Source of the DNA: Microtetraspora malaysiensis
GTDB taxonomy: Bacteria; Actinomycetota; Actinomycetes; Streptosporangiales; Streptosporangiaceae
DNA length: 64,000 nucleotides
Direction: 5' to 3'
NCBI RefSeq assembly: GCF_001528665.1
Contig: NZ_BBYJ01000004.1
Location: forward strand, 310,472-374,471
Shown: positions 1 to 64,000 of the stretch, piece after piece
Layout of the letters: every line of letters begins with the position of its first letter
Numbering within the stretch: the first letter of the stretch is position 1
Translations under genes and position numbers: made by a program
The notes under the pieces: generated by a model
What the model was told of the DNA's origin: nothing
The model's database searches: none
The model's input: only the letters and a program-made list of their open reading frames with translations

Positions 1-155
1 CGAGCTCGGCCGTGATCGACTCGCCGGCAAGACCGAGCACGGCTTTGTCCATGAAGTTGACCAGCATGAACAGCAACAGCATCGTGACGACGCCCCAGGC
101 ACGCCGCCGGACGGCGACCGGGACATCGGGCTCGGTGATCGTGACCATCGACACT
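1..155 (-). CDS. MFS-type transporter, N-terminal fragment (gene runs off the window start)
   Basis: Reverse-strand translation from GTG near 153 gives VSMVTITEPDVPVAVRRRAWGVVTMLLLFMLVNFMDKAVLGLAGESITAELG: short cytoplasmic N-terminus followed by a hydrophobic TM1 typical of MFS permeases; divergent from PucR regulator. Confidence 0.35.
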
Positions 156-262
156 CTCCGGGGCGAGGGGTGACCTCACTGTGCGGCCGGGCCTCCGGTG
201 CGCACAATCAGCCCAAGCCCAGCCCTGTTGACGCCGGACTATGACATGTCACAATCCGTGGA

Positions 263-1447
263 GTGGAACAGGACGACTCCTCGGTCCTCGCCGCCCGGAT
301 CGCGGCCCGCTGTGTGCCCCAGGTGAACCGGCTCACCCGGGAGATCTTGGCCGAGCAGGAGGCGGTCGTGCCCGGGCTCGCCACACTCCCCGGCGCGATC
401 AAGGAACTGGAGATCGCCTCGACCACCCGGCACGGACTCCGGCTCTTCCTGCGCGTGGCGCGAGGAGAGGCCATCAAAGACGCCGACATGCGCCTGTTCC
501 GGGAACGCGCCGCGCAGCGGGTCGGCGACGGCGTGCCGCTGGCCTACCTGCTCAACGGCTACCTGGTCGGCCACCGGGCACTGTGGCGTGCGTTGTGCGC
601 GGCCACCCGTCCCGGGGAGGACGCCGGGCTGCACCGGCTCGGCGAACTGATACTGATGACGCTGGAGCGGACCACCACGGCGGCAAGCGAGGCCTACCTG
701 AGCGAGGTCATGCTGGCCGAGCGTGGCGAAGCGCTGCGGACCGTCGCGAGGATGCTGCTCTCCGGCCGGGCCACGAGCGACGTGGCCGCCCGGCACGGAG
801 TGGCGCTCGAACCCGGTTACCGCGTACTCGCCTTCGTGTTCGGCGATCCGTCTCCGGGGCCGAAGGGGCGCCGCCGCGTACACGCGATCCAGGCGACGCT
901 CGACCGGCTCGCCGGCGAACCTGTGCTCAGCTCGCTCGACACCGACGGCGGGCATGCGCTCCTCCCACTGCGGATCGCCATACCGGCCTCCCTGCTGTCC
1001 CACCGCCTGGTGGACGCCGTCGCTCCGGTGCACGCGGGGGTGACCGTCGCCGGGGACATCGCGGAGATCCCCGGCGCGGCCCGCCGGGCGACCAGGATCG
1101 CCGAGGTGGCCCGCGCGGGTGGGCGGCCCAGTGGCGTGTATGAACTCCGCGACGTGCTGCTCGACTACCATCTGGGCGCTCCGGGCGACAGCGGGACCGA
1201 GCTGGCCGGCCTGCTCGACGTACTGGACTCCACGCTGGTCGGGACCCTCGACGCCTACTTCACCGCCGACTTCGATCGGCGCGCCACCGCTGGCACGCTC
1301 GGCGTCCACCCCAACACCGTGGACAACCGCCTGGCCAAGGTCGCCACCCTGATCGGCGCCGATCCTCGCACCGCGCGCGGCGTCATGTTGATCGGCGCCG
1401 CCCTGACCGCCCGCAAACTCAACACCGCCGCCCTCGCGGATCCGTGA
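263..1447 (+). CDS. PucR/CdaR-family transcriptional regulator
   Basis: 394 aa ORF; C-terminal helix-turn-helix ...GTLGVHPNTVDNRLAKVATLIG... characteristic of PucR C-terminal HTH; clean stop at 1445-1447. Confidence 0.7.
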   Translation: MEQDDSSVLAARIAARCVPQVNRLTREILAEQEAVVPGLATLPGAIKELEIASTTRHGLRLFLRVARGEAIKDADMRLFRERAAQRVGDGVPLAYLLNGYLVGHRALWRALCAATRPGEDAGLHRLGELILMTLERTTTAASEAYLSEVMLAERGEALRTVARMLLSGRATSDVAARHGVALEPGYRVLAFVFGDPSPGPKGRRRVHAIQATLDRLAGEPVLSSLDTDGGHALLPLRIAIPASLLSHRLVDAVAPVHAGVTVAGDIAEIPGAARRATRIAEVARAGGRPSGVYELRDVLLDYHLGAPGDSGTELAGLLDVLDSTLVGTLDAYFTADFDRRATAGTLGVHPNTVDNRLAKVATLIGADPRTARGVMLIGAALTARKLNTAALADP

Positions 1448-1581
1448 CGCTCCCTTGGGCGCTGCCGCTGAGACAAGGGAGCACCTCGGCAGGCGTCGTC
1501 ATGGCTTGACCGCGACGGCACACCAGGTGCGCAGCGCGCCCGATGCCGGCCGTTCCGGCCACCTGTTCACCTGCTCCTCGC

Positions 1582-1929
1582 CTAGTCCTGGTCGAACTCA
1601 ATACGCAGCCGGCTGACGTAGGCGCCGTCATCGGTCTGGGTCCCTCCCACACGCGACTCTCCGACGCGCGAATGATCCGGACCGGCCCCTGGACGACGCA
1701 CCTCGATGGCGCGAATCCGGCAACCGTCCTGGGGAAACGCCTCCCAGGTGAAGTAGACGGTTTCGCCTGACGTGAGGGATCGGTACCCGGCGTCTCGCTG
1801 GGAGATCATCGAGAAATGGACGAACACGTCGCCGGGCACGTCGCCGGACCTGACGATGCCGAAACCTTCCTCGTCACTCCACGAAGCCACGACACCCTCC
1901 GCCCAGAAATGCGGCCGGGAATCGGTCAT
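1582..1929 (-). CDS. Cold-shock domain (CspA-like) protein with C-terminal extension
   Basis: WSDEEGFGIVRSGDVPGDVFVHFSMISQRDAGYRSLTSGETVYFTWEAFPQDG matches the cold-shock OB-fold RNP motifs (GFGFI / VFVHF). Confidence 0.65.
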   Translation of the reverse strand: MTDSRPHFWAEGVVASWSDEEGFGIVRSGDVPGDVFVHFSMISQRDAGYRSLTSGETVYFTWEAFPQDGCRIRAIEVRRPGAGPDHSRVGESRVGGTQTDDGAYVSRLRIEFDQD

Positions 1930-1956
1930 GTGAACCTCGCTTCCACGAACCCGCCC

Positions 1957-2562
1957 TCAGCGGGCGTCACCCCTTCCATCATGGACGGCGCGCGACAGAC
2001 CGCGGGCACGCACACCTTGGCGCGCGCTTGCTCGCCCGGGCGTCAGCACACCCGGGCGAGCAGCTCGCGCACCCGGGGCTCGTACAGTACGGCTCCCGAC
2101 CTGGCGACCAGGTCGCGGGCCGCCGTAAGGTGCCGAACCGCGGCTTCCTGATCGCCGAACGCCAGCGCCAGCCGTCCGAGGCAGAGGTCGGCCACCGACC
2201 AGCCGCCGCCCCTCGGCGATCCGGTCCCTGGCCCGGCCCAGGTCGTAACCGTCCTCGGGCATGACGAGCGCGTACCCGCCGGGCGTGCTGACCAGTACGG
2301 ACGGGCTGTCTCTCCGGGTGCGCCCCGGCTCTAAGACGCGGCGCAGCTTGGAGATGTACGCCTGGACGGTGTTGACCGCCCGCGGCGGCGGCTCCTCCGC
2401 CCAGAGCGCGTCGACGATCCGGGCGGCGCTGACCGGCCGGGGCACGGCCAGCATGCAGAGCGCGAGCACGGCCCGCTGCTGCGCCGGCCCGGTGTCGAGC
2501 ACGGTCCCGTCGTCGCTGATCACGGACACGGGGCCGAGCAGGCGGAACTCCACGTCGGTCAC
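1957..2562 (-). pseudogene. SARP/AfsR-family regulator (OmpR-type winged-helix DBD), BTAD portion apparently frameshifted/truncated
   Basis: N-terminus MTDVEFRLLGPVSVISDDGTVLDTGPAQQRAVLALCML...RIVDALWAEEPPPRAVNTVQAYISKLRRVL is a typical SARP DNA-binding domain. The expected bacterial transcriptional activation domain continues in another frame: reverse complement of 2150-2200 reads GWSVADLCLGRLALA. Confidence 0.45.
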
Positions 2563-2709
2563 TCTCCTGGTCGCGCTGCGCCGACTTTATGCAGATATCG
2601 GACGCTTAAATAGGCCAGGTGGTTGAGGCCGATACGCATCACACGCGCCGGTGACGGCCGGTCGCGCGAGAGCACGACGGACCGCCGGAGGCGCGGCCAC
2701 GCTCAAGGC

Positions 2710-2802
2710 GAGGCGGGCCGGCCCGTCACTTCAGCTTGGCGAGGCGGGCCGCCCCGTCACTTCAGCTTGGCGAGGCGGGCCGCCCCGTCACTTCAGCTTG
2801 GC
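2710..2802. repeat. Three perfect/near-perfect tandem copies of a 31-bp unit (gaggcgggccgccccgtcacttcagcttggc) spanning the stop codon of the DUF305 gene
   Basis: Units at 2710-2740, 2741-2771, 2772-2802; only one mismatch (G/C in unit 1). Each unit encodes ...LAKLK-stop on the minus strand, i.e. the gene 3' end is triplicated. Confidence 0.9.
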
Positions 2803-3480
2803 GAGGTAGCCCTTCATCTCCTTGATCTCGGCCTTCTGCGTGCCGATGATCGTCTTGGCCATCGCCTTGGCGTCCGCGAAGGCACCGGAGGCGATCTCCT
2901 CCTCGGACATCTTGATCGCACCCTGGTGATGCTTGATCATCAGCGTGATGAAGAGGCGGTCGAACGGGGAGCCGTCGGCCTGGGCGAGCTTGGCGATATC
3001 GGCCTTGGCCAGCATGCCCGGCATCGCGTGGTCACGCGGGAGGGGCTCCTCGCCCCAGCCGTCCAGCCACCCCTTCATGGTCCGGATCTCCGGGTCCTGC
3101 GCCTCGGTGATCTTCGCGGCGAGGTCCCTGATCCACTGGTCGCCGGCCTGGGTCCGGGCGAGCCCGGCCATGTCGATGGCCTGCAGATGGTGCGGGATCA
3201 TCATCTTCGCGAAGGAGATGTCCGCGTCGTTGTGCCCCGCCGCGTCACCCGGGTCCCCAGCATCGGACGGAGACTCGGAGGGAGAGTCGGACGGCTCCCC
3301 GGCCGCGGACGGCGTGTCCGAGGCGACGGCCGACGGCGACGCGGCCGCGGTGTCGGACGCCGCCGCGGCCGACGGGGACGGAGCCGCGGCGTCCGTTCCG
3401 GAGCCGGAGCACCCGGCGAGCATGGTCAGCGCGACCGCGCCCGCGACGACCGGCAGGACGATCCGGCTAAAGCTGGTCAC
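2788..3480 (-). CDS. DUF305-family secreted lipoprotein
   Basis: Lipoprotein signal (RIVLPVVAGAVALTMLAGCSG lipobox) then DUF305 His-rich repeats (MMIPHHLQAIDMA ... LMIKHHQGAIKMS). Start placed at GTG 3478-3480; upstream in-frame ATG at 3597 also possible. Ser/Pro/Ala-rich linker. Confidence 0.65.
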   Translation of the reverse strand: MTSFSRIVLPVVAGAVALTMLAGCSGSGTDAAAPSPSAAAASDTAAASPSAVASDTPSAAGEPSDSPSESPSDAGDPGDAAGHNDADISFAKMMIPHHLQAIDMAGLARTQAGDQWIRDLAAKITEAQDPEIRTMKGWLDGWGEEPLPRDHAMPGMLAKADIAKLAQADGSPFDRLFITLMIKHHQGAIKMSEEEIASGAFADAKAMAKTIIGTQKAEIKEMKGYLAKLK

Positions 3481-3784
3481 TCGGAAGGAACCTTTCTCAG
3501 CGGGGCCAGAATGGTACAGACCGAAAGAGAGGCTTCCGCCGGTCCGTGATCTCGTTGTCAAGGACCCTACCGCGACGAGCACGCAGCCCTTCGTCACTCA
3601 GTTCGACCATTGATGGTCAAGGCGCCGGTCAACCCGCTTTCTTCATCGCCGTTCGCCGGAATACGTTCGCGTTCTCCACGGCGAAATCCCGCGTTGAGCT
3701 GCTATTGAACTGCCACCGAACTGCCGCGAAAACAACAGGACAGCAGGCCCCTGACCATATCGAACGGGGGCCGAATACTCCGAA

Positions 3785-3806
3785 AGGTTTCATACGGATG
3801 AAACCT
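3785..3806. promoter_or_regulatory. 9-bp perfect inverted repeat with 4-nt spacer (aggtttcat acgg atgaaacct)
   Basis: Read directly; lies in the relatively AT-rich intergenic region upstream of the LacI gene, just 5' of a TTGACA -35-like hexamer at 3810-3815. Confidence 0.4.
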
Positions 3807-3840
3807 CTGTTGACACGCACGAAACAGTGATACGTTCCGT

Positions 3841-3854
3841 TGGGAGCGCTCCCA
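3841..3854. promoter_or_regulatory. Perfect CebR-box operator TGGGAGCGCTCCCA
   Basis: Exact 14-bp palindrome identical to the published Streptomyces CebR (cellobiose/cello-oligosaccharide repressor) consensus; 30 bp upstream of the LacI-family gene start (ATG 3885 with GGAGA ribosome-binding site). Confidence 0.7.
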
Positions 3855-3884
3855 AGCCGTAACACTTCGGGCCGAGGAGACGGA

Positions 3885-4875
3885 ATGGCCGATCTTCCCA
3901 CCCTCGCGGAGGTAGCCGCCGCAGCCGGCGTCTCTCCGGCGACCGCGTCCCGGGTCCTCACCGGCTCGGTCCGCGTGACGACCTCCACCCGCCGTCAGGT
4001 GCACGACGCCATGTCCCGCCTCGGCTACGTACGGCGACGCGCGCCCCGCGGCTCCGGGGGCAGGCGCACCGACCAGATCATCGCCGCCGTCGTCTGCGAG
4101 CAGACTCCGCGACTCTTCAGCGAGCCCTTCTACGCCAGGCTGCTGTCCGCCTGCGAGGACACGCTGGCGGCGCACGGCGTCCCGATGGTCGTCATGACCG
4201 CCACGCCCGCGACCACGGCGATCGCCGCCCCGCCGCTGGTCGCGGGGGCGGTGGACGGGGTGCTCCTGGTGAGCGCCCGATCGCGCCACCCGCTCGCGGT
4301 CACCCTCGCCGCCTCGGGCATCCCCGTACGCTGCGCGGGCCGTCCCCCGGACGGCGTCGAGCTGCCGTACGTCGACATTGACAACCAGGACGGCGGGCGG
4401 CAGGCGGCCGAGCACCTCCTGCTGAGCAACCGGAGGGCCATCGCGATCATCGCCGGCCCCCCGACGCTCCCCGCCGCCAGGGACCGCCTGGACGGGTTCC
4501 GCCAGACGCTCCGCGACGCGGGCGTCGCCGACCCGCCGGTCGCGTACGGCGACTTCAGCCACGCCTCCGGCGCGCACGCCATGCAGTGGCTGCTGCAACG
4601 GGCGCCGCACCTGGACGCCGTCTTCGCCGCGTCGGACGTCATGGCGGCCGGGGCCATGCAGACGCTGCGCCGCGCCGGGCGCAAGGTGCCGGACGACGTC
4701 GCCGTGGTCGGCTTCGACGACGCGCCGATCGCCCGGCACACCTCCCCCACCCTGACCACCGTCCGCCAGCCCGTCGAGGAGCTCGCCTCACTCGCCGCCA
4801 AGCTGCTCCTCGCCTCGGTGGCCGAGGCCAGGGTGTCCGAGGGCGACCCGGTGCTGCCCACGGAACTGGTGGTTC

Positions 4876-4889
<14 letters not shown>
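3885..4889 (+). CDS. LacI-family transcriptional regulator (candidate CebR-like, autoregulated)
   Basis: N-terminal HTH MADLPTLAEVAAAAGVSPATASRVLTG followed by periplasmic-binding-protein-like sugar-binding fold; ribosome-binding site GGAGA before ATG 3885; CebR box immediately upstream. Confidence 0.75.
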
Positions 4890-6528
<1,639 letters not shown>

Positions 6529-6529
6529 G

Positions 6530-6581
6530 CCCGCGCCTGAAACCCGCGCCTGAACCCCGCGCCTGAAACCCGCGCCTGAAA
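6530..6581. repeat. Four tandem copies of a 13-bp unit cccgcgcctgaa(a/c) immediately after the kinase stop codon
   Basis: Units 6530-6542, 6543-6555, 6556-6568, 6569-6581; one unit carries a single A to C change. Confidence 0.85.
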
Positions 6582-6587
6582 CACGGT

Positions 6588-6620
6588 GTTCCCGGCAAGA
6601 CGGGACGCCTTGCCGGGAAC
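6588..6620. terminator. Bidirectional intrinsic-terminator-like hairpin between convergent kinase and GH8 genes
   Basis: 12-bp perfect stem gttcccggcaag / cttgccgggaac with 9-nt loop; no strong T-run (common in high-GC actinomycetes). Confidence 0.5.
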
Positions 6621-6651
6621 GGTTCGAGCTCGGGACCTCAGGCCGGCCGGG

Positions 6652-8280
6652 TCACGGCAGCCAGTAGTTGCCGGAGGCCAGGATCATGACCTGGAGCTGG
6701 ATGCTGGCCGAGTAGTAGTCGTTGGACGAGAACGACGTGTTGACCATCTTCGTCCACAGCGCGTCGAGCCACGCCTGGCTGCCCGGGTCCGTCATCGCGG
6801 TCACCGCGAACGGGGCGAAGAAGGCGGGCTCGCTGCCGCTGCTGATCTGTGAGCCGCTCAGCGCGTACCCGACGCCGATGCTGTTCGCGTTGCCGCCGGC
6901 CTTGCTCTTGATCCACGTGTTGATCTTCCGGGCGGAGGCCAGGGACGCGCTGTCGCCGCTGGTCACGGCGTCGGCGCCGATGCGCCAGGGGTCGCGGCAG
7001 GCGTTCCACCAGTACTTGCCGTCGTTCGCGTCCTCCAGCACCTTGCCCGGCGCGGGCTTGGGTGTGGTGTTCGTGTTGACCACGAAGTCCGCGAGCAGGC
7101 CGGTGCTTGACGCGTAGTTCGCCTGCTGGGAGGTGATCAGGTTCTGGTGCGCCGTCCTGATCGTGTCCCACGCGCTGTCACCGGTGGCCTTCTTGAACGC
7201 CCGGAAGTGGTCGATCATCCAGTCGGACGAGCGGGTGACGTAGTACAGCGAGTCGCCCGAGGTGCTCCAGTCGCCCAGCAGCGTCAGGTGGGTCGTCGGG
7301 TTCACCTCGTTGGCCTTGATCGCATTGATGTGCTTGACGGCCAGATCCTTGTAGTTGTACGTCCCGGAGCTCCCCCACTGCCGGTCGGCCAGCAGCAGGC
7401 CGAGCGCGACGTCCAGGTCGCCGTCGGTGGCCGAGTCGGAGCCGTTGACGCTCTTGCACGAGGAGTCCTGCTCGGCCGCGAGCAGGTTGGGGTTGTGCAC
7501 GGACGGGTGGGCCAGCATGTACTTGACCATCCCGTCGAAGATCGTCTTCGCGTTGGAGTCGGCCCCGGCCATGGTGGCGACCACGACCATGCCGTAGCCC
7601 TGTCCCTCGGCGACGTAGGGGTGGTCGGCGTCCGGCGAGATCACCTGGTACCAGCCGTTCCCGCAGTTCTGCCGGATGAAGGCGGACTTCCACTTGCCGT
7701 AGTAGTCGATCACCTTCTGGTCGAGCGTCGCCTGGGAGCCCGTCGGGCGCAGCGTCCCGGCCGCGTACGCGAACTGGTGGCTGCCGAAGGGCACGGCCGG
7801 GCCGGTGCCGCCGCCGCCGTCCTGGCTGACCACGGTGAGCTTGTCGACGTTCGGCCCGCCGTCCGCGCCGGTCCCGGTGGCCCGGACGGTGTTGGTGCCC
7901 GCCTTGAGGGTGACCGAGACCGACGTGTCGGCCCAGGTGTCCCAGCTCCCGGTCCCCGCGAAGGACACGCCGGTCGCGACCGTGGTCCCGTTGACCGCGA
8001 TGTCCATCGGGCGCGCGGTCGTCGTGCCGTTGGCGTACCGGAGGGTCAGCGTGGCCGGGCCGGCCGCGGCCGAGGACGCCGACCACTGCACGTAGCCGCC
8101 GGCGGCGTTGACGTAGTCGACGAATCCGGTCCCGGTGTATCCGGTGTGGTTGGTGGCCACCGAGGCCCCGGAGAGCGTGGCGTCCTCGGCCTGGTAGACG
8201 GTCGTCGCCGCGGCGGCGGGATGGGCCGTGGCCAGGGGAAGCAGCAGTCCCGCGACGATGATCAATGGTCGAATGCGCAT
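6652..8280 (-). CDS. Secreted glycoside hydrolase family 8 with N-terminal CBM6/35-like carbohydrate-binding module
   Basis: Signal peptide MRIRPLIIVAGLLLPLATAHPAAAA; CBM-like module (TVYQAEDATLSGASVATNHTGYTGTGFVDY...); GH8 (alpha/alpha)6 catalytic region (ACRDPWRIGADA, WIKSKAGG...) consistent with chitosanase/endoglucanase/xylanase family GH8. Confidence 0.65.
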   Translation of the reverse strand: MRIRPLIIVAGLLLPLATAHPAAAATTVYQAEDATLSGASVATNHTGYTGTGFVDYVNAAGGYVQWSASSAAAGPATLTLRYANGTTTARPMDIAVNGTTVATGVSFAGTGSWDTWADTSVSVTLKAGTNTVRATGTGADGGPNVDKLTVVSQDGGGGTGPAVPFGSHQFAYAAGTLRPTGSQATLDQKVIDYYGKWKSAFIRQNCGNGWYQVISPDADHPYVAEGQGYGMVVVATMAGADSNAKTIFDGMVKYMLAHPSVHNPNLLAAEQDSSCKSVNGSDSATDGDLDVALGLLLADRQWGSSGTYNYKDLAVKHINAIKANEVNPTTHLTLLGDWSTSGDSLYYVTRSSDWMIDHFRAFKKATGDSAWDTIRTAHQNLITSQQANYASSTGLLADFVVNTNTTPKPAPGKVLEDANDGKYWWNACRDPWRIGADAVTSGDSASLASARKINTWIKSKAGGNANSIGVGYALSGSQISSGSEPAFFAPFAVTAMTDPGSQAWLDALWTKMVNTSFSSNDYYSASIQLQVMILASGNYWLP

Positions 8281-8419
8281 CTCATCTCATCCTGTGTGGT
8301 GACGAGGATCGGCTGGAGGCGTGCGCCGGGGCCGGTACGGACCCGGAGATCGGTCGGGGCCCGGACGACTCGCGTCCGGGCGGGGGGACGGGGTGCCGCG
8401 CGGTCAGGACGGGGCGAAG

Positions 8420-8438
8420 GTTAGGAAAGCTTCCTAAC
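8420..8438. promoter_or_regulatory. 8-3-8 perfect inverted repeat GTTAGGAA agc TTCCTAAC followed by TTTT
   Basis: Read directly; lies between GH13 stop and GH8 start in an otherwise GC-rich spacer; could be operator or terminator. Confidence 0.35.
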
Positions 8439-8585
8439 TTTTGCTGCTATGGCACCAGCCGGGCCGCCCATCGTCAAGACCCAAAAATCAGCCGCATCCG
8501 CCCGGCCGACTCCCCGCCTGACGCCGCTCCACGGCGAAGGGCCCGGACGGGAGCGATCCCGTCCGGGCCCTTCGCCCGTCGTGCC

Positions 8586-10175
8586 TCAGACCAGCCAGGC
8601 CGCCGTGTCGGCGCGCAGGAGGTCGCCGTCGAGCGGCCCGCTGGCGAGCAGCACCGCCTCGTGCGGCGGCAGCCGCACGGGGTCGGGGCCGAGGTTGACG
8701 ACGCAGGTCACGCCGGTGTCGCGGGTGAAGGCGAGCACGGAGTCGCCCAGCGGCAGCCAGGTCATGGCGCCGTCGCCGAGCCGCTCGTGGCGGAGGCGCA
8801 GCGCGGCCCGGTACAGCGACAGCATCGACCCGGGATCGGCCCGCTGCGCCTCGACCGTGAGGTCCTTCCACGCGGCCGGCTGCGGAAGCCACGGCTCGCC
8901 CGTGCTGTACCCGAACGGCGACTCGCTGCCCGACCAGGGCAGCGGCACGCGGCATCCGTCCCGGCCCGGCACGGTGTGCCCGGAGCGGCGCCACATGGGG
9001 TCCTCGCGCAGCTCGCCCGGGATGTCCTCCACCTCCGGCAGCCCCAGCTCCTCGCCCTGGTAGACGTACACGCTGCCGGGCAGGGCCATGGCGAGCAGCG
9101 CCGCCGCCCTGGCCCGGCGGTACCCCAGCTCGGGGTCGTGCGGCGCGCCGTCCCTGCGGTCGGCGTTGTCCCAGGACGTGTCGGCCCTGCCGTACCGGGT
9201 GACGGGGCGGGCGACGTCGTGGTTGGACAGCACCCAGGTCGCGGGGGCGCCCAGCGGGACGTGCGTCGCCAGGGTCAGGTCGATGGCCCGGCGCAACGCC
9301 CCCGCCTCCCAGGCGGAGGAGAGGAAGTCGAAGTTGAAGGCGGTGTGCAGCTCGTCCGGCCGGAGATACCGGGCGAACCGCTCCTGGTCGGGCAGCCACA
9401 CCTCCCCGATGAGCGCGCGGCCCGGGTACTCGTCGCAGACCCGCCGCCACTCCCGGTAGATGTCGTGGACGCCGTCGTGGTCGGTGTAGGACTCCTCCAC
9501 GCTGTCCAGGTCTTTCAGGAGCACGGCGGCGGAGTCGATGCGGAAGCCGTCCACGCCGCGGTCGAACCAGAACCGCAGGATGTCCAGGAACTCGGCGCGG
9601 ACCCGCGGGTTCTCCCAGTTGAAGTCCGGCTGCTCGGGAGCGAAGAGGTGCAGGTACCACTCCCCGTCCGGGACACGGGTCCAGGCGGGCCCGCCGAAGA
9701 TGGAGCGCCAGCCGTTGGGCGGGGTGTCGCCGTCGCCCTCGCGGAACCAGAACCGCTTCCTGGCCTCCGAACCGGGACCGGCGGCCAGCGCCTCCTGGAA
9801 CCAGGCGTGGCGGTCGGATCCGTGGTTGGGCACGACGTCGATGATGACCCGGATGCCGTGGGCGTGCGCCTCCTCGATCAGCGCCTCCGCCTCCGGCAGG
9901 GTGCCGAAGACCGGTTCGATGCCCCGGTAGTCGGCCACGTCGTACCCGCCGTCGGCCATCGGCGACGGGTACCACGGGTTGAGCCAGATCGCGTCCACGC
10001 CGAGATCGGCGAGGTACGGCAGGCGGGCCCGCAGCCCCGCCAGGTCTCCGGTGCCGTCGCCGTTCCCGTCGGCGAAGCTGCGCAGGTACACCTGGTAGAT
10101 CGCGGCGCCGCGCCACCATTCTTCTTCGGGTTGTGGAGTGGTCCCCCGAGAGGCATTGCCGGACATGCTGAACAC
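8586..10175 (-). CDS. GH13 alpha-glucosidase / oligo-1,6-glucosidase
   Basis: WWRGAAIYQVYLRSFADGNGDGTGDLAGL..LGVDAIWLNPWYPSPMADGGYDVADY...GIRVIIDVVPNHGSD: canonical GH13 subfamily 31/23 N-terminal and catalytic motifs. Confidence 0.85.
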   Translation of the reverse strand: MFSMSGNASRGTTPQPEEEWWRGAAIYQVYLRSFADGNGDGTGDLAGLRARLPYLADLGVDAIWLNPWYPSPMADGGYDVADYRGIEPVFGTLPEAEALIEEAHAHGIRVIIDVVPNHGSDRHAWFQEALAAGPGSEARKRFWFREGDGDTPPNGWRSIFGGPAWTRVPDGEWYLHLFAPEQPDFNWENPRVRAEFLDILRFWFDRGVDGFRIDSAAVLLKDLDSVEESYTDHDGVHDIYREWRRVCDEYPGRALIGEVWLPDQERFARYLRPDELHTAFNFDFLSSAWEAGALRRAIDLTLATHVPLGAPATWVLSNHDVARPVTRYGRADTSWDNADRRDGAPHDPELGYRRARAAALLAMALPGSVYVYQGEELGLPEVEDIPGELREDPMWRRSGHTVPGRDGCRVPLPWSGSESPFGYSTGEPWLPQPAAWKDLTVEAQRADPGSMLSLYRAALRLRHERLGDGAMTWLPLGDSVLAFTRDTGVTCVVNLGPDPVRLPPHEAVLLASGPLDGDLLRADTAAWLV

Positions 10176-10218
10176 AGCTCCTTACACAGATGGGTGAACC
10201 GGCGGACGCGCGGCCGCG

Positions 10219-11226
10219 TCAGCCTTTGAGGCTTCCAGCGGTGAGGCCGGCCATGATGCTGCGCTGGAAGAACAGGAAGACCACGATGGCGGGGACGCTG
10301 GCGATGACGAGCGCGGCCATGAGAACGTTCTGCGGCATCTGGGCGGAAAGGGAGGAAATGCCGACGCTGATCGGCATCTTGTCGGTGTCCGGCTGCACGA
10401 GCAGCGGCCAGACGAAATCCTTCCAGACGTTCACCACCGCCAGGATGGACACCACGCCGAGGATCGGCCGCGACACCGGCAGCACGATCGACCAGAGGAT
10501 CCGCGCGGGGCTGGCACCGTCCATCTCGGCGGCCTCGATCAGCTCACGCGGGATCGAGTCGAAGAACCGCTTGAGCAGGAAGATGAAGAACCCGTTCGCG
10601 GCGGCGGGCAGCCAGATCGCCCAGGGCGTGTTCAGCAGGTTCCAGCCCAGGATCGGCAGCTCTTTGACCGTCAGGTACGCCGGCAGCAGGATCACCATCG
10701 GCGGGATCATCAGGGTCGACAGCATCATGGCCAGGACCGCCTTGCCGAGCAGCGGCCGCAGCTTCGACAGCGCGTACGCCGCGGACACGTCGAAGGCCAG
10801 CGTGAACAGCCAGGCCCCGACGGCGTAGACGACCGTGTTGCGCAGGAAGAGGCCCAGGTCAAGCTGGTCCCACGCCTCCATGTACACCCCGAAGTCGATC
10901 TTCTCGGGGAAGAGCGAGGGCGGGATCTGGGCGATCTCCTCCGGCGACTTCAGCGCGCTGGTGACCATCCAGTACAGCGGGAAGACGAAGATCGCGGTGA
11001 ACGCCGTCACCACGGCGACGAGGACCGTCCAGTAGACGATCCGGCCGCGGGTGGTGGTCAGCGTGTGCGGCGAGACCAGGCCGCGGGCCGCGCGCCGCTC
11101 CCCCGTCCGGCCCGTACGGCGGCGTCCGCTCCTCCGTACCGGCGTGGGCGGCCCGAGCGGGGCCCGCCGGTCCGGGCGGACGTCGGCGTCGGACGCCCCG
11201 GCCGTGCGGTTCGACATCGGTGCCAC
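10219..11226 (-). CDS. Carbohydrate ABC transporter permease (MalG/AglG-like)
   Basis: 6-TM permease with EAA loop region (IELIEAAEMDGASPARILWSIVLPVSRP); start 7 bp after upstream permease stop; Arg-rich N-terminal extension may not all be translated. Confidence 0.75.
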   Translation of the reverse strand: MAPMSNRTAGASDADVRPDRRAPLGPPTPVRRSGRRRTGRTGERRAARGLVSPHTLTTTRGRIVYWTVLVAVVTAFTAIFVFPLYWMVTSALKSPEEIAQIPPSLFPEKIDFGVYMEAWDQLDLGLFLRNTVVYAVGAWLFTLAFDVSAAYALSKLRPLLGKAVLAMMLSTLMIPPMVILLPAYLTVKELPILGWNLLNTPWAIWLPAAANGFFIFLLKRFFDSIPRELIEAAEMDGASPARILWSIVLPVSRPILGVVSILAVVNVWKDFVWPLLVQPDTDKMPISVGISSLSAQMPQNVLMAALVIASVPAIVVFLFFQRSIMAGLTAGSLKG

Positions 11227-11232
11227 TCCCCT

Positions 11233-12180
11233 TCAGTTCTTGTCGTCCCGCGAGACGCGCAGGTAGACGGCCGAGAACACCATCAGCACGATCATGAGCA
11301 TGAGGCCCAGCGCGCCGCCGCCGCCGAAGTTCCCGAAGCTGAAGGCGTACTGGTACATGAGGTAGGCGACGGTGACGGTCGCGTTCTCCGGCCCGCCGCC
11401 GGTCAGCAGGTACGGCTCGATGAAGACCTGCATGGTCGCGACGATCTGCAGCAGCAGCATCACCAGGAGGATCAGCCGGGTCTGCGGGATCGTGACGTGC
11501 CAGACCCGGCGCAGCAGCCCGGCACCGTCCAGCTCCGCCGCCTCGTACAGCTCGCCGGGGATGCTCTGCAGCGCCGCGAGGTAGATCAGCGTGCCGGTGC
11601 CGAGGTTCATCCACGTGGACACGATGACCAGCGAGATCAGCGCCGTCGTGGTCGAGTCGAGCCAGCTCAGCGTGGGCAGGTGGACGACGTCGAGTATCTG
11701 GTTGAACAGCCCGGGACCCGGGTCGTAGAACCACTTGAACAGCAGCACCGCGACGGCAGGCGGCAGCATCACCGGCAGGTAGACGACGACCCTGAGATAC
11801 GCCTTGGCGTGCCGCAGCTCGTTGAGGACCAGCGCGATCACGAACGGCACGGCGTATCCGGCGACCAGCGCGAGCAGGGTGAACATCGCGGTGTTGATCC
11901 AGGCCGGCCCGAACGCCGGGTCCTCCGTCACCGTGCGGAAGTTGTCCAGCCCCACCCACTCGGGCGGCCCGACGAAGTTCGTCTTCTGGAAGCTGAGCAG
12001 GAACTCCCGGATCATCGGGTACCAGGAGAAGAACGCGAAGCAGACGAGCGCCCCGCAGAGGAACCCGTACGCCGTGAGGTTGCGGCGCACGGCACGCCTC
12101 ATCGCCTCCCGGCCCCGCCGCCGCGAGCTCCGCACGGTGATTGTGGTCATCGGTTTTGACTCCTGAATCGACGTGACCAC
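11233..12180 (-). CDS. Carbohydrate ABC transporter permease (MalF/AglF-like)
   Basis: MetI-like permease, EAA motif LYEAAELDGAGLLRRVWHVTIPQTR; same strand and tight spacing with substrate-binding-protein and second permease. Confidence 0.8.
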   Translation of the reverse strand: MVTSIQESKPMTTITVRSSRRRGREAMRRAVRRNLTAYGFLCGALVCFAFFSWYPMIREFLLSFQKTNFVGPPEWVGLDNFRTVTEDPAFGPAWINTAMFTLLALVAGYAVPFVIALVLNELRHAKAYLRVVVYLPVMLPPAVAVLLFKWFYDPGPGLFNQILDVVHLPTLSWLDSTTTALISLVIVSTWMNLGTGTLIYLAALQSIPGELYEAAELDGAGLLRRVWHVTIPQTRLILLVMLLLQIVATMQVFIEPYLLTGGGPENATVTVAYLMYQYAFSFGNFGGGGALGLMLMIVLMVFSAVYLRVSRDDKN

Positions 12181-12217
12181 CGGGGCGCCGCGCGTCGGCG
12201 GCGCCCCGGAGCCGAGG

Positions 12218-13591
12218 TCAGCTCGACTTGGCGAGGATGTTGTCGACCTTCTTCTGCGCGTCCGCGAGCAGCTGGTCGACGTTCGCGTCCTGCCTGGTCA
12301 GCACCGCCGACATCGCCGTGTCAAGCACCGCGTAGATCTCCTGGGCCTTCGGCGGCTCCAGCTTGAACTGGACGTTCGCCGCGCCGTCCACGTACGACTG
12401 GAAGTGGTCGACCGGAACCGTCGCGAACTGCGTGCGCTGCTCGTTGATCTTCACGCCGGGCGGGGTCGAGCCGTACAGGTCGGTGCTGGGCAGGCCGACC
12501 GGCAGCCCGTCGGTCTTGCTCCGCTCGTAGTTGAACTGGCCCTGGCCCGGGGTCAGGAAGCGGTACTCCAGCCACATCAGGCCCGCCTTGATCTTCTCGG
12601 GCGTGGCCTTGGGGTTGAACATGTAGCCGTCGCCGCCGCTCAGCGACTGCGTGGCCTCGGGCAGCGCGGTCACGCCGTAGTCCTCGAACTTGCCCTTGAA
12701 GTCGTTGTTGACGGCCTGGACGACGTCGGGGGCGCCGATCATCATGCCGAGCTTGCCGGAGCCCATCATCCGCATGAGGTCCTCCCAGCGGAGGAGCTGC
12801 TTGGTGCCCATGCTGTTGTCGGTCCAGCGCATCTCCTTGAGGTTCTCCAGCACCGCCTTGCCCTCGGGGCCGTTGAACGCCGACTGCTTGCCGTCGGGGG
12901 TGACCATCTCGCCGCCCCGCCCGTACAGCGCGGAGGTGAAGTGCCAGCCGCCGGTGTTGCCGGCGCTGTACTCGCCGTACCCGACGTAGCCGGCGCCGAG
13001 CGCGGCGATCTTCTTGGCCGCCTCCCGGACCTCGGACCAGGTCTTGGGCGGGCTGTCCGGGTCGAGACCGGCCTGGGTGAAGAGCTTGCGGTTGTACACC
13101 AGGCCCGTGGAGTAGTTGGTGCGCGGAAGGCCGTAGATCTTGTCGCCGCTCTTGAAGACGCTCAGCACGTCCGGGCGCATGTCCTTCAGCGTGGTCACCG
13201 TGTCGACGTACGGCGTGATGTCGGCGGCCTGCCCGGCGGCGATGATCCTCTGGACGTCGGTGTAGTAGACGTAGAAGAGGTCCTCCATCTCCCCTCCGGC
13301 CAGCTTGGCCTGGAACGTCTCCGGGACGATGCAGGGGAACGCGTCCTTGCTCTCGATCGTGATGTTCGAGTGGAGCTTCTGGAACGCGGCGACGTCGGCG
13401 TCCCACTGAGCGCGTTCCTTCGGGTTGCTCTTCGGCGGCTGGCAGCCGACCGTGATCGTGACCGGGGCGTCCGCCCCGGCCGACGCGGCGGGCTTGGCAC
13501 TGTCCTTCGCGTCGTCACCGCCGCTGCCGCAGGCGGCGACGGTGAGGGTGATGCCTGCCGCCAGCAGTATCGAGAGGTTGCGGGATTTCAT
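12218..13591 (-). CDS. ABC transporter extracellular solute-binding lipoprotein (family 1, sugar)
   Basis: Start ATG at 13589-13591 preceded by ribosome-binding site GGAGGG; lipoprotein signal MKSRNLSILLAAGITLTVAACGSGG; family-1 substrate-binding-protein body. The longer 529-aa ORF in the track is an upstream read-through. Confidence 0.8.
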   Translation of the reverse strand: MKSRNLSILLAAGITLTVAACGSGGDDAKDSAKPAASAGADAPVTITVGCQPPKSNPKERAQWDADVAAFQKLHSNITIESKDAFPCIVPETFQAKLAGGEMEDLFYVYYTDVQRIIAAGQAADITPYVDTVTTLKDMRPDVLSVFKSGDKIYGLPRTNYSTGLVYNRKLFTQAGLDPDSPPKTWSEVREAAKKIAALGAGYVGYGEYSAGNTGGWHFTSALYGRGGEMVTPDGKQSAFNGPEGKAVLENLKEMRWTDNSMGTKQLLRWEDLMRMMGSGKLGMMIGAPDVVQAVNNDFKGKFEDYGVTALPEATQSLSGGDGYMFNPKATPEKIKAGLMWLEYRFLTPGQGQFNYERSKTDGLPVGLPSTDLYGSTPPGVKINEQRTQFATVPVDHFQSYVDGAANVQFKLEPPKAQEIYAVLDTAMSAVLTRQDANVDQLLADAQKKVDNILAKSS

Positions 13592-13714
13592 CTTGTTCCC
13601 TCCTGGAACGGCACACCACGACCCGTCTAGGCGCCCCCGCTCGCCCACCGTCTCATCGAACGGCCACGAGCCGGACATTTGCCTGAAACATACAAAGCGC
13701 CACATATAAGAGCA

Positions 13715-13730
13715 AGACGCTGGTGCGTCT
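13715..13730. promoter_or_regulatory. 6-4-6 inverted repeat AGACGC tggt GCGTCT in AT-rich promoter region of the sugar ABC operon
   Basis: Read directly; in the only AT-rich stretch (catatataagagcaagacgctggtgcgtctgatgcaaaaaag) between the substrate-binding-protein start and LacI stop. Confidence 0.3.
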
Positions 13731-13925
13731 GATGCAAAAAAGTGACAGCAATGCGAATCTCCATGGCAGCGCCCATCGATCGCCGACGGCATGAGGAGGG
13801 GCGGCATCGGGCCCGGATCAGGGGGTCACCCGGGCGGGATCGGCCGACGTGACCGGCCAAGGCGGGACCGGCCCAGGCGGGACCGGACGCGCGGGACTGG
13901 GCCACACGGGCGGGAGAGACCGGGC

Positions 13926-14954
13926 TCAGGCGGGATCGGCCGGCGCGGGTCCCGTGGAGGAGCGTACGACCAGCTCGGGCTCGAACAGCAGCTCGTCACC
14001 CGGGACGGCGCCCGCGCGGATCTGCGAGACGAGCAGTTCGACGGCGGCCCGCCCCATCGCCTCGATGGGCTGGCGCACGGTCGTCAGCGGCGGATCGGCG
14101 CAGTTCATCAGCGCCGAGTCGTCGTAGCCGACGACGGAGACGTCCCCCGGGACCGACAGCCCGGCCCGGCGGGCGGCGCGGATCGCGCCGAGGGCCAGCA
14201 CGTCGCTGGCGCAGGCGATGCCGGTGACGCCGCGCCGCACCAGCCGGGCCGCCGCGGCGTGGCCGCCCTCGATCGAGAACAACGCGTGCTCGACCTGCTC
14301 GGGGCCCAGCTCCAGCCCCTTCTCCTCCGCGAACGCCCGGAACGCGGCGAGCTTGCGCCGGGACGGCACATGGTCGGGCGAGCCGAGCAGGATGCCGACG
14401 CGACGGTGGCCGAGGGCCAGCAGGTGGGCGAGCGCCATCTCGGCGGCGGCCACGTCGTCGCAGGAGACCTGGGGGAAGCGCAGGTGCTCGACGGCGGCGT
14501 TGACCAGCACGATGGGGAGCCCCCGCTCCCGCACCCGCTCGTAGTGCGTGTGTGACGCGTTGCCCTGGGCGTACAGGCCGCCGGCGAAGACGATGCCGGA
14601 CACGTGCTGCTGGAGGAGCAGATCGACGTAGTCGGCCTCCGAGACGCCCCCGACCGTACGGGTGCAGAGCACGGGCGTGAATCCCTGCTGGGCCAGCGCT
14701 CCGCCGACGACCTCGGCGAACGCCGGGAAGATCGGGTTCTGCAGCTCCGGGAGCACCAGGCCGACCAGGCGGCCCCGCTCCCCGCGCAGCCGCGAGGGCC
14801 GCTCGTACCCGAGCACGTCGAGGGCGGTGAGCACGGCCTCTCTGGTCGCGTCGGACACGCCGGGCTTGCCGTTGAGGACGCGGCTGACCGTCGCCTCGCT
14901 CACGCCCACCTTCTTGGCCACTTCCGCAAGCCGTCGCGTCATGAACGCAAGCAT
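13926..14954 (-). CDS. LacI-family transcriptional regulator (paralog 1)
   Basis: HTH MTRRLAEVAKKVGVSEATVSRVLNGKPGVSDATREAVLTALDVLGYERP; sugar-binding core. Confidence 0.8.
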   Translation of the reverse strand: MLAFMTRRLAEVAKKVGVSEATVSRVLNGKPGVSDATREAVLTALDVLGYERPSRLRGERGRLVGLVLPELQNPIFPAFAEVVGGALAQQGFTPVLCTRTVGGVSEADYVDLLLQQHVSGIVFAGGLYAQGNASHTHYERVRERGLPIVLVNAAVEHLRFPQVSCDDVAAAEMALAHLLALGHRRVGILLGSPDHVPSRRKLAAFRAFAEEKGLELGPEQVEHALFSIEGGHAAAARLVRRGVTGIACASDVLALGAIRAARRAGLSVPGDVSVVGYDDSALMNCADPPLTTVRQPIEAMGRAAVELLVSQIRAGAVPGDELLFEPELVVRSSTGPAPADPA

Positions 14955-15066
14955 ACGACAATTCGCGTAAGAATTTGCGTTCGCTTGCGCGGCGTACGCG
15001 TCCGGCCGGAGCGACCGCCACGGTCGCCCGGCCGAGCCGACCGGCGGCGCAGGGTGAATCAGGCGG

Positions 15067-16071
15067 TCAACCGGCGGCAGCGCGGGGGCGGGCCGTGGAG
15101 GCGCGCACCACCAGTTCGGGCTCGAAGAGCAACTCGCCGGTCGCGACCGCGGTCCCGTCGATCTGGTTGACCAGCAGCTCGACCACGGCCCGGCCCATCG
15201 CCTCGATCGGCTGCCGGATCGTCGTCAGCGGCGGATCCACGCACGTCATCAGCGCGGAGTCGTCGTAGCCGACCACGGACACGTCCTGGGGCACCCGCAA
15301 CCCCTGCCGGCGGGCGGCCCGGACCACCCCGAGCGCGAGCGGATCGCTGCCGCAGACGATGCCCGTCACATCCCGGGCGAGCAGCTTGGCCGCCGCCGCG
15401 TGGCCGCCCTCCAGCGAGTGCATGGTGTGCTCGACCAGCTCGCCGCCGGACGCCCGGAACGCCTCCAGCTTGCGTACGGACGGCATGTGGTCGGGCGGGC
15501 CGACGACGAGGCCGACGCGCTCGTGCCCGAGCGACCGCAGGTGGCCCACGGCCTGCTCGACGGCGATCGAGTCGTCACACGACACGCGGGGGAACTCCCA
15601 GTGGTCGGCGGCCGCGTTCACGAGGACCGTCGGCAGCCGCCGGTCGATCAACCTGAGGTAGTGCTCGTGCACCACCCCCGCCTGCGTGTACAGGCCGCCC
15701 GCGAAGACCACGCCGGACACCTGCTGCTGCAGCAGGAGATCGACGTAGTCCGCCTCCGAGATGCCGCCGACGGTACGGGTGCAGAGCACGGGCGTGAACC
15801 CCTGCTGGGCGAGGGAGCCGCCGACCACTTCGGCGAACGCCGGGAAGATCGGGTTCTGCAGCTCCGGGAGCACCAGGCCGACCAGGCGGCCCCGCTCTCC
15901 GCGGAGCTGCGTGGGCCGCTCGTATCCGAGCACGTCAAGCGCGGTGAGCACCGCCTCCCGCGTCGCGTCCGAAACGCCCGCCTTGCCGTTGAGCACGCGA
16001 CTCACCGTCGCCTCGCTCACCCCCACTTTTTTGGCAACTTCGGCAAGTCGTCGCGTCATGGGCGCAAGCAT
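15067..16071 (-). CDS. LacI-family transcriptional regulator (paralog 2, tandem duplicate)
   Basis: N-terminal about 130 aa nearly identical to paralog 1 (about 90% nucleotide identity over roughly 400 bp read by eye), C-terminal effector domain diverged. Confidence 0.8.
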   Translation of the reverse strand: MLAPMTRRLAEVAKKVGVSEATVSRVLNGKAGVSDATREAVLTALDVLGYERPTQLRGERGRLVGLVLPELQNPIFPAFAEVVGGSLAQQGFTPVLCTRTVGGISEADYVDLLLQQQVSGVVFAGGLYTQAGVVHEHYLRLIDRRLPTVLVNAAADHWEFPRVSCDDSIAVEQAVGHLRSLGHERVGLVVGPPDHMPSVRKLEAFRASGGELVEHTMHSLEGGHAAAAKLLARDVTGIVCGSDPLALGVVRAARRQGLRVPQDVSVVGYDDSALMTCVDPPLTTIRQPIEAMGRAVVELLVNQIDGTAVATGELLFEPELVVRASTARPRAAAG

Positions 16072-16189
16072 AGGTCCGGCAACACCGGTACTTTACGATC
16101 TCCTGCTTTTGTAAGCGGGTTGTAAGTGACCTGCAAGGGGGCGTCCCTAACGTCGCTCCCCGTCTCAAAGATCACTAGGAAGGCAATCA

Positions 16190-16567
16190 ATGAGCATCGT
16201 CCGGAACTCCCTCGCCGTCGTCGCGGCGTCCGCGGTTCTCGCCCTGACCTCGGCCTGCGGCGGAGGCGCTGACAAGGTGGCGCTCTGCACGGAGACCACC
16301 AAGGCGATGACGGATTACGCGAGTGCGATGGCCTCGGCCGGCACGAACCTCGACGGGTTCAACCAGGCGAGCTCGGACTTGGCGGCCAAGCTCAAGGAGA
16401 TCGCGGGCAAGGCCGACGGCGACCTGCAGAGCTCGCTGACGAAGTTCGGCGAGTCCTTCGACGAGCTCAAGGTCGACCCGAAGGACCCCGCCGCCGCGAC
16501 CAAGGTCGGCGACTTCGCCAAGAAGGTCACCGAGGCCAGCACGGCCTTCGCCTCCGCCTGCGCCTGA
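16190..16567 (+). CDS. Small secreted lipoprotein, hypothetical
   Basis: Ribosome-binding site AGGAAGG; signal/lipobox LALTSACGGG; Ala/Lys/Asp-rich helical body, ends with Cys. Confidence 0.55.
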   Translation: MSIVRNSLAVVAASAVLALTSACGGGADKVALCTETTKAMTDYASAMASAGTNLDGFNQASSDLAAKLKEIAGKADGDLQSSLTKFGESFDELKVDPKDPAAATKVGDFAKKVTEASTAFASACA

Positions 16568-16648
16568 CGTCGGACGCTTAGGTCTTCGGGCTTCCCCACA
16601 CAGAGCTCTCCCTTCAAAGGGCTCCCCCCGCGGACACCCATCCACACC

Positions 16649-16682
16649 GAAGCCGCCGCACTCCGCGAGGTGCGGCGGCTTC
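16649..16682. terminator. Bidirectional terminator hairpin between convergent genes
   Basis: 13-bp perfect stem gaagccgccgcac / gtgcggcggcttc with 8-nt loop. Confidence 0.55.
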
Positions 16683-16736
16683 GCCATGTCGGCAGTGGTC
16701 ACGCCGGGATTCACCGCCCGCGTTCACCGTCGCGGC

Positions 16737-17045
16737 TCAGTACTCCAGGCTCCAGTCGTTGGGCCCCACCAGGTAGACGCCCTGGCGGCGCACCAACCAT
16801 CCGTCGGCCACCAGGACATCGAGGCTCTGCCGGACGAACTCCTCGGGGAGGTCGGCGAGCCGGGTGATCTCGGCGACGGTGGCCGGGCGCCGGTCCACGC
16901 CCAGCGCGGCCACGGTCTCGTACACGCGCATGTCGTCGTCGTACACGCTCTGCACGTCGGCGAGCGGCCAAGGGGCCTCCGCGACCCGGACGGGGGCGTC
17001 ACCGGCGCGGCCGTGCGCCTTCCGGCCCGTCTTCGTTCTGCTCAT
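16737..17045 (-). CDS. Small hypothetical protein, possible winged-helix DNA-binding
   Basis: 102 aa; ...TVAEITRLADLPEEFVRQSLDVLVADGWLVRRQGVYLVGP resembles a MarR/ArsR-like wing; low confidence. Confidence 0.35.
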   Translation of the reverse strand: MSRTKTGRKAHGRAGDAPVRVAEAPWPLADVQSVYDDDMRVYETVAALGVDRRPATVAEITRLADLPEEFVRQSLDVLVADGWLVRRQGVYLVGPNDWSLEY

Positions 17046-17051
17046 GGCCGC

Positions 17052-17282
17052 TCACCTCAGCCGTGCTCCGCTGCGCAGGCGCTCCGGATCCACGTCCCGC
17101 TCGGGGTAGCGCTTGAGGTACTCCCCCTCAAGCTGCCTGGTCCGGATCGTGTGGTGCTCCAGCGCGTCGTCGGATCCGTGCAGGAGGGTGTCGGTCCGGG
17201 TCTCGTGGAGATGGCGCATCTCGCGAAAGAGATCGTCGTCGTCGAGTTCCCGGGGGTCGACCCCCATCTCCCTGGTCGTCAT
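17052..17282 (-). CDS. Small acidic hypothetical protein
   Basis: 76 aa ORF directly upstream (same strand) of the previous gene; no recognisable domain. Confidence 0.3.
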   Translation of the reverse strand: MTTREMGVDPRELDDDDLFREMRHLHETRTDTLLHGSDDALEHHTIRTRQLEGEYLKRYPERDVDPERLRSGARLR

Positions 17283-17489
17283 CTCTGCCCCCTCAGACGA
17301 TGTTCATTTGCGCTCGCTTCGCTCGCGCGACCTGGATCGGCTTGTCCCAGCGCTCGTCGGGCCTCGTATGCCGCACCTCTGCCCGGCCTGGAGTCAGCAA
17401 ACCTCGTCACGGGGTGACAAATAACCGAATTGGGTATCAATCGCGTTGATGCGGACATGGGCTCGCATCATGGCCCAAACGGGGGAATT

Positions 17490-17639
17490 ATGGCTGAAGC
17501 ACCTAAGAAGAAAGCCGCGAAGTCGACGGGCAAGGCCAAGAAGTCGGCCATCAAGCAGGCCCGCTCGGCCAAGCAGTCCAAGAAGTCGTCCGGATCGACC
17601 GGCTCCATGGACGAGCGGCCGACGACTCAGAACGAATAG
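17490..17639 (+). CDS. Small lysine-rich basic protein (49 aa), hypothetical
   Basis: Ribosome-binding site GGGGGAA then ATG; MAEAPKKKAAKSTGKAKKSAIKQARSAKQSKKSS... histone-tail-like composition. Confidence 0.35.
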   Translation: MAEAPKKKAAKSTGKAKKSAIKQARSAKQSKKSSGSTGSMDERPTTQNE

Positions 17640-17778
17640 CCGCAGAACCACTAGCTGACCGAAGGGCCGGGCCACCCGATCCGGGCCCGGCCCCGGACGC
17701 GCCACGCCCGCGCCGGCGCCGCCCGCCAGGTTCACGGCGTGACCATCCGGACACATCCGCGACACCCGACGAGGCGGC

Positions 17779-21021
<3,243 letters not shown>

Positions 21022-21088
21022 CATTTGTCCTGCGAGAACGAGGAGCTGACCGGCATGCGGCGGTGGGCGATCTGGCAGAGTAATAAGC

Positions 21089-21589
21089 GTGCAAACCCCC
21101 ACCACCACCCTCCGTCCCCCGCTGCACCGCGTGAGCCGTACCGCGATCTGGTACTGGACCGTACGGGCGTGCCTGGGGTGGCTGGTGCTCATCGGCGGGC
21201 AGGTCGCCTGGATGGTGGCCGGCGGTGGTGATCAGCGCACGCTGCGGATCTCGGCGCTCGGCGTCACCGCGGTCCTGGCCGCCGCGCACGTGATCGTCAT
21301 GCCCCGGTGGCGGTACCACGTGCACCGCTGGGAGACCACGCCGGAAGCCGTGTACACGTTGTCCGGGTGGTTCAAGCAGGAGTGGCGGATCGCCCCGGTC
21401 TCGCGCATCCAGACCGTGGACAGCGAGCGCGGCCCCCTGGAGCAGCTCTTCAAGCTGGCCAACGTCACGGTGACCACCGCCTCCGCGGCCGGCCCGATCA
21501 AGATCGGCGGCCTGGACCGCGCGACCGCCGACCGCGTCGTCCACGAGCTGACCGCGAGCGCGCAGGCCACCGCCGGTGACGCCACGTGA
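21089..21589 (+). CDS. YdbS-like bacterial PH-domain (bPH_2) membrane protein
   Basis: Two TM helices then bPH_2 fold; start GTG of next gene overlaps stop (GTGA). Confidence 0.6.
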   Translation: MQTPTTTLRPPLHRVSRTAIWYWTVRACLGWLVLIGGQVAWMVAGGGDQRTLRISALGVTAVLAAAHVIVMPRWRYHVHRWETTPEAVYTLSGWFKQEWRIAPVSRIQTVDSERGPLEQLFKLANVTVTTASAAGPIKIGGLDRATADRVVHELTASAQATAGDAT

Positions 21590-23415
21590 ACGGCGACGGC
21601 GGCGAGGAGTGGCGGCGGCTCCACCCGCGGATGCTGGCCGTCCACCCGTTCCATGTGGCGGTGCGCGCGGTGCCCGCGCTGCTCGGGCTGTCCGTGGCCG
21701 GGTCGCGCGGCGGCATCCCCGGTCACATCTTGAGCTTCGGCGCCCTGGGGCTGATGGTCGTGATCGGCGTGCTCCAGTGGTTCACCACGACGTTCCGGAT
21801 CACCGACGAGCACGTCCAGGTGCGCAAGGGACTCTTCCGCAGGCAGGTGGTGACGGTCCCCCGCGACCGGGTGCGCTCCGTGGACGTCACCTCGCACATC
21901 CTGCACCGCGTGCTCGGGCTGGCGCGGGTCGAGATCGGCACCGGCCGCTCGGACCAGAAGGGCGGCGGGGCGGTAAAGCTCGACGCGCTCGGCATGGCCG
22001 AGGCCGCCCACCTTCGCGAGGAGTTGCTGCACCGCCGGCCCGCGGCGGCCGCGCGGACCGGCGAAGCGCTGACCGGCACCCCCGGCCCGTACGCGGCGAC
22101 CTCGGTCGGCGTGGTGACCGGCCCGGCGGACGGCGACCCGGCCGCGAGCCCCGGTTCCGGCCAGGCCCCGTGGGCGGAGACGGACGCGCTCACGAGCACG
22201 GGACACGCGGCGGCCGGGACCGGTCCGCACGGCGCGGGCCGGGGATCACCGGCTGATCCGCGCGGGGACGCCGCGCCGGTCACCGCCGCCGCCCACCAGA
22301 ACGACGCGTGGCCCACCGAAGCGGCGCCCGCCTGGGATGCCGGACAGGAGGAGACCGAGCTGGCCCGGCTGCGGCCGCGCTGGATCAGGTACGCCCCGTT
22401 CACGCTCTCGGGCATCGTCGCGATCGGCGTCGTCGCCGGATTCCTGTCGCGGCTGATCAACGAGGGCGGCGTGGACCTGCGCCAGGTCGGCGCGCTGCGC
22501 GACGGCTGGGCGTGGTTCACCGACATCCCGGTGTGGACCGCGATCGCGGCGTCCGTCGTCGCCCTGATCGTCTTCGTGGCGGTCGCCTCCACGCTGGGGT
22601 ACGTCCTGTCGTTCTGGGGGTTCCGGCTGACCCGGCACTCCGGGGGCACGCTGCACGTCACACGGGGGCTCGTCACGGCCCGGGCGACCACGATCGAGGA
22701 GCGGCGGCTGCGCGGCGTGGAGGTTAGCGAGCCGCTGCTGCTGCGGGCCGTACGCGGGGCCCGGCTGATCGCGGTGACCACCGGCCTGCGGGTCGGGCGC
22801 GGCGCGCAGCGCGGCGGCTCGATGCTCCTGCCGCCCGCGCCGGTCGCCGAGGTCGAGCGGCTCGCCGAGGTGATCCTCGCCCCCGATCCGTCCGGTGCCG
22901 CCTCCCCGCGCGAGGCGTCGCCAGGTGAGGCGTCGCCGATCACGGTCCCTCTCGTCCCGCACGGTCCCGCGGCGCTGCGCCGCCGGTTCACCCGCGCGCT
23001 CGGCGTGAACGCCCTGGCCGTGCTGGCGCTCCTGGCGCTGTGGGAGTGGGCGGGCGTGCCGGCCTGGACCTGGATCACGGCCCTGGCGTGCCTCCCGCTC
23101 GCGGCGCTGCTCGCGGCCGACCGCTACCGGAGCCTGGGGCACGCCATGACCCCCGAGTACCTGGTCACCCGCTGGGGATCGCTGGTCCGCAGGCGGGTCG
23201 CCCTGGAACGCGACGGGATCATCGGCTGGAACGTCACCCGGTCCTTCTTCCAGCGCCGGGCGGGGCTGGCCACACTCACGGCGACCACGGCGGCCGGCAG
23301 GCAGGGCTACGGTGTCTCGGACGTGGCGATGAGCGAGGCGATCGACCTCGCGGCGGCGGGCCTCCCCGGCCTGCTCGATCCGTTCCTCGTCGTCCCGGAG
23401 AAGAACACCCCCTGA
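21586..23415 (+). CDS. YdbT-like membrane protein with three bPH_2 domains
   Basis: 609 aa, repeated TM-hairpin plus PH units (RITDEHVQVRKGLFRRQVVTVPRDRVRSVDV...). Confidence 0.6.
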   Translation: MNGDGGEEWRRLHPRMLAVHPFHVAVRAVPALLGLSVAGSRGGIPGHILSFGALGLMVVIGVLQWFTTTFRITDEHVQVRKGLFRRQVVTVPRDRVRSVDVTSHILHRVLGLARVEIGTGRSDQKGGGAVKLDALGMAEAAHLREELLHRRPAAAARTGEALTGTPGPYAATSVGVVTGPADGDPAASPGSGQAPWAETDALTSTGHAAAGTGPHGAGRGSPADPRGDAAPVTAAAHQNDAWPTEAAPAWDAGQEETELARLRPRWIRYAPFTLSGIVAIGVVAGFLSRLINEGGVDLRQVGALRDGWAWFTDIPVWTAIAASVVALIVFVAVASTLGYVLSFWGFRLTRHSGGTLHVTRGLVTARATTIEERRLRGVEVSEPLLLRAVRGARLIAVTTGLRVGRGAQRGGSMLLPPAPVAEVERLAEVILAPDPSGAASPREASPGEASPITVPLVPHGPAALRRRFTRALGVNALAVLALLALWEWAGVPAWTWITALACLPLAALLAADRYRSLGHAMTPEYLVTRWGSLVRRRVALERDGIIGWNVTRSFFQRRAGLATLTATTAAGRQGYGVSDVAMSEAIDLAAAGLPGLLDPFLVVPEKNTP

Positions 23416-23443
23416 CCTGGACAAACCCGCGCAAGGAGATCCG

Positions 23444-24493
23444 ATGAAGCGCTTCACGAGGGCGGCCGTCTCCCTGGCCGCCCCGCTGGCGGCCGCGCAG
23501 TTCGTCGTGGGCGCGACCGCGCCCGCCGCGGCCGCGGCGCCGCAGCCCGTGCGGGTGCCGTCCGGGGTGACGGCGGGCTACGTCGTCTTCGACCGGCAGG
23601 CGGGCAAGGTGATCGCGAATCGCCAGGTCCATCACCGGTTCAGGTCCGCCTCGGTGGTCAAGGTGCTCATCGCGATCGACTACCTCGAACGGCGGAAGGG
23701 CGCGATCCCGGCCGCCGACGCGGCGCTGCTCGCCACCATGCTGCGCGGCAGCAACGATGACGCCGCGACCGCGCTGTGGCGGCGCGGCGGTCAGGGGAAG
23801 ATCGTCCAGCGCATGGCCCGGAAGGTCGGTCTGACCGACACCGCGCCGCCCCCGGCCGCCAAGCCGGGGTTCTGGGGATACACCGCGATCAGCGCCCTCG
23901 ACATCGCCCGGGTCTACCGATACCTGCTCGACACGGCGCAGCCGCGCGTACGCGACGCCGTGCTGGGCCACCTGCGCCAGGCGCAACAGTGCGCGACGGA
24001 CGGTTTTGACCAGTATTTCGGCATCCCGCGCGGTGTCCCCCGCCCGTGGGCGGTCAAGCAGGGCTGGTCGGGGTACGGCTCTGTGCCGCCGGTCAAATGC
24101 GTACGCTCCGCGAGTTCCTCGCCCGGCATGGCGCCGAGGGGCGCGGCGGGCCCGGCCACGACCGGGGCGAGCGCCACCGATCTCACCGCCGTCACGGCCG
24201 GCCCAGCGGGTCTCGCGGTGAATCTCACCGCGGGTCTCGCAGCGGGTGTCACCGCGAGTCTCGGGTCGGATCTCACCGTGGGTCGCACGGCAGGCCTTAC
24301 GACAGGTCGTGCGGCGAGTCTGCGGCGGGGCAACGCGGTGGACTTCAGCCGTCCCGTGCTCCACACGACCGGCATGATCGGCGACCGGTTCATCATGGTG
24401 GTGCTGACCACCCAACCGGCCGGCGCGTCCTACGGCTCGTCGGCGACCCGGCTGACCGCCCTCGCCCGGGACCTGTACCGCAGCGTGCGCTGA
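23444..24493 (+). CDS. Secreted class-A beta-lactamase-like serine hydrolase with internal repeat insertion
   Basis: Signal peptide; SxxK (FRSASVVK), SDN-like (RGSNDDAATAL), KxG (VKQGWSG) motifs; C-terminal ...VLHTTGMIGDRFIMVVLT. Confidence 0.6.
   Translation: MKRFTRAAVSLAAPLAAAQFVVGATAPAAAAAPQPVRVPSGVTAGYVVFDRQAGKVIANRQVHHRFRSASVVKVLIAIDYLERRKGAIPAADAALLATMLRGSNDDAATALWRRGGQGKIVQRMARKVGLTDTAPPPAAKPGFWGYTAISALDIARVYRYLLDTAQPRVRDAVLGHLRQAQQCATDGFDQYFGIPRGVPRPWAVKQGWSGYGSVPPVKCVRSASSSPGMAPRGAAGPATTGASATDLTAVTAGPAGLAVNLTAGLAAGVTASLGSDLTVGRTAGLTTGRAASLRRGNAVDFSRPVLHTTGMIGDRFIMVVLTTQPAGASYGSSATRLTALARDLYRSVR
24178..24330. repeat. Imperfect 24-bp tandem repeat (about 5-6 units) inside the beta-lactamase-like CDS
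   Basis: Units like ggtctcgcggtgaatctcaccgcg / ggtctcgcagcgggtgtcaccgcg / agtctcgggtcggatctcaccgtg ... encoding 8-aa repeats GLAVNLTA, GLAAGVTA, SLGSDLTV, GRTAGLTT. Confidence 0.7.
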
Positions 24494-24544
24494 GGACCGC
24501 CGTTATCCACAGGCTCGGCCGGTGCGGCGCCGTACGGTCTGGGG

Positions 24545-25624
24545 ATGCGGCACCCTTGTGCGGTGGGAAACGACGAGGCGGCGGGGAGCAGGCTGGCCGG
24601 GCGCGTGGCCCGGGCGGCGCATGAGGCGCTGACCCTGCGAGGGCACGTGACGGCGGTCGACGTGATCACCGGCCTGCGGTGGTCCTATATAAGGGACGTC
24701 GAGACCTGGCGGCAGGGGCGGGCCGACAGTCTGGAGCGGGTGACCGCGGTGAACGCGGCCAAGATGGCCGACGCCGTGGCACTCCTCCGCGAGTGGGCGC
24801 TGACGCGCGGGCTGGTCCAGGGCGAGTCCACATACGTGTCGGGCGGCCGGGACCGGCGCCCGCTGCGCTTCACCGTCGACGGCGGCGAGGAGGTGGAGCG
24901 CGCGTTCCGGGTCCACTGGTTCTCTCCGGAGCTGAGCGAGGCCCGGCGCAAGCGGCTCGCCGAGCGGGAGGCGCAGCCGCCCGACCTGACGGTCGTCGCG
25001 CCCCTCGAACCATGGACCTGCGCGGGCTGTGGAGACACCGGGCCGCACCACATCATGGAAGACGACCGGCCACACTGCCTGACCTGCGCGGACATGGACC
25101 ATCTCGCCTTCCTGCCCGCCGGAAACGCGGCGCTGAGCCGCCGGGCCAAGAAAGAGAGCGTGCTGTCGGCGGTGGTCGTCCAGTTCAACCGCCGGAGAAA
25201 GCGGTTCGAACGGCAGGGCATCCTCGTCGAAGAGGAGGCGCTGGCCCGCGCCGAGGAGCAGTGCCTCGCCGACGAGGAGGTACGGCTCCGCCGCCGCGAG
25301 CGAGACCGGCTGCGGCGCGAAGCGGGAGACGTCGAGTTCCAGGCCGAGCTCGCCGCCGAGATCCGGCGGCTGTTCCCCGGATGCCCGCCGGAGCGCGCCG
25401 AGACGATCGCCCTGCACGCGGGGCTGCGCGGCAGCGGGCGCGTGGGCCGCACGGCCGCGGCCCGCGTGCTCGACGAGCGGGCCGTCACCCTGGCCGTCGT
25501 CGCCTCGGTACGCCACCTGGACACCGACTACGACCGCCTGCTGATGGCCGGGGTTCCCCGGCAGGACGCGCGGGACCGCATCCGCGACCGCATCGACCAG
25601 GTGCTCACCGCCTGGCGCGCCTGA
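24545..25624 (+). CDS. DUF2293-like conserved cytosolic protein (start uncertain)
   Basis: Cys-rich CxxC...CxxC segment (WTCAGCGDTG...HCLTCADMDH) and C-terminal region typical of actinobacterial DUF2293 proteins. Confidence 0.45.
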   Translation: MRHPCAVGNDEAAGSRLAGRVARAAHEALTLRGHVTAVDVITGLRWSYIRDVETWRQGRADSLERVTAVNAAKMADAVALLREWALTRGLVQGESTYVSGGRDRRPLRFTVDGGEEVERAFRVHWFSPELSEARRKRLAEREAQPPDLTVVAPLEPWTCAGCGDTGPHHIMEDDRPHCLTCADMDHLAFLPAGNAALSRRAKKESVLSAVVVQFNRRRKRFERQGILVEEEALARAEEQCLADEEVRLRRRERDRLRREAGDVEFQAELAAEIRRLFPGCPPERAETIALHAGLRGSGRVGRTAAARVLDERAVTLAVVASVRHLDTDYDRLLMAGVPRQDARDRIRDRIDQVLTAWRA

Positions 25625-25675
25625 GATGGACGACGGCCGCCCACGACGCCCCGGCGAGGCGGCTGGGGGCGGTCC

Positions 25676-28600
25676 TCACGCGGGCGGGGCGGCCGGCCCA
25701 GGCTCGTCGGGGTGGGCGGTCGTGCGGTCGATGGCCCGTTCGACGCCGCCCACCCGGTCGGCGAGGAGCCCGATGGCGCCGACGGCCCGGACCATCGGGT
25801 CGTCCTCGTCGCCGCCGAGCGCACGGGCGCGGAGATATCCGGCCTTGACCTCGGCCCAGCGCCGTCGCTGCTCGTCGCTCATCCTGCCGCGCAGCTCGGC
25901 CAGCTTGAGCAGGTTGGCCTCGGCCTCGGACGTCAGTGTCTGCGCCTCACCCGCGTAATGGTCGTCGATCAGCGCCTCGACCTCGGCGTCGTTCATCACG
26001 GGGACGATCCGCTCCACGAGCTTGTTCATGTTCCGGTACGACCCCTGCAGCCGGAAGGACGGTTCGGTTCGCGAGGCGTCCGCCTGCGCCGCCGACGCGA
26101 TGTACGCCCGGTTGACGCCGAGCACCACCCGCTGGATCCGGGTCAGCTTGCTCAACACCGCCGTGACCTGGTCGAGCTCGACCTTCTGGTACGGATGGGC
26201 GAGCTGGTCGGCCCGCACGTCCGCGTCGCCGCGCGCCAACCGTACGAGAAGCTCGATGTCCGCGGGGTCGCGGGTGGACAGCGGCGCGAGAACGGGGTTG
26301 GAGGTGAGCGCGTTCTCGATGTAGCTCAGCGCGAACAGGTCCTCCCTGCCCGAGAGCACGTCGCCCAGGTTCCACACGTCGGCCCGGTTGGCCAGCATGT
26401 CCGGGACGCGGAACCGCTGCCCCGACTCCGTATACGGGTTGCCTGCCATGCAGACGGCGAAGCGCTTGCCGCGCAGGTCGTACGTCCGGGTGCCGCCGTT
26501 CCAGACGCCCTCCATCCGGCGCTGGGCGTCGCAGAGCGAGATGAACTTCTGCAGCAGCTCCGGCGAGGTGTGCTGGATGTCGTCGAGGTAGAGCAGCGCG
26601 TTGTTCCCGCACTCCAGCGCGAACGACACCTTCTCGATCTCCTGCCGGGCGGTGGCGTTCGGCGCGTCCGCCGGGTCGAGCGAGGTGACGGCGTGCCCCA
26701 ACGCCGGGCCGTTGATCTTGACGAACATCAGCCCGAGCCGGCTCGCGACATACTCCATCAGCGTGGTCTTGCCGTACCCGGGCGGCGAGATGAGCAGCAG
26801 CAGGCCCATCTGGTCGGTGCGCCGTCCCTCCCCCGCCGCGCCGAGCTGCTTGGCCAGGTTGTCGCCGATCAGCGGCAGGTAGACCTGGTCGAGGAGCCGG
26901 TTGCGCACGAACGCGCTCATCACCTTGGGCCGGTACTCGTCCAGCCGCATCCGGGCCCGCTCCCGGTCGAGCAGCTCGCCGCGCCGCTTCTGGTACGCCC
27001 GGTAGGCGGGCACCCGTTCGGTCCGGAACCGCCGGGTCCGGGCCAGGACCTCGTCGAGGCGCAGCGTCAGGGTCCGTCCGTTCAGCCGGGGGTGCGCCCC
27101 GAGCAGCCCCTCCACGGTGACCGTGAGCGACATCGACGCCTCGCGCCGCGGCAGGTCGCAGAGCAGGACGGCGACGGCCTCGGCGAGATCTCCGGCGCGC
27201 ACGTCCGCCGCTGTGCCCGGCCGGCCGCCTTCTCGCCGTACGGCTCCCGACCGGAGCGGCGACACGAGATCGGGAGACGTGCCGAGGAACGCCGTCAGCC
27301 AGGCCATGACGAGCTGGTGCCTGGCGGCCAGGTCGTCGCCCAGGGCCCGGAGCTCGGCGTCGAACTGCGCGGCCGACCCGCCGAGCGCCTCGCGAAACCG
27401 CTCGACCAGCCGCCGGGCGAGCGGGCCGGTCGTGAACCCCGCCTCTGAGACGGCGAGCTCGTCGAACAGGTAGTCCCCGGCCGGCTCGGCGTCGTCCAGG
27501 CGTACGCCCCGGTCGCGCAGGAAGGCGGCGATCGCCGACGCGAACTCCGCGCGCAGCTCCCCGATCGCGCCGCCGACCCCGTCATCCCGTACTGCGTCGC
27601 CGTGGTCCCGTACGGCGTCACCGTCGACCGCCGGGGCGTCCGGCGCGCCGGACGTGTCCGCCCCGCGCCTGAACAGGGAGCGCGCCCTGGCCAGCGACCT
27701 GGCCCTGGTGGTCCACGCCTCGCGTTGGGCCGCACCCGCGCCGAAGGTCCAGAAGAGCTGGGCGGCGGCCCGCGCCGACGGCGGGAAACGCAGCAGCCCG
27801 GCACGCGCGTACACCGGGAGCAGCGCGCCGAGGATCGCGGCGGCGTCGTGGTCGTGGACGCCGCGCTCGTACCCCTCGTCGTACCGCGTCTCGGCCAGGC
27901 GGCGGACGAGGTCCGGCAGCCCGCCTCCGGCGAGGGCGGCGTGCAGCTCGTCGAGCGTCAGACCGCCGCCGGAGGCCGACTCGGCCAGGTCGAGGATCGA
28001 CGCGGCCAGGTGCTCGGCGCGGTACACCTCGGGTGACTCGGAGACGAGCACCTGATCCCAGAACGCTCTGGTGCGGTGGAACGCCTCGTCGTCCACCGGC
28101 GACCGGTAGTCGGTACCCGTGATCGCGAACGCCATCCGCCCGTCCACCGGGACCATGGTGAGGTCGATGGGCTGGGTGTTGACCGAGAACCGGTGGCGGC
28201 CGAGCCGGATCGTCTCACCGCCGTCGGCGTACAGGTCGAGCCGGTCGCGCAGCGCCCGCCCCGCGTCGAGGCGGGCCGCCTTGACCCGCCCGTCGAGCTC
28301 GTCGGCGCGTACCTGGTCGCCGAGGGACCGCAGCTCGTCGGCGACCGCGCGGAGCTTGGCCACCATCGGGTCGGAGGCGAAGTACGTGTTCACCTCGTCG
28401 ATCGAGCCGAGGCTCCCGGCGCGCCTGCGGACGCTCTCCAGAATGCGGCCGGAGGAGGCGACCAGCCGTTCCGCGCGCCGGGCCCGGGCGTCCAGCAACG
28501 TCTGGCGGCGCGAGGAGAACGCCTCGTAGACGTCCCCGCGCCTGGCCTCCAGCTTGGCCACGAAGTCGTCGAAATCCCCGAACCGGGACTCCAGGTCCTC

Positions 28601-30877
28601 CAGCCTGAGCAGCAGCCTCCCCATCTGCTCGTCGCAGCTCTCCGGTGTGCCGGCGAGCGCGAGCGCGGCGCTGACGGCCTGGCCGAGGAGGGCGAACTCG
28701 GCGGCGAACTCGGCTCTCTGCTCACCCGCGAGCAGTTCGCGGCGCCGCGCGGCGAGCGTCGCCCGCGCCTGGTTGATCCCCGCGAGCACCTCGGCGACGC
28801 GTTCCAGGATGCCGGTGCGTACGGTCGCGTCCGCGATGTCCAGCCCGCCCACGACCTCGGTCAGGACCTCAAGGCCTTCGGTCTGCCCGGCCAGCCGCTC
28901 GGCCACGGGGCCGGATTCCGCCACGGTCCCGATCGCCTGCGCCTCGGCGGTGAGCCGGTCCACGTCCGCGTGATATCCGGTGAACGCGTCCGCGCCCCGG
29001 AGGAACTCGACCGCTCTCCGCGCGGCCTCCGCGATCTCGGTGTCGAATCGGCCCGCCAGCGCGTCCAGCCGCTCGACGTCGACGTAGCGAACCTCCCGCA
29101 GCGTCGCGAGCCGGCCCTGGGCGCGGCGCAGCTCGGCCAGCCGCGCCACCCATTCGCCCGCCGACGCCGGCGCCTCTCCGCGCACCTGCCGGGCGAGAAG
29201 GGCGACGTTCTCGGCGGCCTCGTCCAGGGCGGCCGCGGCCTGCGCGGTGAGCGACTCTACCCGCTCGAACTCGTCGAGCACCTGCTCGGCGGTCGCGCGC
29301 ACCGCCCCGACGCCGGAGCGCAGGTCGTGCTCGTCCAGCCAGTGGTACTGGTCGGCGATCCGCACGCACGCCGCGATGAGCCCCTCGAACACCGGAACGG
29401 ACGGCTCCATCGCGTCGGCCATCCGCACGACGGAGAGGCAGTCGGAGATCCCGCGCACCAGGTCGGCGTTGCCGATCCGCTCCAGCGGCCCCGTGCCCAC
29501 CGGCCGGGCCGCCTCGAACACGTCCGACACGTACGGCGTCTGCCAGATCTGCATCAGGTGGACCCGGGTCGGCTCCTCGCGTACGGTCCGGCCCTGCTCG
29601 CCCGCGACCGGCGCGGGCGTCCGGAAGTACACGAGCGTGCCGTCCTCGAAGAGCGAGTACCCGTGACACGTGATCGGGTTGCTCACCTCCTTGCGGATCA
29701 CGTTGTACGGCAGGAGCAGCGACCGGCCCTCCGCCCGCGCGTGGAACACGTACAGCACGTCCTCGCCGTTGGGCGAGCGGATGAGGCGCTCGAACTCCAG
29801 CTCGGCGACGTCGAGGTCGAAGGTCTTCACGACGCCGGTGGTGAGGTGGTATCCGCCGGGGAAGACGATCCCCTGGTCCTCGGGGAGCCGCTGGCAGGCC
29901 TGCCCGATGCCGTCGAGGCGTTCGACCTTCCTGGTCCTGGTGTTGAACACCAGGTGGCGCCACTCCTTCTCGTTGTACGGCCGTACGCGCAGCAGGATCA
30001 GCGGCCCGACCCTGGCGTAGTGGACGTCGGCGTCGGCGAGGCTCTGCAGCGGTTCCACGACCGGTTCCCGGTAGATGCCCTCACCGGTCTCGGTGTTGTT
30101 CTCGATCTTGATGGTGAGGTCGCCGCCGACCGTCTCGACGAACACCTCGTCCTCGATCGAGATGTGCGGATGGCGGCCGAGGACGTGGTCGTCCCGCGTG
30201 GTCTCGATCCACTCGAAGTCGTGCGACGGCGGGAAGACGTGGTCGCGTTCGCCCCGATTGTCGACATAGCGGACTGTGCCGTCGGTCGCGACGCTCCACC
30301 GCAGGACCCGGATGTCCTGCGGCCCGGTCTGGAACACGGCCAGCAGCCGCCCCTCCAGCCGCCGGAGCTGCAACAGCCTGGTCTCGCTGTAGTAGCGGTA
30401 CAGCTCGGCGAAGTCCCGCTCGAACGCCGGGTCGTCGAACAGCCCCGGCACCTCGTCGAACCGGAACGTGTCCCCGTCCCGGGTGAACCGGTGGAACGAG
30501 AAGACGTCCCGGGGGGTGGTCCCCGACTTCAGTCCGATGAACACGTTGTAGCCGAACAGCATGACCTCGCCGAGCGAGACGCTGTCGCGGGGCACGCAGT
30601 TGTTCTCGGTGCGGACGCGGGCGGTGCCGAGCAGGCGGAAATCCGCTCCGCCGAAGACCTCCAGCCGCCGCGCGTTCAGCTCCTCGGTCCGGCGCAGCAG
30701 CTCCTTCGCCTGCGTGGCCAGCCTGTCTCGCAGCACCTCGTACGTGCTGGAGTCCAGCTCGGCGGGTGCGGCCGACGGCCCGGTCCCGGCCTCCGCCGGT
30801 GTGGTCGTCGTGGCCGCGGATGTGGTCGTCGGCGTACTCATGGGCGTGCTCATCGGTGTGCTCATCGGTGTGCTCAT
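25676..30877 (-). CDS. Giant (about 1,730 aa) AAA+ ATPase with N-terminal beta-rich domain and long coiled-coil/Ala-Arg-Glu-rich middle; flotillin-operon-associated
   Basis: Walker A ISPPGYGKTTLMEY, Walker B ALLYLDDIQHT, sensor region NPYTESGQRFRVPDMLANRADVW near the C-terminus. Start placed at the first of four tandem ATG-Ser-Thr-Pro codon repeats (30875-30877), 50 bp after the flotillin stop. The track ORF starting at 30976 would overlap flotillin. Confidence 0.7.
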   Translation of the reverse strand: MSTPMSTPMSTPMSTPTTTSAATTTTPAEAGTGPSAAPAELDSSTYEVLRDRLATQAKELLRRTEELNARRLEVFGGADFRLLGTARVRTENNCVPRDSVSLGEVMLFGYNVFIGLKSGTTPRDVFSFHRFTRDGDTFRFDEVPGLFDDPAFERDFAELYRYYSETRLLQLRRLEGRLLAVFQTGPQDIRVLRWSVATDGTVRYVDNRGERDHVFPPSHDFEWIETTRDDHVLGRHPHISIEDEVFVETVGGDLTIKIENNTETGEGIYREPVVEPLQSLADADVHYARVGPLILLRVRPYNEKEWRHLVFNTRTRKVERLDGIGQACQRLPEDQGIVFPGGYHLTTGVVKTFDLDVAELEFERLIRSPNGEDVLYVFHARAEGRSLLLPYNVIRKEVSNPITCHGYSLFEDGTLVYFRTPAPVAGEQGRTVREEPTRVHLMQIWQTPYVSDVFEAARPVGTGPLERIGNADLVRGISDCLSVVRMADAMEPSVPVFEGLIAACVRIADQYHWLDEHDLRSGVGAVRATAEQVLDEFERVESLTAQAAAALDEAAENVALLARQVRGEAPASAGEWVARLAELRRAQGRLATLREVRYVDVERLDALAGRFDTEIAEAARRAVEFLRGADAFTGYHADVDRLTAEAQAIGTVAESGPVAERLAGQTEGLEVLTEVVGGLDIADATVRTGILERVAEVLAGINQARATLAARRRELLAGEQRAEFAAEFALLGQAVSAALALAGTPESCDEQMGRLLLRLEDLESRFGDFDDFVAKLEARRGDVYEAFSSRRQTLLDARARRAERLVASSGRILESVRRRAGSLGSIDEVNTYFASDPMVAKLRAVADELRSLGDQVRADELDGRVKAARLDAGRALRDRLDLYADGGETIRLGRHRFSVNTQPIDLTMVPVDGRMAFAITGTDYRSPVDDEAFHRTRAFWDQVLVSESPEVYRAEHLAASILDLAESASGGGLTLDELHAALAGGGLPDLVRRLAETRYDEGYERGVHDHDAAAILGALLPVYARAGLLRFPPSARAAAQLFWTFGAGAAQREAWTTRARSLARARSLFRRGADTSGAPDAPAVDGDAVRDHGDAVRDDGVGGAIGELRAEFASAIAAFLRDRGVRLDDAEPAGDYLFDELAVSEAGFTTGPLARRLVERFREALGGSAAQFDAELRALGDDLAARHQLVMAWLTAFLGTSPDLVSPLRSGAVRREGGRPGTAADVRAGDLAEAVAVLLCDLPRREASMSLTVTVEGLLGAHPRLNGRTLTLRLDEVLARTRRFRTERVPAYRAYQKRRGELLDRERARMRLDEYRPKVMSAFVRNRLLDQVYLPLIGDNLAKQLGAAGEGRRTDQMGLLLLISPPGYGKTTLMEYVASRLGLMFVKINGPALGHAVTSLDPADAPNATARQEIEKVSFALECGNNALLYLDDIQHTSPELLQKFISLCDAQRRMEGVWNGGTRTYDLRGKRFAVCMAGNPYTESGQRFRVPDMLANRADVWNLGDVLSGREDLFALSYIENALTSNPVLAPLSTRDPADIELLVRLARGDADVRADQLAHPYQKVELDQVTAVLSKLTRIQRVVLGVNRAYIASAAQADASRTEPSFRLQGSYRNMNKLVERIVPVMNDAEVEALIDDHYAGEAQTLTSEAEANLLKLAELRGRMSDEQRRRWAEVKAGYLRARALGGDEDDPMVRAVGAIGLLADRVGGVERAIDRTTAHPDEPGPAAPPA

Positions 30878-30886
30878 CAGCGCTGT
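30839..30886. repeat. 12-bp tandem repeat x4 (atgagcacaccg on minus strand) encoding MSTP MSTP MSTP MSTP at the 5' end of the giant ATPase gene
   Basis: cat at 30839-41, 30851-53, 30863-65, 30875-77 on plus strand, each followed by the same 9 bases. Confidence 0.85.
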
Positions 30887-30926
30887 CGTGGGCGCGTCAC
30901 GTGGTCCTCGGTGCCGGGTCGCACCA

Positions 30927-33074
30927 TCAGTGCTTCGCCGAGTTGGCCGGCGCCGAACCGGCCTCGGCCGGTGCACCGGTTCTCGAGCCGGCCGCCGTAC
31001 CCGTCGCCCCGGCGACGGCCGAGAGCGACCGGTCGGCGACGCCGAGGCTGCGGGCGGCGCTCAGCAGATCCTGGAGCTTGCCCGCGTCCGGGCCACCCGC
31101 GTTGATCAGCTTCAGCAGCACGGCCGAGAGCGTGAGGTTCCGTACGTCGGCGGTGTCCACCGAGCCGACGAGGCGCATCAGGTCCGCGGGCAGGCTCGCC
31201 GTCCCGTCCAGGTATGGCCCGGCCAGCGCCCGCGTCACCGCGGAGTTCTCGACGAAGCCGTCCACGCTCCGGCCCGCCGTGATCGAGTTCATCAACCGGT
31301 CGAAGAAGACGGTGTCGCCGCCCACGATGTCGATGTCGGCGTTCTCCAGGCCCGCGGCGAGCACGGTCGCCTGGGCGTCCGCGATCTCCCGCTGGACGTC
31401 GATGTTCTTGAGGCGGATCTCCTTCTCGGCCTCCAGCCGCAACCGGTACTCCTCGTGGCCCCGGCTCGCCTCGTCGAGCGCCGCCATGGCCTCGGCCTTC
31501 TCCTTGAGGCCCTCCGCCTCCGCCTTCAGCTTCTCGCCCACGGCGGCGGCAGCGGCGAGGGCCTTCGCCTGCTCGCCCTCGGCCTCCGCCTTGAGCCGCT
31601 CGCCGACGGCGAGCGCGGCGGCCAGGCCCTTCTCCCGCTCCACGGCGGCCTCCGCGCGCCCGACCTTCTCGATCGCCTCGGCGTCCCGTTCGCGTACCTG
31701 CACCTCGGCGAGCCCGGCGGCCGCCGCCTCGGCCCGCAGCCCCTCCGCGAGGCGGATCTTGGCCTGGCTGTCGAGCTCGGCCGCCTGCTGCCGCGCCTCG
31801 GCCAGGACGAGTTCCTCGCGCGCCTTGAACGTGGCCGCCTGCTCCGCGGCCTCGGCCGCCTTGATGTCCTTGACCAGGTTCTCCTGTGCCTCGGCCTCCG
31901 CCTGGATCACCAGCGCCTGACGGACCCGCTCGGCCTCCTCGACGACGCGCAGGCGCTTGATGTTCTCCTCCTGCTCGGCGACCGTCTTCTCCACGGCGAT
32001 CCGCTCGCGGGTCACTTCGGCGATGGCCCGCCGCTCGACTTCGAGCTCCTTGTCCTTGGAGATGCGCGACAGCTCGGTCTCCCGCTCGCGGGAGATCACC
32101 TCCAGCAGGCGATCCTTCTCGATCCGCTCGCTCTCGATGGCGATGACCCGCTCGCGGTTCTTCCCCGCGACCTGGATCTCCCGCTCGCGGTTCTCGCGCT
32201 GGATGCCGAGCTGCTCCTCCGTACGGATGTTGGCCGCCTCGAACTTGAGCCGCTCCTCCGCCTGCACCCGGGCCGTCTCGGCCTCCTCCCGCGCCCGCAC
32301 GGTGTCGATCTCGCGCCGCTGCTTGGCCTCGGCGTCGGCCTGCCGCCGCTCCAGTTCGAGGATGGCCTCCCGCGCGTCGACGTTCTGGCGGGTGATCTCC
32401 TTCTCCTCGTTGCGCTGGTACTCATTGGTGCGCACGTGCTCGATCGCCGTCAGCTCGGTGATCTTCCGGATGCCCTGCGCGTCGAGGATGTTCGCCGGGT
32501 CGAGCTGGGCGAGCGGGGTCTGCTCCAGGAAGTCGATCGCGGCGTCCTCCAGGCTGTAGCCGTTCAGGTCGGTTCCGATCACCCTGATGATCTGGTCCCG
32601 GAATTCGTCGCGCTTGGTATAGAGATCGACGAAATCGAGCTGCTTTCCGACCGTCTTGAGCGCCTCGGAGAACTTGGCGTTGAACAGCTCCTGCAAGGTC
32701 GTCTCGTCGCTCGCGCGTACCGTGCCGATCGCCTGCGCGACCTTGATCACGTCTTCGACCGTCTTGTTGACCCGTACGAAGAACGTGATCCGGATGTCCG
32801 CCCGGATATTGTCGCGACAGATCAGCCCTTCATGCCCGGTACGCGTGATCTCAATGGTCTTCACGGAGATGTCCATCACCTCCGACTTGTGGAGAACGGG
32901 AAGCACGACGGCGCCCGTGAAGGTGACATCGACCCGCCGCGTCTTGGAGACGATCAGCGCCATGCCCTGTTCGACCTTGCGATAGAGGCGGCTCACGACG
33001 ACGACCGCGCCGATGACGACAAGAAGGAGAACGGCGAGAAGCACGCCCGTCCCGGTGCTGATCACATCCACCAT
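30927..33074 (-). CDS. Flotillin (SPFH/band-7 family) protein with long coiled-coil EA-repeat C-terminal region
   Basis: N-terminal TM helix, SPFH domain (ALIVSKTRRVDVTFTGAVVLPVLHKSEVMDISVKTIEI...), extended Glu/Ala/Arg coiled-coil typical of FloT/YuaG. Confidence 0.85.
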   Translation of the reverse strand: MVDVISTGTGVLLAVLLLVVIGAVVVVSRLYRKVEQGMALIVSKTRRVDVTFTGAVVLPVLHKSEVMDISVKTIEITRTGHEGLICRDNIRADIRITFFVRVNKTVEDVIKVAQAIGTVRASDETTLQELFNAKFSEALKTVGKQLDFVDLYTKRDEFRDQIIRVIGTDLNGYSLEDAAIDFLEQTPLAQLDPANILDAQGIRKITELTAIEHVRTNEYQRNEEKEITRQNVDAREAILELERRQADAEAKQRREIDTVRAREEAETARVQAEERLKFEAANIRTEEQLGIQRENREREIQVAGKNRERVIAIESERIEKDRLLEVISRERETELSRISKDKELEVERRAIAEVTRERIAVEKTVAEQEENIKRLRVVEEAERVRQALVIQAEAEAQENLVKDIKAAEAAEQAATFKAREELVLAEARQQAAELDSQAKIRLAEGLRAEAAAAGLAEVQVRERDAEAIEKVGRAEAAVEREKGLAAALAVGERLKAEAEGEQAKALAAAAAVGEKLKAEAEGLKEKAEAMAALDEASRGHEEYRLRLEAEKEIRLKNIDVQREIADAQATVLAAGLENADIDIVGGDTVFFDRLMNSITAGRSVDGFVENSAVTRALAGPYLDGTASLPADLMRLVGSVDTADVRNLTLSAVLLKLINAGGPDAGKLQDLLSAARSLGVADRSLSAVAGATGTAAGSRTGAPAEAGSAPANSAKH

Positions 33075-33086
33075 CGAAGATCCCTG

Positions 33087-33647
33087 CTATTGAAGGTCGT
33101 AAGGCATGACCAAGAAGAACTCGCCCTCCGGGTCATAGTCGAAGATCAGAGCGGAGCTGCCGGCACGCAGATCCTCGTCTCCGGTCTGGCGCACCTGCAC
33201 AAGGGCCGAGGAGCCGTCATCGGCCGTGACCTCGGCCTGACCGAAGTCGTGCCCGACCCGTCCCGTGCGGATGACGCACATGCGGCCGACGAAATCGGCC
33301 CGGGACGGCGAAGCCACCGCGGGGAACAGGGCGCGGCTCGCCCGCGCGACCAGGCGGGCGCAGAGCCATCCGGCCAGCAGCGCGACCACGAGCACCGCCC
33401 ACCGAGCGGGAGGCCCCTCGGCCAGCACCACGCCGACCAGGCTGACGAACCAGGCGACCACGACCAGCAGCGACAGCGCCACGGCACCCGGCACTCCCCG
33501 TAGGCCGAGACCGGCGAGGAAATCGTCGGGGAGCTCCATCCCGAGTCCGCCGAGCAGCACGAGCGCCCAATAGACGATGACGACGATCAGCATGAAGCTG
33601 AACAGCACCGCCGGAAACTCCAGCACCGCATCGACGAACCGCGCCAT
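33087..33647 (-). CDS. NfeD-like membrane protein (flotillin partner, YuaF-like OB-fold)
   Basis: Three to four TM helices then C-terminal beta OB-fold (GRMCVIRTGRVGHDFGQAEVTADDGSSALVQVRQ...); 13 bp upstream of flotillin on same strand. Confidence 0.7.
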   Translation of the reverse strand: MARFVDAVLEFPAVLFSFMLIVVIVYWALVLLGGLGMELPDDFLAGLGLRGVPGAVALSLLVVVAWFVSLVGVVLAEGPPARWAVLVVALLAGWLCARLVARASRALFPAVASPSRADFVGRMCVIRTGRVGHDFGQAEVTADDGSSALVQVRQTGDEDLRAGSSALIFDYDPEGEFFLVMPYDLQ

Positions 33648-33687
33648 TGACTCCCACCGTTATCCCGGCCCCCAGAGACAACTGCAA

Positions 33688-33709
33688 TTATTGCGTAAAG
33701 TCGCAATAA
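33688..33709. promoter_or_regulatory. Perfect 8-6-8 palindrome TTATTGCG taaagt CGCAATAA in an AT-rich island upstream of nfeD-flotillin-ATPase operon
   Basis: Read directly; surrounding 70 bp (caactgcaattattgcgtaaagtcgcaataaaagtcagcacgaattcaatgcgaataatggg) is strikingly AT-rich for this genome and contains a third half-site-like GCGAATAA. Confidence 0.55.
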
Positions 33710-33831
33710 AAGTCAGCACGAATTCAATGCGAATAATGGGAACTATTGAGAAGTTCGCGCCGTTGATGCAGAGGCCCGCACCCACCGGGACTTCCAGCGC
33801 GAGGGCCTCGCCCGCGCGGCGAACCGGCTGG

Positions 33832-35964
33832 TCAGCGGATGGTCTGCCGCTCGGTCAGGGCGGCATACCGGCCGCCGTGCCGCATCAGCTCGTCGTGGGT
33901 GCCCCGTTCGACGATCCGGCCCCTCTCGACGACGAGGATCTGGTCGGCGTCGCGCACCGTGCTCAGCCGGTGGGCGATCACGATGCGGGTCTGGGTCAGC
34001 CAGGCGAGGTTCCGCTCGATCGCGGCCTCGGCGGCGGTGTCGAGATGGCTCGTCGCCTCGTCGAGCAGCAGGACCCTGGGCTGGGGCAGGAGCGCCCGCG
34101 CGAGCGCGATCCGCTGCCGCTGCCCGCCGGAGATGCCGCTGCCCTCAGTGAGCATCGTCTCGTACCCCATGGGCATGGCCATGATGTCGTCGTGGACGCA
34201 GGCCATCCTGGCCGCCGCCACCACCTGCTCCAGCGAGGCGTCGGGAACGGCCAAGCCGATGTTGTCCCTGATGGTCCCGGTGAAGAGGTGCGGCTCCTGG
34301 GTGACCACGCCGAAGCGGCTACGCAACCAGCGCGCGTCGATGTCCCACGCAGGCATCCCGTCGTACCAGACGTCACCCTCGACCGGCTGGTACAGGCCCA
34401 GCAGGATCCGTCCCAGCGTGCTCTTGCCCGACCCGGAACTGCCCACCAGGGCGATCTTCTGCCCGGGTCCGACCGCGAGCGACACGTTCCTGACCGTCCA
34501 TGGGGAGCGCGGGTCGAAGCGGAATCCGACATCCCGGAGGACCACCTCTCCGCGCAGGTGCGGCCGCTTCCTGCCTCTCCGCTCGGGCTCGGCCTCGACG
34601 ATGTCGGCCAGCCGCTCGAAGTGCGCCCCTGCCTCCTGGAGCTCCTGCAGGCTGGTCAGCAGCGAGGTCAGCGGGGTGAGGGTGGACATGGCCAGCGCGT
34701 TGAGCGCGAGCATGGTGCCCAGAGTCAGCTCGCCGTCGAGCACCCGTGACGCGCCCACGAGCAGCAGCAGCGCGGGACCGAGGACCCTGATCCCCGACAG
34801 GACCGCATCCAGGGCCCCGCGGGTCAGGCCGAGACGCACGTCGGCGTTCATCTGGGCGGTGAACATCCTGGACCACCGCTCCATGGCACGCCATTCGGCG
34901 CTGGACGCCTTGATGGTCTCGATGCCTCCGATGGACTCGATGAGCCGGCCCTGGGTCGTGGCGGCGGCGGTCAGCTCGCGCCCGGTCAGGTCGGCGATCC
35001 GCCTCCGGGTGGCCAGCAGCAGCGCGACCTGGACGACCGCCACGGCGAGCAGGCATCCTCCGAGCACGGGATCGCCCAGGAGGACCAGAGTCATGAGGAC
35101 CGCGGCCATCGGACCGTCGAGCAGCGCGGAGAGCGCCTGGCCGGAGAGCATGGCCCGGAGGCTGGCCGCGCTCTGCGTGCTCATGACCAGGTCGCTCGTC
35201 CCCCTGAGGGTGAAGAACCGGTAGGGCAACGTGAACAGGTGCCCGACCACACCCGCCGTGAACTGGGTGTCCGCCCGCGCCCGCAACATGAGCAGCACGG
35301 CCGTACGGAGGTACGTGAGGATCGCCTGGATGAGCACCACGAAGCCGAGCCCCACGATGAGGATCCGCAGCAGATAGCGGTTCCCTCCGGGAAGTACCTC
35401 GTCGACGACGAGCCCGGAGAGCAGGGGAAGGACGAGGGTGACGCCCTGCAGCAGCAGGGACGCGAACAACCCCTGGAGCAGCAGGCCTCGGTGGCGGGCC
35501 AGCAGGGCGCGGACCAGGTCCCGGCGCCACGGGCGGCGCTGCGGGCCCCGGACGTCGAACTCGGGGCCGGGTTCGAAGGCCAGGACGACCCCGGTGAACC
35601 CGACGTCGAACTCCTCCGGCGTGAGCCTGCGCCGCCCGGAGGCGGGATCGACGACCTCGACGACGTCCGGGCGCCAGCGCTCGACGACCAGGAAGTGGTT
35701 GAACTCCCAGTGCACGATGAAGGGCCCGGGCACCGCGCCGAGCTGCTCGGGGGCGAGCGAGAACGCCTTGACGCGCAGGCCGTACGATCTGGCGGCCTCC
35801 GCGACGGCCGACGCGCTCAGCCCGTCCCGCGACACCTGGACGTGCTCGCCGACCTCGCGCACGGTCGTGCGGCGTCCGTGGTGCCTGAGAACCATCGCCA
35901 GGCAGGCGGCGCCGCAGTCGGCCATCGTGGCCTGCCTGATCACCGGTACCCGCCCGCGCCTCAT
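33832..35964 (-). CDS. Peptidase-C39-domain ABC transporter (bacteriocin/RiPP leader-cleaving exporter)
   Basis: N-terminal C39 papain-like domain with catalytic Cys context QATMADCGAACLAMV; 6-TM ABC exporter domain; nucleotide-binding domain with Walker A GSSGSGKST, signature LSGGQRQR, Walker B LLLDEATS. Start ATG 35962-64 overlaps upstream stop (ATGA). Confidence 0.85.
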   Translation of the reverse strand: MRRGRVPVIRQATMADCGAACLAMVLRHHGRRTTVREVGEHVQVSRDGLSASAVAEAARSYGLRVKAFSLAPEQLGAVPGPFIVHWEFNHFLVVERWRPDVVEVVDPASGRRRLTPEEFDVGFTGVVLAFEPGPEFDVRGPQRRPWRRDLVRALLARHRGLLLQGLFASLLLQGVTLVLPLLSGLVVDEVLPGGNRYLLRILIVGLGFVVLIQAILTYLRTAVLLMLRARADTQFTAGVVGHLFTLPYRFFTLRGTSDLVMSTQSAASLRAMLSGQALSALLDGPMAAVLMTLVLLGDPVLGGCLLAVAVVQVALLLATRRRIADLTGRELTAAATTQGRLIESIGGIETIKASSAEWRAMERWSRMFTAQMNADVRLGLTRGALDAVLSGIRVLGPALLLLVGASRVLDGELTLGTMLALNALAMSTLTPLTSLLTSLQELQEAGAHFERLADIVEAEPERRGRKRPHLRGEVVLRDVGFRFDPRSPWTVRNVSLAVGPGQKIALVGSSGSGKSTLGRILLGLYQPVEGDVWYDGMPAWDIDARWLRSRFGVVTQEPHLFTGTIRDNIGLAVPDASLEQVVAAARMACVHDDIMAMPMGYETMLTEGSGISGGQRQRIALARALLPQPRVLLLDEATSHLDTAAEAAIERNLAWLTQTRIVIAHRLSTVRDADQILVVERGRIVERGTHDELMRHGGRYAALTERQTIR

Positions 35965-36149
35965 CGCCCCGCTCCGAGCGCGGGAAGGACGCCGATCAGC
36001 ACCACGGCCGCCATCGCCATCGCGAGCAGCCCGACGTAGATCCACAGGCCGACCAGGAGCCTCCTGGAGATCCGGTACGGCCGCTCGACGCGCCGCCGGG
36101 CGGCCATGTGGTGGTGAACCGCCTTCTCCCGGTACGGAAGTCCCGTCAT
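35961..36149 (-). CDS. Small single-TM membrane protein (62 aa) translationally coupled within the graspetide operon
   Basis: ATG 36147-36149 overlaps the stop of the upstream parvulin-like gene (ATGA), and its own stop overlaps the ABC transporter start (ATGA). Sequence MTGLPYREKAVHHHMAARRRVERPYRISRRLLVGLWIYVGLLAMAMAAVVLIGVLPALGAGR has one hydrophobic helix. Confidence 0.45.
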   Translation of the reverse strand: MTGLPYREKAVHHHMAARRRVERPYRISRRLLVGLWIYVGLLAMAMAAVVLIGVLPALGAGR

Positions 36150-37198
36150 GTGCCGGCCCGCCCGGCCGTACCGGTCGAGTTCGCGACGCCGGAAGAGCCG
36201 GACGCGGCGGTCCGGTCCGCGGTCCCCCAGAACCATTCGATCTTGGCCGTGCTCCTGCGCCGCTCGATCCATTCGGCGAAGATCCGGCGCTCGACGAGCT
36301 CGCGCACGGTCCCGTCGAGAACGGCGGGCTCCACGGCCAGCACCTTGATCAGCAGGTGACCGTGTTCCGTCGCGAAAGGACCGGTGACCGTCCCCGGCGC
36401 GGCTCCGAAGACCCGGCCGGCCGTCTCTGGGCTCAGGTCCCCTCTGCGCAGCGTGGCGAACACCTCGCCCGGCCGTGCCGTGCCGTCCGCGAAAGCCCGC
36501 TCCGCGGCGTCGAGGAACCCGTCGGCGGCCGGCACGCGCGGCCCTTCGGTGAACTCCACCCGCGCGACGCGGGCGACGTCGAACTCGTGACCGTGCGCGG
36601 CGAACCAGTCATCGACCCGGCCGGCGGCCACCCGCGACCGGAGTCCGGCCACGGACGCCTCAAGGACGACCAGCTCCTCCAGCTCGTGGTGGGAGATGTG
36701 GTTGCGGTCCATCCATGCCCGGACCGCGCCGCCGGTCAGCAGCCCACGCGCCCGGCGGAACGCGTCCATCGCCTCCTGGAGCTCCGCGTCGGTCAGCGGT
36801 TCGGGCTCCTCCTCCCGCACCTCACGTACGAGGCTGTCGGTGACGAGGCGGTCGGCCAGCCGCGACTCGTCCCAGATGAAATCCAGGCAGGCGATCGCCC
36901 TGGCCACCGGGGTCTCGACACCGTTGACCCGGAGCAGCAGGTGCTCACCGGCCCGGTGGACACCGCGCAGCGGCCAGGGCAACGCCCGGTCGGGGCACCA
37001 GGAGAGGGAGATCGTGGCGCCGTCGCGTTCCTTGATGAGCAGAGCGTGATGGAGCGATCCGTCATATTCCTCACGCTGGGCGACCAGCCGCACCCGCGCC
37101 CCCGGGTACCGCGCCCTGAAGCCATCGAGGTCGTGCCCGGCCGTACCGGCGCCGAGCATGTCGATCGCCTCGGCGAGCATCCGTCCGTCCGTCACCAC
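36146..37198 (-). CDS. Peptide-maturation-system protein with C-terminal PpiC/parvulin-like domain
   Basis: C-terminal GEVFATLRRGDLSPETAGRVFGAAPGTVTGPFATEHGHLLIKVLAVEPA resembles parvulin rotamase fold; start GTG 37196-98 overlaps ATP-grasp stop (GTGGTGA); family of accessory proteins reported next to SAV_5884-type ATP-grasp RiPP maturases. Confidence 0.55.
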   Translation of the reverse strand: MVTDGRMLAEAIDMLGAGTAGHDLDGFRARYPGARVRLVAQREEYDGSLHHALLIKERDGATISLSWCPDRALPWPLRGVHRAGEHLLLRVNGVETPVARAIACLDFIWDESRLADRLVTDSLVREVREEEPEPLTDAELQEAMDAFRRARGLLTGGAVRAWMDRNHISHHELEELVVLEASVAGLRSRVAAGRVDDWFAAHGHEFDVARVARVEFTEGPRVPAADGFLDAAERAFADGTARPGEVFATLRRGDLSPETAGRVFGAAPGTVTGPFATEHGHLLIKVLAVEPAVLDGTVRELVERRIFAEWIERRRSTAKIEWFWGTADRTAASGSSGVANSTGTAGRAGT

Positions 37199-38157
37199 GT
37201 CACTCCGCTCATGAGCAGCTCGCCGACCGCCGCGCCGATGGGCAGCCCGGTCGCGTCCTCGATCCAGAGGAACTGGCCGTTCGGATTGATCTCCAGGAAG
37301 ACATGGCGGCCGTCCGGCGTGAGGATCAGGTCGATCGCGCCGTAGGCCAGCCCGAGCCGCTCGACCAGATCCAGGCACCGCTGGGAGATCTCCGGCGGCA
37401 GGTCGTGCGCCCGGATGGGCGTCGCGCCGGGGTCGTAGTGTCGCCAGTCGTACCGGGTGTGGTTGCTCACCTGGGAATGGATCTCCGCGGCGAAGACCTT
37501 CCTGCCCACCACGGTCACGCGTATCTCGACCCGCTTGGGCACGTACGCCTGGACGATGACCGGGCAGAAGCGCAGGGCGTCCGCGTAGGCGACGTCCACA
37601 GGGGTGACGGGGGCCGCGAACCGGCCGAACCGCTCTCCCTCCGCTTCGAGCTGGTTGCCGTGCACGGGCTTGGTGATCACACGGCCCTCGTGCCGGTCGT
37701 AGAAGTCGAGAAAACTCTCGGGGTCGGTCGTGACCAGCGTCGCGGGGAGCTCAAAGCCCAGCCGCCTGGCCAGTTCGAGCTGGTACGGCTTGCGCGCCGC
37801 GCGGTCGATGACCGGCCGGGAGCCGGGAACCGTGAGGCAGCCGAGGCTGTCCCAGAGGCTCTCGGCCATGACGCGGCACTCCTCCTCCACGTAGTCGCGG
37901 GCGGCGACCCTCGGATGCGCGACCGGGTCGAGGGGCCTGCGGTACCAGAGCGCGGTCACCTCGTCGAGGACGAGGCGGCGGCCCGCGCGGCCGAACATCC
38001 GGCTGGTCGAACCATCCCCGGAGTGGCTGATCTCGAGGGTGGCGGCGGTCGGGAAGGAGGCGGGATCGAAGACGACGACATCCGCGCCCGCGGTCATGAG
38101 CGGTTTCACGACCCGGTCGGCGTGCTCATCTCCGTCAGAGGTCAGGACGAGGATCAT
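37192..38157 (-). CDS. ATP-grasp ribosomal peptide maturase (MvdD/MdnC-like; graspetide macrolactone/lactam ligase)
   Basis: Start MILVLTSDGDEHADRVV (hallmark N-terminus of RiPP ATP-grasp ligases), ATP-grasp fold motifs (VITKPVHGNQ, EIHSQVSNHTRYDWRHYD, GAIDLILTPDGRHVFLEINPNGQFLWIE); 50 bp downstream of precursor gene. Confidence 0.8.
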   Translation of the reverse strand: MILVLTSDGDEHADRVVKPLMTAGADVVVFDPASFPTAATLEISHSGDGSTSRMFGRAGRRLVLDEVTALWYRRPLDPVAHPRVAARDYVEEECRVMAESLWDSLGCLTVPGSRPVIDRAARKPYQLELARRLGFELPATLVTTDPESFLDFYDRHEGRVITKPVHGNQLEAEGERFGRFAAPVTPVDVAYADALRFCPVIVQAYVPKRVEIRVTVVGRKVFAAEIHSQVSNHTRYDWRHYDPGATPIRAHDLPPEISQRCLDLVERLGLAYGAIDLILTPDGRHVFLEINPNGQFLWIEDATGLPIGAAVGELLMSGVTW

Positions 38158-38206
38158 CGGCGGGGCTCCGGACGGGGGCGCGACGCGGTCGCGCCCCCGC
38201 GGCGAA

Positions 38207-38356
38207 CTAGTTGCTGTCGCCGGAGGTGTGCGTGTGGTTGCCGCAGATCTCGATGACCTGGCTCTTGGCGCCACCGCTCACCTGAAGAAGCTGACCCTCG
38301 TCGAGCTCCGGACCGAAGGCCGCGATGTCGTCGAGGGTGGTACGCGTCTTGCTCAT
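38207..38356 (-). CDS. Graspetide precursor peptide (49 aa) with double-glycine leader
   Basis: Ribosome-binding site GGGAGAAAGG 10 bp before ATG 38354-56. Sequence is MSKTRTTLDDIAAFGPELDEGQLLQVSGG / AKSQVIEICGNHTHTSGDSN: leader ends in GG (substrate for the C39 transporter), and the core carries Thr/Ser hydroxyl donors and Asp/Glu acceptors. Confidence 0.7.
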   Translation of the reverse strand: MSKTRTTLDDIAAFGPELDEGQLLQVSGGAKSQVIEICGNHTHTSGDSN

Positions 38357-38538
38357 GCGTATCCCCGCCTTTCTCCCGTACGGGGGCACCTGATGCGCCC
38401 CGTTGCACCGAGCAAGCTAGGCGAGCGGCACCTGGCCGGGCGTCCGTCGCGCGGGTGATCTTGTGTCATCCCGGCGGGGGGCGCGGATCGGGGTTCCGGG
38501 TGTTTCCATCCCTGGTTTCCGGTCCGACCCCGACGTAT

Positions 38539-38553
38539 ATGAGCGCAGCTCAT
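38539..38553. promoter_or_regulatory. 6-3-6 inverted repeat ATGAGC gca GCTCAT in the promoter region of the graspetide operon
   Basis: Read directly, about 185 bp upstream of precursor start. Confidence 0.3.
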
Positions 38554-38655
38554 GCGGGTTCGCCGGCCCTCACCCCTCACCCCGGCCACGTGATTCCGCC
38601 CGAACCGACCGAGCGTCCCAACGGGGCGGGGAGCCGACGCTGACCGGGGCCTGCG

Positions 38656-39546
38656 TCAGCGGACGCGGCCGACCATGCGCGCGTACATACGGCCGGGACT
38701 CGGCACTGAGGGCGGGTGCAGGAAGCCCGGCAGCATGGGCAGGTCGACGGAGAAAGGCTGCAGTCGCTCGTAGAGCGTGACGGCGTCGGCGGGGCGATTC
38801 TCCGGCTGCTTCTCCAGCAGCTCGGCGATCAGCCGGTCGAGCTCGACCGGGACGTCGGGCACCGACGGCGGGCGTTCCTTCACCTGCTTGTCGAACACGG
38901 CGTACTCGGTCGGCCCCGTGAACAGCGGCTTGCCGGTCAGCATCTCGTGCAGGACACAGCCGAGAGCGTAAAGATCGCTCTTCGGGCCGGCGACGCCGCG
39001 CTGGATCTGCTCCGGCGACATGTACGCGGGGGTGCCGAGGATCTGCCCGACCCGGGTGAACTGGGCGCCGTCCGACTCGCGCAGCATCGCCAGACCGAAG
39101 TCGAGGACCTTGACGCTGCCGTCGGGGCAGAGCATCAGGTTCGTCGGCTTGAGATCACGGTGACAGATGGACAGCGCGTGCGCCGCGGTCAGCACCGCGC
39201 ACGCCTGGGCGGCGATCGCCGCGGCCCACGGGACCGGGAGCGGGCCATATTCGCTGACCAGGTCGGCGACCGTGACGCCCTCGATGAACTGCATCACCTG
39301 GAAGAGGCGCTGATCGTACGTGCCGAAGTCGTAGAGGACGGGCGCGCCCGGATGCTCCAGGCGGGCGAGGATGCGCGCCTCTCGGATGAACCGGCGCTCC
39401 AGCTCCTCGTCATGACCACCCGGAAAGCGGAGGAACTTCACCGCCACCTTGCGGTCGAGACGCCTGTCGTGGCCGCCGTAGACGGCCCCCATGCCGCCCT
39501 GGCCGAGAGGAAGGTCGTCCAGCTCATACCGGTCACCGATGACCAT
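38656..39546 (-). CDS. Ser/Thr protein kinase (catalytic domain only, 296 aa)
   Basis: [33 protein letters not shown] motifs; 38 bp downstream of the methyltransferase gene on the same strand. Confidence 0.8.
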
Positions 39547-39584
39547 CCGCCCCTCCCGTCGGACTTTCGGGAAAAGCTACACCT

Positions 39585-41696
39585 TCACGCGCGCGGTCGT
39601 AGACGGCCGTCAACCAGCCCCTCCAACCCCAGCCGGATCAGCGCCTCGCCCGCGTCGGCCACTTCCCTGATCGCGTCCTCCAGTTCGGCGAGCCGCCGGA
39701 AGGCCGCCCCGTACGCCCGCTGCTCGACCAGCGGGAGCCGCGGGACGCGAGCCCGGCGGACGTCGACGCGGCTGGCTCCCGGGTGCGCCCGGGCGGCCGC
39801 GTACCGCAGGAATCCGGCGAGGAAGTCCGCGTCGAGCCGGGACCGATCCACCTGGTAAAGCGAGAGCTGCGGGCCGAGGACGGCGCCCGGCTGGTGGATC
39901 ACGCGTGCGGTCGTCGTCGAGGCCACCACGTCTCCGGCCGCCACCGTGACGATGCCGGGCTCACTGCCGGAGCGACCGGACGGCGTCCCGCCTCGGGCGA
40001 GGTCGTCGGCGGTCAATACGTTGAGATCTCCGCTGTCCGCGGTTTTCAGCACCGAATGCCGCACCGTCACCATCCCGGCCTTGGCCAGATCGGTGATGGC
40101 GGTCGTGGGGAGGCCGGCTCGCCCGGACAGCACCTCCAGGTCGGGCAGCGCCCCCGCCGCCTCGGCCAGCACCTCGGCGAGGTCGCGGAGCCCGCGCCCG
40201 GCGGCGGGATAACGCTGCGCGTCGCCACGTGAGGAGACGTGCCGGGCCGGGCTGACGTCCACCTCGTCGTCGAGCAGATCGATGATCCGTACGATCCGGG
40301 CAGAGCGCGGCAACTCGCCTGCCGAGGCCACCGCCGCGGCCTGCCTCGCAACGCCACCGGACGTCCGGCCTTCGGCCACCGAACCGGCGGCCGGCCCGCG
40401 TCGGGCGGCTTCCGGCGCTGCGGGACCGGCCGTGTCCGTGCCGGCGAAACCTTCGCCGGCCGTAGGACTCGTGCCGACGTAACCCGCGTCGGCCAGGTAG
40501 GTCCACCAGGCCGACTCGACGATCGAGAGGTCGTCGGAGGCGTCGGCGAGCAGGATCGACGCCGGGGAGGGCGCCCCCGCCTCCGGCCGGCGCAGCAGCC
40601 AGAGATCCGGCCCCGCGGCGGACAGGCCGATGACCGCGCGCAGGGCTCCGGCGCGGAGCAGGTTCGCGCGGATCCGACGGCCGGAACGCCGGGCCGCGGC
40701 CGCGGCCGGCATCAGGATCGCCACCAGGCCGCCGGGACGCGCGTGGGCCAGGCAGTGCTGGACCCAGGCCAGCTCCGGCTCGCCGCGCGGGGGCACGCCG
40801 TAGTCCCAGCGCGGATCGCCGATCAGCTCCTCGTGGCCCCACGCCCGCTCGTTGAAGGGCGGGTCGCACAGCACCACGTCCGCCCGCTCGCCCTCGAATC
40901 CGTCGTGCCGTAACGAGTCGCCCGCCACGACGCGCGCGTTCGCGTCGCGCAGGAGGAGCCGCAGCGAGGCGAGCAGAGCAGAGGTCTCGTTGATCTCCTG
41001 GCCGAGCAGACGCACCGGCGGCGCACCGGGCGGCGCGCCGTCGAGGACGGCGGTGTCCGAGACCGCGAGCAGGAGCGTTCCCACACCGACCGCCGGGTCG
41101 AGGATCGCGCCTCCTTCGGGACACGCCTGGCGCGCGAGCCGCGCCATGAGCGACGCCACCTCGCCCCGCGTGACCGCGAGCCGCCGGGTGTGCGCCTCCA
41201 CGTAGCGCTCGCAGACGAACTCGAACGCGGTGGCCGGTCCGTGGAGCGCGGACAGGTCCGCGATCCACCGGATGAGCTGCGCGTCCTCCAGGACGCTCCC
41301 CGGCCGGGCCGGAAGGTCGGCCGTGGCCGCCGCGACCTCGCGCGGCAGCCGTACGACCAGGTCGGGAGCGGCGGCGAGCCGGCGCCAGCCGTCGGGATCC
41401 CGTCGCGCGTAAAGGAGGAACGCCCCCGCGAAACCGCTGAGCTCGCCCAGCCGGAGGTCGTCCACGGCGGCCCTGAGCCCCTGCCAGACACGGTCGCCCA
41501 GCGACACCTCGAAGGACTTGCCGTTCCTGCGCAGCCACTCCTCGATCTCGGGCAGCGAGAACAGCGGGCTGGACGCGGTGCCGCCCACCGGGTGGGGAAA
41601 GTCCTCATACCGACGGCGCCAGTTGCTCACCGCGGCCCTCCCGACGTCGGCTAGGCGGGCGATGTCGCCCGCGTTCACTGTGGCGTCGTGGCTCAT
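39585..41696 (-). CDS. N6-adenine DNA methyltransferase fused to HsdS-like target-recognition domain, with N-terminal HTH
   Basis: Motif I ILDPAVGVGTLL, motif IV LCDPPFN (gamma-class N6A methyltransferase); C-terminal PRLPLVEQRAYGAAFRRLAELEDAI resembles the conserved HsdS helix; N-terminal MSHDATVNAGDIARLADVGRAAVSNWRR HTH. Start set to ATG 41694-96 to leave a divergent promoter. Confidence 0.7.
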   Translation of the reverse strand: MSHDATVNAGDIARLADVGRAAVSNWRRRYEDFPHPVGGTASSPLFSLPEIEEWLRRNGKSFEVSLGDRVWQGLRAAVDDLRLGELSGFAGAFLLYARRDPDGWRRLAAAPDLVVRLPREVAAATADLPARPGSVLEDAQLIRWIADLSALHGPATAFEFVCERYVEAHTRRLAVTRGEVASLMARLARQACPEGGAILDPAVGVGTLLLAVSDTAVLDGAPPGAPPVRLLGQEINETSALLASLRLLLRDANARVVAGDSLRHDGFEGERADVVLCDPPFNERAWGHEELIGDPRWDYGVPPRGEPELAWVQHCLAHARPGGLVAILMPAAAAARRSGRRIRANLLRAGALRAVIGLSAAGPDLWLLRRPEAGAPSPASILLADASDDLSIVESAWWTYLADAGYVGTSPTAGEGFAGTDTAGPAAPEAARRGPAAGSVAEGRTSGGVARQAAAVASAGELPRSARIVRIIDLLDDEVDVSPARHVSSRGDAQRYPAAGRGLRDLAEVLAEAAGALPDLEVLSGRAGLPTTAITDLAKAGMVTVRHSVLKTADSGDLNVLTADDLARGGTPSGRSGSEPGIVTVAAGDVVASTTTARVIHQPGAVLGPQLSLYQVDRSRLDADFLAGFLRYAAARAHPGASRVDVRRARVPRLPLVEQRAYGAAFRRLAELEDAIREVADAGEALIRLGLEGLVDGRLRPRA

Positions 41697-41753
41697 GACG
41701 ACAAGCTTAGCTGGAGCTTGTGAAGTCATTCAACCAGTGCTTTACTCAAAAGC

Positions 41754-42485
41754 ATGACGCACAACCGACTTCGCTACGCCGCGGGATCCGACGTCGGACG
41801 TTCCCGGAAGAAGAACGAGGACTCGTTCCACGCCGGCGAGCGACTGCTCGCCATCGCCGACGGGATGGGGGGTCACGGCCACGGAGAGGTGGCAAGCGCG
41901 GCGGCGATCTCCGCCCTCGTCCTCCTGGAAGAAGGGCCTTTCCCCGAGGACGCCGTCGCCGCCCTCGACGAGGCGGTGCAGGAGGCCAGCCGCAGGTTGC
42001 GAGATCTGGCGGTCCGAGATCCGGCCCTTGAACGGATGGGCACCACCATCACCGCGATGCTCTGGGACGGCTCCCGCTTCGCGCTGGCCCACGTGGGCGA
42101 CTCGCGGGCGTACATGCTGCGTGACGGCGCTCTGTACCAGATCACCCGTGATCACACGCTTGTCCAGTCTCTGGTGGACGACGGCCGGATGAGCCCCGAT
42201 CAGGCGGCGAAGCATCCCAACCGGTCCCTCCTGTTGCGTGCGGTGGAGACGAGCGGCCTGGCCGACCCCGACCTCTCGCTTCGCGGAGCACACCCCGGCG
42301 ACCGCTATCTGCTCTGCTCCGACGGGCTGACCGCCGTGCTCGATCCCGAGACGCTGCATCGTGTGCTCACCACGGTCGCCGATCGGGAGGAGGCCGTGCG
42401 TCACTTCATCGAGTTGGCCAACGAGGCGGGCGGCCCCGACAACATCAGCGTCATCGTCGCCGACGTCGACGCGGTTCCGGCCTGA
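41754..42485 (+). CDS. PP2C-family Ser/Thr protein phosphatase
   Basis: DVGRSRKKNEDSF...ADGMGGHGHGEVAS...DSRAYML...LLCSDGL: canonical PPM motifs. Confidence 0.85.
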   Translation: MTHNRLRYAAGSDVGRSRKKNEDSFHAGERLLAIADGMGGHGHGEVASAAAISALVLLEEGPFPEDAVAALDEAVQEASRRLRDLAVRDPALERMGTTITAMLWDGSRFALAHVGDSRAYMLRDGALYQITRDHTLVQSLVDDGRMSPDQAAKHPNRSLLLRAVETSGLADPDLSLRGAHPGDRYLLCSDGLTAVLDPETLHRVLTTVADREEAVRHFIELANEAGGPDNISVIVADVDAVPA

Positions 42486-42747
42486 CTCGTACGGCCCGGC
42501 CGGGCGAGGCAGGAGATCCGCCGAGGACGACGCGAGGCGAGATCCGGCCCGAGCTCGGCCGGCCGTCACAGCCGCGGGTGGGGCGGCTGGACCGCTCTCC
42601 GTTCTCGCCCTGGGCGCACGCACAAGCGTCACGATCTCATACGTCGGCTCCGCCTCCCACCTCCGACAGGCGACGGAGTGGCCATCAGCCTCCGATCACG
42701 AACGGAACGCACCCGCCGTCCGCCGGTCACCGGTCACCGGTCACCGG

Positions 42748-43416
42748 TCAGGGGCGGAAGCGATAGCCCATGCCGGGCTCGGTGATGAGGTGCACGGGGT
42801 GGGCGGGATCCTGCTCCAGCTTGCGGCGGAGCTGTGCCATGTACTGCCGGAGGTAGTGCGTCGCCGTCACATACGTGGCACCCCACACCTCGGTGAGCAT
42901 CTGACGCTGGCTGACCAGCTTCTCGGGGTTGCGCAGCAGGATCTCCAGCAGGTGCCACTCCGTCGGGGTGAGCCGTACGCCGCTCGAGATCGTCTTGTCG
43001 GCCAGGTTGATCGTGTGGTCGCCGATCCGCACCACCGGGGTCTCGGCCTGCTGCGCCGCCGCACGGCGTGTGGCGGCGCGGACTCGGGCGAGCAGTTCGT
43101 CGAGGCCGAACGGCTTGGTGACGTAGTCGTCAGCCCCCGCGTCGAGGGCGCTGACCGCGTCGGCGCTGCCCACCCGGCCGGTGAGCACGATGATCGGCAC
43201 CTGGCTCCACCCGCGCAGGCCGTGGATCACGTCGATGCCCTCGATGTCCGGCAGGCCCAGGTCGAGCACGACAAGGTCGGGATGCCAGTCGGCGGCCTGG
43301 CGTAGCGCGGAGCCGCCGTCCGCGGCGACCGCCACCTCGTAGTGCCGGGCGGCGAAGTTGATGCGCAGCGCGCGGAGGATCTGCGGCTCGTCGTCGACGA
43401 TGAGGATCTTGGTCAT
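42748..43416 (-). CDS. kdpE: KdpE response regulator (OmpR family)
   Basis: 222 aa; receiver domain (ILIVDDEPQILRAL...DLVVLDLGLPD) plus winged helix; immediately downstream of and overlapping kdpD (ATGA). Confidence 0.85.
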   Translation of the reverse strand: MTKILIVDDEPQILRALRINFAARHYEVAVAADGGSALRQAADWHPDLVVLDLGLPDIEGIDVIHGLRGWSQVPIIVLTGRVGSADAVSALDAGADDYVTKPFGLDELLARVRAATRRAAAQQAETPVVRIGDHTINLADKTISSGVRLTPTEWHLLEILLRNPEKLVSQRQMLTEVWGATYVTATHYLRQYMAQLRRKLEQDPAHPVHLITEPGMGYRFRP

Positions 43417-46079
43417 CGGCGCTCCGCCGCGGGCACGTCACCGGACGCGGAGGAGGCGCCGCCATCAGGCCCCGGAGTGCCATCGGGGGTGACGCCGCGT
43501 GGGGCATGTTCGTGCCCGGAGGCGTACTCGGCGACCGTGGTCCAGGCGATGGGCAGCGTGACGGTCATGGTCAGCCCTCCTCCGGGTGTCTCCTCGGGCA
43601 CCAGCGTGCCGCCCATGGCCTCGGTCAGCCCGCGCGCGAGGGCCAGCCCGAGCCCGACACCCGTGTGGTTGTCCCGGTCGCCGAGGCGCTGGAAGGGCAG
43701 GAAGACGCGGTCGTGCGCCTCAGAGGGGATGCCGGGGCCGCGATCGATGACTCTGATCTCCACGAGGCTACCGTGCCTGCTGGCGTTGATCAGCACCTTC
43801 TCCTCCGGGGGGTTGTAACGCACGGCGTTGGCGATCAGGTTGGCCAGCACGCGTTCCAGCAGGGCGGGGTCGGCGGTGATCTCGGGCAACTCGACCGAGA
43901 TGTCCGCGTCGACGCGGTCCCAGAGCGGCCCGAGATCGTCGATCGCCCGAGGCACGATGTCCTCCAGGGCGGTCGGCCGCAGCGCGATCCCGAGCGCGCC
44001 CGCCTGGAGGCGGCTCATGTCGAGCAGGTTCGCCACCAGCCGGTCCAGCTTGAGCAGGGACTCGTCGGCGGTGGCCAGCAGCTCGGCGCGGTCCTCGTCG
44101 GTCCAGTCGATCTCGGTGTTGCGCAGGCTCTCGACCGCGGCCTTAGCCGAGGCGAGCGGGGTGCGCAGGTCGTGGCTGACCGCGGCGAGCAGGGCGGTGC
44201 GCATCTTGTTCGCCTCGGCGAGCGGCCGGGCCTGCTCGGCCTCCTCCTCCAGCCGCTCCTGCCGCAGCGCGATGGCGGCCTCCGCCGCGAACGCCTCCAG
44301 GACCCTGCGGTCGGACGCGTCCAGCAGCCGGCCACGCGCGACGAGCACCAGGTCGTCGTCGATGACCACGTCGGTGTCGGCCGTACCGGGGCAGGCGCAC
44401 GGCGGGCCTCCGGTGGTGGCGACGATGCGCCAGGCGTCCGGGTCGGACTGGTCCCCCGCAGCCGGCTGCCGGCCGCCGCGGCGTTCAAGGAGGGTGACCG
44501 AGGTCAGTCCGAACGTCTCCCGGAGCCGGCCGAGCAGGGACGGCAGGGCCGCCTCTCCGCGCAGCACGTGCCCGGCGAGCGTGGAGAGCACCTCGGCGTC
44601 CGCGCTCGCTCGGGCCGCCTCTCTCGTACGGCGGGCCGCGACGTCCACGACGGCGCTGACCATGGCCGCGACCAGCACATAAATCGCCAGCGCGAGCAGG
44701 TTCTCCGGGCTGGAGATCGTCCAGGTGTAGACGGGCGGCGTGAAGTACCAGTTGAGCAGGGCGAACCCGACCACGGCCGCGGTGATCGCCGGCCACATGC
44801 CGCCGACGAGCGCCACCACGACCACCATGAGCAGGAAGAGCAGGATCTCGCTCGGGAGGGTCAGCTCCTCGCGGAACGGCACCAGCAGGGCGCTCAGCGC
44901 GGGAATGCCGAGCCCGGCGAGGGCCCAGCCCGCCACCCGCCGCCTGCGGGTGAGGGCGGCCCGCGACCGCGCGCCCCTGGTCCTGCCCTTGCTGATCTCC
45001 TCGTGCGTCACCATGTGGACGTCGATGGAGCCGGACAGGGCGGTGGTGGTGACGCCGACGCCGCGGGAGAACAGCTGCGCCAGCCGTCCGCGCCGGGACG
45101 CGCCGAGCACGAGCTGGGTGGCGTTGACCCCGCGCGCGAAGTCGAGCAGCGCGCGCGGGACGTCGTCGCCGACGACCTGGTGGTAGGTGCCGCCGACGCT
45201 CTCGACCAGCGCCCGCTGCCTGGCCAGGCTCGCCGGGTCCTGCCCGGCCAGCCCGTCGGCCCTCGTGACGTGTACGGCGAGCAGGTCGGCGCCCTTGCTC
45301 CTGGCGGCGATGCGGGTGGCCCGGCGCACCAGGGTGTCGCCTTCGGGACCGCCGGTCAGCGCGACGACGACGCGTTCGCGGGCCTCCCATGTCCCGGCGA
45401 TGCCGTGTTCGGCGCGGTAGCGGTCGAGTTGCTCGTCGACCTTTCCGGCGACCCAGAGCAGGGCCAGCTCCCGCAGCGCGGTCAGGTTGCCGACCCGGAA
45501 GTAGTTCGACAGGGCGGCGTCGACCTTCTCCGGCGGGTAGACGTTTCCGTGCGCCATCCTGCGGCGCAGCGCCTCGGGCGACATGTCGACCAGCTCGATC
45601 TGGTCGGCCCGCCGTACGACCTCGTCGGGGACGGTCTCGCGCTGGGGGATGCCGGTGATCTCCTGGACCACGTCGTTGAGCGACTCCAGGTGCTGGATGT
45701 TGACGGTGGAGACGACGTCGATCCCGGCGTCGAGGATCTCGTCGATGTCCTGCCAGCGCTTGGCGGTGCGCGAGCCGGGCACGTTGGTGTGGGCGAGCTC
45801 GTCGACCAGGACCACGCGGGGACGGCGGGCGATGACGGCGTCCACGTCGAGTTCGGTGAGGGTCATCCCCCGGTAGACGAGGGCCTTCCTGGGGACGATC
45901 TCCATGCCGTCGAGCAGTTCGGCCGTGCGGGCGCGGCCGTGCGTCTCGACGAGCCCGACGACCACGTCCCGGCCCCGCTCCTGCGCCCTGCGGCCCTCGC
46001 CGAGCATCGCGAAGGTCTTGCCGACTCCGGGAGCGGCGCCGAGGTAGATCCGGAGCCGCCCACGCGCCATGTGCCTCAT
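43413..46079 (-). CDS. kdpD: KdpD osmosensitive K+ channel sensor histidine kinase
   Basis: N-terminal KdpD domain with P-loop GAAPGVGKTFAML, Usp domain, 4 TM, GAF-like region, HisKA (SHDLRTPL) and HATPase (DRGPGIP, GLGLALA). Confidence 0.9.
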   Translation of the reverse strand: MRHMARGRLRIYLGAAPGVGKTFAMLGEGRRAQERGRDVVVGLVETHGRARTAELLDGMEIVPRKALVYRGMTLTELDVDAVIARRPRVVLVDELAHTNVPGSRTAKRWQDIDEILDAGIDVVSTVNIQHLESLNDVVQEITGIPQRETVPDEVVRRADQIELVDMSPEALRRRMAHGNVYPPEKVDAALSNYFRVGNLTALRELALLWVAGKVDEQLDRYRAEHGIAGTWEARERVVVALTGGPEGDTLVRRATRIAARSKGADLLAVHVTRADGLAGQDPASLARQRALVESVGGTYHQVVGDDVPRALLDFARGVNATQLVLGASRRGRLAQLFSRGVGVTTTALSGSIDVHMVTHEEISKGRTRGARSRAALTRRRRVAGWALAGLGIPALSALLVPFREELTLPSEILLFLLMVVVVALVGGMWPAITAAVVGFALLNWYFTPPVYTWTISSPENLLALAIYVLVAAMVSAVVDVAARRTREAARASADAEVLSTLAGHVLRGEAALPSLLGRLRETFGLTSVTLLERRGGRQPAAGDQSDPDAWRIVATTGGPPCACPGTADTDVVIDDDLVLVARGRLLDASDRRVLEAFAAEAAIALRQERLEEEAEQARPLAEANKMRTALLAAVSHDLRTPLASAKAAVESLRNTEIDWTDEDRAELLATADESLLKLDRLVANLLDMSRLQAGALGIALRPTALEDIVPRAIDDLGPLWDRVDADISVELPEITADPALLERVLANLIANAVRYNPPEEKVLINASRHGSLVEIRVIDRGPGIPSEAHDRVFLPFQRLGDRDNHTGVGLGLALARGLTEAMGGTLVPEETPGGGLTMTVTLPIAWTTVAEYASGHEHAPRGVTPDGTPGPDGGASSASGDVPAAERR

Positions 46080-46332
46080 CTCCTTACGCCTTCAGAACCA
46101 GGTTAGGTCGCGGCGGGTCACCGCCTGGTTCGCCCTGGCGGCGGGCGCGGCCGGTCGCGGGCAGCGCCACTCAGCGCGAACCGAATCGCGCCGCACGGCC
46201 CGTACCGCACCACCCTCACCGACTGCCCCTATCAGGAAATCGCGATATTTGCGGCTTTTCGGGGATCTTGATGCTTTATATACGTTCCTCGAGAGAAAGT
46301 TGATGACTTTCCTACGGCCGGCAACCCATGGA

Positions 46333-48261
46333 TCAGCCCACGTGGACATGGGGGCGGCGCGCCGGGTCCGGTTCGGCTTCGCGCAGCACCTCGCGGGTCA
46401 TCCCGGGCACGTCACCGCCGCCGAAGACCAGATAGCGCAGCATCGCGACCACCGGATTCCCCTCACCCCAATGGAAGTAGATGTTCGGCACCTCGCCGGT
46501 GCGGTCGCGGATGTACAGCAGGAGCGCGGCCAGGGCGTTCGGCACCGTGGCGCTCTCGATGCGGAGGATCCGGTGGCCGTAGCGCACGTCCCCCCTGACC
46601 CGCAGCTCGCTGCGGAACTGGGACGCGTCCTGCACGGTGACCTCGACGAACATGACCGGCTCCGAGCTGCGCAGCCGGTGCGTGTACCACTGCTCACGGA
46701 GCTTGGCGTTGTATTCCGCCTGGTCGCGGCGGCGCGGGTCGTTCGCGATCAGATGGATCTCGCCGGTGGACTCGGCGATGAACTCCTGGGCGAGCGTGTC
46801 GAGACGCACGTCGGACACCCGCAGCTCGGTGGAGCGGGTGGCCCGCGAGATCAGCGACATCACGATGATCGCCGCGATGAACAGCGCCCCGATCTTCACG
46901 CCCTCGGGGCGCCCGCGGATGTTGTCCGCCAGCGTGTACGCGAGGACCAGGGTGATCAGCCCGAAGACCCGGGTGCGGCCGTGCCGTCCGGCCCGGTAGG
47001 CGTCCACGGTGACGGCAACGCCGGCGGACAGGAACAGCACCAGAACGCCGGTGGCGTACGCGCCTCCCTGGGCGTCCACACTGGCGCCGAAGGCGAGCGT
47101 GATGGCGAACGAGACGACCGTGAAGACGAGGACCAGCGGGCGCACGGCGCGGGTCCAGTCGGGGGCCATGCCGTACCTGGGCAGGTAGCGCGGCACGAGG
47201 TTGATCAGGCCGGCCAGCGCGGAGGCGCCGGCGAACCACAGGATGCCGATGGTGCTGACGTCGTACAGCGTGCCGAAGCCGTTGCCGAGGTAGGCGTGCG
47301 CCAGGTAGGCCAGGGCTCGGCCGTTGGCCTTGCCGCCGGGCTGGAACTCCTTCTCCGGGATCAGGATGATCGTGGCGAAGCTGCTGCAGATGAGGAACAC
47401 GCTCATGATCAGTGCGGCGGTGGTCAGCAGCCGCTTGGCGTCGCGGACGCGTACCGGCAGGTCGCCCTTGATGAGCGGCATCACCGCCACGCCCGTCTCG
47501 AATCCGGACAGACCGAGCGCCAGCCGGGGCATCACCAGCAGCGACACGCCGAGCAGGCCCAGCGGACTGGCGTGTTGCACGGTGAGCATCCGCTCCCAGT
47601 CCACGATCAGGCCGGGATGCGCCAGGATGTACAGGATCGTCCGCACGACCACGACGGCGTTCAGGACCAGGTAGACACCGACCACCAGTACGGCGACGCC
47701 GATGGCCTCGGTGAAGCCCATCAGGAACACGGCGGAGAGCAGGGCCAGCAGGAAGATCGTGACCGCGACCTGCTGGCCGGAGAGCGCACGCGGGACGAAG
47801 GGGTTCTCCAGGATGTGCGCGGACGCGTCGGCCGCCGACAGCGTGATCGTGATGACGAAGTCGGTGGCCGCGAAACCCAGCAGAACCAGCACGACCAGCT
47901 TGCCCCACCAGCGCGGCGCGAGCCCTTCCAGCATCGCGATGGAGCCCTGGCCGTACGGGCTCTCGACGGCCACCCGGCGGTAGACGGGCAGCGCGCCGAG
48001 CAGCGTCAGCAGCACGAGCAGGATGGTGGCCACCGGGGAGACGCTCCCGGCCGCCAGTGCGGCGATGCCGGGCTGGTAACCGAGGCTGGAGAAGTAGTCC
48101 ACCCCCGTGAGGCACATGACGCGCCACCAGGAGTACTGCTTCTCCGGGGATTGCGAGCCGTGCGGCCCCAGGGCCCGCAGATCCTCCTGCTGGAGACCCT
48201 CCATCAGCCATGCGCGAAGCGGCCCCCTACGCGCCACCTCACGCCGTGCCGACCCGGCCAA
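46333..48261 (-). CDS. APC-superfamily permease with C-terminal cytoplasmic domain (start uncertain)
   Basis: About 12 predicted TM helices with APC-type glycine-rich TM1/TM6 regions, about 200-aa soluble tail; N-terminal about 40 aa of the ORF may not be translated. Confidence 0.6.
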
Positions 48262-48481
48262 CCGGTCACCCCCGCAGCACCGCCGATCGAACCCGCACGC
48301 GCCCGTACGGCCCGGCCGGGACGGCGCCGATCAGACGTCGCCGGGGGGCGGATCCAGCCTTCAACGGGCGACGGACGTCGCGCGGGAAGACGCGTGTGGA
48401 CAACACGCCTGATCTCGCATACCCGGGCGACGGCCGGTCGAACCGCGCCGGCCGTCCCGCCCGGACCGGCACCATCGAGTG

Positions 48482-49408
48482 TCAGGATCCGGGCGGACGA
48501 CGAGCGGCGGCGCCGCGCGCGGCGAGGGTGAGCAGCGACCGCGCCGGACCGTCCAGCCGCCGCCCCTCGATCCAGACGGCCCGCAGCTTCCGCTGGAGAT
48601 CGACACCTTCGGGAGCGACGGCCACCAGCCTGCCCTCGGCCAGTTCGTCGCCGACGGCGAGCTCGCTGAGCACGGCCGGGCCCGCGCCGGAGGCGAGCGC
48701 CACCTTCACCGCGGAGTTCGACCCGAGTTCCAGGAGCGGCTCGGCGAGCGGCCCGTAGCGCGCCATCACCGTCTCGAACGTGATCCGCGTGCCCGATCCG
48801 GGCTCCCGGACGATCAGGGGCGTGGCCGCCAGCTCGCGGGGACGCAGCGGCGTACGGCGGCGGGCCCACGGGTGCCGGGGCGAGACCACGACCACCAGGC
48901 GGTCCCGGCCCACCAGCCGGGAGGCGAGGCCGACCGGCAGCGAGGGCCCCTCGACGAAGCCGACCTCGGCCTCGCCGGAGAGCACGAGTTCGGCGACCCG
49001 GGCCGAGTTCACGACCTGCAGGCCCACGGTGACGTCCGGCTCCATCGGGCGAAGGGCGATGAGCCAGCCCGGAACGAGATATTCGGCGACGGTCATGCTC
49101 GCCGCCACCGGGAGGGCGGCGCCGCGCTCGCGCCGCATCGCCGTGACACCGGTCATCAGGGCGTCGGCCGCGGCGAGCACCTCACGCGCCCAGTCGACCA
49201 CCATCTGGCCCTCGGCGGTCAGCCGCGAGCCGATGGGCAGGCGCTGGAGCACCGGCACGCCGAGCCGCCGCTCCAGGGTCCGCAGGCGGCTGCTCGCCGA
49301 CGGCTGGGAGATGCCGAGCTGGCGGGCGGCGCGGCCGACCCCTCCGAGCTCGCTCACCGTGACCAGCAGGGCGAGCGCCTCAAGATCGGGCCAGTTGTTC
49401 AGCCTCAT
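48482..49408 (-). CDS. LysR-family transcriptional regulator
   Basis: HTH LALLVTVSELGGVGRAARQLGISQPSASSRLRTLERRLG; divergent from YeiH-like gene (classic yeiE/yeiH arrangement). Confidence 0.8.
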   Translation of the reverse strand: MRLNNWPDLEALALLVTVSELGGVGRAARQLGISQPSASSRLRTLERRLGVPVLQRLPIGSRLTAEGQMVVDWAREVLAAADALMTGVTAMRRERGAALPVAASMTVAEYLVPGWLIALRPMEPDVTVGLQVVNSARVAELVLSGEAEVGFVEGPSLPVGLASRLVGRDRLVVVVSPRHPWARRRTPLRPRELAATPLIVREPGSGTRITFETVMARYGPLAEPLLELGSNSAVKVALASGAGPAVLSELAVGDELAEGRLVAVAPEGVDLQRKLRAVWIEGRRLDGPARSLLTLAARGAAARRPPGS

Positions 49409-49499
49409 AGAAACATCCTATGGACCCGTCGCCATCTCACGGCTAGCGAGCGGCCACCCGCCGCGGAAGCGTGGTGAGCACAACAAGAGTGGAGGAAAG

Positions 49500-50516
49500 T
49501 TGCTCACCGATGAACCGGCGGCGCCTCGGGCGCTCGGCTCGCGGCTTGTCCCGCTGTTGCCGGGGCTCGCGCTCACCGTCGCCGCAGTCGTGCTCGCCGT
49601 ACTGATCAACCGGCTCGTCCCCGCGATCGGGCCCCTCACCGGCGCCATCCTGCTCGGAGTGGTCGCGGCCAACACCGGGCTGGTCCGGCCGAGCGCCCGC
49701 GCCGGCACGGGCTTCGCCGCCAAGCGGATCCTGCGCGCCGGGGTGGTTCTGCTCGGCCTCCAACTGGCGGTCTCGGACGTGCTCGGGCTGGGCGGGCCGA
49801 TGCTCGGCGCGGTCGTCGTCAGCACCCTCGCAACGTTCTTCGGCACCCGCTGGCTGGGCCGCCGGATGGGCGTGCCGCCCGGCCAGTCGCTGCTCATCGC
49901 CACGGGCACGGCCGTCTGCGGCGCGTCGGCGATCGCCGCGATGAACAGCGTCTCCGGCACCGACGAGGAGGACGTGGCGACCGGCATCGGCCTGGTGACG
50001 ATCTGCGGCACGCTCGCGATCTTCCTGCTGCCTCTCCTCCAGGGGCCGCTCGGCCTCGATCCGAATACGTTCGGGGCCTGGGCCGGGGCGAGCGTCCACG
50101 AGGTCTCCCAGGTGGTCGCGACGGCCGCGGGCGTCCCCGGCGCCATGGGCGCCGCCGTGATCGTCAAGCTGACCAGGGTCGCGCTGCTGGCTCCCCTCCT
50201 GGCGGGCGTGGGGATCGCGCGCCGCCGGGCGGGCACCGCCGTCGAGGGTGGCGCGCGCCCGCCGATCGTGCCGCTGTTCGTGGTCGGCTTCCTCGCCATG
50301 GTCGCTGTACGGAGCACCGGCCTGCTGCCTCCTGCGGCCCTCGACGCGATCAAGACGCTCGACACGTGGCTGCTCGCGGCGGCGATGTTCGGCCTGGGCA
50401 CCGGCGTCCACCTGGCCTCGCTGCGGCGTACCGGACCGCGGGCGCTCGTGCTCGGGTTCGCCTCATCTCTGCTCATCGGTGTGCTCGCCTACGCCGGAGT
50501 GCAGATCGCCCTCTGA
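49500..50516 (+). CDS. YeiH/UPF0324-family inner-membrane protein (putative sulfate exporter family)
   Basis: TTG start with ribosome-binding site GGAGGA; about 10 TM, conserved GLGLVTICGT / NTFGAWAGASVHEVSQVVA regions. Confidence 0.65.
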   Translation: MLTDEPAAPRALGSRLVPLLPGLALTVAAVVLAVLINRLVPAIGPLTGAILLGVVAANTGLVRPSARAGTGFAAKRILRAGVVLLGLQLAVSDVLGLGGPMLGAVVVSTLATFFGTRWLGRRMGVPPGQSLLIATGTAVCGASAIAAMNSVSGTDEEDVATGIGLVTICGTLAIFLLPLLQGPLGLDPNTFGAWAGASVHEVSQVVATAAGVPGAMGAAVIVKLTRVALLAPLLAGVGIARRRAGTAVEGGARPPIVPLFVVGFLAMVAVRSTGLLPPAALDAIKTLDTWLLAAAMFGLGTGVHLASLRRTGPRALVLGFASSLLIGVLAYAGVQIAL

Positions 50517-50683
50517 ACGGGACACCACGACCTCGTGCCGGTGGCCGGCGTCCGTTGGCCACCGGCGCCGGAGCGTACGAGCCGGAGCACGGGAGAGCCC
50601 CGTTCGCCCGGCTCACTCCGGGATCAAGAAGGGCCCTCCGCCCCTCGACAACGATCTGGAGATGAGGTAACGAAGGCGTTTAC

Positions 50684-50710
50684 TGTTAAGAAACTTTCCT
50701 TTATGTTAAG
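50684..50710. promoter_or_regulatory. Direct repeat TGTTAAG x2 spaced 20 bp, flanked by inverted GGTAAC/GTTACC, in AT-rich promoter of the LPMO gene
   Basis: Read directly from ttactGTTAAGaaactttcctttatGTTAAGggttacc. Confidence 0.35.
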
Positions 50711-50739
50711 GGTTACCCCCCAGCATGAAGGAGTGTGAC

Positions 50740-51483
50740 ATGCGCAAAGCAGTCATCTTCCTCTCGTCGGCGATCGTCGCCGCCGGGAGCACGCTCTTCC
50801 TCGCCTCCCCCGCCCTGGCCCACGGCTACGTGTCGTCGCCGCCCAGCAGGCAGGCCATGTGCGCCGAGGGTCGCGTCGCGAACTGCGGCGAGATCATCTA
50901 CGAGCCGCAGAGCGTGGAGGGCCCCAAGGGCCTACGGTCGTGCAGCGGCGGAAACGCCCGCTTCGCCCAGCTCGACGACGAGAGCAAGGCGTGGCCGACC
51001 ACCCGCGTGGGGAACAGCGTTCAGTTCAACTGGGTGCTGACCGCCCGCCACGCCACGAGCACGTGGGAGTACTACATCGGCGGCACCCGCGTCGCGGTGT
51101 TCGACGACGGGGGCCGCCAGCCGGGCGCCACGGTCACCCACAACGTGAACCTCGGTGGCCGGACCGGCAGGCAGAAGGTCCTCGCCATCTGGAACATCGC
51201 CGACACCCCGAACGCCTTCTACTCCTGCATCGACCTGCAGGTGGGCGACGGCCCCGACCCCAGCCCCAGCCCCAGCCCCACGGTGAGCCCGAGCCAGAGC
51301 CCCAGCCCGAGCCCGTCGACGAGCCCGACCACACCGGCGGGCACCTGGGCGGCCGGCACCGCGTACAAGGCGGGTGACCAGGTCACCTACGGCGGCGCGA
51401 GCTACCGCTGCCTCCAGGCGCACACCGCTCTCACCGGGTGGGAGCCGCCGAACACCCCGGCGCTCTGGCAGCGGCTGGGCTGA
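50740..51483 (+). CDS. Lytic polysaccharide monooxygenase (AA10) with C-terminal CBM5/12 chitin-binding domain
   Basis: Ribosome-binding site GAAGGAG before ATG 50740; signal peptide ends ALA / HGYVSSPPSRQ (N-terminal His of the copper histidine brace); PSPSPS linker; CBM5/12 (WAAGTAYKAGDQVTYGGASYRCLQAHTALTGWEPPNTPALWQRLG). Confidence 0.85.
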   Translation: MRKAVIFLSSAIVAAGSTLFLASPALAHGYVSSPPSRQAMCAEGRVANCGEIIYEPQSVEGPKGLRSCSGGNARFAQLDDESKAWPTTRVGNSVQFNWVLTARHATSTWEYYIGGTRVAVFDDGGRQPGATVTHNVNLGGRTGRQKVLAIWNIADTPNAFYSCIDLQVGDGPDPSPSPSPTVSPSQSPSPSPSTSPTTPAGTWAAGTAYKAGDQVTYGGASYRCLQAHTALTGWEPPNTPALWQRLG

Positions 51484-51490
51484 CCCCTCG

Positions 51491-51525
51491 CCGGTCCCCG
51501 CGTCCGAACGCGGCACGGGGACCGG
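51491..51525 (+). terminator. Intrinsic terminator hairpin after LPMO gene
   Basis: 10-bp perfect stem ccggtccccg / cggggaccgg, 15-nt loop, followed by tctctcgcccttt. Confidence 0.55.
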
Positions 51526-51706
51526 TCTCTCGCCCTTTAACACCGCGTCCTTGGCATCCGAGCAACCACCGAGCGACCGACCCACCCCCATTGCTCGAAT
51601 GACCCTGATCAATCGTGCTCAGGCTGCATGGGCTTCGAACCACAGAGAACCGAGATCATCGCTGTGGGCTTGCGCACGGCTTTCCAGCACGGCGACGATC
51701 ACAGAC

Positions 51707-52426
51707 ATGATCAAGGGCGTCCTGTTCGACTTCTCCGGAACCCTCTTTCGCGCCGAACCAACCGAAGCCTGGCTCCGCGCTGTAATCAGGGAAGCCGGTC
51801 ATGACATGCGGGAGGATGAACTCACCGCCTGCGCCACCCGACTTGAAGAGGCCGGAGCTCTTCCTGGCGGTCCTGCTCCGCGCCATGTGCCCCGAGAGCT
51901 CGCCGGGCTGTGGAGGGAACGTGATCTGAGCACCAAACAGCATCGTGCTGCATATACCGCCCTCGCGCGGGAGGCGGCCCTGCCCTGGCCGGACCTGGCT
52001 GAGGCGCTCTATGACCGCACCCTCACACCGGTGGCCTGGTTGCCCTACCCCGACACCGAAAGCACGCTCAAAGAGCTGCGCAAACGAGGGATTCCTGTAG
52101 CCGTGGTCAGCAACATCGGCTGGGACCTACGGCCGGTCTTCCGCCACCACGGAATGGATGACCTCATTGACCACTTCCTGCTCTCCTTCGAACAAGAAGC
52201 CAAGAAGCCCGACCCTGCGATCTTCCAGACCGCATGCACCCTGATTGGCCTCACGCCCGACGAGGTCGTCATGGTAGGTGACGACCACACCGCCGACGGC
52301 GGCGCAGCAGCCCTGGGCTGCACCATCCACCTGGTCGAACGCCTACCGGCGAACCAACGTCCGGCAGCCCTGACCGCCATCCTCGACCTACTCGGTCCCC
52401 CTACTCCCGAGGACGCCCAGCCATAA
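51707..52426 (+). CDS. HAD-superfamily hydrolase
   Basis: Motif I VLFDFSGTL, motif III K, motif IV MVGDDHTAD; ATG 51707. Confidence 0.7.
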   Translation: MIKGVLFDFSGTLFRAEPTEAWLRAVIREAGHDMREDELTACATRLEEAGALPGGPAPRHVPRELAGLWRERDLSTKQHRAAYTALAREAALPWPDLAEALYDRTLTPVAWLPYPDTESTLKELRKRGIPVAVVSNIGWDLRPVFRHHGMDDLIDHFLLSFEQEAKKPDPAIFQTACTLIGLTPDEVVMVGDDHTADGGAAALGCTIHLVERLPANQRPAALTAILDLLGPPTPEDAQP

Positions 52427-52580
52427 GTCTGAACCGCCGCCAGGCCCCTTATTCGACATCCAGCCCCGCTCCTCAACACTGGAACCAGGGCCACAAATGA
52501 TCATGCTGCGATCAGGATTTCGGCTGGCGAGCAACCATCGTGATCAACCCCGGGCGCTGGGCACCGCTGAGGCGATCACC

Positions 52581-52620
52581 AAATAGAAAAAGCCCAGGTC
52601 GACTATGCCAACCTGGGCTT
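52581..52620 (-). terminator. Rho-independent terminator downstream of tRNA-Lys
   Basis: Stem aagcccaggt / acctgggctt with T-run on the minus strand (A-run aaatagaaaaa on plus). Confidence 0.65.
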
Positions 52621-52628
52621 TCGTTCTG

Positions 52629-52702
52629 TGCGCCGCCAGGGACTCGAACCCCGGACCCGCTGATTAAGAGTCAGCTGCTCTAACCAACTGAGCTAGCGGC
52701 GC
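52629..52702 (-). tRNA. tRNA-Lys (anticodon CTT)
   Basis: Reverse complement folds as a cloverleaf: acceptor gcgccgc/gcggcgc, anticodon stem gctga/tcagc with loop cuCUUaa, T-loop GGTTCGAGTCC; 74 nt, CCA not encoded. Confidence 0.85.
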
Positions 52703-52820
52703 CTGCGAACGCTCGTAACCTTAGCAGTCTCCACGGCGTCACGCACATTCGTTGCCGCCTCCCCGGACCACGGCCCGGGGAGCGCCAAGCTTCAGGGGAT
52801 CACCGGCGAACGGGGCTGGA

Positions 52821-53414
52821 TCAGCCCCTCCACGCGCCGGAGGAGAAGGGCTGGGGAGTGCCCTTGGTGCCGGGGCCCTTGCCCCACTTGGTGACGACGT
52901 AGTCGATCGCGATGTGGCCCTCGCCGCCGTTGTTCTCGACGGTCAGCGTGTTGGTGTTCCACGAGCCACCGGTCAGCTCGGCGAAGGTCTTGCCATCGAT
53001 GTCGAGCATGACGCCGCTCTCGGACGGGACGCCGGGGCCGCGGTCGCCGATGAAGAACTTGGCCTTCTTGCCCTTGTAGATGATGTAGCCCTCGGTGCCG
53101 AGCGGCCAGCTCGGGCTGGAGAACAGGCCCTTCTGCATCGGCTTGCCGATAGCGGGAAGGCCGGTGTCACCCTGGCGGCCGGAGGCGTCGTCCCAGAAGT
53201 ACGAACCCCTGGTGCTGCCATGGAAGATCGCCTGCTCCATCTCCGGAGCCTGTGCGACCTGGGAGGTGTGGGCGGCCTTCACCGGGGCGACCGCCGCGGG
53301 GGCAGCGCTGGCCGCGGTGACACCGAACGCGCTGACACCGACGAAGGCGGCGCCGGCGACGGCGGTCAGAGCGGTCAGCTTCCGGTTCTTGCGCAGGCCA
53401 AACAGCGTGTTCAT
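52821..53414 (-). CDS. Secreted RlpA-like double-psi beta-barrel (DPBB) domain protein
   Basis: Start ATG 53412-14 (MNTLFGLRKNRKLTALTAVAGAAFVGVSAFGVTAASA signal peptide); C-terminal GYIIYKGKKAKFFIGDRGPG...MLDIDGKTFAELTG typical of DPBB/expansin-like cell-wall-binding domains. Confidence 0.55.
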   Translation of the reverse strand: MNTLFGLRKNRKLTALTAVAGAAFVGVSAFGVTAASAAPAAVAPVKAAHTSQVAQAPEMEQAIFHGSTRGSYFWDDASGRQGDTGLPAIGKPMQKGLFSSPSWPLGTEGYIIYKGKKAKFFIGDRGPGVPSESGVMLDIDGKTFAELTGGSWNTNTLTVENNGGEGHIAIDYVVTKWGKGPGTKGTPQPFSSGAWRG

Positions 53415-54717
53415 GAAAAATCGAGATCTTTCGTGAGACGACAGGGGACGGCCGCGTGCGTCGTGTATCAGGCCTGCTAGGTCAAGGGCGGGCCAGGCAC
53501 GGGGCGCGGAGCGGGTCGAGAGATGTCGATCGCCACTGAGATGCACATTTCGTGCGCTGTACGCGTCCATCAGTTGAGGGCCGATGATCGCGTCGGGCGG
53601 ACGGGCCGTGAGGACCCGGATTCGGAGGTCAGGCGGGGATCTCCCGCAAGGTCTCCTCTTCTGAAAGTCCAGCCACCGGTCGGCAGCAATATGGACACTA
53701 CACACCAAGACATGACAAAGCAAACGAAAGCACGCAAATACGGCAAAAGATCTACCACGTTAGCTAAAAACGATCTAATGCCGGCCACGTCAATGTGTCG
53801 GAAACCGCGCGTATACCGGGATTCCCGCGCGGGCGAATGGCAAAGGGAGCTTCCATAGGGTAAAGCGCCGATCAGCGTGTTCCCGCGCCGCCAGGCAAAA
53901 CGACGGCATTGCGCGCCCCAGTCCTGCGTCCGGAGCACGGGCGCGGGCCATCACGAGAGCGGAGAGCGCCGGAACGTGGCCCTCCGAGGAGCGATCAAGA
54001 CGCTGACGAGGGACGTCACCGACGGCGACCGACCGGCGAGAGGCGGCCGGCAAGGGCTTCGCCGTACGAGACCGCGACGCGAAAGCCGCCCCCCGCATGG
54101 CGGCGGTCCGGCCGGGGAAACGCGAAAAGGCCGCGCACTGGCGGCCCTCGCGACATCAGAACGAGCAAACAGGAAAAGGCCCGACGGAGCGGGCGGGAAC
54201 ATAACAGGAATGGGGCGGGAGATACCCAGGTGAAAGCTGAGGAAGAACGTTTCCAGGACCAGCCGGGTGCGGTAACGACCCCGGAGCCGCATCTGCCGTC
54301 GCACTCATCGAGGACGCGAATCGGGTGAAAGCCACAGGGCCGGGATCCCGCGCGCTGTCAGCCCGGGCGGTCCCGGCCGAGCGCCGCTTGGGGCGGGGTG
54401 CGGGAGGAGAACCGACGGCGGACATGCGTCGGGGCCGGGCAGTCCCCCAACTACCCGGCCCCGACTGAAGCGGTCCGCCCGGGATACCCTCCCCAAAGGC
54501 ACCGGCGGTTCCCGCTGTCCGGACGCGGTTCCCCCTCCGCGTCCTTATCGGCAAAAGTCTTATCGGTGGAGCCATGGCCCCCTTGACCTGCTTCCACAGT
54601 ACCGACGGCCACACCACGGGCGGGTCATGTCACGGTGGGGTTTCCACCTCGGTCGGCGGCCTTCGACAAGGCCACGCAAGATCAACCGCCTCCCCTCGGA
54701 AACGGCGCTCAGGGCGC

Positions 54718-55824
54718 TTATACGCCCTCACGGAGGGGGACGTCGGGCTCGCGCACGGGGAGGTCGGCCCTGTGGAGGGGGAGGTCGAGCCGGACCAGCG
54801 TGCCCCCGCCGGGGGCGGCGCTCGCCGAGACGCTGCCTCTGTGGCTGTCCACGACCTGGCGCACGATGGCGAGCCCCAGCCCCGACCCGGGCCTGGACCG
54901 CGCGCCCGGCGCCCGGTAGAACCGGTCGAAGACATGCGGCAGATCCTCGGGGGCGATCCCCGCCCCATGGTCGCGTACGGTCACCACGCCGCCGACCTGG
55001 CGCACCTCGACGGCGCTTCCCGGCGGGCTGTACTTGCCCGCATTGTCGAGCAGGTTGGCCACCGCCCGGGACAGGCGATCGGACACACCCCGCACCACCG
55101 CCGGCTGCACCGAGACCCGGTACGACGCGGACGGCCAGTGCGCGGAGGCCCGTGCCACCTCTCGGGCGATCACCTCGTCGATACGCACGTCCTCGACCAG
55201 CGCGGCCGGCTCCTCGTCCCTGGCCAGCTCGACCACGTCGGAGATCAGCACGGTCAGCTCCTCGAGACCGGCGGTCACCGATTTGCTGATCTCGTCTCGG
55301 TCCTCCGGCGTGAGCCCGCCCCTGATCAGCAGTTCGACGTTCGTCCGGAGCGCGGTCAATGGGGTGCGCAGCTCGTGTGACGCGTCCGCGACCAGGCGTT
55401 TCTGCGCCCGGGCGGAACGCTCCAGGGCGTCGAGCATCGTGTTGAAGCTGCGGGCCAGGCTGCCCAGCTCGTCGTCCTTGCCGACCTTGATGCGGGTCGT
55501 GAGGTCGCGCGTGGTGGCGACCCGCTCGGCGGCGTCCTTCAGGGTGCCGACCGGCCGCAACCCTGTGTACGCGGCGATCCAGCCCAGGCCGCCCGACAGC
55601 ACGAGCCCGCCGAGAGCGGCGGCGAGGAACGGCCAGCCGAGATCGTCGACGTCCCCCAAAGCGGCCAGCGCCCCGGTCGGCGGCCGGTCCGGCCACGCGT
55701 CGTAGCTCCCGAGCGCGCTCTCGACCCTCCGGCAGGTGATCAGGTACGCGGCGACGATGGCGACGATCACACTGATCGCCGCGGCCAGCGCCGAGGCGAG
55801 GGCGAGCCGCCAGCGGATCTTCAC
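54718..55824 (-). CDS. Sensor histidine kinase (two TM, HAMP, HisKA, HATPase_c)
   Basis: H-box [15 protein letters not shown]-box [10 protein letters not shown]-boxes DHGAGI / GSGLGLAIV; GTG start overlaps the response-regulator stop (GTGA). Confidence 0.85.
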
Positions 55825-56516
55825 AACTGCTCCCTGAGCGTGTACCCGAGGCCGTGCACGGTGTGGATCAGCCTCGGCTCCCCGCACGCCTCGGTTTTCC
55901 GCCGCAGATAGCGGATGTAGACCTCCAGGGAGTTGGAACCCGGAGTGAACTCGTATCCCCAGATGCGTTCAAGGATGATCTCGCGGGTGAGCACCTGGCC
56001 TCCGTTGGACATGAGCAGGTCGAGCAGCGCGAACTCGGTCCTCGTCAGGTCGATGACGCGCGCGCCCCGCCGGACCTGCCTGTTCTCGGGCAGCAGCACC
56101 AGGTCCGCGTACCGCGTGACCGGCCCGGCCGGCGCCGTACGGCGGAGCAGGGCGCGCACCCGCGCGAACAACTCCTCCAGCGCGAACGGCTTGATCAGGT
56201 AGTCGTCGGCCCCCGCGTCCAGGCCGACGACCCGGTCACCGACGCCGCCGAGGGCGGTCAGCATGAGCACGGGGGTGCGGTCGCCGCTCCCGCGGAGCCT
56301 CCGGCAGACCTCCAGGCCGTCCATGTTCGGCATCATCACGTCGAGGACGACCAGGTCAGGTTGGGTTCCGATGATCGAGGCGAGGGCGGTCACACCGTCG
56401 GCCGCGCCGGCGACCTGGTATCCCTCCAGCCGCAGCGCGCGGGCGACCGCGTTGCGCACCCCTGGTTCGTCGTCCACGACGAGGACACGTGTGTCGGCCA
56501 CGGCGCCATCATGCAC
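55821..56516 (-). CDS. OmpR-family response regulator
   Basis: Receiver ([14 protein letters not shown]...[13 protein letters not shown]...DDYLIKPF) plus winged-helix trans_reg_C ([27 protein letters not shown]). Confidence 0.9.
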
Positions 56517-56540
56517 CGACGGCCGGGCCCTCGCCCATAG

Positions 56541-56816
56541 TCACGCGTCAGGATGCTCGGCGAGGTACGCGATGTAGACGGGACGCAACGCCTCTCCGAG
56601 ACGACCCTCTCCCGCCGCCATGGCATCGCTGAGCAGCGCGGACACCCGGCTGAGGTCGTTGGCCGTCTCCTCACGATCTCCGCTGGCCGCCTCCGCCGCC
56701 GGAATCGCCTTCAGCAGACGCCAGAGGAATCCGAGGTCACCGTGTCGTACGGCATAGCGGACGGCGCGATCGTGCAGCTCCCGGGCGGACAGCCCCTCAA
56801 GGTCTTCCACGTCCAT
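56541..56816 (-). CDS. Small hypothetical protein (92 aa) upstream of the two-component system
   Basis: Ribosome-binding site GGGGAGG 5 bp before ATG 56814-16; MDVEDLEGLSARELHDRAVRYAVRHGDLGFLWRLLK...; the longer 219-aa ORF in the track has a low-complexity N-terminus. Confidence 0.4.
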   Translation of the reverse strand: MDVEDLEGLSARELHDRAVRYAVRHGDLGFLWRLLKAIPAAEAASGDREETANDLSRVSALLSDAMAAGEGRLGEALRPVYIAYLAEHPDA

Positions 56817-57030
56817 CCTCCCCACCCCCATCGAGGTGATTTCCCCAGATTTGCGGCAATTAATGCTCAATGTCCGGTTAGAAGCGGGCCATTCCTCGCC
56901 CGGGCGCGACGCGGCGACCTTCTTTGCGGCGGAACGGACGCCTCCCCAGCCCCCCGATGACGAGCCCCGTCGGCTTTTGCCGAAACCCAGACATGCCCAC
57001 GGCGCGCCCTGGCGTGGAAGACTCGTTTGC

Positions 57031-57405
57031 GTGAAGGTCATCATCAAGGTTCTGATCGTCGCGGCCGCACTGTGGGCGTCCACCAAGCTGGTGAACGGCA
57101 TCGTGCTCACCGCAGACACCACCTCCAAACAGATCGGCACGCTGCTCGCGGTCGCGCTGATCTTCGGCCTGGTGAACGCGGTCATCAAGCCGGTCATCAA
57201 GTTCGTGGGCTGCGCGTTCTACGTGCTCACGTTCGGCCTCTTCGCACTGGTGGTCAACGCCGGCCTGCTCCTGCTCACCAGCTGGGCGTCCGAGCAGCTC
57301 AAACTGCCGTTCCACGTCAGCGGGTTCATGGCCGCCTTCTGGGGCGCGATCCTCATCGGCGTGATCAGCTGGATCCTGGAGCTGATCCTCCGCGTCAACG
57401 ACTGA
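57031..57405 (+). CDS. Phage-holin-4_2/DUF360-family 4-TM membrane protein
   Basis: GTG start; VKVIIKVLIVAAALWASTKLVNGIVL...IGTLLAVALIFGLVNAVIKPVIKFVG...FGLFALVVNAGLLLLTSWAS...FWGAILIGVISWILELIL: four short TM helices. Confidence 0.55.
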   Translation: MKVIIKVLIVAAALWASTKLVNGIVLTADTTSKQIGTLLAVALIFGLVNAVIKPVIKFVGCAFYVLTFGLFALVVNAGLLLLTSWASEQLKLPFHVSGFMAAFWGAILIGVISWILELILRVND

Positions 57406-57582
57406 CGGCCCGCCTCACCTCCGTTCCCGCCCCCCGCATCACCGGCCCGCGCCGCCCCGACCGCTCCCCGGTCGCCGGGCGGCGCGGCCGTCTCACCTCG
57501 GCACACACGCTCGGCATCCGCCATCCCGGTCGCAATAACCCTTATTATGGGTAGGGAATAACGTGAAGCCGGGAGGGTGAGG

Positions 57583-58617
57583 ATGAGCATCGATGTCCAC
57601 CAGCATCTCTGGACGCCACCGTTCGTCGACGCCCTGCGCCGCCGTACCGCGCCGCCCCGCCTGGACGGCTGGACCCTCCTCCTGGACGGCGAGCCCCCGT
57701 ACGAGGTGGACCCGGCGGACCACGACCCGGCCGTCCGGGCTCAGCGGGCCGCGGGGCTGGACCTCGCCCTGGTCTCCCTGTCCAGCCCGCTCGGGATCGA
57801 GCACCTGCCGCCGGACGAGGCGTGGCCGCTGATCGACGCCTACCACGCGGGGGCGCTGCCCGCCCCGTTCCGCGCCTGGGCCGCCGCCCCGGTGACCGAC
57901 CCCGATCCGGTACGGCTGTCGCGCACCCTGGACGAGGGCTTCGTCGGGCTCCAGCTCCCGGCCACCGCGCTGCTGGACGCGGCGGGCTTCGCGGCCGTGG
58001 CCCCGCTGCTCGACGTGCTCACCGAGCGCGGGCTCCCGCTGTTCGTCCATCCGGGACCGGCCGCCGCCCCGCCCGGGAGCCCGCCCTGGTGGGCCCCGGT
58101 CGTGCCGTACGTGCAGCAGATGCACGCGGCCTGGTACGCGTTCCGAGCCGTGGGGCGCCCCCGGCATCCCACCCTGCGGGTCTGTTTCGCCCTGCTCGCG
58201 GGGCTGGCGCCGCTCCACTCTGAACGCGCCATGAACCGGGGGGCACCCGGCCGCGGCCGGGTGGACCCGGACGTGTTCGTCGAGACGTCCTCCTACGGGC
58301 CGCGGGCCGTCGACGCGATGATCCGGGAGCTCGGCATCGACGTCATCGTCACCGGATCGGACCAGCCGTACGCGGAGGCCGCGTGGCCGGACCTCGGCGC
58401 CGCGGCCCGCCACGCCGTCGGCACGGCGAACGCGCTGCGCCTGCTGGACGGCTCGCGGCACGCGGCGGCGCGGCCGACGGCGCGCCCGGAGCCGCTGCCA
58501 CGCGCCCACCGGCGCCCCGAACAGGACACGCACCAGTACACCCACCAGCGCCCCCGACCACACACCCGACCGCCGCTGCCCCCGACGGCGCCGACAGGAA
58601 AGGAACCGCAGCCATGA
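57583..58617 (+). CDS. Amidohydrolase-2 family (ACMSD-like metal-dependent hydrolase)
   Basis: Ribosome-binding site GGGAGGGTGAGG; MSIDVHQHLW (HxH metal site) and TIM-barrel hydrolase pattern; stop overlaps next start. Confidence 0.6.
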   Translation: MSIDVHQHLWTPPFVDALRRRTAPPRLDGWTLLLDGEPPYEVDPADHDPAVRAQRAAGLDLALVSLSSPLGIEHLPPDEAWPLIDAYHAGALPAPFRAWAAAPVTDPDPVRLSRTLDEGFVGLQLPATALLDAAGFAAVAPLLDVLTERGLPLFVHPGPAAAPPGSPPWWAPVVPYVQQMHAAWYAFRAVGRPRHPTLRVCFALLAGLAPLHSERAMNRGAPGRGRVDPDVFVETSSYGPRAVDAMIRELGIDVIVTGSDQPYAEAAWPDLGAAARHAVGTANALRLLDGSRHAAARPTARPEPLPRAHRRPEQDTHQYTHQRPRPHTRPPLPPTAPTGKEPQP

Positions 58618-59153
58618 GCACGCCCACAGCCCAGGTCGCCGGGAGCGACACGCCCTATGAGCGGCTGCCGGCCCGCGCGCTGGACCGCCGGGAGCTGGCG
58701 GCTCTCGTCGACGACCTCGCCGCCCGGCCCGAGCTGTGGAAGGAGCACCTCGGCTTCGAGGGGAGCGAGGACGGCGGCCGCCACTACGCCTCGCTCCATC
58801 GGGACGCGTACGTGGACGTGTGGCTGCTGTGCTGGCGGCCCGAGGACGACACCGGGTGGCACGACCACGACGTCTCCTCCGGCGCGGTCCGGGTGGTGAA
58901 CGGCACCCTCAAGGAGAGCAACCCCAGGATCGGCGGCCGGCACCTGGAGACGACCGTCACGGCGGGCGACTCGTTCTCCTTCGGGCCGGACCACATCCAC
59001 CGGCTGACCGGCGTCGAGCACGGCAGCGTGTCGATCCACGCCTACTCGCCGCCCCTGTGGCGTCTGGGGCAGTACTCCATCGGCGACGACGGGATGATGC
59101 GCCGGCTGTCGGTCAGCTACGCCGACGAGCTGCGTCCGCTCGATCCGGCCTGA
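58614..59153 (+). CDS. Cysteine-dioxygenase-type cupin
   Basis: Cupin His triad context WHDHDVSSGAVRVVNG ... IHRLTGVEHGSVSIHAY; ATG overlaps upstream stop (ATGA). Confidence 0.55.
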   Translation: MSTPTAQVAGSDTPYERLPARALDRRELAALVDDLAARPELWKEHLGFEGSEDGGRHYASLHRDAYVDVWLLCWRPEDDTGWHDHDVSSGAVRVVNGTLKESNPRIGGRHLETTVTAGDSFSFGPDHIHRLTGVEHGSVSIHAYSPPLWRLGQYSIGDDGMMRRLSVSYADELRPLDPA

Positions 59154-60331
59154 GCCCGGCGGTCCTCGGGGCGTCCGGCCAGGCAGCCGAACAGGAGCTG
59201 GACGGCGCACGCGCCGAGGCCGACGAGCAGCGGCAGCGTCCAGGTCCCGGACACCTCGTGCAGCAGGCCGAACAGGATCGGGCCGACCGCGGCCAGGGCG
59301 TACCCGCTGGACTGGGCGACGGCGGAGAGCGCGGTCACCGAGGCCGGATCCGGCGCGCGCAGCGCGATGATGAGCAGGGCCAGCGCGATGGCGGCGCCCT
59401 GTCCCAGGCCGAGGATGATCATCCACAGCCAGGGGACCGTCGCGGGGGCCAGCAGCACCCCGACGTACCCGGCGGCGGTGAGCAGCACCGCGACCACGAT
59501 GTGCGGCACCTGCGACCGCGCGTTGCCCGCGTGCGCGGGCACGGTCAGCGTCGCCGCGATCTGGGCCAGGTTCGTCAGGCCGAGCAGGTATCCCGCCTCG
59601 TCGGCGGCGAGGCCCGCGTCCTGGAAGATCGTGGGCAGCCAGGCCAGCATGACGTAGAACGTCAGCGACTGCAGGCCCAGGAACGCGGTCACGAACCACG
59701 TCATCCGGCTGCCGAGCAGCGTCAGGTACGGCCGGTGCCCGGCCGGCGCCTTCTTGATCGACGGGCGGCGGAACGCCTGCGGAGCCCAGAACACGGCGGC
59801 GACGACCGCGAGCACCGCCGCCGATCCGGCCGCCGCCCGCCAGCCGTACTCGCCGGCCAGCGGGACCATACCGGCCGAGGCCCCGGCGGCTCCGGCCACC
59901 AGGCACGAGACGTAGACCGCGGTGTAGAGCCCGACTTTGGACGGGAAGTGCTGCTTGACGATCGCCGGCATGGCGACGTTCATGATCGCGATGGCGGCCC
60001 CGGCGAGGGCGGATCCGCCGTACAGGGCGGCGAGGCCGTCCACGCTGCGCAGGATCACCCCGGCGGCGAGGAGGATCAGGCCGACGAGCAGCGTGCGGTC
60101 CAGGCCGATCCGCCCGGCGAGCGCGGGGGCCAGCGGCGCGAGCAGGCCGAGGCAGGCCACCATGATCGTGGTGATCGCGCCGCCCGCGGCCGGAGTGAGC
60201 CCGAGATCCCGCATGATGTCGCTGAGCAGCGGTGACACGCCCGCGAGCGCGGGCCGGAGATTCAGCGCCGCGAGGACGAACCCCACGATCAGCAGCACCC
60301 GGCCCGGCCCGGCCGAACGTTCCCTTTTCAT
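59117..60331 (-). CDS. MFS transporter (CynX/NimT-like)
   Basis: 12 TM MFS architecture with the signature GxLaDrxGrR-like loop (LAGRIGLDRTLL). Confidence 0.7.
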   Translation of the reverse strand: MKRERSAGPGRVLLIVGFVLAALNLRPALAGVSPLLSDIMRDLGLTPAAGGAITTIMVACLGLLAPLAPALAGRIGLDRTLLVGLILLAAGVILRSVDGLAALYGGSALAGAAIAIMNVAMPAIVKQHFPSKVGLYTAVYVSCLVAGAAGASAGMVPLAGEYGWRAAAGSAAVLAVVAAVFWAPQAFRRPSIKKAPAGHRPYLTLLGSRMTWFVTAFLGLQSLTFYVMLAWLPTIFQDAGLAADEAGYLLGLTNLAQIAATLTVPAHAGNARSQVPHIVVAVLLTAAGYVGVLLAPATVPWLWMIILGLGQGAAIALALLIIALRAPDPASVTALSAVAQSSGYALAAVGPILFGLLHEVSGTWTLPLLVGLGACAVQLLFGCLAGRPEDRRAQAGSSGRSSSA

Positions 60332-60393
60332 GCCGGGCATGTCAGAACGGGCATTCCGTGCCGTCCCGTCCATGAATGCCATGAAAAAGCCCC

Positions 60394-62004
60394 CTAAGGA
60401 TGAAACTCGGTATCAGGGATGACCGTTACCTCCAGGAGCAGCGGCTCCGTACGGGAACCCAGATCGGGGACGATCTCGTCGAGGACCGCCACCAGGTCGT
60501 CGTAGGAGTCCACCCGGGTCGCCGGACAGCCGAACGAACGGGCCATCGCCGACAGGCTGACCTCCGTGAACGCCGGCCAGGGCGCCTTTCCCGCGCCGTT
60601 CTTCTCCGCCAGCCGGTCCATCACCGCGTACCGGCCGTTCGCCAGCACGACGAAGAGCGCGCCGACGCCGTAGTGCGCGGCGCTCCACAGCGCCTGGATC
60701 CCGTAGATCGCCGAGCCGTCCCCCGCCACCGCCACGACCGGCCGGTACGGCACGGCCATGCGCAGCCCTACCGCCGCCGGCAGGGCGAACCCGAGCCCGC
60801 CCATGGCCGCCGAGAGGAACCCGAGCGGCCGCCGCGCGGGCATCAGCCGGTGCAGGTCCGGCCGGGACGACGGGGTCTCCTCCACCACGACCGCCTCCGG
60901 CGGGAGCCGCAGAGCGAGCTCGTGCATGACGTGGGCCGCCCGGAGCGGCTCCCCCGGCGCCGGCCTGGACGGCGCCGCGGCCGCCCGCACGACGCCCTCC
61001 GCCGGGCGGGGCCGGGCCGGCAGCAGCGCGGCGAGCCGGGCCGCGACCACGCCCGGATCGGCCAGGAAGGCCAGCTCGGCGGGGCTGCGGTGGACCTCGG
61101 CCGGGTCGTCGCTGACGATCGCGACGCGAGTCCCGGGCTCGACCAGCGGCCCCGGCTCGTACGGGTACTGGCGGAAGACGGGAGCTCCGACCGCGAGGAC
61201 GGCGTCGTGCCGCCGGAGCGCGGCGCGCAGCCCGGCCCGCCCGGCGGGCAGGATCCCGGCGAACAGCGGGTGGTCCTGGGGGAAGCCCGCCCGGGCCCCG
61301 AACGACTCCTGCCACACCGGGCAGCCGAGCCGCTCGGCGAGCGCGACCAGCCCCTCCCAGACCCGCGGCGAGTCCGCGCCGGCTCCGGAGACGATGACCG
61401 GCGACTCGGCGGCCTCGATCAGGGCGACGAGCGGCGCGAGGTCGGCGTCGTCCACCGCCGTCGGCCGCGCCACGACCTGGGGCGCGGCCAGGACCGTGCC
61501 GTCCCAGTCGGCCGCCCAGTCGTCCATCGGGACGACGACCAGCGCGGGGCCGCGCCCGGTGACCGCCTCGTGTGCCGCGCGGGCGATCGCGCCCGGCACG
61601 TCCTGGGCGCGGGCCGGCTGGTCCACCCAGACCGGGTAGTCCCCCGCCAGGCCGTGCAGCCGCCCGGCCAGGAAGGGTTCGAGGGCGAGGTGCCGGCGGT
61701 CCTGCTGGCCCACCACGACCACGACCGGCGCGCGGTTCACCCGGGCGGTGGCGAGCGCACCGACCGCGTTGCCCAGCCCGGCGGTGGTGTGCAGCAGCGC
61801 GAGCGCCGGACGCTCCCGCGCCAGCGCCCAGCCGGTGGCCATGCCGACGACGGACCCCTCGTGCAGGGCGAGCACGAACTCCAGGTCCTCGGGCAGCCCC
61901 GCCAGCAGCGGGACCTCGGTGGATCCCGGGTTACTGAAGATCGTCGTCATGCCTGTACTGCGGAGCACGTCGAATGTCGCGTCCCGCACGGTGCCTGTTG
62001 TCAT
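60394..62004 (-). CDS. Thiamine-diphosphate-dependent enzyme (acetolactate synthase / benzoylformate decarboxylase-like)
   Basis: N-terminal Pyr domain (TIFSNPGSTEVPLLAGL), central domain, C-terminal PP domain with GDGS motif (VAVAGDGSAIYGIQAL). Confidence 0.75.
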   Translation of the reverse strand: MTTGTVRDATFDVLRSTGMTTIFSNPGSTEVPLLAGLPEDLEFVLALHEGSVVGMATGWALARERPALALLHTTAGLGNAVGALATARVNRAPVVVVVGQQDRRHLALEPFLAGRLHGLAGDYPVWVDQPARAQDVPGAIARAAHEAVTGRGPALVVVPMDDWAADWDGTVLAAPQVVARPTAVDDADLAPLVALIEAAESPVIVSGAGADSPRVWEGLVALAERLGCPVWQESFGARAGFPQDHPLFAGILPAGRAGLRAALRRHDAVLAVGAPVFRQYPYEPGPLVEPGTRVAIVSDDPAEVHRSPAELAFLADPGVVAARLAALLPARPRPAEGVVRAAAAPSRPAPGEPLRAAHVMHELALRLPPEAVVVEETPSSRPDLHRLMPARRPLGFLSAAMGGLGFALPAAVGLRMAVPYRPVVAVAGDGSAIYGIQALWSAAHYGVGALFVVLANGRYAVMDRLAEKNGAGKAPWPAFTEVSLSAMARSFGCPATRVDSYDDLVAVLDEIVPDLGSRTEPLLLEVTVIPDTEFHP

Positions 62005-62133
62005 GACATTTCACCTCTTGCCCAGTGGGTCTACGCATACACCGCCCGATCGCCCGGCACAGGAACTATCCGATCTTCTCCATCAAGAGGCAAGAGAGAT
62101 CGCGTCGACCTCGCCGGCGGTGTCGCTCGGGCG

Positions 62134-62556
62134 TCATCCCGGCACCACCGCCACGGAGGCGATCTCGACCAGCAGGTCTTCACGGGCCAGCCCGGCCACC
62201 ACGCACAGGGAGTTGGCGGGATGGTCCCCCTCGGGGAACCACTCGGCGAAGACCTCGCCGATGCCGCGGCGCACGTCGGAAAGCGCCTCCCGGCTCGTGA
62301 CCATCGTGAACAGCGAGGCCAGCCCCTCCGCCGGGGTCCCTCCGGCGTCCTCGATGACGGCGGCGATGTTGCGCAGCGCCTGGACGGTCTGCCCGTACGC
62401 GTCCGGGGCGATCGTTCCGTCGGGGGCGTTGCCGACCTGCCCGGCGATGTGGAGGACGGCGCCGCCCGGCGAGACGCGCGCCGCGTGGCTGTACATGCCG
62501 AGCGGCGGGGCGATCCGGTCCGTGCTGCGCCGCTCGACCAGCACCTGCTTCCCCAT
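62134..62556 (-). CDS. RidA/YjgF-family enamine/imine deaminase
   Basis: Ribosome-binding site GGAGGAAG 4 bp before ATG 62554-56; APPLGMYSHAARV...GQTVQALRNIAAVIEDAGG...LVEIASVAVVP. Confidence 0.7.
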   Translation of the reverse strand: MGKQVLVERRSTDRIAPPLGMYSHAARVSPGGAVLHIAGQVGNAPDGTIAPDAYGQTVQALRNIAAVIEDAGGTPAEGLASLFTMVTSREALSDVRRGIGEVFAEWFPEGDHPANSLCVVAGLAREDLLVEIASVAVVPG

Positions 62557-62751
62557 GACTTCCTCCATGACCCGCTCGCTTCCGCGCACGCCGCCGTCCC
62601 GGCGACGATCTCGTCCGTGACGTCGATCAAGATACGCAATTCCGCGCCGGTCACCGTAATCGGCGGCGTGACCCGGTTTGACAACGTTGTCACCATTTCT
62701 GAAATGCGGGATGATCCGGATGTGTCAGAGACGAGACGCGGTCGCCCGACC

Positions 62752-63765
62752 ATGAACGACGTCGCCGCCGCCGCGGGGGTGGCGCTCAAGACCGTGTCGA
62801 GGGTCGTCAACAACGAGCCCGGCGTGAACGCCTCCACCGCGGAGCGGGTCCACGCCGCCATCGAGCGCCTCGGCTACCGGCGCAACGACGGCGCCAGGAC
62901 GCTGCGCCGCGGCCGCACCGCGAGCATCGGCCTGGTGATCGAGGACGTCGCCGACCCGTTCTACTCCGGCCTGAGCAGGGCGGTCGAGGACATCGCGCTC
63001 GACGAGGGCTGCCTGGTCTTCACCGGTTCGTCCGGTGAGGACCCGGCACGCGAACGCGAGCTGGTGCTCGCCTTCTGCGCCCGGCGCGTGGACGGACTGA
63101 TCATCGTGCCCGCGGGCACCGATCACGACTACCTCACCCCCGAGGTCGAGGCCGGCATCGCGGTGGCGTTCGCCGACCGGCCGCCCGGCGCGGGTCCGGA
63201 CGCCGACACGGTCGTCTGCGACAACGCCGGCGGCGCCCGCACCGGCACCGAGCATCTGCTCGCCCACGGGCACCGCCGCATCGCGTTCCTCGCCGACGCG
63301 CCGTCGATCTTCACGGCGACCGAACGGTTGCGCGGCTACCGGGAAGCCCTCGCCGCGGCCGGCCTGCCGTACGACGAGGGGCTGGTCGCGATGGGGCGGC
63401 CCGACCAGGCGCGGATACTGGCCGACCTGCGGCGCCTGCTCCGGCTCGCCGACCCTCCGACCGCGCTGTTCACCGGGAACGGCCAGATCACGGTCGCCAC
63501 CCTGCGCGCCCTCGCCGAAACCGCGGGGCCCGCGCCCACTGGCCGGGCGCCGTCGGCCGGGACGGTCGCCATCGTCGGCTTCGACGACTTCGAGCCGGCC
63601 GACCTGCTCGGCATCACGGTGATCGCGCAGGACCCGGTCGGCATGGGCCGCGCGGTGGCGGAGCTGCTCTTCCGCCGCCTGTCCGGCGAGAGCGGCCCGC
63701 CGCAGCGGCTGGAGCTGCCCACCCGCCTCGTCGTACGCGGATCGGGCGAGCGACCCCCCGCCTGA
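62752..63765 (+). CDS. LacI-family transcriptional regulator
   Basis: MNDVAAAAGVALKTVSRVVNNEPGVNASTAERVHAAIERLGYRRN HTH plus sugar-binding core; divergent from RidA/thiamine-diphosphate-enzyme/MFS genes. Confidence 0.8.
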   Translation: MNDVAAAAGVALKTVSRVVNNEPGVNASTAERVHAAIERLGYRRNDGARTLRRGRTASIGLVIEDVADPFYSGLSRAVEDIALDEGCLVFTGSSGEDPARERELVLAFCARRVDGLIIVPAGTDHDYLTPEVEAGIAVAFADRPPGAGPDADTVVCDNAGGARTGTEHLLAHGHRRIAFLADAPSIFTATERLRGYREALAAAGLPYDEGLVAMGRPDQARILADLRRLLRLADPPTALFTGNGQITVATLRALAETAGPAPTGRAPSAGTVAIVGFDDFEPADLLGITVIAQDPVGMGRAVAELLFRRLSGESGPPQRLELPTRLVVRGSGERPPA

Positions 63766-63915
63766 GGCGCCGTCCGCCGGCCCGCATCATCGGCCCTGCT
63801 CAGCATGGGGACAGCCCGCACTTCCCGCATGTGCCGGAGCAGATCAGGATCGCGCGCCGGTGGGCGGCCGCGCCGTTTCGTCGATATAGCCGTATACGAA
63901 TGATAGTATTCGGAC

Positions 63916-64000
63916 ATGCCTTTGACCGCGGTGGACAATCCACTGACCCTGCGGCTGCTCGGCCTCCTGGTGGAGCAGCCGATGCACCAATACGCGCTGG
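63916..64000 (+). CDS. PadR-family regulator, N-terminal fragment (runs off window end)
   Basis: MPLTAVDNPLTLRLLGLLVEQPMHQYAL matches PadR winged-helix N-terminus. Confidence 0.4.
   Translation, partial: MPLTAVDNPLTLRLLGLLVEQPMHQYAL

What the first reader, a model, noticed from the sequence alone, without database searches (positions are those of the whole stretch)
3780..3890. Perfect CebR box (TGGGAGCGCTCCCA) plus a 9-bp hairpin in the promoter of a LacI regulator
The 14-bp palindrome is identical to the Streptomyces cellobiose-repressor operator. It sits 30 bp before the LacI-family gene, downstream of a TTGACA -35-like hexamer. The gene is therefore either cebR itself (autoregulated) or under CebR control. 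This links the window (GH8, GH13, LPMO, sugar ABC transporter) to cello-oligosaccharide sensing. A separate 9-bp stem (aggtttcat/atgaaacct) just upstream is a second potential protein-binding site.
Basis: partly seen in the sequence, partly recalled or inferred. Interest (0 to 1): 0.55.

Follow-up and report, generated by a model that had tools for sequence, protein, structure and literature searches.

The report
Cellobiose-repressor box before regulator–kinase operon
A perfect cellobiose-repressor (CelR/CebR) binding site sits on the promoter of a two-gene operon encoding a diverged copy of that repressor and a membrane protein kinase; the arrangement is conserved in related actinomycetes and was listed in a 2012 genome survey, so it is real but mostly ordinary.

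Summary
TGGGAGCGCTCCCA lies at 3841-3854, 30 nt before the ATG at 3885. TTGACA is at 3810-3815 and the 9-bp inverted repeat at 3785-3806. About 0.001 exact boxes are expected by chance.

The window is about 96% identical to Microtetraspora malaysiensis, not Streptomyces.

All 14 Streptosporangiaceae orthologues carry the exact box 36-52 nt before the start codon. All are followed by an orthologous Ser/Thr kinase.

The LacI gene is not cebR/celR. It is a paralogue, 44-45% identical to T. fusca CelR and to synteny-defined Streptomyces CebR. Its recognition residues are S-P-A rather than G-R-G, and it lacks the usual hinge helix.

The true celR lies elsewhere, in a cebEFG-bglC-celR operon with two perfect boxes.

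Best reading: CelR sits on the transcription start and cellobiose releases it, switching on a second-tier regulator-kinase module.

Anderson et al. 2012 already listed this site for Streptosporangium roseum and Thermobispora bispora.

The claimed link to the neighbouring GH8, GH13, LPMO and ABC genes fails. GH8 has a chitosanase-type (CsnR) operator, and the box-like site at 8548 is a terminator hairpin.

The TTGACA, the conserved GAAAC and the hairpin fit a GlnR-type activator site. That is a lead, not a result.

The parts
3841..3854 (.). CelR/CebR operator, exact TGGGAGCGCTCCCA
   Evidence: It is the only exact copy in the window. It is exact in 14 of 14 Streptosporangiaceae orthologous promoters, 36-52 nt before the ATG, and in the M. 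malaysiensis reference. It starts 4 nt after the predicted -10, so it covers the predicted transcription start; that position is inferred.
3828..3836 (+). Predicted extended -10 (TG-a-TACGTT)
   Evidence: T3828, G3829 and T3831 are invariant and A3832 nearly invariant in promoter alignment A2. The hexamer fits the TAnnnT pattern. This is inferred; there are no transcription-start data. The sigma-70 consensus scan found no 16-18-nt-spaced promoter.
3810..3815 (+). TTGACA: a -35-like hexamer, or the a2 site (TTGAC) of a GlnR-type box
   Evidence: T3810, T3811, A3813 and C3814 are invariant, while position 3812 varies between G and A. It lies only 15 nt from the -10, which is shorter than the 16-18 nt that the sigma-70 consensus scan requires.
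3821..3825 (+). Conserved GAAAC within the promoter spacer (candidate GlnR b2 site)
   Evidence: G3821, A3823, A3824 and C3825 are invariant across 15 promoters. Together with TTGAC it forms TNAC-N6-GAAAC. This matches the consensus gTnAc-n6-GaAAc (PMC10704036) and the promoter layout in PMC10235972.
3785..3806 (.). Inverted repeat AGGTTTCAT-acgg-ATGAAACCT
   Evidence: The arms AGGTTTC and GAAACCT are conserved in Microtetraspora, Microbispora and Herbidospora, with an 8-nt variable centre. The repeat is absent from Planobispora and Nonomuraea. It ends 3 nt before TTGACA. There is no T-run and no Rfam match. It contains candidate GlnR a1 and b1 sites (TTCAT 3789-3793, GAAAC 3800-3804).
3875..3879 (+). 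Ribosome-binding site AGGAG
   Evidence: It lies 5 nt before the ATG. AGG is invariant in alignment A2.
3885..4889 (+). LacI-family regulator, 334 aa: a CelR paralogue ('A-type')
   Evidence: It has the LacI helix-turn-helix and sugar-binding domains and is 99% identical to an M. malaysiensis protein. It is 44% identical to CelR. Its clade is separate from CelR, with 93% and 100% bootstrap support respectively. Residues at LacI positions 16-18 are S-P-A and the hinge reads RRRAPRGS. AlphaFold2 predicts coil with pLDDT below 50 for residues 49-61.
4876..6528 (+). Receptor Ser/Thr protein kinase, 550 aa; its start overlaps the LacI stop
   Evidence: It has a Pkinase domain. An orthologous kinase follows the LacI gene in 15 loci fetched, and a Pkinase gene follows it in L082, L083 and L084. 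The architecture is kinase domain, one membrane helix, a variable Pro/Thr-rich linker, then a conserved ~95-aa C-terminal domain. That domain is predicted as a four-helix bundle with pLDDT above 90.

Best explanation
The 14-bp palindrome is a genuine CelR/CebR-type operator. It sits immediately after the predicted -10 element, over the predicted transcription start of a two-gene operon. That operon encodes a diverged CelR paralogue and a membrane Ser/Thr kinase.

Proposed mechanism:
1. Without cellobiose, the canonical CelR repressor binds the site and blocks RNA polymerase. CelR is encoded elsewhere in the genome, in the cebEFG-bglC-celR operon.
2. When cellobiose enters, CelR falls off and the paralogue and kinase are made.
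3. The pair then acts as a second regulatory tier that responds to cellulose breakdown products.

Shown here:
- the site and its exact conservation;
- the operon structure;
- the paralogy;
- the presence of the cognate repressor in the species.

Inferred:
- that CelR is the binding protein;
- the position of the transcription start;
- cellobiose induction;
- everything about what the paralogue and the kinase do afterwards.
For: - The exact box is unique in the window, with 0.0009 expected by chance.
- It is exact in all 14 Streptosporangiaceae orthologous promoters at a fixed position, between a conserved TGnTAnnnT element and the ribosome-binding site. A one-mismatch copy lies at -38 in Phytoactinopolyspora.
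- The LacI-kinase pairing is conserved in 15 loci and in L082, L083 and L084.
- The canonical celR of M. malaysiensis lies in cebE-F-G-bglC-celR, with two perfect boxes 130 bp apart. The same holds in Microtetraspora sp. NBRC 13810.
- That protein has the recognition helix GVGRGTVSRVING. T. fusca CelR has the same helix (PDB 5ysz). So do synteny-defined Streptomyces CebR proteins.
- Binding of CebR to this box and its release by cellobiose are published for Streptomyces; T. fusca CelR binding and release are cited in the genome survey (PMC4358012, PMC3377646).
- Anderson et al. 2012 listed a perfect CelR site upstream of the same gene pair in S. roseum (Sros_0944/0943) and T. bispora (Tbis_0861/0860).
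- In other genera the paralogue sits among cellulase and LPMO genes that have their own boxes.
Against: - There is no binding or expression data for this organism.
- The transcription start is not mapped, and the consensus promoter scan found nothing.
- In Micromonosporales the site at the paralogue's promoter is degenerate or missing. The control is therefore not universal.
- The box is the only conserved palindrome at these promoters. The paralogue might therefore use it too.
Confidence: 0.7

Rival explanations
1. Autoregulation. The encoded LacI paralogue itself binds TGGGAGCGCTCCCA, either alone or in competition with CelR, so the site is its own operator.
For: - The box is the only palindrome conserved at all paralogue promoters.
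- The sister 'C-type' regulators of Actinomadura have the same SPATASRV helix. They sit in cellulase clusters behind two perfect boxes.
- The helix-turn-helix of the paralogue is under strong conservation, so it is still a DNA-binding protein.
- Sugar-pocket positions largely match those of CelR.
Against: - The residues that read bases differ. LacI positions 16-18 are S-P-A in 13 of the 14 paralogues compared (S and A in all 14). They are G-R-G in all 11 CelR proteins compared and in the two synteny-defined Streptomyces CebR proteins.
- The hinge lacks the Leu at LacI position 56 and has Pro at position 53. AlphaFold2 predicts it as low-confidence coil.
- Hinge-helix insertion is needed for specific operator binding in studied family members (PMC5866929).
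- The Catenulispora relative keeps the same helix, but the palindrome upstream of it is TGAGAGCGCTCTCA.
Confidence: 0.25
2. The gene is cebR/celR itself, autoregulated as in Streptomyces.
For: - It is a LacI-family gene directly behind a perfect box.
- Streptomyces cebR genes also have boxes upstream (PMC3538285 Table 2).
Against: - It is 44-45% identical to CelR and CebR, against 62-65% for the true orthologues in the same genera.
- It falls in a separate clade, and both copies occur in the same strains.
- It has no cebEFG-bglC neighbours.
- The canonical celR operon is found elsewhere in M. malaysiensis.
Confidence: 0.03
3. The TTGACA, the conserved GAAAC in the spacer and the upstream hairpin together form a binding site for a GlnR-type (OmpR-family) activator. 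The promoter would then need an activator and be vetoed by CelR, joining nitrogen status to cellobiose availability. This adds to the best explanation rather than replacing it.
For: - The layout is TTCAT-n6-GAAAC-n5-TTGAC-n6-GAAAC, followed 5 nt later by the -10.
- The invariant alignment columns (T3811, A3813, C3814; G3821, A3823, A3824, C3825) are exactly the informative letters of gTnAc-n6-GaAAc. The 'n' positions vary (consensus from PMC10704036).
- Nonomuraea TTAAC-n6-GAAAC matches the M. smegmatis form of the consensus.
- In the GlnR-polymerase structure the a2 site lies around the -35 element and b2 lies downstream of it (PMC10235972). That would explain the odd 15-nt spacing.
- TNAC-N6-GAAAC occurs 3 times in the window against 0.43 expected.
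- GlnR is reported to bind many sugar ABC-transporter promoters (PMC10704036).
Against: - The pattern is short and degenerate.
- The a1 site is imperfect, and the gap between b1 and a2 is 5 nt rather than 6.
- The a1-b1 pair is found in only three genera.
- A plain -35 element would also conserve TT-AC.
- No GlnR target promoter from this lineage could be fetched for comparison.
Confidence: 0.35
4. The palindrome is a chance or non-functional sequence, and the hairpin is a terminator or structured RNA.
For: The region folds somewhat better than shuffled sequences (z = -2.05).
Against: - 0.0009 exact boxes are expected by chance.
- The box is exactly conserved in 14 of 14 promoters while flanking bases vary.
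- There is no T-run after the hairpin and no terminator call on the + strand.
- There is no Rfam match.
- The upstream gene is divergent, so there is nothing for a terminator to end.
Confidence: 0.02

Closest known systems
CelR operator of Thermobifida fusca and the CebR box (cbs) of Streptomyces
   Same: - The 14-bp sequence TGGGAGCGCTCCCA is identical.
- It sits in a promoter region.
- A cognate repressor with the same recognition helix is encoded in the species.
   Different: The target here is not a cellulase, a cebEFG transporter or cebR. It is a regulatory operon (paralogous LacI plus kinase). Binding has not been tested in this organism.
Sros_0944-Sros_0943 of Streptosporangium roseum and Tbis_0861-Tbis_0860 of Thermobispora bispora (Anderson et al. 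2012, PMC3377646, Table S3)
   Same: - The same gene pair (LacI-family or sugar-binding regulator plus Ser/Thr kinase) lies behind a perfect CelR site.
- S. roseum proteins fall in the same 90% cluster as orthologue P0013.
   Different: - That paper only listed the site.
- It did not describe the altered DNA-binding head of the regulator or the conserved promoter layout.
- It covered only two genomes.
Canonical CelR/CebR repressors (PDB 5ysz; Streptomyces cebR next to cebEFG-bglC)
   Same: - Same fold and same wider clade: 100% bootstrap support against other LacI proteins of the window.
- Most sugar-pocket positions are shared.
   Different: - 44-45% identity.
- S-P-A instead of G-R-G at the base-reading positions.
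- Hinge RRRAPRGS instead of PNRAARTL.
- Not in a ceb operon.
- Paired with a kinase.
Escherichia coli CytR, a LacI-family member whose hinge and linker flexibility is functionally essential
   Same: - The linker between the DNA-binding and sugar-binding domains is non-canonical. Flexibility of this region is reported as essential to CytR function (PMC5866929).
- CytR was the best-scoring NCBIfam model, although far below its cut-off.
   Different: - There is no evidence that the paralogue works with a partner protein, as CytR does with CRP.
- Sequence similarity is only family-level.
- The comparison is an analogy from the literature and from memory, not a tested relationship.
Staphylococcus aureus CcpA phosphorylated by the kinase Stk1
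   Same: [quoted passage not shown]
- The Thr residues at LacI positions 19 and 34, which lie in the DNA-binding domain, are present in the window protein. They are conserved in 14/14 and 10/14 paralogues respectively. That they correspond to CcpA Thr-18 and Thr-33 is my inference; CcpA was not aligned.
   Different: - In S. aureus the two genes are unlinked. Here they are co-transcribed with overlapping reading frames.
- Phosphorylation of the paralogue is pure inference.

Membership tests
CelR/CebR operator (CebR box) | 14-bp palindrome TGGGAGCGCTCCCA, with at most one mismatch | tested here: met
   Exact match at 3841-3854.
CelR/CebR operator (CebR box) | Lies in the promoter or 5' region of the controlled gene | tested here: met
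   It lies 30 nt before the ATG, between the conserved TGnTAnnnT element and the ribosome-binding site. Overlap with the transcription start is inferred.
CelR/CebR operator (CebR box) | Conserved at orthologous promoters | tested here: met
   Exact in 14 of 14 Streptosporangiaceae loci and in the reference genome. One mismatch in Phytoactinopolyspora. Degenerate in Dactylosporangium and absent in Micromonospora.
CelR/CebR operator (CebR box) | Cognate CelR/CebR repressor encoded in the same genome | tested here: met
   M. malaysiensis P0312 lies in cebEFG-bglC-celR with two perfect boxes. This is shown for the species, not for the exact strain of the window.
CelR/CebR operator (CebR box) | Bound by the repressor and released by cellobiose | not testable with these tools
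   This needs a gel-shift or footprint experiment.
CelR/CebR repressor orthologous group (for the LacI gene 3885-4889) | Groups with characterised CelR/CebR in a tree and is their closest relative in the genome | tested here: not met
   44-45% identity against 62-65% for the true orthologues. The clades are separate, and both copies occur in the same strains.
CelR/CebR repressor orthologous group (for the LacI gene 3885-4889) | Adjacent to cebEFG and bglC | tested here: not met
   Its neighbours are a DUF305 gene and a Ser/Thr kinase. The true celR is in the ceb operon, and Streptomyces cebR is divergent from cebEFG-bglC.
CelR/CebR repressor orthologous group (for the LacI gene 3885-4889) | Recognition helix GVGRGTVSRVING and canonical hinge YVPNxAARxL | tested here: not met
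   The window protein has GVSPATASRVLTG and YVRRRAPRGS. The hinge is predicted as coil with pLDDT below 50.
CelR/CebR repressor orthologous group (for the LacI gene 3885-4889) | Cellobiose-binding pocket | tested here: inconclusive
   Nine of the pocket positions, mapped through LacI numbering, are the same in both groups: R74, L75, P76, G149, R197, F220, S246, D274 and Q291. Four differ: 127, 148, 293 and 296. The contacts in the 5ysz structure could not be read with these tools.
GlnR box / GlnR-dependent promoter | a site gTnAc, 6 nt, b site GaAAc | tested here: met
   TTGAC-ACGCAC-GAAAC at 3810-3825. The informative letters are invariant in 15 promoters.
GlnR box / GlnR-dependent promoter | Second box upstream (a1-b1) at 6-nt distance | tested here: inconclusive
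   TTCAT-n6-GAAAC is present, but a1 is imperfect and the gap to a2 is 5 nt. It occurs in only three genera.
GlnR box / GlnR-dependent promoter | GlnR binding and a response to nitrogen limitation | not testable with these tools
   This needs a gel-shift and expression data.
Intrinsic terminator or known structured RNA (for the hairpin 3785-3806) | G+C-rich stem followed by a T-run, or a match to an Rfam family | tested here: not met
   No terminator-like site on the + strand. No Rfam match at E up to 1.

The most novel reading that the evidence does not exclude
The hinge-less CelR paralogue and its co-transcribed receptor kinase may form a conserved second layer of cellulase control in Streptosporangiales and Micromonosporales.

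The proposed chain is:
1. Cellobiose lifts CelR repression of the pair.
2. The kinase senses an outside signal through its extracellular four-helix bundle.
3. It phosphorylates the paralogue on the conserved Thr residues of its DNA-binding head.
4. The paralogue then competes with CelR at the same boxes, or binds half-sites flexibly.

The promoter may also be gated by a GlnR-type activator, tying cellulose use to nitrogen status.
Probability: 0.2. Interest if true: 0.6.

Novelty: new member of a known kind. Interest (0 to 1): 0.3.

Why it matters
In these actinomycetes the cellobiose repressor appears to control a regulator-kinase pair as well as enzymes and transporters. Cellulose breakdown products could therefore reach beyond sugar metabolism.

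The pair is conserved from Microtetraspora to Micromonospora and often lies among cellulase and LPMO genes. That makes it a reasonable target for anyone engineering cellulase production in these organisms.

For annotation, the case is a warning. A perfect CebR box in front of a LacI gene does not make that gene cebR, and it does not put the neighbouring glycoside hydrolases in the cellulose regulon.

Tried and rejected
- **Promoter scan.** The sigma-70 consensus scan of 3550-3950 found no promoter, because the hexamers are 15 nt apart.
- **Rfam.** Nothing was found in 3400-4000.
- **Box-like site at 8548-8561.** I considered it as a weak CelR site for GH8, since the reference strain has CGGGAGCGCTCCCG there. 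I rejected it. It is the apex of a perfect 20-bp hairpin directly after the GH13 stop codon, so it is a terminator.
- **DasR (dre) site** for the LPMO: none found.
- **Second conserved palindrome** that could be the paralogue's own operator: none found at seven promoters. The minimum arm length of 12 used in that search also missed the 9-bp hairpin of the window.
- **Kinase C-terminal model.** The fold search against the PDB gave only generic helical bundles; no match had E of 0.001 or better.
- **Streptomyces CebR** could not be reached through the protein searches. It was obtained instead from two records in the plasmid collection that carry cebR divergent from cebEFG-bglC. A third Streptomyces hit (plasmid of strain BB1-1-1) was not in a ceb context and was not used as CebR.
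- **P0111** (Kineosporia) had no contig on record.
- **First bootstrap run** timed out and was redone.
Full report
**Observation.** The sequence is as described.
- TGGGAGCGCTCCCA lies at 3841-3854 and is the only exact copy in the window.
- It ends 30 nt before an ATG at 3885, which is preceded by AGGAG at 3875-3879.
- TTGACA is at 3810-3815.
- The inverted repeat AGGTTTCAT-acgg-ATGAAACCT is at 3785-3806.
- From base composition, 0.0009 exact boxes are expected in the window.
- Copies with up to three mismatches occur at chance level: 5 found against 7.9 expected. They carry no weight.

**Organism and gene map.** The window has 71% G+C. It is about 96% identical in DNA to the Microtetraspora malaysiensis genome CP191994.1, with the same gene order. 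It is therefore a member of the Streptosporangiaceae, not a Streptomyces. The genes around the finding are:

| Coordinates | Strand | Product |
|---|---|---|
| 2788-3597 | - | DUF305 protein |
| 3885-4889 | + | LacI-family regulator |
| 4876-6528 | + | Ser/Thr kinase; its start overlaps the LacI stop |
| 6652-8286 | - | GH8 enzyme with CBM35 |
| 8586-10181 | - | GH13 enzyme |
| 10219-12297 | - | two ABC permeases |
| 12218-13825 | - | solute-binding protein |
| 13926-15224 and 15067-16092 | - | two further LacI genes |

**Conservation.** A scan of reference genomes returned 15 orthologous loci with 62-86% protein identity. They come from Microbispora, Herbidospora, Planobispora, eleven Nonomuraea species and one Dactylosporangium MAG.
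- All 14 Streptosporangiaceae loci carry the exact 14-mer 36-52 nt before the start codon.
- All 15 loci have an orthologous kinase directly downstream.
- The promoter alignment shows a clear footprint: C-T-n-T-T-n-A-C, four variable bases, C-G-A-A-A-C-A, then T-G-n-T-A, the box, a variable stretch, and A-G-G before the ATG.
- The box begins 0-4 nt after a TAnnnT hexamer that has TG one base upstream. It therefore covers the expected transcription start. The start position itself is inferred.
- Further relatives were fetched one at a time. Phytoactinopolyspora has cGGGAGCGCTCCCA at -38 but no kinase. Dactylosporangium keeps the kinase but has only a degenerate site. Micromonospora endolithica keeps the kinase and is flanked by GH5, AA10 and GH6 genes. 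Those genes have one-mismatch boxes, but none lies at the LacI promoter.

**The LacI gene is a paralogue, not cebR/celR.**
- Its best solved relative is PDB 5ysz. One search shows 5ysz is 92% identical to the Thermobifida halotolerans orthologue.
- The sensor part of 5ysz is identical to the one in an engineered plasmid whose companion record is annotated MalR-CelR. Together with my own recollection of the sequence, this identifies 5ysz as T. fusca CelR.
- The window protein is 44% identical to it.
- A second set of proteins from the same genera, and even the same strains, is 62-65% identical to CelR. The strains are Microtetraspora sp. NBRC 13810, Planobispora takensis, Planotetraspora mira and Streptosporangium canum.
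- In a neighbour-joining tree the two sets form separate clades, with 93% and 100% bootstrap support. Together they form a wider clade, with 100% support, that excludes the window's other two LacI proteins.
- The CelR-type copy of Microtetraspora sp. NBRC 13810 lies in cebE-cebF-cebG-bglC-celR, with two perfect boxes 130 bp apart before cebE.
- M. malaysiensis has the same operon and the same two boxes.
- Two Streptomyces records in the plasmid collection carry cebR divergent from cebEFG-bglC. One has two perfect boxes in the intergenic region. Their regulators are 54% identical to CelR and 45% to the window protein.

**The DNA-binding head differs** (LacI numbering).

| Feature | CelR/CebR | Window-type paralogues |
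|---|---|---|
| Positions 16-18 | G-R-G in all 11 CelR compared and in both Streptomyces CebR | S-P-A in 13 of 14 |
| Hinge, positions 49-56 | P-N-R-A-A-R-T-L | R-R-R-A-P-R-G-S (Pro at 53, no Leu at 56) |

- An AlphaFold2 model built from 28 paralogues is confident overall (mean pLDDT 88). It predicts residues 49-61 as coil with pLDDT below 50. No control run on a canonical CelR was possible.
[quoted passage not shown] CytR is the known member that depends on a flexible linker (PMC5866929).
- Most positions that line the sugar pocket in LacI are the same in both groups. A cello-oligosaccharide ligand therefore remains plausible but unproven.
- A sister group has the same SPATASRV helix and a similar hinge. 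In Actinomadura it sits between GH5/GH6 and GH48 cellulase genes, behind two perfect boxes.

**The kinase.**
- It has the usual catalytic motifs, one membrane helix and a variable Pro/Thr-rich linker. The linker is 68 residues longer in the window than in the reference strain.
- It ends in a conserved C-terminal domain of about 95 residues.
- That domain is predicted with pLDDT above 90 as a four-helix bundle. No solved structure matches it significantly.
- A precedent exists for kinase control of a LacI-family protein. S. aureus Stk1 phosphorylates CcpA on Thr-18 and Thr-33 of its DNA-binding domain and stops DNA binding (PMC8847796).
- The Thr residues at LacI positions 19 and 34, in the DNA-binding domain, are present in the window protein. 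Their equivalence to CcpA Thr-18 and Thr-33 is my inference, not an alignment result. That the kinase acts on its neighbour is also inference only.

**Prior knowledge.**
- The box is the published CebR/CelR operator (PMC5332605, PMC3538285, PMC4898821).
- Anderson et al. 2012 (PMC3377646) searched eleven actinobacterial genomes for it. Their Table S3 lists a perfect site upstream of Sros_0944 (LacI) and Sros_0943 (Ser/Thr kinase) in Streptosporangium roseum. It also lists one upstream of Tbis_0861 and Tbis_0860 in Thermobispora bispora.
- They noted that the two kinases are 50% identical and both lie next to a LacI regulator. Their tree placed the true CelR orthologues at the ceb operons.
- S. 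roseum proteins fall in the same 90% cluster as orthologue P0013.
- No other paper in the searchable library mentions the pair.

**Promoter layout and the hairpin.**
- The TTGACA and the -10 hexamer are 15 nt apart in every orthologue, which is unusually short. The consensus scan therefore finds no promoter.
- The strongly conserved GAAAC inside the spacer is not expected of a plain promoter.
- The stretch reads TTCAT(3789-3793)-n6-GAAAC(3800-3804)-n5-TTGAC(3810-3814)-n6-GAAAC(3821-3825).
- The invariant alignment columns are exactly the informative letters of the GlnR consensus gTnAc-n6-GaAAc. The 'n' positions vary (consensus from PMC10704036).
[quoted passage not shown] This is the same layout.
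I rate this at about one in three. The pattern is short, a1 is imperfect, and the a1-b1 pair and hairpin arms are conserved in only three genera.
- The hairpin is not a terminator and matches no known RNA family.

**The rest of the window is not tied to cellobiose by this box.**
- No other exact or near-exact box exists.
- The site at 8548-8561 is the tip of a perfect 20-bp hairpin directly after the GH13 stop codon.
- The GH8 enzyme is closest to solved glucanases and chitosanases. Its CBM35 is closest to that of an exo-glucosaminidase.
- About 140 bp before its start lies GTTAGGAAAGCTTCCTAAC (8420-8438). This is one base different from the operator of the chitosanase gene csnN106, which the repressor CsnR binds (PMC3048496).
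- The LPMO at 50710-51483 carries a chitin-type CBM5/12 module. It has a weaker CsnR-like sequence at 50686-50702.
- GH13, the ABC transporter and the two tandem LacI genes look like an alpha-glucoside cluster.

**Conclusion.**
- The best-supported mechanism is repression of the LacI-kinase operon by the canonical CelR at an operator over the transcription start, relieved by cellobiose (confidence about 0.7).
- Use of the same box by the paralogue cannot be excluded (about 0.25, and not exclusive of the first).
- The finding is a real, conserved member of a known regulon that was catalogued in relatives in 2012.
- New here: the regulator has a remodelled DNA-binding head; the module spans two orders and is often embedded among cellulase genes; and the promoter may also need a GlnR-type activator.

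Noticed in passing
window 8420-8438: GTTAGGAAAGCTTCCTAAC lies about 140 bp upstream of the GH8-CBM35 gene. It differs by one base from the CsnR-bound operator of the chitosanase gene csnN106 (PMC3048496). This suggests that the GH8 enzyme belongs to a chitosan regulon.
   Followed up: partly
window 50680-50702: The promoter of the LPMO-CBM5/12 gene contains TTAAGAAACTTTCCTTT, which has three mismatches to the CsnR-type operator. It overlaps a TNAC-N6-GAAAC match at 50680-50694.
   Followed up: partly
window 8534-8575 (approximate span; the box-like 14-mer at its centre is 8548-8561): A perfect 20-bp hairpin, GGCGAAGGGCCCGGACGGGA-GCGa-TCCCGTCCGGGCCCTTCGCC, lies directly after the GH13 stop codon. 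It is probably a terminator. Its tip mimics the CebR box, and in the reference strain the tip reads CGGGAGCGCTCCCG.
   Followed up: yes
window 6205-6525 (C-terminal part of the kinase): The conserved, presumably extracellular C-terminal domain of the kinase is predicted with high confidence as a four-helix bundle. It has no significant match among solved structures, and its ligand is unknown.
   Followed up: partly
window about 5900-6100, compared with L082 12026-12028: The Pro/Gln/Thr-rich linker of the kinase is 68 residues longer in the window than in the M. malaysiensis reference strain (550 aa against 482 aa).
   Followed up: no
L003 7145-8998 (Planobispora takensis): A gene two positions downstream of the LacI-kinase pair encodes a Ser/Thr kinase fused to a GH6 cellulase-like domain. 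It could be a cellulose-sensing receptor kinase.
   Followed up: no
window 3736-3753, minus strand: A terminator-like stem followed by a T-run lies upstream of the divergent DUF305 gene. Two overlapping calls were made against 0.4 expected. It could be an attenuator or leader element.
   Followed up: no
L081 1990-2030 and L091 2090-2130 (ceb promoters of Microtetraspora): Between the two CelR boxes the ceb promoters carry GTAAC-n6-GTTTC-n6-TTGAC with 11-nt periodicity. This is another possible response-regulator site next to a CelR box.
   Followed up: no
window 33832-38277: An ABC transporter with a C39 peptidase domain lies close to an MvdD-like ATP-grasp ligase. This suggests a graspetide or microviridin-type peptide gene cluster.
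   Followed up: no
window 25676-33659, minus strand: There is a 1794-aa protein with DUF3686, DUF7902 and AAA ATPase domains. The next two ORFs have no Pfam match. An N6 DNA methylase and a further kinase lie nearby at 38656-41729. The function is unknown.
   Followed up: no
plasmid collection record NZ_LT559118.1: The 11.85-Mb Nonomuraea gerenzanensis record in the plasmid collection is evidently a whole chromosome filed as a plasmid.
   Followed up: no

Follow-up and report, generated by a model that had tools for sequence, protein, structure and literature searches.

What does a 1,733-residue ATPase do when it is encoded next to a flotillin-like protein? The question is raised by a locus of Microtetraspora malaysiensis in which three co-oriented minus-strand open reading frames (ORFs), spanning positions 25676-33647, encode a small membrane protein, a flotillin-like protein, and this giant ATPase. 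Positions are counted from the start of the window, i.e., the whole stretch of 64,000 nt that was analyzed (NZ_BBYJ01000004.1:310472-374471). The role of bacterial flotillins is still debated and their deletions mostly give weak phenotypes, and a flotillin subfamily that in nearly all cases has a huge, strongly conserved AAA+ enzyme encoded alongside it provides a concrete biochemical handle. That enzyme is currently annotated as a “DNA repair ATPase,” a mislabel that masks its likely membrane role. Genetic analysis is feasible because the family is present in Streptomyces, Micromonospora, Nonomuraea, and Pseudomonas aeruginosa. As an observation, the trio is not new: comparative genomics has already recorded it within an envelope-stress system.

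Gene order and conservation of the unit

The first gene of the trio (33087-33647, minus strand) encodes a 186-aa YqiJ/YuaF-like (“short NfeD-like”) membrane protein, as delineated from the ORF and its translation, and is followed by the gene for a 715-aa protein (30927-33074, minus strand) whose homologues are named “flotillin family protein” or YqiK. The third gene (25676-30877, minus strand) encodes, from its ATG codon, the 1,733-aa ATPase with the Pfam domains DUF3686, DUF7902, and AAA/AAA_5; the longest version of this ORF starts from a GTG at 30976 and would share 50 nt with the flotillin gene. The intergenic gaps are 12 nt between the small gene and the flotillin gene and 49 nt between the flotillin and giant genes, which bears out the positions, the shared orientation, and the gap of about 50 bp given in the original prediction. 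A sequence scan of the trio found no terminator-like sites between its genes. A promoter-like site (33687-33716, minus strand), a weak consensus match that fits 9 of 12 hexamer positions, precedes the first gene by 40 nt (1 site versus 0.3 expected; pattern match alone).

Upstream of the trio, the window encodes an ABC exporter, an ATP-grasp gene, a kinase, and an N6 DNA methylase; downstream, there is a DUF2293 gene. The window genes scanned include no PspA gene, and the operon of the trio lacks CesT/Tir (DUF2170) as well as PspA, so that the locus represents an abbreviated (PspA-less) form. The neighboring graspetide RiPP genes were rejected as part of the unit: they are missing in a 95%-identical relative from the same genus, which retains the trio but has different RiPP genes adjacent to it.

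The three genes make up one conserved unit across many bacterial phyla. A flotillin-like gene is located directly 5' of the giant gene, on the same strand, in each of the 81 related genome loci for which sufficient upstream DNA is available; the linkage ranges from Actinomycetes to Gammaproteobacteria and extends to annotated replicons of Bacteroidota and Deinococcota, with the unit found on replicons of Hymenobacter, Deinococcus, Pseudomonas, and Streptomyces. Stop and start codons of the two genes overlap by 4 nt in 11 loci, and the arrangement is kept at 28 to 36% identity in Gammaproteobacteria (Simiduia, Psychrobacter, and a Logan contig). The idea that the giant is coupled to the flotillin gene as a conserved module, and is always accompanied by it, has therefore stood up to the comparison. 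When the search was started from the flotillin, the giant was found downstream in 60 of 67 metagenome loci. The linkage is thus one-way, in that the giant was never seen without an upstream flotillin and about 10% of these flotillins have no giant. Among the genome loci, 66 of 84 have the small YqiJ-like gene directly 5' of the flotillin gene, as do 58 of 63 metagenome loci; in a Streptomycetaceae variant, the YqiJ-like gene is missing and a PucR-type regulator is present. All-against-all clustering of the neighboring ORFs did not reveal a fourth universally conserved partner; the apparent extra clusters were discarded, being either shadow ORFs on the antisense strand or the PucR-type regulator, which is lineage-specific. 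In Proteobacteria and Bacteroidota, PspA genes join the unit: PspA with DUF2170 or CesT/Tir adjoins it in Simiduia (locus L082), in locus L087, on pQBR103, and in Hymenobacter, the long form with PspA being found in Simiduia and Hymenobacter.

The giant family comprises at least 583 relatives among the matches listed in a pattern search with one genome per species, and 714 clusters at 50% identity. Its distribution bears on a role in anti-phage or abortive-infection defense triggered at the membrane, a defense machine having been among the original suggestions. The pairing of a large NTPase with membrane proteins in one locus would suit such a role, as would the N6 DNA methylase and kinase genes upstream of the trio and the phospholipase D gene found in some proteobacterial versions (Ravi et al., mSystems 2024). 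Between genera of actinomycetes, however, the giant retains 65 to 70% identity and a stable chromosomal setting, a vertical pattern unlike that of typical defense islands, with 0 copies in 50,697 phage records and 13 in 72,556 plasmid records, mostly megaplasmids or mislabeled chromosomes. No effector domain is present in the trio, and a search of the trio against PADLOC-DB 2.0 identified no defense system, returning nothing for the flotillin or the small protein and, for the giant, only a match to IetA over 29 residues of the P-loop (E 0.0035). Induction by phage infection, as published for the P. aeruginosa genes PA3728-PA3732, among which PA3728 is listed as an ATPase, would be equally expected from an envelope-stress response. 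We consider a defense function quite unlikely.

Domain architecture of the giant ATPase

By its Pfam matches, the giant is a member of the DUF3686/DUF7902 family: it matches PF12458 (DUF3686) over profile positions 1 to 448 of 448 (700 bits, E 1e-210) and PF25472 (DUF7902) with 107 bits, and the whole protein scores 27.4 bits against AAA (cutoff 21.2) and 26.7 bits against AAA_5 (cutoff 22). The family architecture, which is common to all listed giant homologues, comprises PF12458 and PF25472 at full length and then a C-terminal AAA+ module, in a total of about 1,600 to 2,100 aa. Hydropathy analysis predicts no transmembrane segments, and hence a soluble protein.

The low-complexity N-terminal tail (aa 1 to 44; 30746-30877, minus strand), which includes MSTP x4, is not conserved (majority-residue fraction, 0.16). 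It is followed by a helix and a predicted beta-propeller (aa 45 to 446; 29540-30745, minus strand) with about seven blades, as counted from the strands of an AlphaFold model in which pLDDT is mostly >90 across this stretch. The hallmark motifs of the propeller in the family are TENNCxPRD, GGDLTIKxENNTE, and SPNGEDxLYVF. The model covers all but the C-terminal 533 residues, the AAA+ module lying C-terminal of the modeled part. Next comes a predicted helical rod (aa 447 to 1300; 26978-29539, minus strand) of successive antiparallel helical bundles, with a small beta element near aa 907 to 918 and the DUF7902 domain at aa 630 to 714 (28736-28990, minus strand). In the model, these bundles are spectrin-like and also resemble talin repeats. 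The giant had been expected to have a beta-rich N-terminal domain and a long Ala/Arg/Glu-rich coiled coil; its N-terminal part is indeed beta-rich and its middle part, with abundant Ala, Arg, and Glu, is helical, but the latter is predicted to form a chain of bundles instead of a single long, two-stranded coiled coil. The suggested analogies to SMC and dynamin-like proteins fared less well. The giant combines an N-terminal propeller and successive bundles with a single C-terminal AAA+ P-loop, matches no SMC family in Pfam and no dynamin family in Pfam or NCBIfam, and has AAA+ as its sole NTPase module.

The AAA+ module, together with a conserved C-terminal region, occupies aa 1301 to 1733 (25676-26977, minus strand). 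Both motifs that led to its recognition are present, namely, Walker A, PPGYGKTT (aa 1365 to 1372, with GYGKTT from aa 1367; 26762-26785, minus strand), and Walker B, LYLDDIQH (aa 1429; 26570-26593, minus strand), and the P-loop profiles are matched above the Pfam cutoffs (AAA, 27 to 30 bits; AAA_5, 27 to 29 bits), the fragment alone scoring 29.4 bits with AAA_5 (positions 2 to 126 of 139) and 29.8 bits with AAA. In Walker A, the glycines and the proline are invariant and the remaining residues show conservation of 90% or more in an alignment of 21 sequences that reaches down to 31% identity to the query. Candidate sensor-1 (AGNPYTESG, aa 1478), Arg-finger (MLANRAD, aa 1494), and sensor-2-like (GSYRNMNK, aa 1612) regions can be proposed from the sequence. 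Conservation in the family peaks in the AAA+ region, where 80 columns reach ≥90%; this speaks for an active enzyme.

In Walker B, DD replaces the usual DE, and LYLDDIQH is nearly invariant in the family alignment. Such a motif appears compatible with nucleotide binding and is also found in the switch-like DnaA. A structural coat or tether, in which the propeller and rod would link flotillin platforms to another structure and the AAA+ module would serve as a nucleotide switch and not as a motor, could draw on this motif, on the spectrin- and talin-like appearance of the rods, and on Foldseek comparisons with the PDB, where the top matches include propeller-plus-helical proteins (Nup155-like, clathrin heavy chain) besides WD40 and prolyl-oligopeptidase propellers (E ~1e-5). 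These matches have very low TM-scores and very high rmsd, so that the resemblance to coats is only architectural, and the conservation of the AAA+ core favors an active enzyme; a purely structural role therefore seems improbable.

The database names of the family would make the giant a DNA repair ATPase (Pfam description of DUF3686 and NCBI family name). Apart from these names, there is a weak P-loop similarity to RuvB and RFC, which covers some 45 residues around Walker A at 15 to 21 bits versus cutoffs of 280 to 300. Pfam revealed no nuclease, helicase, or DNA-binding domain in the giant, its obligate neighbors are membrane proteins, and a full-text search of one paper collection found no mention of DUF3686, PF12458, DUF7902, or PF25472. 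We reject this reading, which has only a name in its favor, as very nearly negligible in probability. PDB sequence searches, with the single sequence and with the profile, found no solved relative of the giant and gave weak matches to VCP, NVL, and Rix7 in the Walker A region only.

The giant has no aromatic residue at the position aligned to the classical AAA pore loop, which makes substrate threading doubtful. SPFH proteins form cages (HflK/C, QmcA-YbbJ, and flotillin-1/2), and the HflK/C cage encloses the AAA+ protease FtsH. By this precedent of SPFH cages around AAA+ machines, the flotillin assembly might corral damaged or unassembled membrane proteins, which the giant would unfold or extract. 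The similarity to VCP, NVL, and Rix7 points the same way, as does the published role of Staphylococcus aureus FloA-NfeD in stabilizing unfolded proteins. Against such quality control speak, in addition to the pore loop, the lack of a protease domain in the trio and of a ClpP-like domain in the small protein, and the best Pfam coverage of the giant by AAA_5, not by the classical unfoldase AAA family. On balance, we regard it as rather unlikely.

The flotillin-like and YqiJ-like proteins

The flotillin-like protein is predicted to consist of a transmembrane segment (aa 1 to 34), an SPFH domain (aa ~35 to 215), a helical region that extends to aa ~570, and a conserved C-terminal block with the motif IDIVGGDxxFFD. 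The N-terminal anchor is a single hydrophobic stretch in the hydropathy profile and aligns with the anchor of Escherichia coli YqiK. The label “flotillin” rests on profile-profile similarity to that protein: hhalign aligns aa 7 to 445 of the 84-member family with residues 11 to 420 of YqiK (probability 99.8%, E 2.3e-29), so that the homology spans the transmembrane segment, the SPFH domain, and the helical region. The window protein itself matches no Pfam or NCBIfam family at thresholds, Band_7 included, and reaches only 22 bits with NCBIfam FloT, whereas YqiK, which is about 160 aa shorter, contains both Band_7 and Flot; orthologues from locus L084 and pQBR103 pass the Band_7 threshold with 42 to 43 bits. 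The Pfam Flot domain (PF15975), which scores 140 bits in YqiK, is absent from the window copy and from ten further giant-linked copies scanned, and the C-terminal part (aa 520 to 715) aligns with the C terminus of YqiK at a probability of 0.3%. The protein therefore belongs to a divergent flotillin-like SPFH subfamily rather than to the canonical flotillins. Across phyla, its most conserved part is the SPFH block. Searches of PDB sequences yielded no match at E 0.1 with the family profile and QmcA only (E 0.79) with the single sequence. An AlphaFold model based on a 23-sequence alignment was a poor monomer model (pLDDT 57, and <50 in the SPFH part); because of these low values, it was set aside in favor of the profile-profile comparison.

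The small protein has three hydrophobic segments in its hydropathy profile and a C-terminal soluble beta domain with the family motif VGxxCxVRT...FGQAE...GSxALIxDYD. It was originally called NfeD, a label with a weaker similarity basis than that of the flotillin: the best hhalign comparison of the family with E. coli YqiJ gives 78% and E 2e-5 (range, 71 to 78%, E 2e-5 to 4e-5). A full-length alignment with probability 99.7% was obtained with a protein of Hymenobacter whose NCBI name is “DUF1449 family.” Neither Pfam nor NCBIfam gave a match at thresholds for the window copy, only 1 of 17 members matched Pfam NfeD (E 0.021), and none of the members scanned with Pfam matched YqiJ_N or YqiJ_OB. 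For both partners, the original labels are thus based on profile-profile comparison and not on domain databases. With three membrane segments, a predicted OB-type domain, and a gene that precedes that of a flotillin, the small protein resembles E. coli YqiJ and Bacillus subtilis YuaF, and it is a short form that lacks the ClpP-like domain.

Proposed function and related systems

Taken together, we propose, with a probability of roughly 60%, that the trio is one operon for a membrane-microdomain machine and constitutes the PspA-less form of the CesT/Tir-PspA-YqiJ-flotillin-AAA+ envelope-stress operon. The best reading of the giant is that of a flotillin-bound, ATP-driven remodeler in envelope-stress defense. 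Held by its N-terminal transmembrane segment, the flotillin would oligomerize, like other SPFH proteins, and so form a cytoplasm-facing ring or cage at the membrane, with the YqiJ-like protein placed in or beneath this assembly in the manner of NfeD partners. The soluble giant could dock on the flotillin via its conserved propeller and oligomerize via the AAA+ module, and ATP hydrolysis, passed along the helical rods, might drive the assembly, dismantling, or reshaping of the flotillin assembly upon membrane damage; PspA polymers and client proteins held at the assembly are alternative targets of such action. The role in membrane stress and remodeling suggested in the original prediction agrees with the PspA genes that adjoin the module in several lineages and with the published inference. 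Points against the remodeler are the lack of PspA among the scanned window genes, the DD Walker B, the missing pore-loop aromatic, and the near-silent deletion of paFlo3, a P. aeruginosa flotillin gene.

More tentatively, and with considerable doubt, the giant could be a dedicated ATP-driven machine for assembly and disassembly (“coating and uncoating”) of flotillin cages, whose propeller and rod body would grip the SPFH lattice and whose AAA+ ring would power the remodeling. The one-way dependence of the giant on the flotillin and the unusually conserved SPFH domain of the subfamily fit uncoating without proving it. If it were true, the giant would become the first known ATPase without proteolytic activity that targets an SPFH scaffold, and bacterial flotillins would gain a defined biochemical partner.

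Contrary to the original supposition, the unit is neither unusual nor undescribed: Ravi et al. (mSystems 2024) reported an AAA+/band-7/YqiJ module that occurs with CesT/Tir-PspA or as an “abbreviated” operon. They found abbreviated operons (flotillin, YqiJ/YuaF, and sometimes AAA+) to be widespread, suggested that these may work with PspA encoded elsewhere, and proposed ATP-dependent membrane remodeling or chaperoning. The window locus encodes the same three protein types and fits the abbreviated description. Their treatment comprises a few sentences of comparative genomics; the strictness of the linkage, the fraction of flotillins without the ATPase, the Streptomycetaceae PucR variant, and the spectrin-like rods go beyond it.

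The BAC system of P. aeruginosa, bacABCDEF (PA3732-PA3727; PA14_16140-16200), encodes, in this order, DUF2170, PspA, a short NfeD, a flotillin (PaFlo3, BacD), BacE, and BacF, and each of these genes has its counterpart at the same place in the Simiduia locus L082. Its genes are co-transcribed, according to RT-PCR, and have a sigma-54-type promoter; all products rise together in a bacA mutant. The published bac RT-PCR primers encode EGDFFN and PKNNCI, which correspond to the flotillin C-terminal motif and the TENNC motif of the giant, and the amplicon length fits. On this basis, bacABCDEF appears to be the long form of the module, with BacE assigned to it from the primers and the annotation; since a search of metagenome contigs with the PA14 primer gave 0 matches, the identity of BacE remains inferred. 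Deletion of paFlo3 causes only ~20% less biofilm and no stress phenotype, and the published phenotypes (biofilm, rhamnolipid, and virulence) concern bacA and bacB. Unlike the BAC system, the window locus has no bacA-, bacB-, or bacF-like genes and, unlike the window flotillin gene, E. coli yqiK is not followed by an ATPase gene.

The pairs HflK/C-FtsH and prohibitin-m-AAA likewise combine an SPFH scaffold with an AAA+ enzyme at the membrane. The giant differs from FtsH and m-AAA in being soluble and about three times larger, in lacking a protease domain, and in having a propeller and rods; the scaffold of the window locus is flotillin-type and predicted to face the cytoplasm, and the only detectable homology is the generic AAA+ fold. 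In comparison with Vps4, no MIT domain was found in the giant, its AAA+ module is not Vps4-like, and its obligate partner is flotillin, not PspA. What the unit shares with the Vps4/ESCRT-III, PspA, and Vipp1 systems is an AAA+ enzyme encoded with a membrane-remodeling polymer, and in several phyla, PspA itself adjoins the module.

A conserved operon with one-way ATPase-to-flotillin linkage

The window consists of high-GC DNA of the actinomycete type, and its nearest relatives come from Microtetraspora, with the giant ATPase being 98% identical to an M. malaysiensis protein. The operon comprises three consecutive minus-strand ORFs, all with coding-type GC3: those for a small membrane protein of 186 aa (33087-33647), a flotillin-like protein of 715 aa (30927-33074), and the giant ATPase of 1,733 aa, counted from the ATG (25676-30877). 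These are separated by gaps of 12 nt and 49 nt, respectively. A simple scan found no terminator-like sites between these genes and one weak promoter-like site 5' of the first one. The ORFs and their translations bear out the coordinates, sizes, and motifs quoted in the original prediction.

The comparison covered 84 loci, 80 of them from a scan with one genome per species and the remaining ones (L001, from a 95%-identical M. malaysiensis relative, and L082 to L084) added through protein look-up. They represent Actinomycetes, Myxococcota, Acidobacteriota, Gammaproteobacteria, and a metagenome-assembled genome labeled Clostridia; in Simiduia, Psychrobacter, and a Logan contig, the same gene set is kept at 28 to 36% identity to the query. 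It is also found on annotated replicons of Hymenobacter (Bacteroidota), Deinococcus, Streptomyces, and Pseudomonas fluorescens (plasmid pQBR103). All 81 loci that include upstream DNA have a co-oriented flotillin-like gene immediately 5' of the giant; in 11 loci the two genes share a 4-nt stop/start overlap. Clustering of all ORFs neighboring the unit revealed no further universal partner gene. The reverse search, starting from the flotillin in an independent metagenome collection, found the giant downstream in 60 of 67 testable loci, whereas six loci (L115, L119, L124, L159, L160, and L169) clearly end after the flotillin, with no giant found within up to 8 kb downstream. These six encode flotillins of the same subfamily (~50 to 55% identical) along with the YqiJ-like gene, and convergent genes come next in at least four of them. 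The dependence is therefore one-way: no ATPase was found without this flotillin, whereas some of the flotillins lack the ATPase. Such natural "minus-ATPase" loci could be useful for working out the contribution of the ATPase. The conserved operon and this linkage support the proposed three-gene, flotillin-coupled ATPase system.

The small gene was found in 66 of the 84 loci and was not detected in 14 Streptomyces loci. A conserved PucR-type regulator (GGDEF_2 and HTH_30 domains, ~352 aa), in most cases oriented divergently to the flotillin-ATPase pair, is present in ~36 loci of Streptomycetaceae (Streptomyces and Embleya, within L023 to L081; e.g., L037:6046-7104). The 14 loci without a detected YqiJ-like gene are among these and represent a lineage-specific two-gene variant, likely with its own regulator. 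The unit is disrupted in two gammaproteobacterial contigs (L087:6586-7904 and L086:5589-7995): in one of them, the flotillin gene is separated from the giant by an IS200-type transposase and a PhyH gene; the other has three short genes (503, 143, and 136 aa) at the expected flotillin position.

Membrane partners and the soluble propeller-rod-AAA+ ATPase

Neither the 715-aa nor the 186-aa protein of the window is recognized by Pfam at its thresholds. The larger one has an N-terminal transmembrane segment, and hhalign aligns the 84-member profile of its family with Escherichia coli YqiK (probability 99.8%, E value of 2.3e-29) from the anchor through the SPFH domain to the helical region. Orthologues from two other loci pass the Pfam Band_7 threshold, and the Flot C-terminal domain, which is present in YqiK, is absent from every scanned copy. 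These profile comparisons make "divergent flotillin-like SPFH protein" the most fitting description. The smaller protein, of 186 aa, combines three hydrophobic segments with a conserved C-terminal beta domain; in hhalign, its family shows only a moderate match to YqiJ (probability 71 to 78%) and a full-length match (99.7%) to a Hymenobacter protein named DUF1449 (YqiJ family) by NCBI.

The giant matches the full Pfam profile PF12458 (DUF3686; E value of 1e-210) and is also assigned PF25472 (DUF7902); AAA and AAA_5 both score above their cutoffs, confirming the predicted P-loop AAA+ module. The database name of its relatives, "DNA repair ATPase," corresponds to a role that we regard as highly improbable. 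An AlphaFold model of aa 36 to 1200, built with 58 diverse relatives as input (mean pLDDT of 82.6), shows a single helix (aa 45 to 75), a beta-propeller with ~7 blades by strand count (aa 81 to 446; pLDDT mostly >90), long antiparallel helical bundles up to ~aa 880, and then a small beta element followed by further helical bundles. The beta-rich N terminus described in the original prediction corresponds to the propeller; the middle, because the model shows successive antiparallel bundles, is predicted to be a rod of helical bundles, unlike the coiled coil of SMC proteins. The P-loop module, as a single AAA+ domain at the C terminus, is neither an ABC head nor a GTPase of the dynamin type, and the suggested SMC and dynamin analogies are not supported. 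No transmembrane segment was found in the giant, and its soluble propeller-rod-AAA+ architecture is shown here. PDB sequence searches detected no related solved structures outside the Walker A region.

In an alignment of 21 family members (lowest identity to the query, 31%), conservation is highest in the AAA+ core, with the C-terminal region and the propeller next in line; that the giant, with its predicted rod, is mainly a structural coat or tether appears improbable. Its Walker B motif, nearly invariant in the family, has DD instead of DE (LYLDDIQH, 26570-26593), and where classical AAA proteins (NVL and Rix7) have their aromatic pore loop, the aligned segment (INGPxLGHxVxSLDP) contains no aromatic residue. 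These features suggest a non-threading or switch-like AAA+ protein; an FtsH-like quality-control unfoldase is an unlikely alternative, if the least unlikely of those considered. The N terminus opens with a fourfold MSTP repeat (30830-30877), which is a 12-nt tandem repeat in the DNA and sits in a Thr/Ala/Pro-rich tail that is not conserved across the family.

Genomic neighbors, PspA, and a possible function

Directly 5' of the operon, on the same strand, is what resembles a RiPP cluster of the graspetide (microviridin) type, with genes for a C39-peptidase ABC exporter at 33832-36045 and for an MvdD-type ATP-grasp ligase at 37192-38274. In the 95%-identical M. malaysiensis locus, which retains the three genes and most neighbors, a DUF222 gene occupies this place; the RiPP genes were therefore rejected as part of the unit and reflect a recent gain or loss. 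Next on the minus strand (38656-41729), also kept in that relative, a Ser/Thr protein kinase adjoins an N6 DNA methylase-domain protein of 714 aa. A convergent DUF2293 gene lies downstream of the operon.

No PspA was found among the window genes scanned. Elsewhere, PspA is a recurrent neighbor: together with a DUF2170 or CesT/Tir gene, it lies beside the unit in Simiduia, another gammaproteobacterial contig, pQBR103, and Hymenobacter. On pQBR103 (425 kb, P. fluorescens SBW25; L088:1-12178), the unit is fused to a PspA/polyamine-type operon that encodes PspA, a rhomboid protease, DUF2491, DUF350, DUF1190, and glutathionylspermidine synthase, followed by the small protein, the SPFH protein, and the giant.

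We propose that the flotillin and its YqiJ-like partner would form an SPFH-type ring or cage at the inner membrane face, where the giant may dock via its propeller and oligomerize via its AAA+ domain; ATP hydrolysis could then remodel the flotillin assembly, or PspA or client proteins held there, under envelope stress. The general reading, a flotillin-docked ATPase remodeling in envelope stress, has a probability of roughly 0.6 in our estimate, and any single step ranks lower.

Relation to known systems

Ravi et al. (mSystems 2024) described operons joining CesT/Tir-PspA with, among others, a 3TM YqiJ/YuaF protein, as well as widely distributed abbreviated operons of flotillin and YqiJ/YuaF, sometimes with an ATPase, that may act with PspA encoded elsewhere. 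The window locus fits the latter description. The co-transcribed bacABCDEF operon of P. aeruginosa, for which a sigma-54 site has been proposed, encodes DUF2170, PspA, a short NfeD, the flotillin PaFlo3, and then BacE and BacF. Published RT-PCR primers over the bacD-bacE junction encode EGDFFN, matching the flotillin GGDxxFFD block, and PKNNCI, matching the T(E/K)NNC motif of the giant; the 557-bp amplicon is consistent with the spacing of these motifs. BacE is accordingly likened to the giant family from primer-encoded peptides and amplicon length, not from its own sequence. Deletion of paFlo3 alone has almost no phenotype. Phage infection raises PA3728-PA3732, of which PA3728 is listed as an ATPase. 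The defense analogy drawn for the three genes is not supported, and we consider a phage-defense system improbable.

In the library searched, no paper mentions the domains of the giant by their Pfam names. A specialist in the PSP literature would find the gene set unsurprising; the linkage statistics and architecture sharpen a testable hypothesis on bacterial flotillins. The window locus belongs to a known, functionally uncharacterized kind of system, already published as a comparative-genomics remark and as an uncharacterized P. aeruginosa operon.

Follow-up and report, generated by a model that had tools for sequence, protein, structure and literature searches.

A probable five-gene rosaritide-type (group 21) graspetide cluster in Microtetraspora malaysiensis and a proposed mechanism for its maturation

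In the 64,000-nucleotide stretch of Microtetraspora malaysiensis DNA analyzed here (the window), five consecutive ORFs are located on the minus strand. In gene order, these encode a precursor peptide of 49 aa (38207-38356, WP_157570127.1), an MvdD-type ATP-grasp graspetide synthetase of 321 aa (37192-38157, WP_067125261.1), a TIGR04500 partner protein resembling MirC of the rosaritide system (36146-37198, WP_157570126.1), a 62-aa single-pass membrane protein (35961-36149, WP_067125256.1) and a peptidase-containing ABC transporter (PCAT) of 710 aa (33832-35964, WP_067125253.1). The coordinates, proposed previously in a sequence-only reading, proved correct in the ORF listing as well as in the raw sequence. 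Furthermore, all five translations are identical to RefSeq proteins of M. malaysiensis, which makes the gene calls independent of that first reading. For the TIGR04500 protein, RefSeq places the start at the second GTG (37195), resulting in 349 aa.

The last four genes are chained by overlapping start and stop codons, as had been read before. The overlap is GTGGTGA between the ATP-grasp and TIGR04500 genes (37192-37198) and ATGA at the two following junctions, between the TIGR04500 and 62-aa genes (36146-36149) and between the 62-aa and PCAT genes (35961-35964). All three can be seen in the raw sequence and are conserved in relatives: an [AG]TGA overlap is present at the first junction in 28/28 related loci, and a four-base overlap at the other two in all 16 loci having those genes, once in the form TTGA. 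The exporter and the 62-aa gene are both present in 16 and both absent in 12 of the 28 close loci. The 12 loci without them show that the pathway does not depend on the exporter in every case. The similarity to related loci stops at ~33832 and ~38460, and only in the closest relative, M. glauca (L002), does it extend further into the upstream spacer, to ~38650.

The ATG of the precursor gene is preceded by the Shine-Dalgarno-like sequence AGAAAGGCGGGGAT (38361-38374, minus strand), which resembles the actinobacterial Shine-Dalgarno (anti-SD) consensus and agrees with the ribosome-binding site noticed earlier. The leader MSKTRTTLDDIAAFGPELDEGQLLQVSGG (38270-38356) ends in ...QVSGG and is followed by AKSQ, the start of the 20-residue core AKSQVIEICGNHTHTSGDSN (38210-38269) and, finally, by the stop codon (38207-38209). 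The double-glycine end of the leader (VSGG/AKSQ) had already been pointed out, and the exporter offers an intact C39 catalytic set opposite to it. The sequence-only reading was staked on the precursor ORF recurring in homologous loci, and orthologues are indeed found in 28/28 close loci (E 1e-21 to 1e-27), with the leader being common to 80 loci. Against TIGR04497 (GRASP_targ_2) the precursor reaches 23.2 bits, below the cutoff of 32 and with only the leader aligning, whereas MirA, the rosaritide precursor, passes with 38.7 bits and the Rhodococcus type scores 97.

The spacer from the stop codon of the precursor gene to the start of the ATP-grasp gene holds a GC-rich stem-loop of 13 bp, GCGGGGGCGCGAC-CGC-GTCGCGCCCCCGT (38172-38200, minus strand), which lacks a U-tract. 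Its 86-nt context folds with -42.4 kcal/mol (z -2.8), and equally good folds were obtained in 0/200 shuffles. A comparable hairpin occurs in 28/28 related loci. Of its core pairs, nine are conserved, and a single compensatory change (G-C to A-U) is seen in two sequences, which is thin support for covariation. Positioned after the precursor stop, the hairpin probably attenuates read-through or stabilizes a short precursor mRNA.

The ATP-grasp protein combines an MvdD-type pre-ATP-grasp domain with an ATP-grasp domain harboring a DWR motif (residues 237-239). Its best model is TIGR04187 (245 bits, E 8e-73), MvdD scores 225 bits and PF21068 (pre-ATP-grasp) matches with 1.5e-10; RefSeq names it 'MvdC/MvdD family ATP grasp protein'. 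The ligases from Microbispora and Rhodococcus that stand beside TIGR04497-passing precursors match it with E ~1e-119 to 1e-122. Here, the HMM search suggested earlier gave a divided result. The partner protein clearly passes TIGR04500 (395 bits vs. a cutoff of 180, E 2e-118), while the ATP-grasp protein stays below the curated NCBI cutoff of 350 for TIGR04187 (GRASP_SAV_5884 maturase), its best model. The partner protein has an N-domain and a chaperone domain of the SurA/PrsA type, and its parvulin insert (residues ~208-292) is degenerate. Foldseek with its AF2 model (pLDDT 80) retrieved SurA, Cj1289 and PrsA (E 2e-8), and SurA was also matched by the family profile (4e-10).

The PCAT contains PF03412 (Peptidase_C39, 3e-33), PF00664 and PF00005, and is matched over its full length by ComA (4e-97) and PCAT1 (4ry2, 7.5e-95). 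Within the C39 domain (~35563-35949) Gln11, Cys17, His90 and Asp106 are intact, and the nucleotide-binding motifs are located at residues 508 (Walker A) and 631 (Walker B). The assignment as a C39-peptidase ABC exporter made beforehand is confirmed by the C39, TM and nucleotide-binding domains and this catalytic set; with 634 bits, the protein misses the TIGR03796 equivalog cutoff of 853. The adjacent 62-aa protein displays a conserved cytoplasmic motif, [FY]R-E-x-A-[VL]-x-x-H, and one TM helix. It is homologous to the N-terminus of longer proteins predicted to fold like EmrA, MacA and BesA, and we infer that it is the remnant, N-terminal tail plus TM helix, of a membrane-fusion-protein-type PCAT adaptor.

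For each of these proteins a different function can be considered. That the ATP-grasp protein is a non-RiPP ligase of the RimK or D-Ala-D-Ala type, with a small upstream ORF occurring by chance, is effectively refuted by model scores, PDB matches and precursor conservation. A weak RimK similarity exists (TIGR00768 4e-15; PDB 2e-4), but the peptide-maturase models are better by more than 50 orders of magnitude in E-value, and in the PDB MdnC (5ig9, 7e-50), MdnB (2e-45) and CdnC (3e-34) are matched far better than RimK. A clustering with RimK or D-Ala ligases, against which the sequence-only reading had warned, is therefore not what is seen, and the presence of the precursor ORF in all close loci and of its leader well beyond them also speaks against it.

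The TIGR04500 protein had been described as a parvulin-like, SAV_5884-type accessory protein. Family membership and parvulin signature hold, the latter through Pfam Rotamase (PF00639, 23.0 bits vs. a cutoff of 21.7) and a family profile matching the PrsA PPIase domain (5e-5) and PpiC (4e-4), and these weak matches are also what would speak for a true tailoring peptidyl-prolyl isomerase acting on the peptide. However, the isomerase residues and the substrate proline do not hold: in the family alignment, none of the His, Cys or Ser columns of the parvulin region (residues 208-292) is invariant, and Leu stands where parvulins have their second catalytic His. Proline is absent from every core of the subfamily, that of the window included, and isomerase chemistry is disfavored since 12/28 orthologous precursors contain no proline at all. 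In rosaritide, moreover, the ligation step itself requires MirC, and the two prolines are both in the trans form (PMC13097080). An isomerase is hence very improbable, and the analogy to MirC favors a non-catalytic role for the TIGR04500 protein, as a partner or chaperone that the ligase cannot do without. As for the 62-aa protein, it is rather unlikely to be an unrelated small membrane protein, for example an immunity or regulatory peptide, instead of an adaptor remnant. Such a view could draw on the missing Pfam or NCBIfam family match, on a length too short for a fold test and on the fact that the homology to the long forms covers ~50 residues including the TM helix, which possibly inflates profile scores. 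On the contrary, co-presence and co-absence with the PCAT are strict in the 28 close loci, and an iterative search among 16,260 ORFs retrieved no ORF from any other syntenic position. The motif shared with the long forms, [FY]R-x-x-A-[VL]-x-x-[HY], does not fall within the TM helix, and a model of the long form suggests, with moderate confidence (pLDDT 70), a membrane-fusion-protein fold.

The core contains the Ser/Thr donors Ser3, Thr13, Thr15, Ser16 and Ser19, whereas its acidic residues are only Glu7 and Asp18. An earlier description as rich in donors and acceptors thus applies to the donors only. Asp18 is the sole acidic residue conserved among relatives, and judged from the alignment the core is a separate subfamily, present in 28 related loci, with this one conserved acidic residue. 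The rosaritide core pattern SSxT ... DxDxD is not found in AKSQVIEICGNHTHTSGDSN. Throughout the clade and its Dactylosporangium sister clade, the invariant core columns are Ser3, Val5, Ser16, Gly17 and Asp18 only. KSQVI aligns with SSKTI of MirA, and Ser3 and Asp18 correspond to MirA Ser9 and Asp26, which are linked in rosaritide (PMC13097080). Cys6 and Cys15 of the sister clade share the hairpin register (i+j=21) with Ser3 and Asp18. Since the core is poor in acceptors, we expect one ring and not several, and from conservation and the analogy to rosaritide, which has three, a single Ser3-Asp18 lactone is predicted. In addition, the conserved His/Cys9-His12-His14 cluster might represent a metal site.

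A product with two rings, in which Glu7 would be joined by an ester or amide to Thr13, Thr15, Ser16, Ser19 or Lys2 next to the Ser3-Asp18 link, is possible, but we consider it doubtful. Glu7 is found in the window core and in 7/28 related loci, rosaritide-type ligases do install several rings, and positions 13 and 19 keep a hydroxyl across TCN/AGY serine codon switches, suggesting selection. Nevertheless, Glu7 is no conserved acceptor, as 18 of 29 sequences have Val and three have Thr at position 7, and in the hairpin register Glu7 would face His14, which has no hydroxyl. Two rings are roughly what the 'xN dehydrations' of the sequence-only reading had implied. A Lys2-Asp18 macrolactam as the single cross-link, replacing the Ser3-Asp18 macrolactone, appears improbable. 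Most sequences have Lys2, which corresponds to the donor Ser8 of MirA in the alignment, and isopeptide bonds are described as possible for graspetide ligases in the rosaritide report (PMC13097080). But Lys2 is replaced by Arg or Pro in several sequences: Arg occupies position 2 in loci L006-L008 and in two peptides from databases, and several sister-clade peptides have Arg, Pro or Gly at the equivalent position, whereas Ser3 is invariant. All three rosaritide links, furthermore, are esters (PMC13097080).

We therefore read the locus, with a probability of about 0.8, as a self-contained five-gene group 21 (rosaritide-type) graspetide cluster with the following proposed mechanism. The precursor would be transcribed first, and the four downstream genes are translationally coupled through the 4-nt overlaps seen in the sequence. 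As MirB and MirC suggest, the ATP-grasp protein would work only in complex with the TIGR04500 protein, presumably a chaperone scaffold of the SurA/PrsA type with a parvulin insert stripped of catalytic residues. This complex would recognize the conserved 29-residue leader and activate the side chain of Asp18 as an acyl-phosphate; attack by the Ser3 hydroxyl would then yield one macrolactone (-18 Da), stapling the open end of a beta-hairpin with Gly10-Asn11 as turn. The choice of Ser3 and Asp18 as ring partners is based on conservation, spacing and homology to the Ser9-Asp26 link of rosaritide. Finally, the C39 domain of the exporter would cut after Gly28-Gly29 and the 20-residue product would be exported, with the 62-aa protein as a putative vestigial adaptor subunit.

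The published co-occurrence table lists, for each group, the HMMs that reach a share of 15% or more. In it, group 21 (SSN alignment score 70) comprises 325 BGCs with TIGR04500 in ~100%, TIGR03796 in 74% and TIGR04497 in 65%; TIGR04500 and TIGR04497 appear there for group 21 only. The group is recognized by the combination of a precursor, an MvdD-type ATP-grasp, a TIGR04500 protein and a C39 ABC exporter. Its first characterized member is rosaritide, encoded by the mir cluster of Micromonospora rosaria NRRL 3718 (Carter et al., ACS Chem Biol 2026; PMC13097080). Maturation of rosaritide needs MirB and MirC together, the active complex co-purifies and an isomerase action of MirC was not found (PMC13097080). 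Of the earlier suggestion of a probably uncharacterized graspetide, the graspetide BGC stands, but the architecture is already known from rosaritide (PMC13097080). The window cluster extends a family first characterized in 2026 and is not a new kind of system.

With the mir cluster, the window shares gene set and order: precursor, TIGR04187-like ATP-grasp, TIGR04500 partner and TIGR03796-like PCAT. Both precursors have 29-residue Gly-Gly leaders with a common I/L-D-x-I-x-A-x-G-x-E-L pattern, a homologous N-proximal core motif (SSKTI in MirA, KSQVI in the window) and an Asp 1-2 residues from the C-terminus. In contrast, the rosaritide core has 27 residues instead of 20 and the acceptors Asp22, Asp24 and Asp26 instead of one conserved Asp18, forming three interlocking rings as opposed to the one predicted here, and the window core has no proline and a His/Cys-rich loop. 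Over residues 1-131 of MirB and MirC, the window enzymes reach only 35% (MirB, E 1e-11) and 42% (MirC) identity, and the 62-aa gene between the partner and PCAT genes has no counterpart described for mir.

The microviridin ligases MdnC and MdnB (5ig9, 5ig8), CdnC and PsnB belong to the same pre-ATP-grasp plus ATP-grasp fold family with DWR, and by analogy a leader-dependent formation of omega-esters or omega-amides may be common to them and the window ligase. Those ligases, however, use no partner protein and act on TxKYPSD-type cores, whereas the window ligase is expected to need TIGR04500. The TIGR04500 protein resembles SurA, PrsA, Cj1289 and PEB4 in its chaperone domain, single parvulin-like insert and C-terminal helix, but it is cytoplasmic, has an extra conserved N-domain of ~110 residues with an ALPWPLRG motif and does not conserve the catalytic residues; its client would be the ligase-precursor complex instead of secreted proteins. 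Compared with HlyD/membrane-fusion types, the 62-aa protein is reduced to tail and TM helix, without the extracytoplasmic lipoyl and beta-barrel domains, and the long-form adaptors, which have no sequence match among Pfam or NCBIfam adaptor models, lack the alpha-hairpin. Like PCAT1 (4ry2) and ComA (8hf4), the exporter itself joins a C39 domain to TM and nucleotide-binding domains and has a substrate with a Gly-Gly leader.

The five consecutive minus-strand open reading frames described in the sequence-only reading are present exactly as claimed in the ORF listing and in the raw sequence (33832-38356), and all five translations match RefSeq proteins of Microtetraspora malaysiensis at 100%. The first gene encodes the 49-residue precursor (38207-38356; WP_157570127.1, in RefSeq a "hypothetical protein") and is followed by the ATP-grasp ligase (37192-38157; WP_067125261.1, "MvdC/MvdD family ATP grasp protein"), its partner protein (36146-37198; WP_157570126.1, "TIGR04500 family putative peptide maturation system protein"), a small membrane protein of 62 residues (35961-36149; WP_067125256.1, "hypothetical protein") and a peptidase-containing ABC transporter, PCAT (33832-35964; WP_067125253.1, "peptidase domain-containing ABC transporter"). 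The start/stop overlaps reported as GTGGTGA, ATGA and ATGA are all visible in the raw sequence. With the second GTG (37195) as start of the TIGR04500 gene, as in RefSeq, the usual overlap of 4 nt results. At the ligase/partner junction an [AG]TGA overlap is retained in 28/28 related loci, and the 16 loci with the 62-aa and PCAT genes all show a four-base overlap at the two remaining junctions, with TTGA in one. A consensus scan revealed neither a promoter 5' of the precursor nor a canonical terminator within the operon. No terminator was found 3' of the PCAT stop codon either, where the folding was no better than that of shuffled sequence (z 0.01).

The ATP-grasp protein carries an MvdD pre-ATP-grasp domain, and its top profile is TIGR04187 (245 bits), followed by MvdD and MvdC, with RimK far lower. 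Among solved structures it matches MdnC best (7e-50), besides MdnB, AMdnB, CdnC and PsnB, so that clustering with RimK (just 2e-4) is not observed. The partner exceeds the TIGR04500 cutoff (395 vs 180 bits). In the exporter, C39, ABC-membrane and ABC-ATPase domains are present; it aligns end to end with ComA and PCAT1, and its C39 residues Gln11, Cys17, His90 and Asp106 sit in the expected motifs. This fits to the end of the leader, ELDEGQLLQVSGG, which is a typical double-glycine signal as had been proposed. A species-representative genome scan yielded 80 loci, 28 of which form a close group from Nonomuraea, Streptosporangium, Sphaerisporangium and Microtetraspora glauca, and in these the precursor is not absent but matches with E-values of 1e-21 to 1e-27. 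Family profiles, structure matches and the precursors of the related loci thus rule out chance ORFs as well as a RimK-type ligase. The ligase and partner matches support the interpretation as a graspetide biosynthetic gene cluster, which is of a recently characterised kind and already annotated.

The likeness to the related loci ends at ~33832 and ~38460; solely for M. glauca (locus L002), the closest relative, it runs on into the upstream spacer to ~38650. Since the window has no flanking gene in common with the related loci, the cluster is a self-contained cassette. The flanking Ser/Thr kinase, methyltransferase and NfeD-like genes are ruled out as members, as they are common to no related locus. 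Directly upstream (38656-41729, minus strand), a 296-aa Ser/Thr kinase (PADLOC PD-T4-6, 322 bits) adjoins a 714-aa N6 DNA methyltransferase (PADLOC MTase_I, 303 bits, with weaker mad1, mad2 and mad6 matches). Both may represent an anti-phage pair, which occurs in none of the related graspetide loci. Downstream (25676-33647, minus strand) lie genes for a 1766-aa DUF3686/DUF7902/AAA ATPase, a flotillin-like coiled-coil protein (715 aa) and an NfeD-like membrane protein (186 aa). The latter two are labelled from sequence only and lack a Pfam match; PADLOC matches none of the three. Further features are a KdpE-like response regulator with a KdpD sensor kinase (PF02702, 3e-98; 42748-46079, minus strand) and a tRNA-Lys (CTT; 52628-52702, minus strand), the sole Rfam or ARAGORN match of the window.

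Within the close group, both the 62-aa gene and the PCAT gene are present in 16 of the 28 loci; the remaining 12 are three-gene cassettes containing neither. These twelve (loci L006-L008, L011, L014, L017-L019, L021 and L024-L026) keep the double-glycine leader, yet no PCAT or 62-aa gene lies nearby. The neighbour-joining tree of the ligases tracks the core type. Rosaritide-like SSxV...DxDxDF cores are found in Microbispora and Rhodococcus, IDPPGVCVED cores in Planobispora and Planomonospora, and AKSQVCTKGSGGWSCSGDGMSD cores in Dactylosporangium; the window's clade, sister to the latter, has the core [AV][KR]SQVI[VET]I[HC][GN][GND]H[ST]HTSGDS(N). Loci L051 and L056 contain two precursor-like ORFs each, of which the L056 pair overlaps and may be one gene, and in L051 the ligase and the partner are likewise each matched twice, on opposite strands. 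UniRef labels the M. glauca precursor "Albusnodin family lasso peptide" and one from Dactylosporangium "Lantibiotic" (database records P0134 and P0172); both look like misannotated graspetide precursors. The records P0133 and P0154-P0175 of the precursor family bear the precomputed Pfam accession PF27893.1, while a Pfam scan with a version lacking PF27893 found no family for the window precursor.

A perfect 13-bp GC stem is located between the precursor stop and ligase start codons (38172-38200). A comparable hairpin occurs in 28/28 related loci with differing loops and flanks and one compensatory pair. It has no U-tract, and Rfam, which found the tRNA only over the whole window, covers it by no known RNA family. 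By analogy with other RiPP operons, the stem-loop might act as an attenuator or an mRNA stabiliser.

The 62-aa protein and its long forms belong to no significant Pfam or NCBIfam family, the best match being the CzcB adaptor (E 0.056). An iterative HMM search, started from close homologues of the 62-aa protein only and covering the complete set of 16,260 ORFs from the 80 loci, converged at 40 ORFs, every one located between the TIGR04500 and PCAT genes. In all of them a TM helix comes after an [FY]R-x-x-A-[VL]-x-x-[HY] motif. Longer homologues of ~190-220 aa occur in MAGs of Chloroflexota and Acidobacteriota and in a single Planotetraspora genome. Top matches of a model of one such long form (pLDDT 70) are membrane-fusion/periplasmic adaptor proteins, by Foldseek MacA, BesA, EmrA and ZneB (E 2e-3 to 2e-2). 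Because of the syntenic homologues and these fold matches, the 62-aa protein is best read as what is left of an exporter adaptor, its cytoplasmic tail and membrane anchor. In Rhodococcus loci L057, L062, L073 and L079 the PCAT and TIGR04500 genes overlap each other and no small adaptor-remnant gene separates them, so that the remnant is dispensable in some lineages. If the PCAT works with this remnant, such adaptors would have a separate function in their cytoplasmic tail and TM helix, and the remnant would hint at an unrecognised subunit of actinobacterial Gly-Gly-leader exporters.

The description of the partner as parvulin-like is correct for both fold and sequence. Its AF2 model (pLDDT 80) matches Cj1289, SurA, PEB4 and PrsA over 250-300 columns (E ~2e-8), and the family profile matches SurA (4e-10) and isolated parvulin domains (5e-5 to 4e-4). 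A prolyl isomerase activity as accessory function is rejected, however, since the catalytic residues are not conserved and the cores lack proline. The parvulin insert has zero invariant His, Cys or Ser columns, and Leu occupies the second catalytic-His position. Proline is absent from every core of the window's subfamily, and 12 of 28 orthologous precursors are wholly without it, a clean genetic argument against TIGR04500 proteins as isomerases. This gives independent support for the partner/chaperone role shown for MirC of the rosaritide system, which looks like a SurA-type chaperone carrying an additional N-domain rather than like a working isomerase; MirB by itself is inactive, activity needs both MirB and MirC, and the two are purified together as an active complex (Carter et al., 2026; PMC13097080).

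The core, numbered over the 20 residues after the leader, had been described as rich in donors and Asp/Glu acceptors; for the acceptors this does not hold, as the core is acceptor-poor. When the window's clade and its sister clade are taken together, database peptides included, only Ser3, Val5, Ser16, Gly17 and Asp18 are invariant. Position 7, Glu in the window, is Val in 18/29 and Thr in 3/29 sequences, and Lys2 is replaced by Arg in three loci, its sister-clade equivalent being Arg, Pro or Gly in several peptides. Due to this variation, Asp18 remains the sole conserved acceptor and Ser3 the sole conserved distant donor. A two-residue turn at Gly10-Asn11 would pair residues summing to 21, with Ser3 facing Asp18. 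The numbers of Cys6 and Cys15 in the sister clade likewise add up to 21, and both sums rise to 22 in a variant with one residue more. From conservation and register, one lactone (-18 Da) would be expected for the window peptide; a second, strain-specific link via Glu7 is possible. The calculated [M+H]+ is 2097.96 for the linear core freed at Gly-Gly, 2079.95 with one ring and 2061.94 with two.

His is constant at positions 12 and 14, and position 9 carries His (CAC) in 25 sequences with Cys (TGC) in the other 4. This switch, for which two bases have to change, is seen on two distinct branches of the ligase tree, the window and a Nonomuraea sub-clade, which fits selection for a metal ligand. 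In a hairpin model one face would hold positions 9, 12 and 14 and, in the window strain, Glu7, and metal binding by this cluster is a reasonable hypothesis. A speculative proposal, to which a probability of roughly 15% is given, is that of a minimal graspetide forming a 20-residue beta-hairpin with one Ser3-Asp18 ester and a transition-metal-binding face of His/Cys9-His12-His14 (with Glu7 in the window strain), register and face both inferred, and, separately, of a PCAT working with a 62-residue adaptor remnant. If true, this graspetide would be a metal chelator instead of a protease inhibitor.

The closest described system is rosaritide from Micromonospora rosaria (MirA-D), with three macrolactones, Ser8-Asp22, Ser9-Asp26 and Thr11-Asp24 (PMC13097080). 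It belongs to graspetide group 21, which comprises 325 BGCs. TIGR04500, listed for none of the other graspetide groups, occurs in ~100% of these, as against 74% for TIGR03796 and 65% for TIGR04497 (PMC13097080). The window cluster has the identical gene set and order, its ligase is 35% identical to MirB and its partner 42% to MirC (N-terminal 131 residues of each), and both precursors have a leader of 29 residues. In contrast to MirA, which exceeds the TIGR04497 cutoff with 38.7 bits, the window precursor falls short (23 bits, leader only). KSQVI aligns to SSKTI of MirA, and Asp18 (third from the end) to Asp26 (second from the end). Therefore, the predicted Ser3-Asp18 ester would be the counterpart of Ser9-Asp26; two of the three rosaritide links (9+26 and 11+24) are also in one common register. 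The basic picture is unchanged: the cluster was correctly recognised and is a member of a family described in 2026. The assumption of a probably uncharacterised product stands for the core subfamily, not for the kind of system. As judged from the sequences, the window-type core appears to be a distinct, uncharacterised subfamily inside group 21, acceptor-poor and His-rich, and the putative adaptor remnant had not been described before. If the predictions hold, the partner-dependent graspetides would have in this peptide their simplest member, with one ring instead of the three of rosaritide, and it would be a convenient substrate for studying the choice of ring partners by the ligase-chaperone complex.

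Follow-up and report, generated by a model that had tools for sequence, protein, structure and literature searches.

The closest described relatives of the locus analysed here are the group-21 graspetide clusters; the supplement of a recent study lists 325 of them (PMC13097080). Work published in 2026 showed that MirC, from one such cluster, is an obligate partner of its ligase, MirB: MirC and MirB are both needed for three dehydrations, MirC co-purifies with MirB, and co-expression of MirC with MirA alone leaves the mass unshifted (PMC13097080).

Here we describe a self-contained five-gene graspetide cassette of this group-21, rosaritide-like type, found within a window of 64,000 nucleotides (the whole stretch of Microtetraspora malaysiensis DNA that was analysed). 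The cassette is a further member of an already known kind, and its stub-like small membrane protein is an undescribed variant. We consider it probable that the locus combines a non-catalytic, MirC-type ligase partner with a 62-aa HlyD-type stub that serves the PCAT (peptidase-containing ABC transporter).

Organization of the cassette

Five translationally coupled genes lie on the minus strand, with a hairpin following the first of them:

38207..38356, minus strand: precursor peptide, 49 aa, start ATG 38356 (mechanical ORF start GTG 38389)
38172..38200, minus strand: GC-rich 13-bp hairpin, directly 3' of the precursor stop codon
37192..38157, minus strand: ATP-grasp graspetide synthetase, 321 aa, MirB-like (TIGR04187, TIGR04184, Pfam)
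36146..37198, minus strand: MirC-type partner protein, 349/350 aa (TIGR04500, AlphaFold2 model, Foldseek)
35961..36149, minus strand: 62-aa N-in single-pass membrane protein (conservation, coupling, hhalign)
33832..35964, minus strand: PCAT, 710 aa (Pfam C39 peptidase, ABC membrane and ATPase domains)

For the two genes between ligase and exporter, the coordinates, strand, sizes and start/stop coupling given in the first-pass annotation were all reproduced. The ATP-grasp gene stops at TGA 37194..37192, and the partner ORF could begin at GTG 37198 (350 aa) or at GTG 37195 (349 aa, with a GTGA overlap); the latter is the more likely start, and the 349-aa version agrees in length with NCBI protein P0005 (349 aa, 97% identical). 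The partner stop codon (TGA 36148..36146) overlaps the start of the 62-aa ORF (ATG 36149), and the stop of that ORF (TGA 35963..35961) overlaps the PCAT start (ATG 35964), in both cases as ATGA. A 737-aa PCAT with a GTG start, overlapping the small ORF, was rejected, as all PCAT family models align to it only from at least residue 32, the main matches beginning at about residues 33–47. Kinase, methylase and DUF3686 genes on the flanks of the cassette were likewise set aside as cluster members, none being conserved beside any related cassette. A scan of the operon for promoters and terminators was uninformative.

The ATP-grasp ligase contains an MvdD pre-ATP-grasp domain (Pfam) and scores 245 bits against TIGR04187 (below its cutoff of 350) and 225 bits against the MvdD model, TIGR04184. 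The PCAT carries the Pfam domains PF03412, PF00664 and PF00005, and its best NCBIfam match is TIGR03796 (NHLM_micro_ABC1) at 634 bits, under the equivalog cutoff of 853. Ligase, PCAT and precursor each fall under the curated cutoff of their nearest NCBIfam model.

Precursor peptide and hairpin

In the precursor a double-glycine leader, MSKTRTTLDDIAAFGPELDEGQLLQVSGG, precedes a 20-aa core, AKSQVIEICGNHTHTSGDSN, which is His-rich, has one conserved Asp and lacks proline. Across 27 related loci the precursor is 80–96% identical and the core pattern is kept. A rosaritide-like precursor would exceed the TIGR04497 (GRASP_targ_2) cutoff and end in DxDxD; the match here is weak (22.7 bits, under the cutoff of 32) and confined to the leader, and the core, which has only one Asp, terminates in HTSGDSN. 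The hairpin has a minimum free energy of −33.7 kcal/mol (z-score −2.9), and none of 200 shuffled sequences folds as well. An equivalent hairpin was found in all 27 Streptosporangiaceae loci, with stem and loop varying. Placed between precursor and enzyme genes, the element probably serves as an attenuator or stabilises the transcript.

A MirC-type protein, the probable partner of the ATP-grasp ligase

The 349/350-aa protein is a member of the MirC family with a SurA-like fold. It scores 395.5 bits against TIGR04500 (cutoff 180), covering profile positions 18–340 of 340, and its relatives carry the TIGR04500 family name at NCBI. Its N-terminal domain (about residues 1–110) carries the invariant motifs PWPLRG and LDFIWDE, and aligns with the published N-terminal 131 aa of MirC (42% identical, E 8e-19). 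The C-terminal part is a SurA-like helical chaperone domain into which a degenerate parvulin domain is inserted at about residues 208–295. An AlphaFold2 model (pLDDT 84.9) gave SurA, Cj1289, PrsA and LIC12922 as its best Foldseek matches, and the family profile matches SurA in three segments (E 5.5e-12). The C-terminal parvulin-like region proposed in the first-pass annotation was recovered: PF00639 (Rotamase) reaches 23.0 bits (cutoff 21.7) at residues 228–286, a match that is real but weak on Pfam, and profile matches to the PPIase domains of Par10, Pin1 and PrsA range from E 1e-3 to 1e-5.

In the window, the partner gene lies directly downstream of the MvdD/TIGR04187-like ATP-grasp gene, with the GG-leader precursor ahead of it. 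A TIGR04500-type protein follows the ATP-grasp gene directly in each of 36 related loci, and the same order occurs in loci L037–L043 and L053. The gene had been called unusual, and rightly placed outside classical microviridin clusters; it is not new, being the defining curated component (TIGR04500) of the tabulated group-21 clusters. Beyond extending the family by a member whose core is divergent, rich in His and limited to one Asp, it adds little.

Three roles had been offered for this protein, namely leader-binding chaperone, isomerase or second modification enzyme, and the chaperone or ligase-partner role agrees with the experiments on its homologue MirC (PMC13097080). We think it very unlikely that the protein works as a peptidyl-prolyl isomerase, or as some other enzyme that tailors precursor or product. 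The parvulin fold is recognised both by profile and by structure, the Pfam Rotamase score passes its threshold, if barely, and cis/trans proline isomerism is known from another graspetide group. Yet the active-site set of a His pair with a Cys or Asp, for which we take Pin1 H59, C113 and H157 as references, is replaced family-wide: R213, aligned with the first histidine, is conserved as Arg in 40 of 49 family members, L282, aligned with the second, varies among Ala, Val and Leu across the family, and at the variable position of C113 the aligned residue is Gly or Ala. The parvulin insert is also the least conserved part of the protein, partly deleted in Microbispora and Herbidospora. As for substrates, proline is missing altogether from the orthologous L011 and L013 precursors, and the window's core has none. 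Because both histidines are replaced and some orthologous precursors lack proline, the partner reads at the sequence level as a pseudo-isomerase rather than an isomerase; these are the grounds added here against prolyl isomerization. The absence of a mass shift with MirC and MirA alone speaks against a second modification enzyme, and both prolines of rosaritide are trans (PMC13097080).

Taking the protein as a non-catalytic ligase partner, we propose that its N-domain and SurA-like scaffold, with the dead parvulin insert, would form a complex with the ATP-grasp enzyme. This complex might stabilise the enzyme, present the leader-bearing precursor, or both, leading to side-chain ester or amide rings. 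Ligase dependence on the partner and co-purification are known for MirC and would hold here by homology; with one Asp in the core against three acceptor Asp in rosaritide, that dependence is an extrapolation.

A conserved small membrane protein ahead of the exporter

The 62-aa protein has an N-in orientation: its basic cytoplasmic tail, MTGLPYREKAVHHHMAARRRVERPYRISRR, leads into a single membrane helix, after which 7 residues remain outside. The ORF is present, at 61–62 codons and free of indels, in 17 of 17 PCAT-carrying cassettes (the window and 16 orthologous loci), in all of which it starts in an RTGA overlap, and it is missing from all 11 related cassettes that lack a PCAT. In the window it overlaps the PCAT start, an arrangement repeated in every locus with enough context. 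The ORF is annotated as a CDS in several public genomes, and its family profile finds 333 clusters (E ≤ 1e-3) in a representative library of 1.84 billion proteins; the family has no Pfam or NCBIfam model.

ORFs of 58–79 aa occupy this position in Microbispora, Dactylosporangium, Streptosporangium, Actinocorallia, Nonomuraea, Thermopolyspora and one MAG, sharing a layout of IFREEALRRHA motif, spacer, LLW and membrane helix; in the window's subfamily the motif is degenerate (LPYREKAVHHH versus IFREEALRRH). Longer relatives occur as well: one of 169 aa lies at this position in L053, and another, of 201 aa, runs into the start of a C39 PCAT gene. In L051 a 65-aa relative overlaps a PCAT beside a GG-leader peptide, and the neighbourhood has no ATP-grasp gene. 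The small ORF is absent from some group-21 clusters with an adjacent PCAT (Streptomyces L038 and L030), and a stub is therefore not universally needed.

A probable remote relationship to HlyD adaptors

Family scans of the small proteins against Pfam and NCBIfam brought up no credible match (the top one, TraX at E 0.007, was rejected as a membrane-helix artefact), hmmscan against the NCBIfam HlyD models gave no match, and PDB profile searches with the small and ~190-aa families returned only chance membrane-helix matches. Ten ~190-aa relatives matched no family in these scans, with sub-threshold TOBE matches only. With hhalign, the 62-aa family matches the ~190-aa family at a probability of 98.9% (E 3.5e-17), and the latter matches HlyD N-termini at 95.4% (E 2e-8, 69 columns) in an alignment that spans motif, spacer, membrane helix and a motif just after the helix. 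The comparison with a single HlyD sequence was too weak (P 0.04), and we therefore built a small HlyD N-terminal profile; against it the 62-aa family matches directly at 71% (E 3.6e-5, 28 columns). That profile is shallow, with four sequences, because a metagenome scan for HlyD relatives yielded six loci, three of them usefully diverse. Given the weak direct match and the four-sequence profile, the link hinges on the ~190-aa family as a transitive intermediate. The HlyD references are themselves bona fide (TIGR03794, 366 bits, adjoining a PCAT), and in the one tested TIGR03794 aligns only from residue 16, past the motif. A link between the small protein and HlyD was not found in the literature searched.

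From this conservation, PCAT co-occurrence and remote homology we infer binding and function: in our interpretation the 62-aa protein is probably a minimal HlyD-type adaptor stub, a cytoplasmic tail with a membrane helix, that partners the PCAT. It would correspond, as a protein of its own, to the N-terminal tail and membrane helix of NHLP-type HlyD, the periplasm-spanning part of the adaptor having perhaps been lost as dispensable in a single-membrane actinomycete. The stub helix most likely binds the PCAT transmembrane domain, and the basic tail could assist in recruiting the modified precursor or passing it on, or else modulate the peptidase or the ATPase. More broadly, and tentatively, since we rate this somewhat below even chances, the 62-aa protein with its 55–80-aa and ~190-aa relatives could form an unrecognised class of minimal membrane-fusion-protein stubs, required PCAT partners in single-membrane bacteria. 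If so, the HlyD tail and helix would have an autonomous, periplasm-independent role, with substrate hand-over and gating of the C39 peptidase or ATPase as candidates, and in the window's cluster the stub might bridge the ligase–partner complex to the exporter.

Small membrane proteins confer immunity in class II bacteriocin systems, and the 62-aa protein, in size and single-helix topology, resembles many immunity peptides and is encoded inside the cluster, coupled to the exporter. Both export adaptor and immunity had been suggested for it in the first-pass annotation. The adaptor half gains from the PCAT co-occurrence and remote HlyD homology, and immunity is the less likely of the two because the small gene follows the exporter and not the precursor. 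A self-immunity factor that shields either the producer's membrane or a target in it against the mature graspetide is in our judgement unlikely: the 11 cassettes without small gene and PCAT nevertheless keep precursor, ligase and partner, and relatives adjoin PCATs for unrelated peptides (the GG-leader peptide of L051, a lanthipeptide-type context in L050), a poor fit to product-specific immunity. Alignment with HlyD adaptors extends over the N-terminal motif and the helix and, among the longer relatives, over the post-helix motif as well, and rosaritide itself gave no growth inhibition in the panel tested (PMC13097080). Still less probable, and about as improbable as an active isomerase, is that the ORF is non-functional, either a conserved spacer whose translation does no more than link PCAT expression to the gene before it, or a remnant in decay. 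The median dN/dS of about 0.65 does indicate only weak purifying selection, some clusters manage without the ORF, and most genome annotations omit it, four proteins having appeared in a first search. Against this, the 17 cassettes are free of indels and frameshifts down to 56% protein identity, GC content by codon position is typical of coding sequence (GC3 0.87–0.97, GC2 0.46–0.49), HMMER E-values among the 333 clusters reach 1e-19, and the protein motifs are kept across genera where the neighbouring MirC-like genes are merely 44–51% identical. The ORF is more than a chance product of GC-rich DNA, and we favour the adaptor stub.

Surveys of which genes co-occur in graspetide clusters work with HMMs and cannot detect the small gene, for which no model exists. 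It or a longer relative nonetheless fills the pre-PCAT slot in most of the actinomycete group-21 clusters examined, and also adjoins PCATs of other peptide classes. Should the protein function as an adaptor stub, the small gene may be needed to produce and export such peptides in a heterologous host, and the stub would offer a simple system for the autonomous roles of tail and helix in type I secretion adaptors.

Comparison with known systems

The rosaritide (mir) cluster of Micromonospora rosaria shares with the window the order of precursor, ATP-grasp, partner and PCAT genes; by its published description alone it has four genes, the small membrane gene being unlisted (PMC13097080). MirC belongs to the same family by the curated model (TIGR04500, 'PpiC_rel_mature') and has the same two-domain architecture, the 42% identical N-domains having PWPLRG and LDF(I/L)W in common and the C-domains being SurA/Cj1289-like. 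The cores differ more: the window's has 20 aa, is His-rich and ends in HTSGDSN with one conserved Asp, whereas that of rosaritide has 27 aa and a DxDxD acceptor triad, MirA ending in DTDSDF and other group-21 cores in DxDxD(F). Judging from the sequences, the window's product probably differs from rosaritide and, given a single Asp in place of the triad, probably also in ring number and topology. Like the partner, SurA, PrsA, PEB4 and Cj1289 build a helical chaperone module from N- and C-terminal segments around a parvulin insert, and the likeness to SurA is visible both in the sequence profile and in the fold.

The NHLP-bacteriocin HlyD-type membrane fusion proteins (TIGR03794) and related bacteriocin accessory proteins share an N-terminal F-R-x-E-A-L-x-R motif, a spacer of ~20 residues and a P/W-flanked helix with the small family, and their genes, like the small gene, adjoin and usually overlap a C39 PCAT of the TIGR03796 type. 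They accompany PCATs of double-membrane bacteria, whereas the small gene stands upstream of its PCAT in a monoderm. The small protein stops 7 residues past its helix, has no Pfam or NCBIfam domains and lacks the extracytoplasmic lipoyl, coiled-coil and beta-barrel domains (~350 aa). Because this extracytoplasmic part is missing it falls outside the HlyD family definition (TIGR03794/TIGR01843), and it appears homologous to the family's first module only.

Single-helix proteins of ~50–60 aa are known as partners of large membrane transporters, as AcrZ is of AcrB and KdpF of KdpABC. The small protein has no sequence relationship to either, its partner here is an ABC peptidase-exporter, and, unlike AcrZ and KdpF, it would be derived from an adaptor protein; by analogy with them, it presumably modulates its transporter.

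The graspetide cassette and its surroundings

Five genes on the minus strand, spanning 38389 to 33832 in DNA with a GC content of ~0.70–0.75, make up the cassette, and the last four are joined by the overlaps GTGA, ATGA and ATGA.

Genes of the cassette
(−), precursor, 49 aa, MSKTRTTLDDIAAFGPELDEGQLLQVSGG/AKSQVIEICGNHTHTSGDSN
38157..37192 (−), ATP-grasp ligase, 321 aa
start 37195 or 37198, end 36146 (−), MirC-type partner protein, 349/350 aa
36149..35961 (−), small membrane protein ('stub'), 62 aa
35964..33832 (−), C39-peptidase ABC exporter (PCAT), 710 aa

These ORF positions and overlaps bear out the coordinates, sizes and coupling that the first-pass annotation gave for the two accessory genes, the products of which have best protein matches 97% identical, from Microtetraspora malaysiensis. 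The genes flanking the cassette encode a DUF3686/AAA protein, a Ser/Thr kinase, an N6 methylase and a PP2C phosphatase; none was found beside related cassettes, even at 91–97% identity, and we therefore take the unit to be exactly the five cassette genes. The DUF3686 protein (1766 aa, 25676..30976, minus strand) combines DUF3686 ('ATPase involved in DNA repair'), DUF7902 and an AAA domain, and next to come on that strand (30927..33647, minus) are genes for a coiled-coil-rich protein of 715 aa and a membrane protein of 186 aa, neither of which had a Pfam match at E ≤ 1e-5. All three proteins are unrelated to the cassette. The N6 DNA methylase domain lies in a 714-aa protein (39585..41729, minus strand), the gene for which is flanked by those for the kinase (38656..39546) and the phosphatase (41754..42485, plus strand) and could belong to a restriction or defence locus.

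The partner protein belongs to a known family

The ~350-aa gene had been put forward as an unusual accessory. Its product instead matches the NCBIfam family TIGR04500, 'PpiC_rel_mature', at 395.5 bits (cutoff 180), a name that its relatives already carry in public annotation, and a TIGR04500 protein is what defines group-21 graspetides (2026 paper, PMC13097080). All 325 group-21 clusters in the supplement of that study contain TIGR04500, and 74% contain the PCAT model TIGR03796 (PMC13097080). The cassette is a new member of the group-21 clusters, with a partner protein that is already known. In Micromonospora rosaria the ligase MirB is inactive without the partner MirC; the two are each insoluble alone, co-purify as an active complex and together install three macrolactones, for which both domains of MirC are necessary (PMC13097080). 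Over the N-terminal 131 residues published for MirC, the window protein shows 42% identity (E 8e-19), and the PWPLRG and LDF(I/L)W motifs are common to both. Synteny with ATP-grasp genes, on which the earlier proposal depended, is kept throughout: the partner gene lies directly 3′ of the ATP-grasp gene in 36/36 recovered genome loci (Nonomuraea, Streptosporangium, Sphaerisporangium, Microtetraspora, Thermopolyspora, and Acidobacteria and Planctomycetota MAGs).

The parvulin-like call made for this protein is upheld by a Pfam Rotamase match at residues 228–286 (23.0 bits, cutoff 21.7), and the roles then suggested were those of a chaperone, an isomerase or a second modification enzyme. The family profile matches SurA by sequence (E 5.5e-12) in three pieces, namely the chaperone helices, the parvulin domain and the C-terminal helix, and in a Foldseek search of the PDB an AlphaFold2 model (pLDDT 84.9, from a 49-sequence alignment) matched LIC12922, SurA, Cj1289 and PrsA best. 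The N-domain and helical scaffold hold most of the conservation; the parvulin insert varies more than any other part, and in Microbispora and Herbidospora some of it has been deleted. When Par10 and Pin1 were aligned to the family profile, the first parvulin active-site His fell on R213 (Arg in 40/49 members), the second on L282 (Ala, Val or Leu among family members), and Pin1 Cys113 on Gly or Ala. The 20-aa window core lacks proline, as do the orthologous precursors of two related loci (L011 and L013) over their whole length, and MirA, the M. rosaria precursor, is unchanged by MirC alone (PMC13097080). The rival reading, an active isomerase, has the parvulin fold on its side; the replaced active-site residues, the proline-free cores and the unaltered MirA together make an isomerase or tailoring role unlikely, and a structural partner or chaperone is the likely one. 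The model is of low confidence around the invariant PWPLRG loop (residues 74–79), as would fit an interface formed solely in the complex.

Precursor core and intergenic hairpin

The core (38207..38269, minus strand) follows the highly conserved pattern AKSQVIxI(H/C)GxHxHTSGDSN, with three His and one conserved acidic residue only. It differs in this from the rosaritide core, LPRNGAGSSKTIDDIPGGGRPDTDSDF, and lacks the DxDxD(F) tail of rosaritide and other group-21 cores. Given the single conserved acceptor Asp, we would expect, with low confidence, fewer rings in the window product than in rosaritide; an equally tentative prediction is a single ring that joins Ser3 or Lys2 to Asp18. In the window subfamily the stub carries a conserved HHH at the position where relatives have RRH; a link between this and the His-rich core through metal binding is pure speculation.

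Beginning 7 nt past the precursor stop codon, ahead of the ligase gene, is a GC-rich 13-bp hairpin, GGGGGCGCG...CGCGCCCCC (38172..38200, minus strand; −33.7 kcal/mol, z-score −2.9). An equivalent, varying in stem and loop, occurs in 27/27 related Streptosporangiaceae loci (L001–L026, L036), and the hairpin probably serves to set the precursor:enzyme ratio, as an attenuator or a stabiliser.

The small membrane gene accompanies the exporter

Among 28 Streptosporangiaceae cassettes (the window and 27 loci), the small ORF is present in 17/17 with a PCAT and in 0/11 without one. In the latter the partner gene is the last of the cassette, with unrelated genes beyond it; precursor, ligase and partner alone are found at L006–L008, L011, L014, L017–L020, L022 and L025. 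The ORF is 61–62 codons long and indel-free, its ATG or GTG start overlaps the upstream stop, and its GC3 is 0.87–0.97 against a GC2 of 0.46–0.49; the median dN/dS of 0.65 indicates weak constraint. In more distant group-21 clusters, the partners of which are 44–51% identical, an ORF of 58–79 aa occupies the same slot and overlaps both neighbours (Microbispora, Dactylosporangium, Streptosporangium sp., Actinocorallia, Nonomuraea sp., Thermopolyspora and one MAG). These stubs show a clearer motif: IFREEALRRHA, ~15–20 residues, LLW, and then the helix. No stub ORF was found in two clusters with an adjacent PCAT, Streptomyces L038 and L030. A spurious ORF, a rival with which the weak constraint might accord, is set against conservation, on which the first-pass annotation depended, and co-occurrence, both holding in all 17 Streptosporangiaceae cassettes with a PCAT; the gene is real and accompanies the exporter. 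The stub has a basic tail at its N-terminus, then a single hydrophobic helix, with 7 residues left as a C-terminal tail, a layout that implies N-in topology.

The small protein had no match in Pfam, NCBIfam or the PDB. Searched against 1.84 billion representative proteins, a 29-member stub profile recovered 333 clusters at E ≤ 1e-3, most of them of 55–80 aa; a second class, of ~170–220 aa, matches at the N-terminus only and likewise matched no family model. The two classes align in hhalign at 98.9% probability (E 3.5e-17). In the longer proteins (alignment A4), which are unannotated, an FRxEAL tail is joined by a membrane helix, and the outer part is a small beta-rich domain with GS.Y.A.VEVGSRR..SL.P at its end. 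Their genes precede PCATs or occur in lanthipeptide-like surroundings, and the proteins may be intermediate mini-adaptors.

PCAT or RiPP genes occur in every stub-family context, where context was available. Another cluster combines a GRASP_targ_2 precursor with an ATP-grasp gene; there a 169-aa member (L053:4001-4510) is flanked by genes of 327 aa, at the MirC position and with no Pfam match on record, and of 759 aa, at the PCAT position. A 201-aa member (L052:92-697) overlaps the start of a C39 domain, and a 189-aa member (L050:400-969) comes after a LanC-like domain. At L051, where there is no ATP-grasp gene, a member of 65 aa overlaps a PCAT and has a GG-leader peptide as a neighbour. That peptide (L051:3575-3772, MKDQVRIEDMAAELDIEQLEQVSGG/AKGYHHRDNCFWKHIISTHRPFGPGYGKGPAVGERPCVID) has no modification enzyme nearby and may represent an actinobacterial bacteriocin, either unmodified or with disulfide bonds.

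In the mechanism we propose, the ligase and its MirC-type partner would form the modifying complex, the PCAT would cleave the leader after the double glycine and export the product, and the stub would pack against the PCAT through its membrane helix, its basic tail acting on the cytoplasmic side. Conservation, coupling and co-occurrence of the stub are observed, together with apparent remote homology; that it binds the PCAT, or has a part in substrate hand-over or in regulation, we infer. The rival for a small membrane protein in such a cassette is an immunity factor, to be weighed against the tie to the exporter and the apparent homology described below. We consider the overall finding sound: the headline gene, the partner, is explained by existing work, and the small gene is a modest but real lead, a limited literature search having found no description of minimal HlyD stubs.

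Apparent relationship to HlyD adaptors

At an acidobacterial locus, an NHLP-type HlyD adaptor (TIGR03794, 366 bits) lies directly before the PCAT, with the N-terminus ..FGKQALERMSSPDRLDQL..P.DW-helix-W.QLPTTVSGEG; three metagenomic HlyD relatives start MFRKEALERLSSPERLDQL... When these four N-termini were made into a profile, the alignment of the ~190-aa class to it extended over 69 columns (95.4% probability, E 2e-8) and took in the motif, the spacer, the helix and a VPvYaSG motif just past it; the short stubs align to it over motif and spacer (71% probability, E 3.6e-5). An hmmscan of the small proteins with NCBIfam HlyD models gave no match, perhaps because TIGR03794 aligns to the acidobacterial protein only from residue 16, past the motif. 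In one group-21 cluster from a metagenome, a full-length adaptor comes after the PCAT. Lacking extracytoplasmic domains, the small protein falls outside the definition of the HlyD family; by profile comparison it appears homologous to the first module of that family, and the simplest reading would be a reduction series from the ~430-aa HlyD adaptors of double-membrane cells, through proteins of ~170–200 aa, to the ~60-aa stubs of single-membrane ones.
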